The translations under genes were made by a program, and so were the position numbers. Shown one piece after another: positions 1 to 64,000 of a stretch of 64,000 bases of DNA (position 1 is the stretch's first letter; each line of letters opens with the position of its first letter). A model generated the notes under the pieces. That model saw only the letters and a list, made by a program, of their open reading frames with translations. It had not been told where the DNA came from and did no database searches. The DNA comes from Bugula neritina (lineage: Eukaryota; Animalia; Bryozoa), in assembly GCA_964035545.1 (NCBI GenBank), contig OZ037767.1:2863680-2927679 (forward strand), read 5' to 3'.

Positions 1-170
1 AGTACAGTATTAACTCTCTAACTCATACCACTACAGTATTAACTCTCCAACTCATACCCCTAAAGTATTAACTCTCTAACTCATACCACTACAGTATTAA
101 CTCTCCAACTCATACCACTACAGTAATAACTCTGTATACTCTGATATATACACTACAGTATTAACTCTAC
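1..170. repeat. ~29-bp minisatellite (CACTACAGTATTAACTCTCCAACTCATAC) in an MTR intron
   Basis: Four to five imperfect tandem copies visible directly. Confidence 0.85.
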
Positions 171-360
171 TGTTACGGCCCTAAACACATAACAAGAGCT
201 ACAACTAGCAGATGACTGAGACTACTTCCACTTGGTACTACAAGCTGTAGTAGTCTTAGTTATAGTTAATTCTAGTAATAACTAAACATGACTCATCACT
301 TGAAAAAGTTACTCAAATAACCCACGAAACAATTGACAGACAAAATCTCATAAATCTGAC

Positions 361-3300
361 CTTCATCAGCGGCAGTTCAATGACATTTAAAGGTCGCGGG
401 TACTTGTCTTTACATAGCCTGGCTTCTTCGGTATCAGCAACAATGTGGGTATCAATACCCTGTAATATGTAATGTTAGAATCATCTCCCCTGAGCAGCAT
501 TCTGAGACAAGTCATAAAAACAGCTTGCATTCTAATAATTGTGACATGATAACAATATCCAGAACTAACTGCAATGAGAAAAAAACTCAGGCAAGTTTAC
601 AATCACTATTCCCTGTGAGAACCCCTGATAGGAAGGGCTTTTCAAACCACAGCTGTTCCACTAACCGCAATGAGAAAGGTTCATACAATATCTACAGCTT
701 GAATCCCTCCAGCTAAAACTTCACAAAGACAGCTTCTCATACTACAGGAGACTGAATTTAAACATGTGAAAAGCTCCCCATACTGCATTCCTGCTATTAA
801 TAAGGGCACCCAGCACCCCCTCAACTTTGTACCTTGACTATGGCATAATGTAGCCTGTCTTCCACGCTTTCATTCCTCCATTGTTCAGTCTGTGCAGCCT
901 CCACCGTATTGGACACTCGGTGACTCTAAGAAACACAGGCTATGGTAGAGTCTCACTAGTTTAGTAAGCTGGTAAAAGAGTACACATGTTCAAGGAATAA
1001 TAACTCCTTATAAACAAGTATATTCTACATAATATACTTGTATACATCACCTCACCTGAGTATACAGCACACTCACCTGAGTATACAGTACACTCACCTG
1101 GGCATACAGTACACCTCACCTGAGTATACAGTACACTCACCTGAGCATACAGTACACCTCACCTGAGTATGCAGTACACTCACCTGAGTATACAGTACAC
1201 TCACCTGAGTATACAGTACACTCACCTGAGTATACAGTACATTCACCTGAGTATACAGTACACTCACCTGGGCATACAGTACACCTCACCTGAGTATACA
1301 GTACTCTCACCTGAGTATACAGTACACTCACCTGAGTATACAGTACACTCACCTGGGCATATTGCAGCAACTTCTCCGTACCATCTGGATCTCTGTTCCA
1401 GAGGAGATTTTCACAGAGTTCAAGGAGCTCAGGGTCAATGTCACTGTAGAGGGGCAGCTGGCCAGCGTGTACGATGCCCATGTCCATCCCCGCCTGAATT
1501 CAGAAGTTATAGACATTAGGCTATGACAAGATATGGCAAGGAGTGTGTACATCTGTACACAGCCTAGCTTACACTCTGTACCTGTACTTTGGATATAAAT
1601 ACACCTGTTGTGTGTAAGGTAACTAATGTACTATTAATATAAGGGTATTTCTGGGGAATTGTCTGCCCTATTTCATGTGACTTGTGAGTCATAATTGACG
1701 GGAATTGTGAGTCATAATTGAGGGGAATTGTGGGACATATTTTTAGAGAAGTGTAAGATACAGGTAAGGCAAAAACCGTCTATAAAATACAATTTTGTAT
1801 TTAGTCTAATGTCCTAACATTTATCAACTTTCCTTAACCATCAGACAATCGGAACAACCATATAACATTATATCCAATAAGATAACATATAACATAACAT
1901 TATATCCAATAAGATATCAAATAACATAACATTATAACATAACATAACATATAACATGCATTTATATCACTATATTGTTACGTACAGGTAGATATTATAT
2001 ACGACAAGCTGAAGCACACACAACTATCATATAAATACCACGAGTATACTCTTTACCTGTAGTCTTCAATCAGAAATATCACAATAGTCTATTTATATAT
2101 TATAAAAACACATTTCACTGTACTACCACAGCAAATTTTTTATTAAATTTCATATTTATACTTTAACTTTAGGAATTTAAATGTACATATTTATGCGTAC
2201 ATTAATTATAAAATAAACCATTTAGATAATTTTAATGAAACCTTCAGCTATACAGCTGGCGTGACACATATCTGTGTTTATAAATTTGCAGTGAAATATT
2301 GAAATACCTACAATTCAGACCTGAGTGCAGGAGGAGACATCAACCCGGATATGGAGAGAAGAGAGATAAAGAGAACAATGAAATGACCTGCATACACCAC
2401 TGGTTCATAGTTTCATTATCCAAAGATTAACAATGGTAATCCTTTGACAGTTAATCTAATGTTTACTTTATACACAGCTGAGAACTCTATGCCGGTAGAC
2501 TAGCGGTATCAGACAGCTCCAGAGATAATGCAACTGAAATTCATATATTTAATAGGGCCTACGGTGCAAGGAAGCCCCAAATCCCCTGGTCTGCGTAATC
2601 TGGTCTCAAACTCAAGAGGAGTGCGGTTAGATGCTAGCCATTGTACGCAACGATTGTGGTGCGAAAAGAAATGTCCATTTACGTCACACAGCAATTTTAA
2701 ACGAACTAAACCTAAACTATTTTTCTGCTCCTTAAGAGACCTTTAAAAAAGGTCAAAGAGCTTTACAGGGTTGGTGGCGTGCAATTCAAAAATGACCAAC
2801 AATAGAAATAAATACTAAAACCAAGCTTTAAACCTGTAGCAACCCAACTACTTTTCCCAACAATCTCAGTGATCACGGCATCCATCGGCAATCAGAAGCG
2901 GAGAGAATTAATTCCAATTTTTTCACAACATAAGAACTGAATCTCTGACAGCTCTGGCTGGGTGAGCATTGCCTTTGGCTTTTATGCAAATCACTTCAAA
3001 AAATGACATAAATTAATAAACTCATATTTAATTGATAAAGAAATAAAGCTGATGAGCAATTTCTGAAAGGGTGTATTTAATAAAATTATTGATTAATATA
3101 CAAAGTCAAGGTGATATGGGTATGAAGCCATCATATTGGAGTTTATTAAATAGCGGCAATGACCTTGCCATGGTTATTGCCAGGTGAACGACTGTAAAAA
3201 CACCTCCTACTAGGTAAAATGCCTTTTAGATCCATTCTTTTCCTGACCCAGGTTTATATTTCTACACTAACTTTTGAACAAAAATTTTAGACTTAGAAGT

Positions 3301-6300
3301 TGACCTAAAAATAAAATATTTCAATACTAATAACTTGATTATAAAGTTTTGTATAATTTATATAAATTAAATGTTGATAATACACGCAGCCTAACCACAA
3401 CAATATTTTAATATTAGCCTCTGAGATAGATAACTTAGTTGCTGAGATACCAAGAAATTTGCATTTTATAATCTAACAACATAGTTATGTCTGAAAATGT
3501 ATTTTCTTTAATTTCTGGTCCACATCCTGGAAGATAAGATGTTGTGGGCTGGTGTGGTTTAGTGCTAATAACTTCATTCATTACCACAGTATTGAAGATT
3601 GAAACTATTCGAATTTAGCTTGATCCACCCACAAAGGTTACCAACCAAGATTAGCATAATTCTGTGTTTTAAGAAATGCCAGTCTGTGCAATTGGTTTAT
3701 TGAAAGAAAATGGTGTTGAAAGATGAATTATTTGACATTTGCATTTAATAATAATAATTTACAAAGTTTTACATCAACTTCAGATTTGATAGTTAAATTG
3801 CGTTACTTATTTTCTTTTAAATTTCATTTGATTATATAATACAACTATTATATTGAGCATGTGCAATAACAATTATATTACATCATAAAACTATTATGTT
3901 TAGAACATACAAGAGCTAGTATATTATAATATAACAATTATAATATATTTATTATATTGTGTAACTTGGAGAATGCATGTCTTCAACTTAGCCCTTCCAG
4001 CCATTTATTCAAAAAAGCAAAAAGTTATGGAATTAAAATTTAATTAAGTAATTAAAATAAAACGTACTTCCTACATAATTAAATAGAAGCCACCTGAAAG
4101 CAGTAAAACCATATCTAACGTTAAGGTAACCTCAGGTGATACAGCTGGGAGCTACAGCAGTTCTAAATATCAGGTTATTTCATGTCGTGTCATGCAAAGA
4201 GATGGGAGAAATATTTTCCTATTAAAACGGGCATTCATTACCCAACAGTTTTTTGCATAAAAAAGTCACACATCGGTAATTAACCGTTCTTATAAGGTGC
4301 GGCCGGGGCATTATCCGAACTGCCATTGGCTGGGCACGCAATAGTACTTGACCAATATCCCGCGTAGATTTCCCACAATAGAGAATTTCAAGGCCTTCGG
4401 TAGTATTGTTAAATGAGCTGGGTTTACGCTCAAGGTTACCACCAGCCTAAATTAAGTTCAAGGTAACGCAATCGGATCACATATAAGCAATAGAAAAGAT
4501 TCATTAATGAACAAAAAAGTTACTGATTTAATAATTAATAAATCAAACAGACTGGCACCGTAATACTAACCGAAGTTATTAAAGAAATTTCAAACAACAT
4601 TTTGAGCAAAAAACTACAATATTGACGCGTGTCAATAAATAAGATTATAGGTAAATAGAGTACTTTCTTGGTAAAATAAGAAGCGGCTACAGGAGGGTAA
4701 AATATAAGGGGGCGGTGCTTGCGATCAACCAGGGAAGAGCTACGATGACCTCATAACTAGAAGATTCACCAAACAATATTCATAAAGAAGAGAAATTGTC
4801 TCCACAACGTTTAGAGCAATCGGCAAGAGGAAAAAAGGCTGAGATAGCAAGCAAATGGCTTAAAAATTACTAACCTAGTCAAAAACAAGAACACACACAA
4901 ATATTTAAATGTTGTTGAACAGATACAGAGGTTATCAACGGTTGATGTGCGGAGAAATAAAGCTAAACAACAGATACAATACAAAGATATGTACTAGAAG
5001 TATTATGATCAACAAGGATGCTATTGGAAACAACTTATTAAGAAACTCAAACTTGTATAACCCTGATGCATCTAGTAAATCATATTAGCCTTCTAAACAA
5101 CATAGTTAAAATTCTTGAAATTATTAAAAACCTACAACTATATAAAGGATTAATTACTAATAAAAAACATACTAATTTAAACAACGCAGCTCTATAAACC
5201 ACCAGTATTTTTAAATCACAGGAATTTAAAAAACATTAAATCTCAAATATGTTGGCGATAAAACATAAATTATAAAATCCTAATTTTTGACTTAAATAAT
5301 AACTGGAGAAGATTCATAGCACTCTGACAACACTAAATGTATTGAAGCTATCATAATTTCCATAGTCTAAAATTCCCTGGTGGAGAGAAGGAGACCTGGC
5401 AGTCAGTACTAACCTTAATGGCGTGGTAGAGGAATACAGCGTGCATAGCCTGCCTCACGTTCTCTATCCCTCGGAAGGAGAAGCTGAAGTTGGAAACTCC
5501 ACCCGAGACTCTTGCATCTGGGAGATTGCTCTGCAGACAAAAGAAGATAACTCTGCTGATGACATGAAATTAGAGCAGATACTGTAGTTTCTAAGAAGGA
5601 GAGTTTTATAGTTTCCTTCTCACCATTTTATAGATGCAGGAGCTTAACTTTAAACAGATATTTTAATAATCTGCATTTTATGAAACAACATAGTATGTAT
5701 ACTAGTTGCAACTACAATAGTTATCTTCTCATGTTGCAACAGGGCAGTGAATAATAAATGAATGTTTTTAATTGAATTGTCAAATTTTGTATTATTTCCA
5801 AGTATCTTTATTTTTGGTATTTTATTATATTTTGTGAAAATTTCTACATTTTACTTGAAATAAAAAATAGAGATTTTATTACATTTATTGTAACTGAACA
5901 ATGCATTTACCAGAATTACCAATTATTACATTATCAATTATTACATTACCAATTATTACATTACCAATTGTATTTAAGGCATACATATATATAAATTGCT
6001 TGAAGTGCACAGACAAAGACTAATATTGAAGAAATGCTGGCTTTAGTACACACAGATATGGCCTGGAATAATTGCAGCTCAACTTCAAAAAAACATTTTA
6101 AATGACAAATTTTTCATTCCGCTTTGGCACACGCTTGTATACCACTCTGCAGTGACTAGTCTCCCTTAATAGTGCTGAGCAATAAACAGTTTTAATATCA
6201 GTTTATCAGTTCTTTGAAGTGGTGGTATTGAACTCTGACCTTTATGTGAGTTTTATTACACAACCTGTTGCTATGATTACATAATTACAGCACGAATAAA

Positions 6301-9300
6301 CCACAGAGCACACTTCTCTTACATAATGACAATATGATTATATAATTAGTTTAAAATGGCAATCAGGTGAAGTGATTAGCTTATCCACCAATGCCAAGAA
6401 TATGTCAGCTTCCAGAGGAGAGAATATAGTGCGTGCAGCTACTGTCTGCTGCAGAGGGGAAGAAGCAGACGGATGAGTCAGAGAGATGAAGGCTAGCAGA
6501 ACTGATAAGGGAAACTCAGGGAATAACTTCAGTCATGTGACTGAGTTACAAACAAAATATGTAGCACTTTTAATAAAAACGTGCTCAGATACAAAAAATA
6601 TTACTTTAAATTGTTAAGCTTGTAGCCGGTCATGAATAAAAATTCAACCCACCAAAAAGCAATTAGTTCTCATTTTTATGATGCAAATCAATTGATAATA
6701 CAAACTTTCTCATCACTACCTAAACCATAAAATTTAAAAATTTAATTTTCCACAGTTACAGGACCACATGCAAAATGTTTTAAACATAAAATGATTTGTA
6801 CACAAAAACCAAATTTAAAAGGTCTTATGTCAAGCTGCACCTGTTGCTAAACTCTCAGTACGTGTAAGTTGACTTATTGAATCAGGGCCAAAATAAACTC
6901 AGTCAAGCCAAGAACTAATGAATTCCTAGTATTGATAATGTAGGATTTCACCAGATAAATTTGCAACTGTGATTAGCATATTATGATTTCACCTCATTGT
7001 TATACCGCATGAGAAACCAGAAAAATACAGAGAGAGTAAAATTGGCTACATGGAAACACCCTGCATCGCCAGCATGGGAAAATTGAAAAAATATTTCACA
7101 TTAAAATATATTCAAAGCAGAAAGTAAGGTATGCGAACAACTATTTGCAATAAATTCAAATTAATGGAATTCAAGAGTATCTAATTAAAATATAAGTAAA
7201 TGTCAACTGAAAGATATTTACTGAAAGATGAGCCTGTGGCCATACGCCAGGCCCAACCACAAGGAGTATGTTGAAACTGGGTAAATTCCTCTGTCAAACT
7301 TGAAGGTGGTACAAAAAAACTAGCTCAAGATTCCAGTGAAAATACAACTTATGCTAATTTACTGGGTGTTTGAGAGATGAATCTTAGAGGACAGTGAAGA
7401 AGTGTGAAATACTTACGAAATACGCCAATAAGTGTGAATCTATGGCAATGTTGTACATAATTACCTAATTATTTACAAAAAATAAAACCATTTCTTATTA
7501 AATATATTATATATCCCCATTCTTGTCAGCAAAAATAGTGTTTCCACTTTACCAGTAAACAAGTTTTGGAGCAGAACGTCTGGTGAGCGGCAGCAGTGGC
7601 AGCGGTATGACTCACCTTGATGAGTTTGATGGAGTCAATGAACTCCACACCATACGTGTCATGCTCTTTCATGCCAGTGGCAATCGTCAGGATGTTTGGA
7701 TCAAATATGATGTCATTAGAGTCAAAACCCACTTCCTTTACCAGCAGCCAATAAGCTCTCTCACAGATCTCGTACTTCCTGACAGCGTCAGTAGCCTACG
7801 ACGAGAAATACAGTCAGCGAGTTGCAGCTGACTCTACGTGGAAAATGAAATTAAAAAAAATAACTACATTTGGCTAAACTCTAGGAGAGTGTTGAAGTAG
7901 AATTTGGCTGAGTCACAAAAACTGTACAAAACACTCTTGTATAAAACTTGGCATTCATTTTATTTCTTACAGTTTGGTTTGAGAATAACTTTCGACTACC
8001 ATACTGAATATATTTCCTTACAAATGGAGGTATTATTATTCCAAGTAACTACATTATTATACAATCAGTAGGTCAAGGCCTTGCGGGGTGGCCATAGGTG
8101 ACTAGAGACTGACCTGGCCCACTTCATCAAACGCCATGACTACCACAGCTGCTCCGTGTTGGCGAATAATTCGGGCCTTTTCCAGGAAATCTTCCGTACC
8201 TTCTTTCAGACTGATACTGTTGACAATACATCGGCCCTGGTAACACTTTAGCCCCGCCTCCACCACGGCAAAATTACTCGAGTCTATACAAAGGGGTACC
8301 TAAAATATACCATCATAAAATACTCCTTTAATAGAATAGCAATTGTCGTGGAGAGCTTTCGGAGGCCATTAAAATAGACATGACACTAGATAATTGTATA
8401 GTATTTAATAGTAAGTTGATATATTTTTAATTACAGGAATAAAATTGATAATCCAGATTGCCCTCTGTGTGACATAGACTCGAGACCATTTAGCTGGGTT
8501 TGATTGATGTGATAGCCCAGACTGTTCCCATCAAGGTTGGTCTAATAACTAATTTGTCAACTACACACATTGGAAAGATAACAGAACATTACTTTTAGGT
8601 AGCATTAGAATATTTCACACGTAAATTATGTTGTATTATTTATATTACATTGTATTATAACACTATTTAGTTTTGAGTAAACAGAAAAATGAAGGCATGT
8701 AGCTTGCTGCCAAACAACCTATCTTATCCAATGTTGAAATGTAGAGCATGTCTCCGTGGATGTTGAAAAACAAAAATTTAAATTAAAATTTGTAGCCAGT
8801 GAATCTAGAAAAAGTTGGGGTTGGGGTTAAAGCCTGCCAGCATCAATGCACACCTTTCACTTAAAACCCATTGACTAAATAAAATATTCCAGTGATTGAT
8901 CGAGTAATTAATATCTGTCACCACAGCTTGATTAGAGATATTTAAAGTAAATCAAAATTTAAAGTCATTTTCATTAATTACTTCACAACCATATTCAGCC
9001 ATATTCTGTGTTTTGTAAATCACTTTATAAACTATTAGATTATTACTAAAAGGTGTGTGAATATATATAGATCCCACACAGCAACAATAGTATCGATTAC
9101 GCAATGCCAAGCAGAGTACAAACTAATTATATTACATCGCAGCTCTCTTATGATGTCACCAATCACTGGTGGAAGGTGAGAAAAGGCTGATATAATAATA
9201 CTCATGCCTTTAGCCCTGTGTGCTAATGCAGCATATATGTTGTTAGACAGAGAGTGGAGCGGAGAGAGAAAATATTTAGTATAAAACCACAAAACTCTCA

Positions 9301-12300
9301 TAAAGTAAAAAACAAAGCATAAAACAATGATGAAGAATGCAAGGGCATTGATGGGCTACCCTACAGGGCTGTAGACACTAATTTATTTCTGTATCCTCAT
9401 GTCTACCACACTATTAATTGGCTATCAACTTTTATAAATTAAAATGACTTGTAAAAAATGTAAAGCATGAATTGACCATTTAGCGAGCCATTCAACCTAC
9501 TTTGATATAGCCCTAAATTCTACCCTAAACCCAGATAGAGTAACAAGAGAGAGGCAAAATGTGAAATCGAAAACTTCTTTGGAGAACATAATCAACAGGA
9601 TATAAAACTGAAGAAAATGACGTTGATAAGTGACCAGCTGACTAAAAAGGTCAACCTGATGTTGATATGCGTCTCTCTTCCGCCCTGTTTGGCTACTTGA
9701 ATCAGGATGAGAATTTCTAGTCTCACAACTTTAAAACAGCCATGCAGATTAACCCTTGACCTGTCCGGCAGCTTTAGCAGACTGTACACTGCAACAAACA
9801 CACTCCAGTTTCCTTACTTCAAAGGTAGGGGCGGTTTGCGTGTCCAGACAAGGGTTTTTATCCTGTCTGATGAAGCAGCCTACGCTGACGCAGTAGAAAT
9901 GCTGACGTGCTGCCTCAAGTACACCCAACAGTTGCTGACCCTTCCCATTACGTCTGAACAGAAGCTGCCTACAACCCAATGACTCACCATTTCCTTTTTC
10001 CAGGTCAAGGCCGACTCAAAAAATTCTGCAAATTAGCAGAAGTAGAAAAACTATTCTATATTAACGGGATAACTTGATTATTTACTTCAGACAGACAAAT
10101 TTTCTAGAACTTGGTGTCACAGTCCCTTCAGTGGGGGAAAAGATTGGCGAAACTTATTGAAACCAGCCATTGTAACCTTAGAAATGTTCAAACAAAAAGG
10201 CTAAAATGGAACAGTAGAAAACAAAGCAGAGTTAGCTAGCAGCTACCGTAGGATAGAATCAATCTTATACATTACCTTAGAGATACTTGGCTCAGAGGAA
10301 ATGTAGTTTACAAACGTAGACATCACGGACACGCCGTCTAACATGCCGTCGTCAACATTGACGTCTAAAATCTGAGCCCCACTTTCAACTTGCTCCTTAG
10401 CAATGTTCAGCGCTTCCTGAAATGACACAGTCAGTTGTAGTTGAATACTTCCAGTTTTTGAGTACTGACAGCAGTGACAGCAAAAGCTGTCTTGAAATGA
10501 CTACCAAAGATGTGTACCGAATAGTTACCCTACCAGTACATGCATGTATCAAGAAAATATACATTATTTATACAAAAAATGGTAATTTCAAAACAAATAA
10601 CTTTGATGCAGCCTACTGAAGTAGTTTTACATTTCATTCCCATAGACTTAAAGAATCCCTGACACACTTTACTTATATAGCACGAAAATATTCATCTATA
10701 TCTTAGCTATCACTAGACCACCCCTTTGAGGGTGGATGGCTAGACTATTTTGTTTTATAACAAGATTAGTGCATGCATGTCCAGAAAACTTTCGGATTTC
10801 TAAGCTCTCAGTGCACACGTATTACGCCGGTTTCCGGTCTGCTTCGAGTCCTAGTTACTATATAACTAATAGTAATAATTGCATACTTTCACAGCATTTT
10901 ATTTTTAGCCACTGCAACACACAGATAAATCACTAAACTGACATAAATTTTAAAACACAGAGTACAACTAAGGCTCAATGAAAAAAACAAATGATACCAT
11001 TTTATTATTGATATTAAGAGCTAAAGTTACTTCCGTTAGAAATTTTGAGCATCGGAAAAATGAAATAGCCTCACCCTCACGATGTAATTAGAACGGGTGG
11101 CTAAGTACGGGGATAACACGATATTGTTGAAAGAAATTAGCTAAATCCAACGAGTGGTAAACTTTTCTATAAAACATTACAAATAATTGCATATTCAATT
11201 ATGTAACTTATTACGCTTCCAAATAGATTATCATTACCGTAACCGGATATTACCAATATAACCTGTGCCTAGTAGTACTACTACTAGTAGTAGTCGCTCG
11301 CTATCTATATAAATTAGATTTCATATTCATATTGCCATTGGACTCTAATGAACAAACTTATTACCTATATTACTAGTTACACTTACTGTCGACATGACTA
11401 CACGAATGGCTTCAAGTTCTAAAGGCAAATGCAAAAGAAGAGTGTGTGAAGCTGCAATGTGTTCGTACAAGGAAAAACACATGTTTAAACGGCCTGCTGA
11501 TACTGCGTGTGGTGAAAAATGGACCAAGTTTGTCAATACGAAAAGAAAAAACTTTCTGCCTGATAACAACTCTCGTTTGTGTTTTCAGCATTTTGGTGAT
11601 GAACAATTTACAAACATGGGCATGTATAAAACAAAACTCATTAACATGTAAGTGAATAACTCACTCAAACTCATAGTCATAGTGATACTGACTAATGACT
11701 TAGTGATTGTGATATAATTAGACGATAGGCTAATGATAGTTTTTTTAATGTTGATTTTCAACAATAAGTATAACTATAACTATCAACTAGTATCAAGTAT
11801 TACTACAAGTTGGTATAAGTCAATAGGATTGTCATGACCGTGTTGATTCAATTTCATGTGACTATGACATAAACTTGCAAGTACAAGTTTGCATTTATGA
11901 TTTACACGATAACCATTATTGTAAGGAAATTCATTTATAATGGCGATAATATGAAAGACTTATGATTATCAGAATGTGTCATAGTCACTTGGATACATAC
12001 CATTAATATTATGATTCATACGCACTGATACTCATGCTATGAGTATGATACTGGTAATGGTGCCCATCATCAATACCAGTAAAAATTAATGGTAAATATT
12101 GTTCACTTATTGAAAGAATAAAAATTCATTGTCTTTGATTTACTCTTTAGATTGCATTTAGAGAAAACAGCAGTCCCAACTATTCATTTAGTGGAAACTG
12201 AGGGTGCAACTGGATGCACTCCATTAACTCCTCGGAAACAAAGTCAGCAGGCGGCCACTATCACACCTAAAGAAGCTCGCTGGTTAAAAAGAACAGACCC

Positions 12301-15300
12301 TGGTTTTCTGTAAGGATTATAATATTGAAAATGCGATCTTGAGCAATAAAATTGAAATATGATATAGACAGCAATTGAGATTTTCTGCAGCTGTTTCAAT
12401 AATACTTTTCCAGTTACCTTCATATATAATAATATTTTAGAGCTTTGCCAAGTCAAACAAAAAAACCAGCTCTCCATCGTAAGCCAGAAAAGAAGGGCCT
12501 ACAGAAAGGAATAGGACACAACAAATATGTGCAAACACCTAAAAGGATGCAGAAAAAGATTAGAAGCAAAGCTGTTCAATGCTGGTATATAGAAATATGG
12601 CGAAATAGTATTGTTCACTTAGCTCAAAAACTGAATTCATAGCTTTTCTACATATTTATTTTTATTTAAAATGCATGTTCTAATGCAACAAAAAACCAAA
12701 TATTTTTGTGTAATGGAAATAATATTTTTAATTTTCCACCTCAAGGTGTGTCAAAAATAAATTTGGACAATATATCTACTTGTAGTCTCAGTTTCCATTG
12801 AAATGTAGATATTGTAGAATATGATCTTAGAGTCACTTGAAAAGTTCAGCGCAAAAATAGTCACCATATTGAAGTATATTCACCATTATTGCAACTCAAA
12901 CTCAACGGTAAATTAATTTCAAAGGTCAGGGAGATTGCAAATAATGAGGTTTATTCTCATAGTAAGCTGTACACACTACAAGAGGCAGTAGCAACTGACT
13001 GCTACTAAAAATCACCAGAGTGTTAATGTTCATAAATCTTCATTGTACACGAATTTGCTGAACATCCATTCAGCAAATTCTTCCTCATCTTCAGTTGGGG
13101 GGAATGTAGCTTGCACCCAATCGTATAAGCAAGCTGGTAAAGGGCGTCTCTCACCCTTTTTAATATCTGGAAACAGCCAGAACACCAAAAACCGGTAGCT
13201 GCAGAACCTTTTTTTAGTGTTGAGAGAATGGGCCTTCTCATCAAACAAATCATCTACCAAAATAAATGATTGGCTAAATAATCAAGTAAGACTATCTAGA
13301 AAAACTAACAATGACAGTTACTGATCTACAGTAGCAATTGACTAACCATGATATCTCAGGTAGCTGCTGTATGCAACTTCTAATACAGCTGGTTGCGTCA
13401 ATTGCTGTACTCCCGGGTGCTGTGTTATACATTCCATGCTGCTATCTAATCGAAGGTTTGCAGCATGATCACGGCAACAAACAGACTGTTCCACTGTAGG
13501 CTGATTTTGGCAGCGGTGGCAAGTGCACCACTCCGTGGCTGGCCTTATATTTTTCTACAAAACAAACAAGCTTTTCTAAAAACGTTATTACCAGTATCAT
13601 CCACATTAAGTCCATTGATTACTGTGTCTAAATTTGTTTCCTGTATGTTTCTTTGTATTGAAAATTGAGTCCAATGAGGCTGAAGTTTGAAAATACTTTA
13701 AAATCATGGGTTTTAAAATATTCCAAGTTTGCATTACTGTTCAAACTATTTTTATATTTATAGTTGAAAATTAATTAGATTTTTTATATCAAAACAAACT
13801 CATAATTTTTGCTATGAAATAAACTAATTTTCAGAAATTTTAAAATATTTTATTGTTGTTAGTACTATATGTTATACTATAAAAGCAGAAATTCAGAGAA
13901 ATAGGGGGCTTAGAAATAAAATACTAAATGCTATCATCGTGAATGCAAGTTTCACATGATTATGTATGTGATTAACTTATTTTGTTAAGGATCGGTATAA
14001 CCACAATTACAATAAAAGTGAATAATAATTATCATTATTATGCATTTATAAAAATACGGTCTTTCCCTTGACTTAAATTATCAGGTAAATCTAACTACAA
14101 ATAATTAATACTAATACCTGTATTGGTAGTAGTAATAACAAAATTAGTATTGATCAAATATTTAATTACTTGACTGGAATTTGTAATCATTAAATTTAAT
14201 GATTATCACTTTATTATTAATAATATTATTATTATATAAACCGATAGCAATCATCAAATATTTAGCTTGTAATTTGATATCATGCTTGCTCTAAAGCTTT
14301 AGTAGCACAAAACTCAGCTATATTAACTAATTAAGCCAGGATCAATACGAGCATTGGCATTGAGCATTGGAATTTCGATTACAAAATGAAAATGAAATAT
14401 TATAATTATAATAATTTATAACTTATACTAGCTTATACTTATAACTTAAAGTTAAAGTATTACTATTAGTATTAGTATTACTATTAGTATTACGGTATTA
14501 GTAACACTATAGTTTATAAAATTAAATCGTACTGATACTGTAAAATTATAAATATTATCACCTGTTGCTCATCAGTAACAGTAAAATCCTTGTCATGACT
14601 ATCATCTCCATTTTCATCTTGATACGTAAACGGCTCAAACTGATAGCCCATTACTTCAGAAATCTCAGTGACAGCGTGAGTGTGATTGTCATAGTCATAC
14701 TCATTGCGATTCTCACTGTGCTCTAAGTATTCTTCGTCAGAGCCAGATATGTTCATATTGATATCGTATTTATGTTATTTCTGTATTAGGTTTATCTTTA
14801 TCACAATTACACTGCACAGACTCGGACACGGTAAGTTGGTAGCTATGTATTTATTGCCGCGAAATTTGTTTATGAAATAAAACCTAAATTCCACAAAAAA
14901 ATACTAATTGGGGGCTAGACAGACGTCCGATAAATTAAAAATGCTAAAACTAAGGTTACATGCAACGGAAAATATAGCCAATACTTAATTTCCGAATGTC
15001 TTACAGGCGGCGTTTCCATCTATTTCTCGCAACTGCGGTGTAATACGTCACAGAAGGGCGAAAAAAATTCTCGAAGTTTTTTGGACATGCATGCACTAAA
15101 ACTGTTATAAAACAAAATTGTTTAGACCTGAAACCCTAAAAGAGTGTTAAAATGATAGCTAAGACATAGATGAATATTTTCATGCTATATAAGTAAAGTG
15201 TGTCAGGAATTCTTTAATCACTTCAAGTTTACAGTTTTGGTGCATAACTAAGTAAAGCAAAATACATTTATTTAGTAAAAACAAGTAAAGAATATGAGAT

Positions 15301-18300
15301 GAATTATTAACAGTAAATCACCAAACTAGTAAGTGACTTGATTTACCTGTATTAGTAAGTTACTAGACCTACATGTACCCTGTACTAGTAAGTTACTAGA
15401 CCTACATGTACCCTGTATTAGTAAGTTACTAGACTTATCTGTGCTTTGTATTGTAAGTAATTTGTACCTTACCTCGTACTTCCCTTCACGAACCAGCCTG
15501 GCAAACCTCCTAGATCCAGCCACATTGCATCTCTCACCAATGTTTACAAACAGAGTGTGTTTACCAACATACATGGGCTCCAAACCTACAAACAGCAACA
15601 GCTGTGTATCACAACAGGCCAAGTATATAGCACCTGAAGTGATGCACATAACACCTTGGATCATGTATATAACACCTCTGATCATGTGTACAGCACCTCA
15701 GGTCATGTATGCCACACCCCAGGCCATGTATATAACACCTTAGATGATGCATATAGCACCCCAGGTCATGCATAAGAAAAATACCAACACTAGTTCACTG
15801 CATGCAGACAAAATCAAAATTTGATTAAAAAACAGACAGTGCCACAGAAATTATGCACCAAAGTTGACAAGTCTACAGCAAAATTTTAAAAAAAATCATT
15901 TATTTATTAATTTATCAACACAATCAACAGCAGATGAAAAAGAACAAGATTGATGCATCGCGTGGTGATAGAATGCTAAGCATGCACAGACGGCGTGGAA
16001 TTTCACAGCCAGGGTGTACCAGATTGCGCACCAGTTTTGCAATATACAAACAATCTATTCACTTTTCTATGTCTAAGAAATGTCAAAATACGGAAAGAGC
16101 GATACCATCTGTGCCAGGTGTGGCCCTGCAATTTCTTCACGCCAGTAGTAAGTGAACTAAGTTGATTCAGAAGTGAGTAGTATTATTTAGGTTTACATTA
16201 TACATTACGGAGGCAGCTAGGATATGGCAAGTAAGAGAGAGTTTGTGTTGCTGACTTTCATTATATACACTGTGGTCAAACCAAACCCACTTTTCTGGCT
16301 CAGCAAAAGATCTCCAAGGAAGGTTAGAAAAATATTATGGACACAAAGAAAACACAACACCAAATGTTATGTTCATTAACTGAGGGTGGAGCGTTCATTC
16401 ATAAAGTGGGAGATGAGAATACATGAAATTCTCTGGTGAGATAAGCTGTGCTGATAAAGTCTGCCACTGACAAACAACCTGTCAGCCACCTGTCAGACGT
16501 TGCTTCTCTCCTCTCTACCCACTACCCCTTTTTATCTCTATTGTATGTGCCACTGAAAGGGGTATTTCATAACAGTGCTTGCATCAGACCAGTATGATGT
16601 CTAGCCTGAACCCTAACCACCTAAGAGAGGAGTTTGGTTAGAAGTCATTGTGACACCCACTGAACTGAAACTATAACCCTGGAAAGGACATCCTGTAGCT
16701 TTATAATGTAACCCCGCTTCCAAAGAGCAGCCATCTTGGTGGATTGCTAGCTTCACTTTGAAGTGAGATTTCTGAGCAGTTTATAACGTGACCCGTTCAT
16801 TTTTTTACGTCAACTCGAGCCTCTTTTCGAGAAGTATTTTAATTTTAGCCAGTTTGCCGCCATTGTTAAATTTTCAATTGTCGTAGTTTGTCACTAATAG
16901 TAAGCATTACTAGGGGGGTTATAGTTCAATGGTGACACCAACAAGGTTTATTCCGTTTCAACTACATGAACTTTAATCTTTATTTCCTGGTTATAACTTA
17001 CTAATGAAAAAATCCTTCCCTAATGCTACATATTTGTGAAAGAAACAGTTATTAGATTTTAGAAAAGCTTATTAGTATTTCTAGAGTCAATCCAGAAAAC
17101 CCATTTAAAAAGTTCCACAGGCATTCGAGACATTTCAGAAGAAAACTATGAAACAGTCTTTCCACCAGTTAAACACCAAGTGCCTTCAACTTTTTATAAG
17201 AATTTTCTACTAAAACAAAAATTGTTCTTCTTTTTGAACAAAAAGCTAAACGAAAAATTTTATTTTTTTGGAACTCTGGTACTGATCTGATGAAACTTGA
17301 GAAGCACTTGATATCACGAGTTCACAGCTACTCAAATTGACCAGCAGCTGAGTAAGCTGGTGGGTGGAATAGTGAAGAGACGTACTAACAGCAGCTGCCA
17401 CTATTATTAAGGCAGCAACAGTTCAAATCCACATGACCCTGGCTCATCCTAAACAACTGCCAGATAAATAAGACAAAGCTTATAATAGGCTAACTAAGTG
17501 CCAATTCAGCGAATCAAATTCATTGAAACATGATCTAGCATATCACATTCACAAAAATAGATGGTAAATGAATTGAGTGTTTTCTCCCAAAGGCTATATA
17601 AATGATGGGCAGGGAGTGATATGAACTCATTGTACATGGGATACCACAAGAACTAGAGCTTTATATTCACACACATTTGCACTCATCAACACAGTCATCA
17701 TGAGGACGGCAGCTAAAGTGATTATATCCTTGCTCCTGCTACTCCATTACATTGTAAGTATATTGTAGTATTACATTAATGTACAGTTGAAACGTGCGTG
17801 CTTGCATAATACACAGCTTATAGTTGTGGTATAGAAATTGTCCAATAGATATGCTATTACATAACCATCATCAATACAGCGTGACATAATCACTGGGCCG
17901 TGCTGCGGTCTATACATACTTTATTACACAGCTGGGTAGTAGTAGGGACGGCTGACTGTCAATCGGCATATTGAGTGAAAGTAAACACTTACATACAAAA
18001 AAGTTTTGATATACCTTTTTATAACATAATCTGAATTAAAATATTAGAATGAAACATGTGTTACAGGTAAGCGCTAATCACTAATATATTTACTAAAAGA
18101 ACCGGTACTGTACTTCACAGATTGAAAAGCAGTGGACATTTTTATACATTTAAAGCTAAATTAAACTGAAAGATGAAAAAAATTACAAATGTAACTTAAA
18201 TCTAAGAAACAGGAGATGTAGGGGCTTTAAAAATTGTTTTAAAATAAGCAAAATTGGTAGTCTAGATTTACTTTACACAATAGAAAATAGAAATTTTTTA

Positions 18301-21300
18301 AACAATTGGCAAATGGAATACATTTGACGAATGCCTCAACACTTAGAATTACAAGTTAAGATTTGTATGAAAAACTGCTGTTATTGATAAATAAGGTAAT
18401 GCAGTGGATCCAAAAATTAGAGTGAAACCAACAGCACCGTATTTACTATGTGAGTTTGGTGACAGCTGTTGTTTTCCTGTCTAAAATGTAATACTATCAG
18501 CAATACGGCTACAAGTTGACCGCTCAGTGCTAACTCTAACATCCTGTTATATGCTTTATTCAATGCACTGAACCATCCGCTGACCTTAGTTCAAACAGCG
18601 GCAGCATACTGCTTGCTGTCCTTCAATAATTCTTCAGAAACTTACTTTTTACTGACAAGCCAACAAGATTTTCAAGTTTTTAAGTTTTTCTGATTTTACA
18701 GACAATTTCTTTTACTGTACGCATGGTTTTTAAAGCCAACAGCATTTGAAAACCGACAATTTTTACTGCACTTTCTTAGGCCTTTAAAACAAAAATCAGC
18801 TAGACAAATATTAGAGGAATAGTGATGATGTTTACAGGAGATGAACACAGCGTTAGTACCAGACAGACCTAGTGAGTGCCCAGAGTTCTGGGAGAGTCAG
18901 ATGGAGTGCTCATGTCTTCATGGATGCTTTTTATGTTCCTTCACAACAGAAGACTACGACATAGAACAGTGTCTGCAAGTGTGCAAGGTAAGCCCCACTG
19001 TCTCCCCCCCCCATCCTGTCTCCCTCCCATCCATTGAATAACAACACTGCCATTACTATTGAGCATGTTCATTATAAGGTTAATATTTTTTTCACAATCA
19101 GCTTTTCGTGAAAATATCAACAGAATTTAGCTTCAGATTTCAAAAAGAATTAATAAAACTAGTTGAAAGATCAATGTAAAAATTAGTTTAGATTGAAATT
19201 CCAAAAACATTTTGTGTTCGATAATTGCAAAAACTGTATTTATAAGCTTAGCTTTATCACTACAATATTTACTATTGGTTTCAGCACTCACCGCCTATCA
19301 CATTTAATAAATAAGGAAAAGGTGAAAGTGGATTGTTGTGATTGAAAATCGTTTTGATTTTAAGACGGGCTGGGTGATGGCTGCTTCCAACAAATCATGA
19401 ATAATTTGTACCATAGTTTTCACACTGTCTGGCAACAACTAGACATATTTTGCTACAGATGAGCAAAATATGTACAAAATATGTACAAAATATGTAAACC
19501 ATACTGGCTAATTAATTCAAAAAATGATATAAATACGATATCAAAATATTAAAACATAAGTGATCAAAATTTTTTAATGTCTGTGAGCAAAAAATTTGAA
19601 TTTTTTCACTTAAAAGACGAGCCAGCTTGTCTCCACGTGCAGGATGTGTATCCAGAATCTGACACTTGAAGTTTAAACTCAAATCTTGCCCAAAACAGCA
19701 CAAATGACTTTTTACAATTTATAGGATTTCCAGAAAAACTTTCTTCATTATTTTAAATTCATTACACTCCATTTAAATGAGATTTCCATCTAAATAACAC
19801 ATGGCAATACATGTCCAAGACTGCACGAAAGAAACCATCTAATTTACCAATTCCAATATTTTTACATTACATAAAAAACCATATTGCATGACGAGTATAA
19901 GCCATGTTTATATCTTGCAGGACACTGGAGCTTTGGTGGTAGACCATCCAGCCTGCATGGGCACTAACTACGATGATTCGAAAAGAAGAAAACGAAGGCA
20001 TATAAACAAAAAAATTGATTTACGAAAGCTTCTATCATTGCCGTCACAGTAACCTAACTCCAGTCACAAAGAGCTGCACCACAGGAAACATAGTCAAGTC
20101 GACCAATGAAACTACATACAGGGCATCAGCTCTACTCTATCTGTGATAGCAAACAGAAAGGCCAAGAATTTGCCCAGCATTGGCTGGGACCTGCCTAGTA
20201 GAAATCTAGTAGTTTCTTTGGGAACTGCGGAATCTAGGATGGAAGATAATGACAATAGCAGACTCGGGTAACCAATGACTGAAGTAAGAAGCAGAAGCAA
20301 AGCTGGTGTACAGGTGCATTGTTATGTTAATCAACTCAGCTGTGGCTAGAGCAGAATATATTATTATATTTATTTTTTGGGGCGGCTATTAGCAGCTGCT
20401 AAACAGAATCTCAACAAACTCTCAATGATATTGTTTAGATATGCAATGCTGAAATTGGCAACAACAAATCCTTAAGGACATTTATCCATACTACTATATT
20501 TAGTACACACACCACTGTAAATATACATATTTATATGTAAATATAATGTATATATTTATACTGCGTTTTGGCTCTAACTAGCAGACAATTATATTTTTCA
20601 CATGATGTGTATATGTGATATTTTCTTGGCCAACGTTATTTTTCCGAAATCATAACTATTTTTTGCAGTTTCATTTATTAAGCCATTGGCTGACAAGAGG
20701 AAGTACTATTATTGCTCACAATCACTTGCACACACCTGCTGGCAATTGATACAAATGTTGCGTATTATATGCATAAATATTGTGCGGTTTATATTGTAAA
20801 TACATAATTCACCATAAAAAACTTTCTAATGTTGTTATTACAAATCCAAATATAGAAGGAGGTGGTGTGACAGCACTGGTAGTACAAGCTGATACTGGTA
20901 TAGCCCGCCAAGTCTCCTACATCCAGGCACTTTCAGACTCCAGATTTCATTTTCTTAGTTGCTCACGGCTCTGGAACGTAGCCAAGCCAGACAGGATCGG
21001 CTATTGACAGGGAAATTAAATCTTTCATATAACATCCTCTTAATCCATTCAGTTGAATAAGATTAGCATCTGATAATGTGCAGACCAGACTGAGAACTGG
21101 TCTTCCAAAGGTTGTTGTTGGTGCATTCAACTCATGGGGTCAACCACCTGACCTTTTAGAGGTCATGCCAAGAGCCAACACTCAAACGGAGAGAAAATTT
21201 TCACCTCTCTGTACCAGGGCTACACAGTAACTCGTCTCCCCATATCTATATATAAGTGCTGCCTAAAACCCATCACAACTGCTGCCACAATTATCACCTG

Positions 21301-24300
21301 ATGTCAAAGTGAAAGTGTTTACTTTGGATGACCATAAGATAACACCAACAGGTTCATAGAATAATATTATAACTACTATGTTGCCCCATGTGATTCATTG
21401 AAGATTATTATTAAAATAAATTATTACAAATAGTGGAAAGTTGGAGCAAAAAATAAGTTGGCCACAGCTAGCTGACTCAACACGTGTTCGTGGAGCTGCC
21501 TCTACAGCTTAACGGCAGCAGGGTAACTAAAGTGCATGCAAAACTCTTGATCCATGGTTTTAGACTATTCTTTCTGTAGTCCAACATGACAGCATAACTG
21601 CTACATAAAATAACTCTTGAGCCAGGCTCATAAAATCATGCCAGGAGAAATGATAAATCACAGAGTACTATAATTACCTTTAGAAGCAAATTTCTAGAAA
21701 GGACAACTCTTAAATATAAGTGAAATTTTTTTTTCAATAATCACAAGAAAAATGGAAGATAACGAAAAGACTATGAAGAATATGAGATTTAACACAGCAC
21801 TGTGTGAGGCTGTCACAGTACACTACCCTATAACACTGACACCTAACTGCTTAATGTGTAGAAACATAACTAAGAAACTTTTTAGTTGATACGAGAACTT
21901 AGGAAGCATGGGTTTTTGTTCAGAAAATCAGTAATCAACAAACAATTTTATTAACTACAAAAAACTACAAAAAATTTTGAAACTCAGTTTTGAGGCAAAT
22001 GGCGGCCAACTGGAGAAGAAGTAAGATTAGTTTCTTAAGACAAGAGATAATGTTACATTCTCCATTCTATGACATAATACATTAGAGTTGAAGATGCAGA
22101 CCTAATTCATCAAAACTTTGAGTTGAAGCAACTTTTTGATGAAGAAATAGGCTAATAGAAAGATTTGGATTAAGGATTAGGGCATGTATAAAGTGTGCGG
22201 TAATGTAAACTTGTATTAGCATAGAAGCCCTGTATCTCATTGGTTCTGGTTTCAATAATCAATCACGCTAACAGGCTACGGGGAGAATGCACAAGCCTAG
22301 CGGGCCTATAAAATGAACAAAGTGGGGCCAGTCACGTTCATAATTTCGAGAGAGAGAGAGAGAGTTGAAAGATACAGCAATTGCTGCCTCGTACAGAACG
22401 GAATCACTCTTAGGATTTGTGATCATGAAAATGACTTACATAGCTCTAGCAATGCTAATAATAGTCACAGTCACGGTAAGTTCATAATTAAACTGTAAGT
22501 TAAGGCTGTAAGTTATGGAAAGATATTGGCGGTAATTATATTTCAGAATTCTGTTGTGTATAGCTACATCAGCACATCATTTCTTTATCTAGATCAATGT
22601 AATGATCATACTAACTAGTTGTAATACACTGAAATAGCTGGGAGATCGCAAGCGGGAGATAACTCCCAAAATTTAGTCCAATTTATAGAACCTTATAAAT
22701 TAAAAGTTGAAAGGTTATTCATATACAGTGCACTTTTTGAATGGAATCTATGCTTAGCATTATTTTATAAAATGTATTAAGATATGTTAGTAAAAGTTTT
22801 AAAACTCTGGAGACATGGTCTTAATATACAGTTTTAGAGATTATTTCATCAAATAAACTGATATGAGAGAAAATCTCACAGTTCTGTTTAGAACATTTTT
22901 ATCTACTTCTATAATATATCTGACGATATGCCAAAAAGTGGAAGGTTTTAAATTTTTCCAGAAATGTTATATTTTAAACTATAATGCTCTATTGCTAGGA
23001 ATTTATGTATATAACATAATGTCTTATAAACTGGCACTCAATGTAATATAATACTCTGTTTAAATATATTATAATGTAATGTGATACAATATAAGTTTAT
23101 CATAATAAATCATAATACAATATATTGTATTATAATACAATGGACTACACTCTACAGTATAATTTATCATAGCATAATGTGACAGACTATAGTATAACAT
23201 ATTATACTATAGAGTATAGTATATTATAGTGTAGTAAACAATATTGTATCAGAATGTGATATAATATAATAATATATTGCAATTTAATATAATATTATAC
23301 TATAATATATTACAACACAATATTGAAGGTACAGGAAACAGCTACAAAGCCATATGGCTACCCGTGCCCTTCCTATTGGCTGCAGAAACTCAAATGCAAA
23401 TGTTTCCAGGGCTGTCAGCAGTGTAAGACGTACTACAGTGGTTATAAAATAGAGCTGTGTCTGGCAGCGTGTGAAGTAAGTGCTGCCAATGCTTTAAAAT
23501 TATTATTTTGTATTTAATCCAATGGTGTAATACAATAATATGTATTTACGTATCTATGTACATAAATACTTTCCCAAACCAAGAATAAGTTATAAATATA
23601 TTCCAGAGTAATGAATGTTTCTTCTACAAAATAAAAAATTGAAAATAAAATGATGTTTTTTCAAAGTCAATTTTTTTACAAAAATTCTAATACTTGTAGA
23701 AAACACAGGCTAATATCATAGACCTCCCGACCACGTCAACAATTGACTACGGAGTTGGCTGTGCTGTGGGCCTCAACTACACCACCCCACCCTCTAGCAG
23801 AACTCAAACTATTAAATTTGGACATCATCGATAGTTGACGAACTATAATTATGTCTAGATTACTACAAGTATTATGTTTTAATAACTTATCTCTATTTAA
23901 AAACAGTTGCACCAGAAGCTTTTATTTTTGTATTTCTACTAATTCAGCCAATTTTTAAATTAAATTAAAAAACTCTGAAAATGGCACAAAAAATATCAGA
24001 AAGGCAAATGCTTTTGGAACCACTGTTAGCTTACTGGCAGTGTATTTTGATGTATCAGATATTATAATACCCCACGCAGCTGCACCACAATGCAATCAGA
24101 CACAAATTTATTGATATTCTTATATATAACCAATTATTACTCTGTATTTAATATTCAATATCCTCATTTGAAGGTTGTAGTGAAGCCATTTTATGTATGT
24201 ATAATCAAATTTATATTTATTTTGTGCTGTGCATTAACTTTAACTTGACTAAATAAAAGGTCTGTTTTTCACATGCTACGCATTTGCTGAGCGGCACGCT

Positions 24301-27300
24301 TACTCATGCCATACTGATAATTTTGAACACTGAGCAATATTAATTGCAATCCAATAACTTGTATAATATGCTGTAGTTTGTCAACAAGATTTATGTCTTT
24401 TTTAAAATGCTATACAACAATGTTGAGCTAAAGAGTATTTAAACCTATTTAAATTATTCATTTATTTTTAATTACTGTAATTACACAAGTATGCAGAGCT
24501 AAATACACTCTGGAAAACCAAATCAAAACTTGCCACATGATTGAATCTGATAAAGTAGTATAAATGATAAATTAATATGCCATAGACTGAGATTAGGCAT
24601 AGCTGGATGGGAGAGGGCCTTAGAGAGGTGCCCGTATTCTTCATCAGGAGATAGGGAACCAGTGGGCACAGTAAATTCATTACAATGGAAAAAAAAATTG
24701 CTATCAAGTTTCAAAAACTCTGGAACTTGTAGCTGGTAGCACCATTGAGCATTACAATTCAAACTCACCTCAACAACCTGCATGATAAACTACTAGATAA
24801 TATAAAAACAATATAATAATTTAGACTGAACTATTTTGTAATCAAAGAGCTGGGCGCTCACTGAGTCTACATGGCATACATATATACTATATTCCATAAC
24901 ATAGTAACACAAGACAAAAAATTATTTTCAATGAGCACTTTAGCCAAAGAGAGTACAACTAAATTTATATGAGCAATAAAGGGTTATGGTAATGATGTGG
25001 GACTTCAGCAACACCACCCTGCCCCATTCTACCCTTACTCCAACCCTGCCCCTACCCCTGCCCCTGCTCCAACCCTTACCCTACCCCTACCCCAACCCCT
25101 ACATTCAGTTCACCAATGTTCAACAGTGCCACCTCTTCAGTTCTAAGAATTACCTGCTAATGAGTATGACATACAACACACATTTTTAATGACACACATA
25201 TTTATATAGTCAGCACTACTATAAGTTAGCTATTCTCAAAAAACAACAAAGCAAATTTTTTCCCAATGGTTAGGCAGTTTCCGGCACTATAATAGGTTAA
25301 TGGGGAGACAACTATAAAAAATTGGTTATGACAGTTTTGTAGCTTACACTGGCAATATATAAGGTCAAGTGTCAAATGCATTTATAGAGCAGCATCAAAA
25401 GATACACCAGCAGCAACAAGTTAATCAATATGTTTTTACGGATGGAAAATAAAATTTCCAAAAATCTTATGCAAATATAGTTTGAGATTTTCAAATACCA
25501 ATTTCAAAAATGAGATCTTTCAGAAGAGCAGCACAAACTACCGAAAAAAATGTGAATCAACACGTTTTTATTATTGCTTGCGGTGAGCAAAACAATACAT
25601 GTTTGGAGAAAAGGTGTTAAAACCCGGAGGATTAGAAACTAACAAAGACCGATTTTTACCGCAATGTCTTGAATTTAGCCTTGAATCCGCTTACATATGA
25701 CTTGTTGATTTCATGTATCCAATCAGCAAGCAGAGCTAACATAATCTACCCAATCAGCACGCAGAGCTAACACATCTTATGCTAATTCTCTTCAGAATAA
25801 TTTGCATTAAATCATATGTTTTACTTATACATACTAGAATAGAAATACATTGTCCGTACCGTGAAATATGCACTGTGTAAACACACTCTCAAGGTCACAA
25901 AAGGAGGCAATAAATGAAAGCACCTAAATACTTTTAGTCTTACATTATAAAATGAGGATACTAAATTTATACCAATATTGTTAAAATAGTTTTAATTTGT
26001 GCCATAAAAATTAAAAATATGTATTTGGAGTTATCTCCCTTTTACACAACTTCAAAAAAATTGCTATGGTTGTTGGAAAGTAATACAGATACTATTTTTA
26101 TAAATTATTCAATTACTGTTTCATTACGAAATTCAAATCCAATTAGAAAATGAACATTAGATTTCCTTTAGTAAAAGGAAGCCATAATATAGTAATGTCA
26201 GTTTTTCAGGATAAAAACATTGTAGCACTTCCACTAAATGCATCTATCTCAATAAACTAAAAAACATACTACGTTCAGCACACTCAATGTTTTTCTAGTT
26301 AAATTAAAGGAAAGTGAACAATCAGCAGACGTAGAGCTGTTGACTGACGATTCCAAGAGCCCATAGAAAAGTGCGGAGTTACAAGCTGTACAAGGATATA
26401 TAAAATACTTAGAAAGGCAGCTGAACACGTAGCTACAATGAGCCAGGAGAAGAGACAGCATATAGGGAGGTCGGCAGCAAAGAGTTGTTGGTTTGGACAA
26501 TGCGTATCCTTCTGCTAGTGCTTCTAACTTTCGTAAGTATAAACATTACGCTCAAACACAAGAAATTATAACTAACCTCATTTTCTTATTAAAATAATTA
26601 ATATTATGCAGTATTTTCTGCATGCATCTATATAACCCTGCTGTACTGAGGTGTGCACTTGAGTTTTGTATGTTTATGAAAGAAAATGCTGTAAATAGGT
26701 GTTGGAACTTTATGCAAATGTCTCCATACTAATGAATTATTATGTTAATTGCTAATTAATAATTTTATAAGCTCCAATTGAGTGTTAAATACACTTTTCT
26801 AAAAGTATTGTTCTCTTGCCAATCAACACACAAGCATGAGTTGCTGCAAGTTCTAGAAACGAAATTTTACACCCCCTCCCCCCCTTCTATCAAATTACTT
26901 TATATGCTGAATATATTGTTTGTTTCTGCCGTTAACTTCGATAACCTACGTTAGAGAAAATACAGGAGGGTGTTTCAAGCCCGAGCAAAATCAATTTAAG
27001 AGAATGTAAAACAAACTCAAAACTATTTAGAGTTTAGAAATAGCGGAGAAAAATTGGTAGGCATGTATCTTGCAGGGCCTTGACTTGTGGGTATCGGAAA
27101 GCTGTACAGAATGGTGGGGCAGATACCCTATTAAATGTAGCTGCCTGAGGGGATGCCTTAACTGTGACCTTCATATGACAGGATATAATATTACTATATG
27201 TCATATGGAGTGTAAGGTGTGTAATATAATATTACTATATGTCATATGGAGTGTAAGGTGTGTAATATAATATTACTATATGTTATATGGAGTACAAGGT

Positions 27301-30300
27301 GTGTAATATAATATTACTATGTGTTATTTAAAGTGCAAGGTGTGTAATACAATACTACTATATGCTATGTCATATGACAAAACATATGCTACTAGCTACC
27401 TATGTCATAGTATTTACCATTTTCATGTTTCATTTACAGAGAACAAGACAGAATTACGTTGACAGTATGTTAATAAACAGCTGTGGCTACGGACTGGGCA
27501 TCATACCTATACGAGATCCAAGGGAGATTACTCCTTATGACAGAGCAAAGAATGAAGGCAACATGTGGAGCAAACTGATAGCACAAAGTGCTAGAGATTC
27601 AAGTAATAACAGTAACTAGTTTAGGGTGGTGTGACTATTACCCAGCTTAGAAACCACATTATAATATAGGAAGGCAGGCTAAATCAAAAGGAAGGGTATG
27701 AAAACTTATATATAACAGTTAATGGAATATAAAAATGTTATTCAACAGTTATCAACAATACAGATGATGCTATAACTTTTTCAACTAAGCTGAGTTGTAC
27801 ATTAGGAACATGAGAACAGACTAGTGTTTTCAATATGCCAGCTGTGGAGCCATGTATTTTTAGAACATAAGTTAGTTTAATTCAAAAGCACACATGATGT
27901 TATTTTATAATAAGCCCATAGTAACACAACTGCCAAAGAAAATCCCTGTATATCATACAGACCAAAATATCACCCACCAAAGTTGGAATTATACAAATAC
28001 TCAAATATTATTACTACAAGTGGGCAAATACAACACTAGGGAAGTTTTTTCAAAGGTTTTGCCACTGCTTCATAGCTTTAAACATCACAAAGGTAGTTCT
28101 CCTATTTCTTGGCCCAACTTAATGGAATAATTCCAGAAACTCGAGTAACAAATGGCCAATATAGGAGGTAACAAACGAGAACATGACTTGACGTGCTTCT
28201 AAGATGTCTAAAAGATGTCTACCGTGTGGATATGGAAACATGTTATGACTAGAATTATAAAATAAATATTGTTATTGCTGTGAGACACGAGCTGTGACAG
28301 ACAGATGCCAAAATACTGCCTGAATCCATGCGTGGATGCCGAAATAGAGATTGCACCATTTCCATAACAATTGATAAGCTACCCCCTCCAAGACTGGGCC
28401 TACATAATATTAATTCCCATTGATAAATGAACTATAAGAAGGGTGGTGTTTGGGACGCCCTGCCTTCCAGGAACTGCTGAATGAAAAACTGCTGTCACTA
28501 AGTTGAGGTTTGCAAAAAGCAGCCACAAAACACTTTCAGTTTTGAATGGAAAGTAAATAACGACAGTGCAAGACATTGTTTACATCAAAACTCATCTGCA
28601 AGCGTGCATGACCTTCATCTCTGGGAAGTCAAGGTCAACTGAGGTGCCAAAAAGTCTTCTTAGAAAACAACTGTGTGTTGAGTAAACAGGCTGCATGTCT
28701 ATTAAACATGCAGCAAAGCCTGACTCACTGCAACAGACACTTTGCAAAGCCAAAATCACTTGCAATAAACTAAAAACTTAGCCATTGAAGTGAAGCAAGT
28801 TCTAGCAAATTTGCAAGTTTCTCATTATAAATTGGTTTTGATAAAAACCCTGTACCTCTGCACCTAATAGACGGAACAGCTCTGGTGTGACAGAATTACC
28901 TTATCTAATTAGAAATTAACCATAATTTATTTTAATGCTAATTATAACCATTGTGCGAGTTGATGGGTCTATCACCCTCACAACCATAATGTTCTTATAT
29001 CAATATTTAAATGAGCATTACTGTTAATTAGCTGTAATCCTATAATGATATACTAAGTCACCAAAGACAAGGTAGGATAAAAAGTGTGAAGCAGATAATC
29101 TAATCTTCCGTTAAGCACATAGGAGTCACACCTCACGACCCACAACAATAGAATATCAAATATTTAAAATATTCATTTTTTATAATCAGAATAATGATGG
29201 TAATGGGGAATTCACGATGTACATTAAGTGCACTTCTGCTTTGTACTGACTTAGCATATAGCAGACAATGGTGTAGAAATAGAGTGAATAAGCAACTGCT
29301 AAGAATCGCCTTCTCTCTGTTGACCTTGTGTTATAGCTTTGGTTAGGATATAGGAATTAAATTTGGTCATCTTTTCTGGTAAATTTAATTTTGGCAAACC
29401 TTAAAAATAAGAAATTCTACACACGTTAAAACTGATGTCAGCCATTGATGATTAAATAATGAATATATTTTAGGCTGAAGCCACATTTCCTCAAAATTTA
29501 TTGACTTTTGCAGAGATGATCACATAACATGCTGTGACAGTCATGTGACATGCTGTGACAGTCATCTGATATATTGTGACAGTGAGTTCAACAAGTGTTT
29601 ATCAAGACTTAATAATAAATTGACAAGTAAAAATGACGGAAACAACTGCACGAAAGAGAAGACAATTCCATTTAACTCACAAATAGGCTATTTACATGAG
29701 CTTGAATGAAAATCTTTATGAAAATATTATGCTCTAAATTACAGACTATCCTTGAATGAGGATAGTGAGCGTGTGTCTATCTTTTACTTGGTGAATGCTT
29801 GTACCCATTAATTCTCCATGACATATAATACTTTTATTAATGTGCACAAAAATGTATAATACTCTTACGAAGTTATGACATCTCATAATATTGAACTGGA
29901 TTTTTAGGAGTTGTGGTACCTGGTAAAGTGCAACCAGAGGGTTTGGAATTGTAAAATTTTGTCATGTAGCATAATAATGGTTGGGAGTTGAGACATTTTG
30001 TAGAATGAAGCCAAAGCTGGTATATCTGTCATGTTGAGACTCACAATACTATCTTATGTGCTTTCTAGTATCACACGTCAAATTTTAGGTCACAATTGTT
30101 TTATATATACAAAGAGCGATAACTCTCAATACAAATAATACCTTGGCCTAAACTTTTTGGAATATGTAGTAGGTAGATTATTTGTAAAACTTGCAACTCA
30201 AACTAAACTCCGTCAATTTGTAGGACCACAGAATGTGATAAAGTTTTAAATCGCCCAAAAGTGAAAAGCATTGTAACTAAAATAATAAAAAAAAACTAAT

Positions 30301-33300
30301 ACTGTGAGAAGTTATGCTCTCAACAGTGGACCCGATCATTGAAGAATCATAACACGGTGATGAAGAAGATTGCTACACTTCCAATCTTAGGGTTATGTGA
30401 ATAGATTTTTTGGGTCGCTGTTTGGAAACAGTTGCATCGAATGAAACCACAGCCATAAGTTCATGCAGACCCCAACCACAGATTAATTCGAGCATCCATT
30501 TACATAAGCAATGGAAACGCAGTGATATATAGCAATAGCCCAATAACTATAACAAACCAACTCACCACAAAGTTTCATGCAGCCCTCCCGAATAGCAGTG
30601 GGCAGTTCCCGAGGTTTACAAGTCCTCACGGCTTCAGCTATGGCTTGTATGTGATCGGGAGTTGTCCCACAACAGCCACCGACAATGTTTACCAGACCGT
30701 CTTCTGCAAAGCTCTTCAAACATAGTATTATAACATGTGTTATCTAGCAGAGTGCTAAACTCTTAGCTTGAGCTCTCTAAACCCCCCTCTCTCCCCGCCT
30801 TTTTTTCAACCCTTTTTACCACCTATCCCTTTCTCCACCCTGTCTCTCATTATCTGCCGCCCTTCTCTCTACCTCCCTCCCCATTTCTTTGTCTCTCCTT
30901 TATTTTAACCTCTCCCTCTCTCTCTCTTTTTATATCCTATTTCCATCTCCCTACCTCTCACAGAAACCATTAGACAGGGAAACACACCCAATCATATTCA
31001 AATAAATTATATACCTATTTGCTATGACTTCTTTAACTCTAATAGACACTATTGGCCCATCTATTTGCTAATACATTCTTATATCTTGGGTTGTTATTAA
31101 ATACTAGATTTTTTCAAGAGTTATGCTAAGTTAGTACTTGTATAAACAAGGGGGCACACTAAATCCCCCCCCCCCTTAAACCAGTGCTGACTCTACTTAC
31201 TTTGATATATCCAGCAGTCATCTCAGGGGTCTCATCATATTCACCAAAGGTGTTGGGTAGACCAGCATTAGGGTAACACAGCACGTAATCTGTGGTGTTC
31301 AGAGATATGTTAGCTATGAAAGGCCTCATCTCATTGGCTCCCAGGGCGCAATTCAGCCCAACACTATGAAATGATGCAAAAAGTTAATACATCTGGATTT
31401 ACCAGGAGATTTTGTAAGAAAAGTAAGGGATTCACATAATTTAAAGACAGGTTGGATAAGCACCCCTGACTAAATAGAACACAGGCTAAGATATGTAGAG
31501 TACCTAGAGTCCCCACGATAAGTCTCAATTTAAAGCATATTGATTGTATACAAAGGTAATACACCAACACCTTTACATATTGAGACTGTTATCTGGAGGG
31601 ACAGAAGTTAGTTTGAGGTTTGAGAAAGATCCCTTGTGCAATCATAGTACATGAGAAATAATAATATGACGATATGACATAATATGATATATTATGATGA
31701 TATAGCCTAGGGCCACACTGTGCGTATTTTCGCATGCAAAAATTGAAATCACAAGTAGCAAAGGTGTCCACTGTGCGCGTTGAGAAAACATTCGCACTTG
31801 TCGCTCTGCATTTTCAACGCAAGTGCGAATCGTCTCTGTCGTCGTCACCTAATTGGCTGGTAGTTATTAAGCGAGCCCAATTTCTTTATTTTAGTACTAA
31901 ATTCCAGTAAATTGCGTTTTATTGAAAGCGAGTGCGATTTAAAAATGAAAGCTTTATTTATCACGCATCACTGACGCTACAGTGGACACCTTTGCTACTT
32001 GTGATTTCAATTTTCGCATGCGAAAATACGCACCGTGTGGCCCTAGGCATAATGTAAAAGACTTACGCAAGGGGGTTGGCATGGCTAGTACTGATGAGAA
32101 AAGCTTCACTCATTTGTCCAGACAGGGTGCGTCCACTCAAGTCTACTACAGTACCTGATACCTGAAACAAGCAGACGTTAAGTGGACAGCAGGCAGAGAA
32201 ACGCTATTACTGTAAGTAAGGGAGAACGACTACTGTTGATAAAACGACTGCAGGTAATAATTTTTATGCTTAGACTTTATCACAAGTACTTTATCACAAG
32301 TACAACTGTAAGTGAGCTTATGTGAAACATTTTGTAATATCTTTACAACTTCTTTACATAATTCTCCTTCAAACTGCCACAGTATTAGCAGTACGTAAAA
32401 ACACACCCCTTAACCACACTTTGCATATACACATAGACAATATTACAGTGCAGGTAAGATGGCAGCAGTGAGAATCGCTGACTACAGCTGAACCTACAAA
32501 TATTGGCAGAGTGGTGTTGAGTTCAGTGAAAACATTTTCAATGGCAAACAGAGCCGCCTTTGCATTGGCCGTGTCAAAGATTGTCTCGACCAATAAAACA
32601 TCGGCACCGCCTTCAATCAGTCCTTGCGCCTGAGTTGTGTATGCAGCTACCAGCTCATCAAAAGCTGCAAAGAGAAATGAATTAACTATTTACAACTAAT
32701 ATACAACAACTTGTGAGCAGCTAGACAAATGATTATATATAATCATAAACCTGCAGAGTGTGCATTATAAAAACTAAGTTCTACTGGTCAGCTTTAGGTA
32801 TTTTAATGACTGTATCTGAAAAAAAGATACAAAAATTAATAATGCATTAAAACAAATCATGGAATATTTGGATGAAAGTGAGACAATAATAAGAGCACTA
32901 TACTAGTCTAAATAAAGTCTACAAAAGCTGATGAATTTAAGTAACACAAAACAAATCCCTGATCCTGATAACATGACGACTCTCATTTCTGTACTTCAAC
33001 ATGACAAAATAAGAAATGATAGTTTCTGGACCACAAAAAGGAATTACAACTCCCACTCAACTGGATGGGATATTTATATAAAGCAAACAGTAAACACTTA
33101 CTAATATTTCTAAACTCTGGCTGCTCCACTGAAGGAGATATGGAAAGAGTGCGGTTGGTGGGTCCTAAAGCCCCGGCAACGTAACGCCTCACCCCTAAAG
33201 AAAATGGGCTAGGTAATATATAGCATAGTGCAGGTAGGTAATGTATACAATACAGTATTACAGGTAGGTAATGTATACACTACAGTAGTAGAGATGACAG

Positions 33301-36291
33301 GGACTAATGTGCCAAAAAGTTTTACTAAATCATTGTCCCCTTAAACTGATGGGCGAACTTCATTAGCTGCTCAAAACAGGAGATCCTTCAAATATTGATT
33401 GATTTATTATTGCTGTTTCATTTCAACTTATCTTGTCAGCTTCAACCATTAATCTCAATGAAGACTCATAAAGCACACATCATATTATAATACATCATGG
33501 AACAAATAATATATTATGTAAACGTGTATGAAGAAATAACATATGAGCAGGCAATGACTTGCGTTAAAGTATTATAAACTTTGTAACAATTTATATCAGC
33601 GTAGTGACCCGCAACTGGACATGAGTTGAGTCATTATAGCTCGTTGAAGCCACAGGTAGAATTACTGATATAAACAGAAAGAAATAGAATTTACCTGTAG
33701 CCTGCGTGACTTCCTCTACGGCCTCCTTGGCTATCCTGGCGCTCTCGTAGTTGAGTCTATATGCCAAGTGCTCGAGAGCGTAATCTGCCTGGGCTACAGT
33801 TGTGGAGCTAAAGGTGTTGGTCTCAATAAAGTCTGCCCCGGCCCGCAAATATTGCTAAAAATCAACAAATAAAGAAACTCTACTAGCATGCTATTCCTGC
33901 GGTCATGTTTCATTTTGGCTGTCAACACTCATGCGGTTGATTTAACTGCATGGTCCATCCAAGACCTTTATGCGTGTTGTATAAGAAATAGGGCTACACT
34001 AGACTATTTGAACTTGTACACACAGTAATATTGGGGTACAGCTACACGTACATCACTACTAACAGCTTACTGAGCATCATTTACATTGCATGAAAATTTG
34101 AACCATTTCTATTTGCGGTTGAATGGGAGAAATAAAACTTTGTCAATGAAATTATTTAGGGGAATTTAGGCAACCTATGTAGCTACTAAAAATAGAACTT
34201 TGACCCAATAGCCCAAGTAACCCCACTAGGTGGGGCAAAGTCACTAAGTCATAAAGTTTCCAGCCTTCCCGAGTACAGAGTTCAGAATAAAAAACAATTA
34301 AGGAATTAGTGTGGAAAATTTTGCACATTATAGGAGGTCATGCTAGGTTGACAGGCTGATACTGTGTGTATTTGTCCACTGATAGATAACACAGCACACC
34401 CTGGTGGCGTGTTGTCAACATTAGCAAGGCAATTCACTAGAGCAGTAATATATCAAAGCTGAAATTCCACATATGACAGTTAATATATAATATATTGAAG
34501 GTAGTGTGTAATACAATGGAACAACAATGTGTAATATAGTGTAACTATGATGTAATATATTGGAGCTAAGACATACTAGATTGAAGTTAGGGTGTAATAT
34601 ACTGGAGTTAAAATGTAGCACCATAAGTAGCATATTAAAGTTAAAGAGTTATATTTTGAAGGTATTGGGTATATTATTGAATTCAGCTGTAAAAGATGCA
34701 CACCGCATGGCAATGTCATGTAGTCTCAGAATCTGGAAAACCCCAGAAATTTCTATAGTAAATTTATTATCCACCTCTTGTAGCTAATGCCACAGTCAAA
34801 ATTTTCTAGTATGTAAACAACTAGGATAGAATAGGCTAGATGTAAGAGAAATAATTATCTAATTTTTGTTCAGATGAAATCAGGAAAAAGTGCACGGACA
34901 AAATAACTTTCGCAATGATCAAATTAATAAATAGTGAGTCCATAGATACACTCACGCTTAGATTGATGGAAAAACAGTGGCACATTATTTGCATAGCTGT
35001 TATCTGCCCACATTATAGATCCAAGTGTTAATCACAAAACAGAAACTGGTCATGACAATATATTACAGGTGATATTTTTAAAAAAAAATTCAAGAACTCC
35101 TTAAAAGATTTATTATTTGAAGAAAAAACCTACTAATCAGGTTGGAGTACGAAGGAAATAATCGAGAGAGCGCTGAAACTGTTGACAGGGAAGACAACTC
35201 ACTAAATGTATGTCTTTGATATATGCAGGTTGAGTAATGCTGAGCACATCATTGTTTCCCGAGAGAGGTTTAGGATGGTCGGATAACTCCTCTCCCCTGA
35301 AATCTTCCTCGGTCAGTTTGAGTCTCTGAATCATAGTACCCATAGCTCCGTCCATCACCATGATCCTCTGGGACAGAGTTTTCTGCAGAGCTGCAAATAC
35401 TGATATCTTAGGGCACGTTTCTATAAACCCCTTTCACGATAAGTATATTTCACAAGGTTACTAGACTTAACCGTAAAGTGCAACGGATATTATCAATGAA
35501 GCTATCATTTTTTATAAATACAAGATAGATGAGAATAATTAAAGGTCATTGAACAGTTCTTCATATCATTAGAAAACTTGAAGTTTGCTCATTCTAATTC
35601 TAAAAATGTTTAGCAAATTGAAAAAACTATATTATACAAAACAGGAAAACAACTTGTCCAATAAGGTATGATGTAATCATACATAATGCAGTTACATAAC
35701 ACATGTGCTTTATTATAACATATAATCCAATTTGCTGAAGTGTATATCCCTATGCAAAGTAGGATTCTCAACCACAAACTTTGTAGTGGCATGGAAACGA
35801 GACAAGGTAGCAGAAGATGTTTTGGCTTGTGTCGTGAAAAACAGACATATAGAATTTAGACACTTTTAAAGTCAACACCTGTAACCATCTTTTACCAACC
35901 TGAAACTTTTACAAAACTGAGTGAGTGTAAGGGTTGACACCTCATGACTCTTAGCATTTTTTTTCACTAAAAACCTGAAACTTTTACATTTCTACTGAGC
36001 TTTAGAAAAAAAGTTTTACATGTGAAACGACTGGCATTGTAATTTATTTAATATTCTTCCAACTTTGCATCTTAGTGCTTCATAAATAAATGGGCAAAAA
36101 ATTCAATGATGATAAACTAGAAATTCTTTCTTCGCCCTCAAACAAATCAACAAGTAAAAAAATTTGGGATTTTTAAAATAAAACAAAAAAATTGTTCCCT
36201 GTCACAAGACACCCAACAACAACAAAATACCTAACACGACAGCACATTTAAAAATACTCAGCCTACCTGCTTTGACATCCATATGATCCAT
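361..36291 (-). CDS. MTR: Cobalamin-dependent methionine synthase, 5' part (Hcy-binding, folate-binding and start of cap domain); continues beyond the left edge
   Basis: 16 GT-AG exons joining in frame (2139 nt, 713 codons): 36291-36267, 35420-35203, 33854-33695, 33194-33102, 32664-32498, 32161-32067, 31363-31201, 30713-30566, 15585-15473, 10416-10276, 8299-8114, 7795-7616, 5530-5414, 1493-1353, 925-833, 459-361. MetH motifs [72 protein letters not shown]. First exon (MDHMDVKA) is the least certain. Confidence 0.97.
1051..1360 (-). repeat. 21/22-bp tandem array of the MTR exon 14 end plus 5' splice site
   Basis: About 15 copies of CTCACCTGAGTATACAGTACA (minus strand TATACTCAG|GTGAGTGTACTG); the copy at 1348-1360 carries the genuine donor. 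Confidence 0.95.
11394..12642 (+). CDS. THAP zinc-finger protein (truncated transposase N-terminus of the Kolobok element)
   Basis: Exon 11394-11647 (C-EAAM-C...F..P...W...RL-C-FQ-H-F) splices in phase 2 to 12151, giving the THAP 'AVPTI' box. It either stops at 12313 or splices (12309|GTAAGG) to 12441-12642 (basic, RSKAVQC). No catalytic domain follows. Confidence 0.8.
13030..14756 (-). CDS. KolX / P2X7 cytoplasmic ballast-like Cys-rich protein, 208 aa, 3 exons
   Basis: Exons 14756-14562, 13554-13347, 13253-13030 join in frame (627 nt, no stops): acidic N-terminus with YQFEP, then [19 protein letters not shown]...CITQHP...N.KKRFCSYR...W...GERRPLPAC...FP. Confidence 0.88.
15346..15436. repeat. 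33-bp tandem repeat (~2.7 copies) beside MTR exon 9
   Basis: CCCTGTATTAGTAAGTTACTAGACCTACATGTA repeated. Confidence 0.85.
15622..15772. repeat. Degenerate ~21-bp minisatellite upstream of the MTR exon 9 acceptor
   Basis: About 7 copies resembling CATGTATATAACACCTCAGGT. Confidence 0.8.
16669..16926. mobile_element. Possible small MITE
   Basis: Short inverted termini AACTATAACCC / GGGTTATAGTT bracketing a CpG-richer 260-bp segment; TSD ambiguous (possibly TA). Confidence 0.4.
17700..20052 (+). CDS. Nested secreted 8-Cys peptide A (eclosion-hormone-like Cys spacing), 111 aa
   Basis: TATATAAA at 17595; phase-0 exons 17700-17753 ([18 protein letters not shown]), 18838-18987 ([50 protein letters not shown]), 19921-20052 ([43 protein letters not shown]). 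Canonical splice sites. Confidence 0.85.
22425..23834 (+). CDS. Nested secreted 8-Cys peptide B, ~110 aa
   Basis: TATAAAA at 22307; exons 22425-22475 ([17 protein letters not shown]), 23329 (or 23335)-23475 ([49 protein letters not shown]), 23700-23834 ([44 protein letters not shown]). Confidence 0.85.
25015..25102. repeat. Degenerate (CCCTAC/CCCTGC)n tract, G-quadruplex-prone on the minus strand
   Basis: Many runs of 3 or more C at ~6-bp spacing. Confidence 0.7.
26500..27619 (+). CDS. Nested secreted 8-Cys peptide C, ~117-122 aa
   Basis: TATATAAAA at 26397; exons 26500-26532 ([11 protein letters not shown]), 27076 (or 27061)-27216 ([47 protein letters not shown]), 27440-27619 ([59 protein letters not shown]). 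Confidence 0.85.
27183..27376 (+). repeat. 41-bp tandem array of the peptide C exon 2 end plus splice donor
   Basis: ATATAATATTACTATATGTCATATGGAGTGTAAG|GTGTGTA about 4.5 times; AAG|GT junctions after 27216, 27257, 27298, 27339. Confidence 0.9.
30781..30960. repeat. Polypyrimidine/polypurine low-complexity tract in MTR intron 7
   Basis: ~180 bp strongly C/T-dominated on the plus strand. Confidence 0.75.
31711..32042. mobile_element. MITE with ~64-bp TIRs in MTR intron 6
   Basis: GGCCACACTGTGCGTATTTTCGCATGCAAAAATTGAAATCACAAGTAGCAAAGGTGTCCACTGT and its near-perfect reverse complement at 31979-32042; flanked by CTAG on both sides (or TA if each terminus includes one more base). Confidence 0.9.
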
Positions 36292-37269
36292 TCTGGCGCT
36301 TCCCTCTGAATCTGTCCGAGAAAAAAATAAATTGAAACAAATATATATCTATATAAAGATGATTCGACATTTACAACTGAATATTATATAGTCCTAGCGA
36401 AAATAACAATATCATAATTTTTTCCAGTATTATAATTGGTGAACACTATTAATTGATAACAATTATACTTATAGCTTAAATTATTCTTTATCTTAGGTAA
36501 ATTGCTAAGTTTGCAGGTGATAATACTAATAAGTAATTGCATCATAATTACTATTACTATTAGTATTACTAAACTTACCTATAATTTCATTATATTTATT
36601 ATTTATCATCAATCATAATCATATTTAAATTATCGTTGCTACACTCCCATATACAAATAGTTTACTATACTAATAATAAATATTATTATAATTACAAATT
36701 ATATATTGTTAGCCTTATTAATATTATATATAATAATATATTATTATACTGCATAAACTTAAAGTGACAATCATAATTATTTTAGTTTTACTCAATATCA
36801 TGACAAATTTCAATTCAATGAGACTGGGTGACAGTATCATACTGATAGTGATGGTGTATCAGAATAAAAGTAATAACCACAATCACAATGACAATAGTTA
36901 TTAATTACATTATCATTATGAACATGTTGAACTTGATCACTAGTTGATGTTACATGAAGTTGAACATCATAATTATCAAGCTCAGCATGAACATGAGCAC
37001 CAGATTCAGTATTAGCATCATACTAAGTCTAACTATGAGTATGGAGTTGAGAAATCACTATCAGTAGAGTATCAGCATCACATTGACATTTTGATTCGCA
37101 GTTCACTATCACTATGATCTTGAGCTTGAAGTATGTCTATGATAATGATCATAAATAAAATTATTTTCGATTACGAATTACTATTAAATTTAGTATGAAA
37201 TTAAATATCAAAACCACTGCATGAATGTCCAATTTTACAGCTAAATGAACTTTGTAAAAAATGTTATGC

Positions 37270-37900
37270 TTATTAACACGTTGTTTTTTAATCAGGTTTC
37301 ACCGGTGTTGACGAAAACGCGAGTATTAAATGCATGTTTTATAGTTGCTCCATTGTGTTTATATTACACTCCAGAATAAAAGAAAAAATAGTTTTATAAG
37401 CAGCCTCAAGTTGGGAGCGACAGAGTGCAGTGGTTTGCAGTTCTCAAGTTTAAAGCTGGGAGTTTTAGTAAACGCCAACTCTAAACATGAGAATTTTAAA
37501 CTACTGCACTTATTCACCCTCGATTTTGAGCTGTTTATAGAATTATTTACACAGAAGCACACGCAATCTCCAATAAGTTGTGTTCTTATTATTTTACGAA
37601 AGCCTTAAAGACTGCTCGATAATACTAAAAAAAATTAAATTAAAATAGCAGGTTATAAAACATTTGTAAGTTGTACTCGCTACCGATGAATATAATCTTC
37701 GTGGTAGCTTGAAATTGTGACGTTTGACGCCGTATCGAAACATTAGGTGCAAAAAGATCCATTTCAATGCAAATCATTTTTCAGTACCCGGGAGCTAAGG
37801 TTGCGGACTAGTACATTTCCAAACTTCTCTGCTGAAATGTTTTTTTTTTCAATTTTCTCGCTTTTATCCCTTCATTGATAATTTAAATTTCTAAATAAGT
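37270..37900. promoter_or_regulatory. Probable bidirectional promoter region shared by MTR and PIGT
   Basis: CpG-enriched patch between divergent genes whose ATGs (36291, 38563) are each immediately preceded by a splice acceptor, implying non-coding first exons here. Confidence 0.55.
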
Positions 37901-38562
37901 GTAACATTAGCTAGTAAGTGTAACTAATAGTAATACTATAACATTAACTGTCATAAAGTATTATTACTATTACTATTAGTATTAGAAATAGAAATCATAG
38001 TAAAACTAAAAGTAAAACTAAATCACTAATCAGTAAAACTAAATCAAAATCAAAATGTAGTACTAGTAGACTAATACTAATTTAATACTAATAGTAATAC
38101 TAGTAATACTAAATCTAATAGTAATATTTATTTAATAGTAATACTTATGGTTATGACATTGATTGCTTAATTTCAAATTAGTCAAATTTGCATAATCATA
38201 ATCATAATGGTCATGTATAAAAATTCAAAATAAAAATTGGTACAAGCATGTAGTGTGTGCACCTGCACCACAGCAATGGCCTTCAAACCATGTTTTCAGC
38301 TTGCTGCTAACCACAGTCCTTAGCCTGCTTAAAAACCCTTCTTACCATTAGAGGTTTTCACAATGATAATGGCTTTAAACAAAAATGTGTTTATATGGGT
38401 TGAAGCAATAAGAAACTTAATGACTAACCAAGTTGGGTCATGATTTAGCCAAAGAAAAGTCAAGTCCGTATTTATTTGAAATGACTTGCAAGTAGTCTAA
38501 TATAATATAATTCCTATGTTGTAGAAGCTGTTGGGCTAGCCAAATAGTCAGAAGTTGAAATC

Positions 38563-40461
38563 ATGAGGCATCTCATGCTCCTTGTTGCTACACTGCATCT
38601 GCTCAACACTGCTCATGTGTATGGCAATGACAGATTTACTGAATCCTTGCAGCTTGAGCCGCTAGACAACCACCTGGTTCTTGGCCAATTTAAATTCTCA
38701 GTTACATCTTCTCCAAATGTTCTAATCACTGGACATTATCACCTTTTTCCAAAGTCACTCGGAGAAATTCTTCACAAATATCATATTCAAGAACTGGAGC
38801 TGTCTCTCACACAAGGACTCTGGAGGTACTCCCGGTGGGGAATACCTTCAGATGGAGTAGCTAACCCACCAGGCGCATCTATTCTCGTCCTATTTGACTC
38901 TGATTTACCTTTAGAAGATGTTGACAAGCACTGGAAAGGGTTGATTAATTCCTTGGCAGGTTTTATATGCGCCTCATTAAACTATGCAGACAAAACTGTA
39001 GCTACGAGTCCTCAATACACATTCACACCACGTGGTGCATTCAACGCCAACAAAACTTTCCAACATTCTCACCTTAGATACGCCAACCTTCCTCAAGAAA
39101 ATGTATGTACAGAAAACCTCACTCCATGGAAGAAGTTATTACCATGTGGTGGACAGGCAGGCTTATCATCGCTACTTAACTCCAAACCACTTTTTGATTC
39201 GAATTATCATTCCATGTCTATTATAGTTAGACCTCAGTGTAAGAATAGTGAATGTGATAGTATAAACTTAAACCTTACTTTAGGCTTATCTGTTGTTTTG
39301 GCTCATCCAAGGAAAGACTATTTCACACTAAGCTTTCTGTTTCGAAACTCTGTAGGCCGTGAATGCCACATTGCAGAGAGCAGTACTGTAGTTGTAAAGT
39401 TTCCTACGGTGGGCAAACTTTCCCTCAACCTGGAATCTCCCCCAGACCATACTGTGTCTAGTGAGCAACACACCTTGGTTAGTTATAAAGTTACTTCCAA
39501 CTTTAACCTTAAGGCTAGCTATAAAGTAAAACCTACATATGGGGCTGTAGCGCCACCAGTTTTGCACACCTTGAGGTATTTGTCAGGGTATGGCCAGGAG
39601 TACGGTTCTATTGTGTGCGAAATTACCAACAACGCGGAAGAGGTGATACAGATAGTGTATATGGAGTACATACCTTGGTTTCTTCGTATCTACCTTCACA
39701 CTCTGAGTATCACTAGCAGTGGGAGTAAAGTGCCAGTGTCAAAGGTAAGTTTTATATTTAAATGTTACCCTTGCAGTGTTTTTATATATAAATACCTTCT
39801 TATTAATATATATGCACATGTTTTGATGAAATTTTAGTTGCTTTATTCACCTGGCCTGGAGAGGAAAAAGCCATCCACATTTGAACTGCTACTAAATTTG
39901 CCGGCTAATGCAACAACTGTAATCAGGTTTGATGTTGAAAAGCTTTTCCTCAAGTGGACAGAATACCCACCAGATGCCAACCTTGGTTTTCATGTACCAG
40001 CAGCTATAATAACGGGTGTCATACCAGATGCCCCAGCAGGCTCCTCTATACAGATGCTGAGAGAAGGCTATGGCGTAGTTAGGTTTTACACTGAGAAGTT
40101 GGTTGTGTTGTTGCCAACACCAGATTTCAGTATGCCATATAATGTTATCTGTTTAGCTTGCACTGTGGTCGCACTTGCCTTCGGCTCCATACACAATCTC
40201 ACTACTAAGATATTGATAAGACCAAAAGAGAAGAAGATCTCCATTATGCAACGCGTTATTCGTAAAGTAAAAAAGGTTTTGGGTTTCAAAGTTGAAAAGG
40301 CTGTCCCATCTACACAGGAAGTACAATCTTCAACAGACAAAGCCCCCGCTGGTGAGACAACTCCCAGATATGAAACTTCTGTGGACAGTGAACCAACCGT
40401 GGACAGTGAAGTTTCACTAGAAGATAGTAAAGTGACTCTATCTACTACTCAAAATGACTGA
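38563..40461 (+). CDS. PIGT: GPI transamidase component PIG-T (Gpi16), 601 aa, 2 coding exons
   Basis: Exons 38563-39744 and 39838-40461 (93-nt GT-AG intron, phase 0). Signal peptide; motifs HYHLFPKSLG, LSLTQGLWR, ENVCTENLTPWKKLLPC, GYGQEYG, EYPPDANLGF, LPTPDFSMPYNVICL followed by a TM helix. Confidence 0.97.
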
Positions 40462-41162
40462 TCACTGTAACTACACTATGCAGAAGATCTCATTTAACAT
40501 AAGTGCAGTGAACAAATATTTCTAATCCTAGCCTATAAGTTTACTATACGTTTGTTTATATTCAGAAATTTATAGTCATTGCAATTTTATTATTTTATCA
40601 AGTATTTTTTCTTTCAAGTATCATTTTGTTGAATCATTTTATTTGTTTTGAGTCATGTCTTTTCTAGCCGCTTCGTAAATATTGAAAAATTCAACTTGCG
40701 TTTTTATGCTAGTGAATCATCAACTGGTAAATATTAAATAAGACTTACAGCTTTTCACCATGTTATCCTTTTAATGTTAGCAGACAACCAAAGAATGTCT
40801 TGTTCAACTATTGTATAAATTTGTATAAAATAAACTAAAATTTTAAAGTTTGCTTACTATTTTTTATAAAATATAATGCAAGGTGATAAAAGTTTATAAA
40901 TTTATAGAAAAATGTCTACAAGCACCCAAGTAGAGACTGCATATATTGAATATGCAAGTCAACAGAAGCTGCTGGCGAATTTCACAGAAACCACAATAAT
41001 AAATAATATATACAAAATATATACACAAATAAAAGCCAATATTAAAGATATACTAGAGGCCTCCGTTGGTTCATCTTTAATTGTATTATATATAAAACTG
41101 AAGGCGCGGAGTTTTGGAAACTAGCTATTCGAGTATTATACACGGGATATATATACAGAAAC

Positions 41163-44100
41163 TCAATACTGCCAACTTTGCGAGTCTGTGCCTTGCGAGT
41201 TGGAATATTGTGCTGCAAATGGTGACATATTGAAGTTAGTACTCGTAGTGTAAGATAACGGTTGGCTATGTGAGCCAAACTGAAGCGCAGATTCCCGAGT
41301 AGGTAACTGTGAACTGAAGTAAGCGTCTGAATTAACAGATCTTTGATCCAATGACCGACTAACAGTACAGTCCTGGTGCATAGCTTCGGCGTGAGAAGTT
41401 TCCTGAGTGTATGCTGGGACAGACTTATCTGTGGCTAGCACATAACTATTGGACTCCAACATAGATGAATTTATAGTCCGAAGGGAACTGTCCAGCTTGC
41501 TGGGCTGTAGAATAGGTTTCACTGCTGAGCTAGAAGTATGGTGAGTAGTAGTTAGAAGTAATCTAGAAGAGTTACCACCAGTAACTTTAGGTGGATATTG
41601 CGGGGACGTGAGCTCACGCTCCACCCCAACATTAGACCTAGAACTAGATAGCCAACTGCTGCTCTGGTCAATGGAGCTTCTCAACTGACCGTTGCCTGGC
41701 CAGCCGAAGTTGGTGGGAGACTTGAGCATGCTGCTGTAAAAGTTCTGCTTGGTTATTAGAGACGAGAGCTGAGAGTTTTGCTGCTCTATCTCCTTCTGCT
41801 GCTTTTCAAGCTGCTGCTTCAACTCTATGAGCTGCTTGTTCTGCTTGTCTACAGTCTGAAAATACTTCAGCAGTTTAATATCTCAATTTCACTATATAAT
41901 ATACATAGGTATATATGATCTTTTATTAGCTCTATATAATATCTATATATAATACCTATATATAATATCTTTATATACTATCAAATTAGTTATATATAAT
42001 GTTTTACACAATATATAAATATCTTCTTCTTTTAATTTATAATATCTATAATCTGACATAACATCTTAGTCAATAATGATATTTGTAATATCAATGCTTA
42101 GTAATTATATTTAAAAGCTAGAGTTCCAGACCAGTGAAGTTGGCAAATATTGAAATACTAAATTCTAATCAATTGCACCCAAGCATAGTTTAAAATCAAG
42201 CCGATGTCATTCAGAGGTAATAAAATATTGTCTAAACAATAGCAATAATACTAATAACACTAAAAATAAAGTAATATATCATTGCGTAGATGATCATACC
42301 TGTCTTAACTCTACTTCGTCAGCATGGTGTTGAGGTAACGCCCACACAGTAGCCTGGTCTTCATCTGGGCTCTCTTCTCCTTCCTCTACCATTCCTCTCT
42401 GAGATCTCCAATACTTTACTAAACCTAACATAGAGTTCACACACTGAACTTGCTAGAGAGAGGACATGAATTACACATACATATTAGGCTCGATCTAATA
42501 TTATATAACATGCTTATATATTACAGTTATGGTGCTAGTTATGGTAAAACTAATTCTTGATAACTCACCCTGCACTAAGCTGATGATGAAGTTAGAAACT
42601 TACATGTAGATATTCTTCATACATGCACTATATTCAATGAACAATGCACCCACATACCGTGCTCTTGCATTCCAAGTACTCCGCCATTTTTTCTCATTTT
42701 CTTTGTAACTTTTGAGATGGTGGCAGCGCTTGAACCCGTAACCATAGCAATAAATTTGTAACAGTTGGTTTTAGCACCAGCTAAAAGAGAACAAACAGTT
42801 CAAAGCATATAACTGTATACAAACTAAACTCAACACTGATTAATATGCGAGTAAATAATAAAATTAGCATCAAATATAACACATTTGATACAACCTCAGC
42901 CATCGCATACAGACCTAAATTTATAAGACGTTTATATAACACAAGTAAGCTGCAGATACTGAAAATTAGGCTGCCAGAAGAACACTACATTTGTAAATCA
43001 AATGTTTGACCTTGACACAGCGGAGTACAAACTCACCACTGGGTGTGAGCAGCTCAGCAATAGCCTGCTGTAACCCTCGCCTGCTCTCCTGAGAGAGCTG
43101 ACGCCATTTGACTACTCGGTTCAGGTGCGTTCTGGTGATCCTGGTGCACCTATCCCGGCAGCACTGGTGTTTCCACAACTGAGTCACAGGGAGGAGTTTG
43201 ACATCAGTTTGACCTCCAACACGAGTTCTCCTCTGCCGACATATTACCAAAGCGGTGACATCAACAGCAGTCACTTTACACAGCAAATCTTTTTAGTTAC
43301 AAAAAAGACTTTAATTTTTTAATATTCAAGTGTTTCAAATCTAGCGCAAAAGAGAAGGCAACTTTCATACATTAAAATGACGCTAATAGCCAATTATTAG
43401 GTGTCATTCAACTAGTAAAATAGAAAAGAAATCTGTGTAAAATGCGGTTCACATCGGTCTGAAATCAGTTTGTGGTGTTGAGGAACGCATTACAATGTGG
43501 TTTATGCTAATCCCGCTTTATTTTGTGTCCTAAAAATTAGCTTTTGAGTAATTAGATTACTTTCATCATGATTCCAGTCTGTAGAAGTGAATAAAACTAA
43601 AACAAATTATATATTATACCTTTTTTTAACACTATTTTCTTATATAAAAATATTGAAAATTTCATTTAATATAAATAACACCTGTTCTGTGAGTAGACGT
43701 TTATGCAGAAAATTATTCGAGTAATGAAGTAATTTCTGAACTGTGTGTTCACACAGGTTCAGATTATTCTTCAGCTTTTCCCTCTCCTTCAGCACAAAGT
43801 CTTCATACAGCTGGCTTCTCTTCTTGCCATTACCAAGGCCCACTTTCCTACATAAATAAGGGACCCTAGATACAAGTAATAGGTAGAAAGAGTGTACAAA
43901 CTTTATTTAATGATGTAGATTAAGAGTCAAATCTCGGGAAAGAAGAAAGAATAAAACAAGAGAACAAATTGATTAAACATAAATAATCATAGGGCTGATG
44001 CGATATAAACGAGACTCATATATTCTGCTCATCAAATTTATGTTCATGTTTCATACTAGCATTCCGTAGATTTCTAATTAAAACAGGTAGCAAGGTTAGA

Positions 44101-45897
44101 GAGCTACCTGGTTTTTACCCCAGCAGGCAAATTATCTACTTTGAGCTGCCGCAAGTCATCAGCTTTCTTCGAGACATTTACGATAACCTTGACCTCCTCA
44201 CAGAGTTTAGCAAAGTCAAGAGACTTCAGATAGTTAGTCATGCAGTGACATTGGTTTGACGGGTTGTGGCAGGTGAGTTGTGCAGCTGTGAATACAATAT
44301 GGTGACAGCTTGCTAACAACTTATACGAAAAAAATTATGATTGCGTTGAAAAAACTTAAACATTAAGGTTTTAGGCACATGAATTTTATTAAGTATTATA
44401 CAGCTACACCACTTTATGCGCGAATTGAGATTTCTGTTAAAAACATTTAAAGTAGAGAAATCAATGCACTAGGATACACATAACTATATATAGAATTCAA
44501 AATACAATGTAAGGCAATACCCTAATCAAGTAACTTCAAAACAAGAGAACATAATAAATTTGTTTAGACTGATTTGCAACAAACCTTCAGGAGTTTTCGT
44601 CAAAGTGACAACAGATTTTGTAAACTCTATAATTTCTCTTTCAGCTGCTGAATGACACCTGCCATTGGTGTCACCTTTACTGTTAGCAGTTGACTCCTCA
44701 GCAGGTGCTCTGCCAACAAGCTTGGCCTGATCATGCTGTGTACCTAGAAACAAGGATAAAGTGTAGCAGAGGAATGCAGTTGGAAGAGAGAAACTAGAAA
44801 CTCCAAGCGACTAACACATACCATCAGTCTACTGCAAAAAACTCTGCATTAGGGACAAATTTACATTGCATTAAATTTAACTGCCATGGTTGTTTTGGGA
44901 ATTCAACTTTAGATGAAAGGGGAGAAGATCTTAACATCAAATGGAAAAATGGATTTAAGTAATTTCAAGTTTGTGCAGGTTTTGAAAGAAAAAATCTGAA
45001 GCTAAGAGTAGAATGACAGTGTGATGCATCTGCAAAATAAGTAGCCAAACATTTGTTAAATGGAAACCAAATATACAAAAGTAAAGAAGAATAAATAAAT
45101 AACTTCACACTATTTTCAATTCCATACAACTCACAAAAGACCGTATCTGAATCAAAGAAATACCTTTTGACACTCTCAGGGTGAAGAAATGTAAATATGA
45201 TTGTAGCAAGTGAGCAAATGACTTGTTCTAGAACAAAGGAAGAACGTAGTCGTATCTCACTTATGAGTATGAATGGCACTCACCACAGGGGCGACACAGA
45301 ACAAGATGGCTACCACTTTGAGAATATCTTATACTCGGATACACAACATTAACACTCTTTCTCGTGCCACGGTACCGGCTGTCCAGAAATGTTGAGCTGC
45401 ATTTCTCACAAGAAAATAACGAGCCTACAACCAAGATAGCAGTTGGTGTGCAATAATAACATAGCATGATTATAAATTGATAATAAAAATGAAAGAAAAA
45501 CTTTTAGCTTTAATTCTGTCTAATATAATTACTAATTAGATGTAGTTTTTATCTAATATCTGCTTTTATTCTGTCTAATATAATTAGATATATAGCATAA
45601 CACTTAGAGTGTAAATTGCTTCAGTAAATACCACACAGATGTGCAAAAAATGAATGCTCCATTTTAAATTATTTTTCTAGATGAACTATGGAGCGATTAA
45701 CAATATTCTTACATTAATAAATGCCATCAACCAAACAACAAAAAACAGACTCACATACCATCACTTAGAACATCACCATATACAATCGAGTCTTCACTTC
45801 CAGTGTTTTTCTTCTGTACACTTGATAACCTCCTCCTAACAGATGGGGGAGGACTGAATCGAACAGGTTTGTTGCGTGAACGTTTACTTCTTTCCAT
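41163..45897 (-). CDS. Uncharacterised Cys-rich, probably nuclear protein, ~639 aa, 9 coding exons
   Basis: In-frame exons 45897-45759, 45424-45284, 44743-44585, 44285-44108, 43847-43682, 43232-43037, 42780-42658, 42424-42300, 41855-41163 (1920 nt). Basic N-terminus, CEKC...LCRPCG, CHNP..QCHC, CCRDRC, NCYKFI...HGLVKYW, coiled coil, Ser-rich tail. Confidence 0.8.
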
Positions 45898-46739
45898 CAA
45901 CTGCAAAGTTATTTAGAAAATAATCACCCCAAAAACCAGCAGTCAAAAATAATAATTATACAACATCATTGATTATTCATGGAATTTTATAAATTTATAA
46001 TTATCTGAGACTAAGTAAATGTAAGTCTTAATCTAGTATAAATCTTAGTTTTACTCGTAGTCTATTAACTAGCACTATGACTGTAACTGCAATTGCATGA
46101 ATACAAGAATGAGTATCAGTATGACATCGACTGAAAGTCAATGACTGACTATCACTGTGACTATGAGACTTTGACTATGAGTATTAGTATGACAGTGACT
46201 ATCATTATGAGATTGAGCATGACTATGAGTATAACTGCAACATCAACTATCACTGTCAGTAGCACTAGATCACAGCATCAGCATGAGCATCAGACTCACT
46301 CTCAGAGTCAGTATTACTATGATTTTCACCGGAGTCTATCACTATTAGTGAGTCACTAATACCATAATAGTACTACTAGTAGTAATACTACCCATATCAC
46401 TATCAGTATGAGCATCACTGATCAGCGATCTTTAAGTTTATGTCTAAAGACTAATGTAAATCAAAATGACTAATACTAATAGGCTACAGTAACACCAATA
46501 GTAATACTAAAAAATAATAAACTTAAAGCTTTAGCTATAGAGTAATTTTACTGGTACTTAACTTACAGTTAGTGTTACACTGATCTCACTTTGACAGTTT
46601 GACTTTAATTTTCATTTTGCTTGAATTTAAAATCAAATTCAAAATTAATGAGAGTATTACTCACTGTGTAGCAGTTTTGTTAGGTCTGCTAGTAACCGCA
46701 AGCTTATCAGAGTAGGTTTAGGAATTCAACTGATGTCTT

Positions 46740-48212
46740 GTGAGTGTAGTTATTAGTATTTTATTCCAACTTATAACACTTTTGCTCACGAAGCTACACC
46801 GCAATGAAAATAAGACCTGGTGTGTTAAACCATGTTCCGCAGAGAGTCTCCATGAAGCTGAGACGAGAATTATCTCAGCCGTCCAGCAGAGCCACTACAA
46901 AGAGGACTACAGTACAGTAAAACAAGGACAGCAATTGTCAAAATCTAAACCTCTTGCTAAACTTAACCCATTCATTGATGGAGCCGGGATTATGCGTGTA
47001 GGTGGGAGGTTGCAGAGATCACAGGTGCTCAGCTATGAAGAGAAGCACCCCATAATTCTCCCTCGTGATGCACATGTAACGTCTCTAATAGTCCGGCACT
47101 ATCACAACAGCATTTATCACCTAGGGAGAACATCTACACTAAATGCAATTAGAACTGCAGGGTACTGGATCGTCGGAGCCACAAGACTTGTGAAGTCTAT
47201 GTTGAGCAAATGCGTCACCTGCAACAGGCTGCGTGGCAAGCCTATTACCCAAATCATGTCAATGCTACCCACAGAAAGACTAAATCCACAACCACCATTT
47301 ACAAATATAGGCATAGACTGCTTCGGACCCTTTACCGTTAAAGACAGGCGGTCAGAAGTAAAAAGATGGGGCCTCCTTGTCACGTGCATGTACTTCCGAG
47401 CTGTGCATATAGAGTTGTTGCCGGATATGACAACAGATTCATTTCTGAACGCTTTAAGAACACTGATCTGCATCAGAGGAGCAATAAATATGATTTACTG
47501 TGACAGAGGGACCAACTTTGTTGGAGCCGACAACGAGCTCACAAGAGAACTCCATGCGATGGACCAAGGGTCATCTGCACTAACAACATTTTTAAAGGAA
47601 AATCGAATCACCTTCCAGTTCAACGCGCCACATTCGAGCCATGCTGGGGGTGTTTGGGAACGCCAAATTCGTAGTGTACGATCTGTACTGGAAGGTATGA
47701 AATTTACAGGTAAGTACAACAGGCTGGATACACCGGGGCTCCGTACTGCCTTCTATGAGGCAATGGCTACGGTCAATAGCCGACCATTGGCGATAAACAG
47801 CTTGAATGACCCTGAGGCACCTATACTCACTCCAAATCATCTACTGACATCAAAATCAAGACAGATAGGACCCCCACCAGGAAAATTTGAGACCACGGAG
47901 ATCTATGGAAGAAAAATGTGGAGAAAGGCTCAACAGTTTGCTGAAGAATTCTGGAGACTATGGAAAGTTGAATACATGCAGCAGATTACAAAGCGACAAA
48001 GGTGGGAGAACCAAACACGTGATGTTCATACAGGAGATCTAGTCATGCTTATAGAAGAGAACGTATTGCGAAATGAATGGCCCTATGGATTGGTCAAGGA
48101 AACGTTGAAAAGTGCTGATGGCAGGGTCAGAAGAGTGAAAGTAAAGACTAACACTGGGACAACACTAGAGCGTCCGATACAGAAGCTAGTGCTGCTACAG
48201 GAGCAAGAGTAG
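46740..48212 (+). CDS. BEL/Pao pol C-terminus (integrase: HHCC, DDE core, C-terminal domain), 5'-truncated
   Basis: Uninterrupted ORF with LNPFID..GIMRVGGRL, KHPIILP, H..YH...CVTC, IDCFGPF, CDRGTNFVGA, GGVWERQI, NSRPL, LTPNHLL, FWRLWKVEY, DGRVR, RPIQKL. Pol-like sequence starts after ~46799; no gag, protease or RT. Confidence 0.93.
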   Translation: MSVVISILFQLITLLLTKLHRNENKTWCVKPCSAESLHEAETRIISAVQQSHYKEDYSTVKQGQQLSKSKPLAKLNPFIDGAGIMRVGGRLQRSQVLSYEEKHPIILPRDAHVTSLIVRHYHNSIYHLGRTSTLNAIRTAGYWIVGATRLVKSMLSKCVTCNRLRGKPITQIMSMLPTERLNPQPPFTNIGIDCFGPFTVKDRRSEVKRWGLLVTCMYFRAVHIELLPDMTTDSFLNALRTLICIRGAINMIYCDRGTNFVGADNELTRELHAMDQGSSALTTFLKENRITFQFNAPHSSHAGGVWERQIRSVRSVLEGMKFTGKYNRLDTPGLRTAFYEAMATVNSRPLAINSLNDPEAPILTPNHLLTSKSRQIGPPPGKFETTEIYGRKMWRKAQQFAEEFWRLWKVEYMQQITKRQRWENQTRDVHTGDLVMLIEENVLRNEWPYGLVKETLKSADGRVRRVKVKTNTGTTLERPIQKLVLLQEQE

Positions 48213-48403
48213 TTATAGTAGCTAGCGACATCCAACTGCCGCTGTATGAGGATTACAGTGCATAGTTATAATATCCATATTTTATAATAGCCATTATAAA
48301 GTTTCATGTCATTTTTATAAAAAAAAAAATAAAATAAAATAAATAAATAAAAGCTAAAATAAAATTGTAAACTCTCTTAATTTTTGTAAAATTAAGGTGG
48401 GAG

Positions 48404-48754
48404 TGTAGCAGTAGCTGGCAGCATGTTTACATGCACACTGTGTGTATGCGTGTTTCCTAGTCCATCGTCATAGCATATTAATAGCCCCTAAACAAAACAA
48501 TAAATTTCTACAACTGCGCAACAAAAGCCACAATCAATGAATCAAGTGTATTGCAAAAGTCTAAGACAACAAATCTGCCAGAATATTTCTGTTCCCTTAT
48601 TTGGAATTACTTGGGGCTGGTGGTGCAATTTGGGTGACCAATGGGATCTGGAACACATCATTTTGTTTAGGGGCTATTAATATGCTATGACGATGGACTA
48701 GGAAACACGCATACACACAGTGTGCATGTAAACATGCTGCCAGCTACTGCTACA
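48404..48754. repeat. Perfect 94-bp inverted repeat (LTR 5' end duplicated in inverted orientation), 163-bp spacer
   Basis: 48404-48497 is the exact reverse complement of 48661-48754. Confidence 0.97.
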
Positions 48755-49835
48755 CACTGTGACTGTGAGTCTCAGTCTGTTAGTTGTCAAATTGGACTTG
48801 GCAACTTGCAAAGTTTTAGCTTTACTCAAAAAGATTCAGCACGGCCACTGGCACTAGGCACTAGGCATTTCAAATTCTCTGTCTTTGCTCAGACCCCAGC
48901 ACTAGCAGCACCTACTAATACTTTATACTATCAAAGGGTTAAACTTAAATCACTCAAAGGGTTAATAAATCACTCTGCCTACTATCATCAATTAAACCAG
49001 CAAAAATTGTTATCGTTATTTTTGAGAAACAGTGTGAGTGTGAATATCATACTTAATAATTTTAATAACCTTGCGGGGAAACTCAGTCCTACATCTAAAT
49101 CATTATCATTATGACTAGTCGAGGATACTGAGAGACGAGTGCTAAAGTTTTTCACAAATGGCTTAATTTGAGTCGATAACGCCGTTTAAAAGCTTGTAAG
49201 GACAACTCTGAATATACCCTTTATACATACAAATTGATAATAATATGGTTGAGTATACGCCATAGGGTCTACAAATCTATATATAATTATTAACTATAAT
49301 TTGCTAGTTTCTGTTGAATTTATCAGCTATTCGGTCACTAATAAAGTTAGCTTACAAAGATTTTTCTTATCAGTTTATATTTGTAGCTTACGTTAAGTTT
49401 CTATAGTTTTGATGGCTGACACTTTAAAACAAAAAAGTGACAGCTATAGCAACCTGCCAACACTTACAATCACTAAACCTGAGTCAATTTTTATTACTAT
49501 TTCTGAGCAAGGAGAACATCTGTAATACCTTTGAGGGCATAGGCTACCAAATTCAAATTACTATCAATAGAGTCATTAGACTTAGGAATTATCTGATCAC
49601 TAATTTTTGATTGACCATAGGACATAACTAAAATCGAACTGCACTGCAAAATTATGTATCATAATTGATTATAATTGTATTATAAACAATAAAACAACCT
49701 AAATACAACATTTAAAAAACATTGATTATTAAATTCAAAAATACATCAAAAATTGCATAGAAATAATACCTTATAGCATACTTTTCATAACAAATAAAAA
49801 AGACTTTGAAAAAAAAAAGTTTAATGTATAGTAAA

Positions 49836-52359
49836 TCAAATCTTAGCGTTATCATAATCAGACTTTCCACCAGTCTTAAACAACAGTTCGATGTCAGAAA
49901 TAATAATGTCATGAGTGATGGCCTTACACATGTCATAGATGGTAAGGGCGGCCAGTGAAACAGCCGTCAAAGCTTCCATTTCCACACCAGTAGAAGACTC
50001 AGTCTTAACCTCACTGTATAAAATAACACTGTGGCTGTCCGCCACAAGGTCAAAATCTACAGACACCTTAGAGAGGTTAATACTGTGACACAGTGGAATT
50101 AGGTTGCTGGTCTTTTTAGCTCCAGTAATCCCAGCAATACGTGCTACAGAGAGCACGTCCCCTTTAGCTAACTGGTTTTCTATAACAAGGTTATATGCTT
50201 GTTTACCAAGATACACACGAGCTGTAGCCTTGGCAATACGCACTGCAGGTAGTTTACCAGACACGTCAACCATATTAGCTTTACCTGCAGAGTCTGTGTG
50301 AGTTAAGGAAGAAGTTCCAGAATATGTGTCACGATTTGATTGGTTAGAAAGTAATGATCCAACATTACTCAGTACAGACGCTATAGACATTTCTGGTGCC
50401 TCGCCAAACCTCTCTCGATACTGATCATTCCAATAATCTCCGGAATATTTACACTCTGCAGATACTATGTCATCAGGTTTAGCTGTGACATCATCAGATT
50501 TAGCTGTGACATCATCAGATTTAGCTGTTAGATGACGCACATGATTAGAGCCATCAAATACATGACTATTATGATTGGAAGAGTTAGACTTGGTAGAATA
50601 AAGTCTGGCAGATGAGAATTGGCGAGTTTTCAACTTGGGCAGATAACTGGATACCCATTCTAAAAAACATGATGCCAAAAACTCTACGATTTTTACAAGC
50701 TGTACAATTATCATAGAAAAGTAATTTTTATGTTCAAAGATGATTCTGCTCCAATTCATTAAGTTTCCTTCACATTTTAAGTAGAAACCAATTTTGAGAT
50801 ACTAAGTTTCAGTAGTTACAACAATACGAAGCTATGCCCAAAAACACATTTTTTTTCAAATTTAAATTAATTTACTTAGAATTAGTTAAAACCAAATTAC
50901 TAGCACCAAAAACATGTAGCCTATGCAATTTGGTTTGAGTATTTAACTGCATAGAAAGTCTATCATCCCTTTTTTAAGCAATTATGAAACTGTACAATTA
51001 CTTATAGTCATTATTAAAATATCTATGTAAGAATTAAAATCTTTAACATGTAACTCATAAAAGAGAAGGCGCGTTTAAAAGCATTCTAATCGAGCTAATA
51101 ATTTTATTTTGAAATGTATTACATATATTAATATATTCAGCAACAAAGACTTCTATATGTAATTATACCTAAAATAAAATCTACCAAAACACAATTAAAC
51201 AGAAAACAAAATTAATTGAAATTAAAATTTATAAAATTTCAAATGTTTGTCATACATTCGTCGTGTCACCCACCAATTAAACTAATTGATCGGTTTATAC
51301 ATAGTTGAGCTTGTAGTAGAGCAATATTACATGAAACAGAGGTGACAACTCTGAAAAGGTAATTGCAAGTGTCATAAATGATTTATAAACATACATGACC
51401 ACAAAATATTCTTTTCAAAATCTTGCAAAAGACCAAAACACGACTTCATAGTATTGGTTTAAAAGCTTCTAAGTAATAACTGGCAGTGCTTCAAACATAT
51501 TATAAGAAACTTTCAGCTTAGCAAGCACTTTAGAGTCAGAATTTTCAAATTCACTACTTTGCATAGAGTTTTTAATAGAATTTACTTACTCAATAGACTG
51601 CAAGGTTCTGTTGAGCTGATTTTACTATATGACGCGAAATTTGCTAAATAGGTGGGGGGTAAAGTAGGGCCTGGACTTTTCTACAACAATGAAAAAAGAA
51701 ATAGTAATGCTTCTAAAAGGATATGACAAAACGCAGATTATAATGCAGGCTATTTGAACATTGACAATTCTAAGTATTTCACAGTTATATTGTATTTTTA
51801 CAACTCTTATCGAAAATCCTGGAGAAAAAAAAGTTTTGCAGGCTACTAGTAACTTAACTTAATGAAAATCTATTGCGGACAATATATTAAACAGATGCAC
51901 ATAATATATGAAGGCGGGTGAGTTTTAATAACTTTATTACTCACACTTTGGCTATCATGTTGATTTTCAGCATGCAAGATATTTTTCTCTCTCGCTGAGC
52001 TATGATGATTGCTAAAATTCAGCCCTCTACCAATCATTGACTTCAAACTCCATTGTGGCTGTGGAGAAGCATAAACGCGCGTAAGGTGGCGTAGACATCT
52101 TTCACCTGTTGCAAGATGTCATATACGACTTACAATATTTGAATTTAATAAATATATCAGAAAAAGAACTATAAAGCATAGAAACGGTTATAATCACTAC
52201 ACCTTATTCAGTAGTTTATTTACTAGCAAGCATAACTTGCCAAGTCTCATTTTTATGATGAGAGCTAAAGAAACAAACTTGCAATACTACAAAAAGTTTC
52301 AGCTAACACAATACTTTTCAACCCTAAAGACTCATCATTCACTTAAACTTACCACTCAT
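49836..52359 (-). CDS. MOCS1: MOCS1B / MoaC cyclic pyranopterin monophosphate synthase, predicted stand-alone 301-aa form
   Basis: MoaC motifs LTHTDSAGKANMVDVSGK, KGDVLSVARIAGITGAKKTSNLIPLCH, TGVEMEALTAVSLAALTIYDMCKA, KTGGKS (certain). Proposed exons 52359-52353, 52105-52031, 50659-49836 join in frame (906 nt); the 5' exons are inferred. Confidence 0.9.
51266..51309 (-). pseudogene. Second, diverged copy of the MOCS1A terminal exon (NRSISLIGG-stop)
   Basis: AAC CGA TCA ATT AGT TTA ATT GGT GGG TGA vs genuine AAC AGA CCA ATG ATA CTA ATT GGT GGC TGA: 23 of 30 nt identical. Confidence 0.65.
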
Positions 52360-53189
52360 AACTTGAGACTGACTCGGGCTTTTTGTACAACTCCAGGTTA
52401 CTATAAACACATAAATCAGTGGTAGTATCCACCAGAATATAATCAAGCGTACTAGCAATACTAATAGCACTAGTAGAGCTATAACTATGACTAAATCGCA
52501 ATATATTAGTATTATATAATAACTTAGCCTATAAGTATCTTTATGAGTACTTTATCTGTATTAAACGTTCACTTTGACTTTCACTTAGAGTTAGTAATCT
52601 TAATTTTGTTTTTTAAAGCTAATATTACTAGTTTAGCATTTGCACGGCATTATGAGTATTTGATTAAAATTGAGTTATTACTTGAAGATGATAGTCGAGA
52701 GCCATAACTCAAACTGTAACATAAACTGTAAAATTAAACATAAATAGAAGTTGATTATTACGTAAGACTCAACACTAATACTAATAGTTACTAATAGTAA
52801 TAATAATAGACTAGGTCTAATAGTAATACTAATAGTTAATCTTTATCTCATGAGTCAAACTTAATGTTATCATTATGATCATCATCATGATCATCATCAA
52901 GTGATCATCATCATCATCATCCTGATGATGATCTCCTAAAACTTTTACTAAAAGTAAAGCTTAATAATTATAATCATAATGGGCATAACTTAAAAATTTA
53001 AAATGATATATCATTCATGACTAATTGATGTTGATGCTGCACATTTATTGAGTTGTGCTATTACAAAGGCTTTAAAAAGTTTAGCCAACACAATGATCAT
53101 GATAGTGATGGTGAATATCATCGCAACAGTCACTGGGTGTAAAAAGTAATTGTTGAACTCCTTCTGTAGGTGAAAAGAGTTATTGGAAA

Positions 53190-53310
53190 TTCATTTCAGT
53201 ATTTTTACCGAGCATCGACGCGTCAAAACTACAAAAATATTATTTCGCGAACGCGGCTCCAGAGTTATCTTCCTTTAACTGATATGGCTACATCGCTCGC
53301 CCCTGAATAT
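53190..53310 (-). promoter_or_regulatory. Candidate independent promoter for MOCS1B
   Basis: CpG-dense patch (CGAGCATCGACGCGTC...TTCGCGAACGCGG...CATCGCTCGCCC) followed on the minus strand by the low-complexity tract that marks other 5' gene ends in this window. Confidence 0.5.
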
Positions 53311-54765
53311 GCATTACAAATTATGCATTTTTTGTGTACTTCTGAACTATTTACATTCATACTGAAGCAGAATAAATGTATTAGCTAACAGCAATAATAC
53401 ATGCTTGTATAAAATATCATCTTTGACCTCAAGAAAAAATGAGATAGCAAAGGTTTGCCAACACAATAGCTATGTTTTAAATTAGCTTTTTAAACTTATA
53501 TACCTTTCCAATCTTACAATAAAGCATATTTCCTGATATTTAGAAAATAGAGAACTAAGCAACTAGTTTAGAAGGCTCCATTAGCAAAACAGGAGGATTA
53601 CCTTCTCTCCCCACCCCCAAAGAAAGCTCATATTTTCACCGCATTACAGTCCAGTGGTGCTACAGCTAGATAGGCATATGCATCGTACATAATAATATGA
53701 TCATGGTAGGAAACAACAAAACAAAACTATTAATCATAAAAATTTCATCTTTTATTTTTATTGCATTTGATTTGAAAATTTGTCATAGATAATCATATAA
53801 AAATATGCAATAAACAATTTTCCTTATATTTTATAATACAAACTTTGCACCATAATAACATGTATCGTAGTACATATGGAATGTAAATCATTTACAAAGG
53901 GAATTTCAGGCCAACTTATCCAGCAAATCAAGAAAATAAAAACAGAATATGAAAATAATACAATATTTGTACACAAATTTTCAATAGCTTATTTTATAAA
54001 TTTTTGTCACCAAATTTGGTTTAAAAAACATAAAACTAAAGACTAATAGGATATAAAAATTATAATTATAATTGTCCTTTAAAAATGTATTTTTACTGAA
54101 ACCAGCAACAACTGGCAAATAAATTCGGTAACTTTTGATTAGAGCAGTCAGAAAGCTCAAGTATTAACAAAACATCATGAAAGCAACCTATGAACAATAA
54201 TGTACAAACATCAGTATGTTGCATAATTTTGCATAAAATAATACCACTCAAATCACCTATCAATAAAAACACACTACACTGCGATGAACAGATTTCAATA
54301 AACTTTAATAAATATTAAAAATTAATGATTTATTAAAATATTATTATTGAAAACACTAAACCTCTAAGAACAGATAACTCTTACTTTGATCAAAATATTA
54401 TGAGAGCACTTGCTAACAACTTGCTAAAATGGTGTCAAATGACAAAATCAGCAAAAACAAAGCGTAGAAAATGCCAAAACCATTATTAGCGTTAGCAAGG
54501 CATAAATTAAAAGTATTGCATATAATCACATTCATGCTGCAGAAAAATATTTTTCAAAATAAAGCTTGCTAAATTTGAAATTCTTTACCCCTTTTACGGC
54601 AAAGAAAATTCTCCATCTCTTGAAAAACTTGACGACTGCATTAGATTGCGTAAACGCAGCTTCACAGCATGCGCTCACCGCTCTAATATATTTATTGTCT
54701 GTGACACCATCATCTGAGTGATATATTCAAATGAAAGCTGTACCACCTGCTATACGTACATCATA

Positions 54766-57700
54766 TCAGCCACCAATTAGTATCATTGGTCTGTTCTTCA
54801 TATTTGTTAGATTACTCATACCTGAAACAATACAACAACACTTATAGTCGAGTACAACACAATCGAGATAAGACTTTGAAGAACTGTTGAGTGATACCCA
54901 TTGCTGCTGCTTGTTGCTATTGTTACTTATTGCTATGGTAATATATTAAAGTTTAAGTAGATTTCAGATATAATAGTCCAATTCCACCATCTAGAATTTT
55001 AGAACCTAAATAGTACTAGAACTTTAGGAGTTTCACAAAAGAAAAAAATTCCAGTCAAAAACAATTTCAAGATTTTACAGCATAAAGATGCATAAACTAT
55101 TATATATAACAGGTTACATTTACCAGCATGCTGTTTTTTCTTTTTTTTCACAGCTTTTCCTATGATGTCTAGAAGTTCATCGTCTGGTAAGTCAGACCTC
55201 AAAGCATCTCTCAAAGAAACCTCAGCATTACCAAACAAACACACCTGAATTAACAAGTAAAGATTGGAGTAAAACTTGTGAGGTACTCCACACCAGTGTG
55301 CAGTATTTGAGTGATGGTTGCACTGATATTAATTTTTTTCACAACATACAATACAGATCTTTTAAAAAATGCTTCACCAAAGTTAATCAATGCTACACTA
55401 TTTTTAAATTATAATTTATTGAGCAAATAAGTGTTAGAACACTTATTGAGACCCTGTCCATATATCCCACCTTCAAATTACCATCTGCTGTAATTCTCAG
55501 CCTATTACAGCCACCGCAGAAATGCTCACTCATTGAGGTAATGAAACCAATTTTACCGGCAAATCCAGGTGCAGTGAAAGACTAAAATACAGACAACATA
55601 GAGATGAATTACGCAGTATTACATCCCAATGTAACTGCATGCATATAGTTTTTTACCAAAAGTGTATTCTGTGCAAACATGAATTTAGGTGATTTTAACT
55701 CATGCAAGTTTCTCTAAAATTAGTAAGACAACTCCAACTAGATTAGAAAAATATGTTTGCTATAAAAAGAAAAAGATAACTCCAACATTTATAAAGAATG
55801 CCAATTTTATAAGGTTCAAGTAATTCTACAGTACAATTAGTTTTAATTGGTTAAAATAATGTAATTATTAAAAATCCAGAAAAAAAGTTTTATAAAAAGT
55901 TTATGATGTCCTTTGAGAACCATTCACCTTGGATGTATCAGTGGAGTCATTGGACAGTCTATAGAGGTTAGGAAACTCTTTCCGTATCAACTCTAACATC
56001 TCCATGTAGCTGAACATTTTCATCTGACTCCATTTGTTTCCATCAAAAGGCATGTACTCTATGAACCTCACGTCTATTGGCTAAACCAAGATAAATATGC
56101 AACTACAAAATTATCTATTACGACATAATCAAAGCCTAAAAGAAAGCTAATACTCCAAGAGTAGACAATCACCTCAAAAGTAAATTGCACAGATCTATGA
56201 GCTGTACCTTATCCAGAAAAGTTCAATAAGGAAAAATATATAGTAATGTTGAATTATTTTTACTGCATATTTAAAATAAAATATTATGAGCATAAATCTA
56301 AGAACTTTGGTTAGCAGGTAAAGAGAGTCCAGTTGTTTGAAATATATATAATATAGTTATCTATGAAGTAGTTTAAAGCAAATAGAGTTACCCCAGTCCT
56401 GGTTTTTAGTGAAAAAAATTAATTAAAGATGCATAGTTTATCAATAGCTGAGAAAATAAATTATTCAGTTTTACTCTAAATACTTAATATAAAACATGGC
56501 AGGTTGAGATAAGTTGTGACCTGAGCAACCAGATGACAGAAAATTGAGTCATCAAACTCACCAAAGTCTGCGCAAGTTTTACGAAGCCCACAATCTCGTC
56601 TTCATTCAATCCTCTCATCACCACACAATTGAGTTTGATCCTAGCAAAACCGCTGTCAATGGCAGCGTGTATTCCATCCATCACATTTTGCCAACCTACA
56701 TGGTCAGCATAAATTCAGTTACTGAACAGAAAAATCAAAATGAATATGAAACTTTTGAAACAATATAAATTTAATAAATTAGTAAACGATGTTGAAGAAG
56801 AATCACTAGGCTTATCATTAGGTTTCATCGACTTAAAAAAATATTTTCCTCAACTTAGTACTAAGTTAGTAGTGTACTGAGTTGTACTAAGTTAAAATAG
56901 TATTGAGTTAAAACTCTAAGTTACCACAGGATTGAGAAAAATATATTTCCTTTGATTCAGCAAACAATTAACTTAGTTCTATTAAATGGTGCAAGTCTGC
57001 ATCTGCGCTGAAAATGAAATCATGACTCTACACTATACGTTTTTACAATTGCTAAAATATGTATTCAATACAAATGCATGAAACCCTATTAGAAAATCTC
57101 AAAGTGAGTCAAAATTAAATAATTCAAAAAGGTATGCAACCTGGAAAAAAATTACAGCAGCTCAAATGAAAAACTAGGTACTCTGTTATTAGTGTTCAGG
57201 AGTGACAAAATATAAAAAGGTGTGTCAGTTTTTATAGCAACCCAACCAGAGTAATTATTTTTCAAAATTAATTTTTTTATTGCACAAAAACAGTTAGACA
57301 CTTAGAATATTCAACAAAAACTCTGGCTTCAGCTATCGGCAGCTCATATTTAGTGAAAACAAGTACTTGACTATTTTATTTGATGGAAATTAATACAAGA
57401 AATGAAATATGAAAAACCTAACCATTTCTTCTCGTGACAAACTGGAACTTTTTGGGTTCTAAGGTGTCGAGTGAAATGTTGATATGATCAAGCCCTGCTT
57501 GCTTCAACGCCTTTGCTTTTCGTTTCAATGTTATACCATTCGTAGTCATACCAATGGTCTTCAGTCCCTCCGACTTCAACTCGTTCAAAGATTCTATACA
57601 TGTAGGAATAACTGGCTATATTTCTATGAATTATTACATTGCAAGAAAATATGAATATAAAGATTCATGAAAGAAAAATTAGCAATCTGAAAATTTGGCC

Positions 57701-58954
57701 ATTAATTAAACTGGAATCTAATTCAAAAAGAAAACTTCAGCACTCTAACACTGAAAATAGTTTGTCTAAGAAACCTAACAGAGATCATATTGGAGAACAC
57801 AGAATCAAGTTTTAAAAATATTCTGAATTGCGAGCCTCTGTTTTTGTGATACACAAACCCCTACAATGTCAAATTTCCACTTTATGGTAATACACACTAA
57901 ATATGCTGGATGCAAGAATTTCTCCTAAAGTTAACAAATAACAATACTAACAGATATACCTATGATTTGCAGCAGATCTTTACGAACCATGGGTTCTCCA
58001 CCAGTTAATCGGATCTTATCAACTCCTTCAGCAACAAACAGCTGAGCTAATTTCAAAACCTCGGCATTAGATAAAAGTTTTTCCTTTTTGGTTAATTCAA
58101 CTCCTTCTTCTGGCATACAATATTTACCTGTATAGATTATATATACATATATATGCACATGATACTATTTACCTTTATATAATATATAGACAAACAAGCA
58201 AGCACGCACATATTAAAACATGACTTACATCGTAAATTGCAGCGCTCCGTTAAAGAAATTCTAAGATATGTATGATGTCTGGAAAAAGAGTCTACTAAGA
58301 AATGTGAGAAAGGTAAAATGGTGCTTGGATTTTCCTACAACATAAAAACCATCAAATATATTTCAACAATGCATCAAGATGATGACGTCCTATAGATGAT
58401 CCAATAGGTAAATAAATGAGCTGCAAAACTGAAGTTTTTTTTTACATTTATTACAAACCTTTCCATTTTTAATTCTGATATGGCATATGTTACTAGAAAA
58501 TTTAGTGCTGACAAAAAAAATTTTAATAACTCAAATTCTTCAACTTTTTTGAAAACATAACTTTTTCTATTGCATTCTTTAGCATGTCTCAACTTCTTCA
58601 TTACAATGCCTGCATTACTAATTACAACATTAAAAGCAAGTAATTTTAGTTTTGGTTGTAAATACCGGCAACTGCAATTTATTGATAGCAATTTTATAAC
58701 CAGTTGTTTTACTAAGTGTAAAAATAAGTTTCTTTTACCATTTGATGGCTATTTTGATCTTCAACTTGTATTTCGCTGTTCAGTTTTTGTCTACCTATAT
58801 TATCAGATGAAATTTTTTGGCCAATAAAAGTTGAACTGTTTGACTTCGTACTCCATAGTGACCGATGAAATGTAATTCGTGACTCAAAGTGATCGAAATG
58901 CTGCAAACATCTTTTCCTTGTTGCAGCAGCCGAAGGTAGCAGTTTAAATGCCAT
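54766..58954 (-). CDS. MOCS1: MOCS1A / MoaA radical-SAM GTP 3',8-cyclase, 411 aa, 9 coding exons
   Basis: Exons 58954-58739, 58334-58229, 58127-57960, 57593-57423, 56695-56562, 56080-55928, 55581-55471, 55244-55124, 54821-54766 (1236 nt). [67 protein letters not shown]-terminal NRPMILIGG-stop; presequence-like N-terminus. Confidence 0.96.
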
Positions 58955-60661
58955 TCCAATCTACAAGTTTAATTAAAAACACAAAATATATAAAGCTCAT
59001 ATAATTAGTGTTAAACAATCAACATGTATATGCAAATGTTTGACTTAGCATTTTGTAACAAGGCTTGTATTTTATTAATATTTTTGTTATTGTAATTAGA
59101 AAGGGGGTAAGCGCAATACTTGCCTGACTTAAACCAAAGAGTGTCACCATAGCAAACAAATCGTATAGGCAGACATATTGAAAGTTAGGCAGCAAGTTAC
59201 TTAGAATTACAGTATTGAAATTTTACATAACTTTATACCTACTTGGCACTTGGGTTTATCTGTAAACCTTGTGAGTGTAACTTGATTAAATTTATTAGAA
59301 GTATAAGCATAAAAATTGCAATAGTAAGATGCTTAAAACTTGCAGTTCAAATTTACTAATGATTTAGTTCTTTTGAAAACTGTTCAAATACTTTACATTT
59401 CACTTGAAAACACATCATCATGATGATGATCATGATCAGCTATTGCTAAACTACAATTCAAATTGATTAAACAAGAACATAAACTCTTAATAGTATTCGT
59501 TGCGAACAACCATCAGTTTAGTGATAAGAATTAGAAAAATTTAAAACTCATAACTCATAGCTAAGCTTCACTTATTTAAAATTACGAGACAAAACTTGTA
59601 TGCCGAGGTTGAAAATAAATTAAAATTATTTAAAATGATGGCAAAACAGAAATAACTGGGTGTATGTGATAGCTCATTATCTTGGGTTGCAGGTATAACG
59701 GTTAAGATTATTTCTTCAATGTGTATTTATGTGAGAATCCGTAACATTTACGACACTAATTGGTGTTAAAACAGTATTTTTATAAAGGAGAGAGTAACTC
59801 GTAGACTTCCTTTAAGAGGATACTCGCGTCTTTTTAAAAAGAGGAAACATGTGCTTTTTGCAAAAGTTAACTCCTAATGAGATTGCTGACTGATGGCTAA
59901 TAGTAATTGTCATTAGGGTCGTGTCATTGAGTAATTGCATAGTTGTTCATTACTTCATATTCTTAAGTTAAAATTGAGTGTAAGTGTTAGTTTTAGTTTA
60001 TTTTGAAGTTAATCATAAAATAATCATTATTTAGTCTTCATAAAAAGTAATTATTTTTTAATTAATTACATGTTTTAAATATTTTATTAACACATTGACA
60101 TTATGATTATTTTAAAATCATGAATTATTACATTTACTTCTAACATGGTATTTACATCAACATTTTTTATATGAAACTTGTAAGGTTGTAAATGTATACT
60201 TAAAGTTAATGATGATCTTAGAGTTGATGTTATACTTGGTCTTATAGAAGTATCGATATCCACGTCGATACTCCTCCATATTCATATTGACTTTTCTACT
60301 GTGGCATGTGCTGCTATGTTAATTGCTGTTAAACAGATTAGATACTGAAAATTTAATAGCTATGCTAAGCACCTAACGCAATCAAATTATGTATGCAATT
60401 AGATTTTTACCTGGTTTCTCTTTCTTGCTCACAGTTTATGTCTCATGTATATCGGTTTTATTGGTATTTTACTCACCGATTTACATATAAATTTGTTTGT
60501 TTTAGTCACCTCTGACCAGGTCGAACTTCAGTACATAAGAGATAGAGGATTAATTAAAGTTTTGAAGCTGGCTCATCAGATCAAAAGGCTCTCATCTTAG
60601 TACCTCCTTATAGCTTGATCTCCAATAGTCAGTATAATCTTTATGATGAAAGCATTGAATG

Positions 60662-60662
<1 letters not shown>

Positions 60663-60739
<77 letters not shown>
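60663..60739. repeat. (TA)n microsatellite
   Basis: About 38 uninterrupted TA units. Confidence 0.98.
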
Positions 60740-60743
<4 letters not shown>

Positions 60744-63700
60744 AGAAGCAAAATGCTATTCTCCTTAATCTAGAAGCGTATGTTACGGTAAGTACACAAA
60801 AATTGTGTAATTCATAGATGTCCAATAATCATAGCGGTAACTTATGTTGAAATGTGTATACTATTCTGAAGCTAAATATCATATCCTTGCTAGCTAAGTG
60901 TATGCTCTTTGTTATGATGCATACGGAGATAACAAGGTATAGCTATAAATAGTTGGAATACATGTAAACGCTAAATACAAGAAATTATTGGGCCCTAAAT
61001 AACATCGAATATAGATGTTGTATAGCATTTATAGATGAATGTATATGTCTAATGGCATAGAAAACAACTTAATGGCTTTAATAGTAAAGTGCTTAAATAC
61101 ATATATAGGTAGATCAGTAATAGTTCCAGTACTGGTAACTTATTATTGACCAATTATTATTAATATTACATGCTGCTATTACTATGCTGGGCATGTTGCT
61201 ATGAAAAATAGTTTAAACTCATCATTATAACTTTGTAGTACTATTCTATTGTATGGATGTCTAATGTCTTGCAGTTTAGTGGCTTCTTTTTTATTGCTAT
61301 GATAGCATACATGTATAGCTATAGCTCTGGAAAGACAGGCAATGTTTCATTTATGTTCAGTAGTAATAGTTCACCCTAATTTTTATAGTAGTTTGAAGTT
61401 GTCTATTCAGTCATTTCATTTATCTTAAAATAAAAGAGATCAAGAACAGAATAAACAATTGGATTAATTTTCTTTAAAACTCTATTATGGTTTGAACAAC
61501 TTCTCTGGAAGTTCGACCTAAGGTTTTTAACTAGGTAGGCCATAAAATAACTTGAGCCCTTTATGATTTGCCTAAACATGTCAATCAAAGCTGTGCGCAT
61601 GCATGCAACATAAATTAAAGGATATCAATTATCCAGTCTAGACAAACTCTAATATTCTGAAGCTGTTGAGATTATAGATTATTTTATTCTACCTAAACAG
61701 GATAAAGCGGAGATAGATGAGAATAGAATAAGTTAGAATGTTGACACGTATGCTGAGATAAATTATTGTAATTTGTACAATTTGGTCAAAAGAATTCTGT
61801 CAAAAAATTCCTAAGCTGGTCCTTACCTATTTAGCCTTAAATAGTACAAATTTAATTTGGTTGTGGTAACAACACCCATCAAACCAGTTAACCTATCCGG
61901 TGTACTTAGTGTGCTTAGCAATCTTTGCATTATATGATTATATTATATTATATTTACTGTTGAAACATTTTAAAGGTGGTTAACATTAATGGATTCAGTA
62001 CCATTTAAACTGTTGGAAAATTGTTAAGTAGTTTCTTTATGGAGAGTCAAATTTTTAATTCAAAAGGGAATTTTTAATAAAGTTTTCACTTAAAATTTGT
62101 CGTTTCCAATTTCGCCATATTTTTTCATAAGCTAAAAGTGAAGCATCTTTATGGCACATTTAACTCGGTTTCTAGTACTAGTATAAAAGAGTTTGTTCTG
62201 CTATTTTTGTAAATGGACAAATAATATTCATTACTTTCTATTCAGTTTCTTTTTATAAGCAATGTTGAGAGTTATCATTCTTGATTTTATTAGAAGAGAA
62301 CCTAACTTGGAAAGTAAATTATTTTTATTCTGGTAATACATATAACTTGGTAGATAAAAAATTCTGTGAAACGTAACTAGTATAATAAAATATTTCTTAG
62401 CAAACAAGAAAATGGAAAGTATATAAAAAATCTGCAAAACATATGTCAAATGGAAATGAAAGTAAAATTATAGTGTTTTGTTAATAATAGGATGGAATTT
62501 AAAGAAAGGTTTTATTGTTAATCTAGATGTAAAGTCAATACAGTATAATCTACTGAAAAGCAACCCACAAATTTGTGTGGTTTATTGTAAAAATATGAAA
62601 GTATGCAACACGCAAAATAATGAGAATTATAATGGTGATAATTTAATAATGGTGTCTGCTTACACGATGTATAATGACTACCAGATGAGTATTACTGAAT
62701 GTTCATGTATCACTTTAACTCAATTACCTGTGTGCCCTCATATGCTGCAATCACTATTAGCACGCTGTCCTAATAAATGTGTTGTGTGGTGGCCATGTAG
62801 AGTGTTGGCTTGGTTTAAGCAAGTAATTATTTTTCTTCCATCATGACTCTTATTGGGGTGTTTTTGGATTTAAAATGGTACATAATCCTTACTCTAACTG
62901 TCGGTAAGCACTTTGATCTTTTTCAAAATCCTCGTGGCTGGTTAAATTTTATTTTTCACTGTAGTCTTGGATTTTATGGATATTTATTTTAATTTTTGGT
63001 ACCTTCTACACTAATAAAATTTTTCTTGTACAATATTTTACTTTTCAAAATTGTAGTAGTAGTGAAAGTTAATTTTTTCTTCTTTGTGAAAGTGTGTAAA
63101 ATTAATTATTTTGTTGTTGTGGCTACTAGTCAAACATAATTTGTTAAATATATTTGTTTTATTTATTTAAAGAAATCTCACCCTGCTATATAGTTTTGTA
63201 CAGTAAACTGCACTCGTCAGGTGTTAGGTTGCATTTATACCTTTAGACTAATGAAAACTAATGTTTTTTAATTTGAAGATATAATTTATAGCAATTATAA
63301 GATATTTATATTAAATATTGACAGTGTTTTTATTTCATGCATAAAATGTCCTGAACAAACTAATTTGAACACAAAATAACTTATTCTTGAGTTCACCTAG
63401 AGTCTAGACAGTCTCAAATCAGTTTATTTTAAATAAACTTGTTATTTTGTTGAAAAGTCAACTTTTTACTCAATGGGAAAAGCTTCAACTTTAGCTTTGT
63501 TTGTCTACAGTTAAAACAAAGCTGTAAACTTAGTTCTCAGTCAGTAAAACATTTCCTAGTAAGCTTTACTACTATTATTACTAAATTGACACATATTTTA
63601 CACAGATCTTGTGCTATTGTGTTTTGTCTCATTGTATTTTCAGTTGCCCAGATTTCAGCTACACAGTATTCTGACCAGGTGGGTCCATGTTTCATATTAG

Positions 63701-64000
63701 ACACACACTCAGCAGTACCTTGACACTATGCATAATTTTAATTTCTAGAATATGTATTAATATGTAACACATGAAGCATGCACTGCGCTATTTCCAGTTT
63801 GTTATTCAACTCTACACATTGTTCATAAAGGCAAATAACGAAGAAAAAGAGAGGGTGTGTGTGTGCTGTGTTTTTGTGTGTGTATGTGTGTGTTTTTGCT
63901 ACAATCAAATTAAGTTGAATTGAATTTTTCTGAAGGCCTGTAGCATTCACTGCATCATGTTTTTTGAGTAAAATGTTTCGACATTCTATGGAACATTTTT

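Follow-up and report, generated by a model that had tools for sequence, protein, structure and literature searches.

In the Bugula neritina complex, MOCS1B appears to be made from a distinct mRNA that carries its own start codon, rather than as a fusion with MOCS1A, a reading to which we give a probability of roughly 0.65. Fission of the gene is considered likely at the mRNA and protein level, and a separate MOCS1B promoter is proposed as an unproven candidate. In human and other studied animals, MOCS1B is made fused to MOCS1A and is then imported and cleaved, and it has been argued that the MOCS1 fusion coordinates how both halves are expressed and targeted. If true, the production of MOCS1B from its own start codon at the retained locus would show the MOCS1A/B coupling to be dispensable, and would illustrate one route by which a fused gene can come apart, namely by new 5' exons feeding an old internal acceptor.

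The analysis covered a window of 64,000 nucleotides (the whole stretch of DNA that was analysed) and RNA-type contigs from three runs (X1, X2, and X3; two studies) of a sibling lineage which is 90-99% alike in exons. Such contigs tell which forms occur; rare isoforms are dropped from them and transcription starts are invisible in them. The MOCS1 locus is real and retains the ancestral arrangement, in which the MoaC exon comes after those of MOCS1A, with MOCS1A exons 8 and 9 lying about 4.1 kb upstream of the MoaC exon in the sequence:

58739 to 58954, minus strand: MOCS1A exon 1, coding part, 72 aa with a basic N-terminal leader, placed by sequence, frame, and a phase-0 donor (ATG/GTAAAA)
55124 to 55246, minus strand: MOCS1A exon 8, C-terminal Mob_synth_C part, ending ...GCTG, with a phase-1 donor after 55124
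54765 to 54821, minus strand: MOCS1A exon 9, coding part, ending ...RPMILIGG and TGA, read from the sequence and with an RNA joint to exon 8
53740 to 54764, minus strand: probable MOCS1A 3'UTR, with contig pieces at 54715-54818, 53900-54066, and 53876-53942
49836 to 50659, minus strand: MoaC exon E, a 128-aa linker followed by the MoaC domain (about 50273-49839) and a stop

The MOCS1A part has a radical-SAM CxxxCxxC exon (ERCNLRC...YCMPEEG), further exons, the Mob_synth_C part, and the LIGG double glycine before the stop. Exon 8 matched PF06463 with an E value of 1.6e-07 and 31.7 bits, which is below the Pfam cut-off for this fragment, and its end is identical in L001 and reads TG in both lineages. 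Exon 9 is 94.7% alike to the sibling lineage, and the joint from exon 8 to exon 9 (55124>54821) has a depth of 174 in X1 and 29.5 in X2. The probable 3'UTR carries two conserved AATAAA signals at about 53765-53750 and a conserved block at 53825-53745, and MOCS1A would be made from exons 1-9 with its own 3'UTR ending near 53.74 kb. The MoaC exon is intact: exon E matches PF01967 over its full length (E 8.5e-52, profile positions 1-136 of 136), E. coli MoaC (E 4.7e-35), and solved MoaC chains (E 1e-35), and its KGDV, IPLCH, and YDMCK are aligned with and identical to those of E. coli MoaC, where we take Lys51 (KGDV), His77 (IPLCH), and Asp128 and Lys131 (YDMCK) to be the catalytic residues. The linker in exon E contains TRQFSS and ARLYST motifs and a 21-nt in-frame repeat; public contig L011 has an 85-nt frame-breaking deletion in this linker. 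The first-pass annotation of this DNA had placed the exon 8 donor at 55124 in phase 1 and the MoaC exon about 4 kb past the MOCS1A stop. Both were confirmed from the sequence, in which exon 9 (54821-54765) ends ...MILIGG-TGA and the MoaC exon starts 4.1 kb past that stop at a phase-1 acceptor (50659).

The RNA contigs support a path from A' (52400-52353) to B (52105-51945), C (51680-51590), and the MoaC exon (50659-49836), in which the upstream exons are as follows:

52353 to 52400, minus strand: exon A', 48 nt, with 41 nt without ATG, then ATG (52359-52357), AGT, and G; donor GTAAGT; joint 52353>52105
51945 to 52105, minus strand: exon B, 161 nt, encoding ERCLRHLTRVYASPQPQW..., phase 1 to phase 0; donor GTGAGT; joints 52353>52105 and 51945>51680 in three runs
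51590 to 51680, minus strand: exon C, 91 nt, phase 0 to phase 1; donor GTAAGT
51260 to 51310, minus strand: remnant of cassette exon D, 51 nt, located by alignment to the sibling lineage

In X3, a single 1091-letter contig links 49916-50656, 51589-51680, 51945-52103, and 52351-52402, and X1 and X2 carry those joints too, with GT..AG ends. Exon C joins 50659 directly (X1 and X2) or via cassette D (X1 and X3); D is inactivated in the window, where it shows AG>AA, GT>GA, and an in-frame TAG, yet the sibling lineage uses it, P0122 and P0123 include its translation, and 53 letters separate C from E in the X3 contig. Between the two lineages, 47 of the 48 letters of A' are identical, exon B differs by a 12-nt in-frame indel, and exon C is 94.5% alike with no gaps. 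Since the MoaC exon and exons A' and B are single-copy, the spliced contigs are not explained by a retrocopy. The depth of the MoaC exon in comparison to that of A'-B was about 31-40 versus 37 in X1 and about 4 versus 5 in X2, and was 14.4 on one contig in X3; the two depths being roughly equal in each run, most MoaC RNA passes through A'-B. The donor at 52353 and the acceptors at 52105 and 50659, which had been picked out in the first-pass annotation, are used in these contigs, and the joint 52353>52105 with its GT..AG ends occurs in all three runs. The exon structure proposed there was contradicted, as was the central part of the protein: the supposed 75-nt exon (52105-52031) has no joint at donor 52031 in the contigs and extends to 51945 (161 nt), and the 91-nt exon at 51680-51590 had been missed, so that the protein sequence given there goes wrong beyond ...KSMI.

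Across the verified joints the reading frame stays open, for about 84 codons in B and C (chance about 0.0015 if stops occur at 0.075 per codon), and the indels between lineages are all in frame (12, 21, and 51 nt). Within A', the 13 in-frame codons before the ATG contain no stop, which is not significant (P about 0.37) and is compatible with fusion. Translation would begin at ATG 52359 and continue through B and C into the old phase-1 acceptor at 50659, and, going by the lengths of the four exons, the MOCS1B precursor would comprise about 360 aa. For the N-terminal 14-mer ERCLRHLTRVYASP the hydrophobic moment is 0.69, a value reached by 2.3% of shuffles, and the first 40 residues (MSG and the first 37 of exon B) have a net charge of +4 and one acidic residue; the predicted N-terminus is basic, acid-poor, and hydroxyl-rich with an amphipathic helix, as in a presequence. 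This new N-terminus would serve as the mitochondrial leader, and the conserved R-x-[FY]-S motifs of the old linker would serve as processing sites. A leader with R-x-F-S and R-x-Y-S cleavage-like motifs had been suggested earlier; a basic amphipathic helix does occur, at the very N-terminus of exon B and not at those motifs. Exon B also shows a weak resemblance to the MOCS1A presequence exon (P about 0.003). The MOCS1A exon 1 leader has a net charge of +4, and an AG acceptor stands 6 nt before its ATG.

The 5' boundary of A' is set by one further feature:

52401 to 52402, minus strand: AG of a 3' splice site, at which every RNA contig match to the genome stops

The ATG-AGT-G exon (52359-52353) had been read as a plain first exon end, whereas the contigs span 52400-52353 and break exactly at this AG acceptor. 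The contig pieces end at 52402, with 24 (X1), 4 (X2), and 4 (X3) unmatched letters beyond, and because the sibling lineage has almost the same 50 nt ahead of 52402, lineage divergence does not explain the break. As the alignments reach the AG at 52402-52401 and carry extra non-genomic letters, the partner spliced onto A' is a sequence that ends in AG, and splicing onto acceptor 52401 would create the 5' end of the MOCS1B mRNA. Exon 8, the only inspected MOCS1A donor of the right phase, was rejected as this partner since it ends in TG in both lineages, and exons 6 and 7, which are AG-ended, were rejected as in-frame partners since they are phase 0 and lead to an immediate TAA. A trans-spliced leader on a transcript starting near the CpG patch described below is a serious candidate for the partner at somewhat less than even odds, a small 5' exon, spliced in cis and belonging to a promoter of MOCS1B itself, and an exon or read-through of the MOCS1A unit are each rather unlikely, and something else is less likely still. 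SL-resolved operons in nematodes, tunicates, and chaetognaths similarly have the 5' end of the downstream gene at an AG acceptor tens of nt before the ATG, and the unmatched letters at acceptor 52401 may be a further likeness if they belong to a leader; in contrast to these operons, the Bugula spacer is long, at about 1.3 kb. The literature searched contained no report of SL trans-splicing in Bryozoa, and the MOCS1B locus offers a concrete place to test bryozoan leader trans-splicing.

Two features stand in the spacer upstream of A':

53126 to 53350, no strand: CpG patch, candidate promoter, 10 CpG per 150 nt, observed/expected 1.67 versus 0.46 for the whole window
52703 to 52990, no strand: fast-evolving low-complexity tract, (GAT/ATC)n and then a period-6 A[CG]T array, the least conserved spacer stretch

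Both had been noticed earlier, the patch at about 53200-53300, and both are present, the tract consisting of (ATC)n at 52869-52933 and a period-6 ACTAAT array at 52774-52834; the CpGs of the patch are retained in the sibling lineage. A similar low-complexity tract precedes the PIGT, MTR, and downstream-gene starts, and the 1.3 kb before A' shares its layout with the PIGT 5' end in the window, where a CpG patch is followed by a periodic tract, an acceptor, about 40 nt, and the ATG. PIGT is an unquestioned gene start, and the matching layout is in keeping with a candidate MOCS1B start region. The proposal that MOCS1B is an independent monocistronic gene is supported as to its own ATG-bearing 5' exons, the joint 52353>52105, and the lack of a fusion joint in the contigs, and its own promoter is a candidate only, the 5' end being apparently made by splicing at 52401. 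A fuller scenario, which is tentative and on balance doubtful, is that MOCS1, whose fused or bicistronic state has been described as ancestral in animals, came apart in the Bugula lineage with neither half moved, a promoter-like module and a diverged copy of the MOCS1A presequence exon having been placed before the MoaC exon and the mRNA 5' end being formed by SL trans-splicing.

Among the alternatives to a separate mRNA, a single transcription unit is unlikely. MoaC mRNAs would then start at the MOCS1A promoter, and A' would be reached by cis-splicing from the AG-ended exon 6 or 7 or from a read-through 3' donor (AAG/GTATAT at 53504 or CAG/GTGGTA at 54747), giving a bicistronic RNA whose second frame needs reinitiation or stays silent. 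Such an RNA exists in human, where type I MOCS1 mRNA is bicistronic, whereas types II and III, in which exon 9 is skipped or spliced around, yield the MOCS1AB fusion. The stretch used for contig placement excluded exons 6 and 7, so that a 24-letter piece from them would be unplaceable, but a junction from either exon would truncate MOCS1A, with TAA at the joint. Donor 53504 is conserved (GTATGT in L004), lies 13 nt from the first exon of a GenBank model, and is flanked by an 8-nt indel that would block the placing of a short piece. Against a single unit, 52505-53813 is without contig coverage in X1, X2, and X3 except for repeats. Donor 54747 is GC, not GT, in the RNA-source lineage, and an X2 contig reads straight through it. 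The depth of MOCS1A relative to A'-B is also not fixed, being about 5, 6, and 86 times in X1, X2, and X3, respectively.

It is improbable that a classic MOCS1AB fusion is still productive through low-level splicing of exon 8 to E or A', in which case the A'-B-C RNA would be a by-product, either minor or unproductive. The exon 8 donor and the MoaC-exon acceptor are both phase 1 and the frame of exon 8 fits A', B, and E; relatives L006 and L008 retain a phase-1 MoaC acceptor suited to the classic arrangement, only about 0.7 kb past the MOCS1A stop in L008; the fusion has been described as common to unikonts; and rare forms are dropped from contigs. A coexisting fusion isoform via the exon 8 donor had been raised earlier as a caveat. 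However, no joint from exon 8 to A', B (52105), or the MoaC exon (50659) was found in X1, X2, or X3 despite 4-40x coverage of the MoaC exon, in contigs that may miss a rare form; the sole joint out of exon 8 leads to exon 9, all contigs across acceptor 50659 arrive from C or D, and B and C stay open with in-frame indels in both lineages. Least probable is that A' is the true first exon, starting at about 52402 (TATAG/TAAC, Inr-like, with TATATT at about -39) and with the extra 4-24 letters as adapter or template-switch remnants, for although the 60-70 nt upstream of 52402 are conserved 93-100% and an X3 contig has an Illumina adapter at its opposite end, the identical break right after AG occurs in three libraries from two studies, the AG is preceded by a pyrimidine-rich run and a CTGAT branch-like site, and the intron 3' ends before B and C are conserved equally.

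On the reading of a separate MOCS1B mRNA, the locus resembles human MOCS1 in gene order, in the GG stop on exon 9, in the equal phase of the exon 8 donor and MoaC acceptor, and in a long non-conserved linker with targeting or cleavage motifs, which in human has 95 residues with an internal signal and an MPP site. It differs in the three extra ATG-bearing exons feeding the old acceptor, in that no exon 8 fusion junction was seen in the contigs, and in a 4.1 kb spacer with promoter-like features. As in the separate genes of plants (CNX2 and CNX3) and bacteria (MoaA and MoaC), MoaC would be its own polypeptide with an N-terminal organelle leader, which is a predicted one in Bugula; in contrast to them, the Bugula split would be secondary, with the animal order and the old phase-1 acceptor kept.

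A separate MOCS1B gene at this locus has already been modelled by GenBank annotators as 'CNX3'. In B. neritina GCA_010799875.2, KAF6020296.1 (CNX3, 383 aa) and KAF6026085.1 (MOCS1, 990 aa) both start MOCS1B separately and use the same exons, A' from its ATG and then B, C, D, and E. One model has an extra 10-nt first exon (window 53527-53518) that ends in TT, at odds with the AG seen in RNA, the other continues into the next gene, and the adjoining MOCS1A model is truncated at 309 aa; the present analysis thus corrects the public gene models at three points, namely the erroneous first exon, the merging with a neighbour, and the shortened MOCS1A.

The results showed that a separate MOCS1B mRNA with its own start codon is likely made from this locus, with a probability that we put at roughly two in three. 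The region 49700-55300 was compared with X1 and X2 ("RNA-Seq" runs from one sample), X3 (from another study) and X14 (a DNA source). Coverage in X1-X3 was confined to exon-like blocks, and as the identity of these blocks to the window is only 90-99%, the three contig sets come from a sibling lineage. In X3, a single 1091-letter contig runs from the MoaC exon through a short piece to 51589-51680, 51945-52103 and 52351-52402, and identical joints with GT..AG ends were found in X1 and X2.

Features of the MOCS1 locus in the window
~58.95-55.4 kb, minus strand, other MOCS1A exons
end at 55124, minus strand, MOCS1A exon 8, phase 1
54821-54765, minus strand, MOCS1A exon 9, 18 residues and then a stop
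53126-53350, CpG patch, in the top three AT-rich patches of the 64 kb by strength
52990-52703, (GAT)n and period-6 A[CG]T tract, fast-evolving
52400-52353, minus strand, exon A' with the ATG at 52359
52105-51945, minus strand, exon B
51680-51590, minus strand, exon C
50659-49836, minus strand, large MoaC exon, from a phase-1 acceptor to the stop

The first-pass annotation, which had proposed a split locus with MOCS1B as a gene of its own, was thus partly borne out: its donor at 52353 and its acceptors at 52105 and 50659 are used at the RNA contig joints, but its 75-nt exon is not, because the donor at 52031 is unused and exon B extends to 51945 (161 nt). The corrected exon model also includes exon C, which had not been predicted and which is 91 nt long, has the donor GTAAGT and feeds 50659. 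The reading frame (ATG 52359, AGT, G|GT GAA ... AGT| AAA ... TTG A|AA TGG) is open throughout, and the four exon lengths sum to a coding length of about 360 codons; sequence searches were run with each exon separately. Exon 9 was the sole target of joints leaving exon 8 in the RNA contigs. Run by run, the depth of the MoaC exon was about that of A'-B, and most MoaC RNA therefore runs through the new exons. In the X3 run, an exon 7-8 contig (window 55121-55246) had a depth of 1235, exon 9 was uncovered and the MoaC contig had a depth of 14, an odd profile that may stem from the library type or from an A-rich run in exon 8. Proteins called on RNA contigs were sought by word search with the linker of P0122, a protein model in which a cassette exon is translated; both as a region and as a separate 110-aa query, the linker matched GenBank models only, and an exact look-up of P0122:18-383 gave no match. 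The closest Logan/JGI matches (L001-L003 and L011), considered as RNA contigs, proved to be genomic and from the sibling lineage, and are usable for conservation, not for the 5' end.

The MoaC domain encoded by the exon 50659-49836 is complete (Pfam E 8.5e-52); it aligns with solved MoaC structures, and its KGDV, IPLCH and YDMCK motifs are intact. The source of the window belongs to the Bugula neritina complex. The closest protein clusters with B. neritina entries of GenBank, and the window shares about 85% identity across introns with the published B. neritina assembly. The linker of MOCS1B carries a 21-nt in-frame tandem repeat (50470-50528, 2.8 copies, encoding TAKSDDV), of which the sibling lineage has one copy less than the window. 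On L011, a genomic contig of that lineage from JGI metagenome 3300002729, 85 nt of the linker are missing at ~530 and the frame from ATG 52359 is broken, which could be explained by a deletion allele or by the assembly having slipped at the repeat.

At the 5' end of the MOCS1B mRNA, the match stopped at 52402 in all three runs, just past an AG preceded by a T-rich run, and the letters beyond it (24 in X1, 4 each in X2 and X3) did not fit the genome. Since the two lineages are nearly identical over the 50 nt upstream of 52402, the break does not come from divergence and is a splice junction; since the alignment takes in the AG, the partner spliced onto A' ends in AG. This partner may be a trans-spliced leader. 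It could alternatively be a small 5' exon, in favor of which a conserved AAG|GTAT donor was found at 53504, adjoining the exon with which one GenBank model begins, or it could belong to the MOCS1A unit as one of its exons. Exon 8 terminates in TG in both lineages, and exons 6 and 7, which have AG ends, are in phase 0 and would run into the TAA at the start of A', with immediate termination; splicing through A' is therefore unlikely to give an in-frame MOCS1A-MOCS1B fusion. The first ATG past the junction is that at 52359. A literature search found no published SL trans-splicing in Bryozoa or Bugula. A retrocopy origin of the spliced contigs was ruled out, as MoaC has a copy number of one in the 216-Mb assembly and exons A' and B are likewise single-copy.

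For the separate MOCS1B mRNA, a promoter of its own is plausible. Conserved AATAAA signals of MOCS1A are located in the spacer at ~53765-53750, RNA pieces in the spacer reach down to 53876, the CpG patch at 53126-53350 comes after them, and the tract at 52990-52703 is followed by an acceptor and then by an ATG 41 nt on. In the same window, the elements of PIGT follow one another in this order and at these distances (CpG patch at 37601-37825, tract at 37847-38207, AG 38523, ATG 40 nt later), and comparable tracts are found ahead of the starts of MTR and of the downstream gene, so that the PIGT-like layout gives correlative support to a MOCS1B start of its own. A search of the spacer for known RNAs gave a best Rfam E of 0.33 and no tRNA. 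TGACG motifs, which occur 48 times in the window, were uninformative for locating promoters, and a segmental duplication involving the MOCS1A promoter region was rejected, the matches being limited to (GAT)n and two short, colinear stretches of coding sequence.

The Bugula locus is a known locus type in altered form, and GenBank models of a separate MOCS1B predate this analysis: in B. neritina, MOCS1B was modelled apart from MOCS1A (KAF6020296.1 and KAF6026085.1), with imperfect ends. No paper describing the Bugula MOCS1 arrangement was found in a literature search, and separate MOCS1A and MOCS1B genes are not shown in the C. elegans paper. In KAF6026085.1 ("MOCS1", 990 aa; 10001-23376 of the B. 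neritina assembly contig L005), MOCS1B is merged with the next gene, and no MOCS1A model is among the genes called on this haplotype; the MOCS1A model on L004 (1-7100, same assembly) ends after about exon 5 at 309 aa.

In L008 (ENA ERZ4903317), from a 58%-identical relative, the MoaC exon has a phase-1 acceptor and lies only ~0.7 kb past the LIGG stop, and this compact locus likely gives a view of the ancestral state. The relatives' contigs L006 and L007 appear genomic and keep the phase-1 acceptor, which, in L006, suits the classic arrangement. When L006, L008 and L009 were searched by tblastn with the N-terminal 130 residues of P0123, another model with the cassette translated, none of the three gave a counterpart of this stretch, which covers the region of exons B, C and D. 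Because L008 and L006 have a phase-1 acceptor that suits the classic arrangement, and no counterpart of exons B and C was found in L008, the Bugula layout is derived. The compact MOCS1 of L008 spans 9170-10650, and its phase-1 MoaC exon carries IPIRMYS.

As to the new N-terminus, exon B aligned with the MOCS1A presequence exon 1 over nearly its full length (local score 44, in comparison to 24.9 +/- 5.1 for shuffles, P 0.003; codon-shuffle P 0.007 at the DNA level). As this likeness was first spotted by eye, sequence comparison is only suggestive of a relationship between the two exons. The strongest amphipathic 14-mers, ERCLRHLTRVYASP (0.69) and that of the other protein (0.63), both fall inside the aligned segment, and residues 1-40 (MSG and the first 37 of exon B) have a net charge of +4 with one acidic residue. 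The R-x-[FY]-S motifs, earlier described as cleavage-like, sit in the old linker and are also present in relatives; they fit the known proposal that human exon 10 holds an internal signal and a cleavage site. Besides resembling exon B (51945-52103), the MOCS1A exon 1 leader (58739-58954) shares L[WY]STKSNSS with the linker start (50590-50620), 8 of 9 residues, and since the serine codons differ (AGY vs TCN), this motif may be selected rather than a recent copy.

An acceptor shortly ahead of the start codon seems common in the window: the MOCS1A ATG is 6 nt past a TTGTAG acceptor (58955-58962, minus), and beside the 40 nt of PIGT an MTR ATG lies 20 nt past an acceptor at ~36312. Period-6 A[CG]T tracts occur at several gene 5' ends (36520-36580, 37847-38207, 14420-14560 and 46253-46492), shortly past a GTAAGT-type donor (MTR, PIGT), ~60 nt past a GTGATA donor (14.5 kb) or past a CpG patch; at the 14.5-kb locus the tract is within intron 1, downstream of a coding first exon. 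Finally, the sibling lineage both uses and skips a 51-nt in-frame cassette exon, D (STTMDKPVNYFNWWVPQ; L001 ~3975-4025, window 51260-51310, minus); the two splice sites of this exon are gone from the window (AG>AA, GT>GA), where it has also gained an in-frame TAG.
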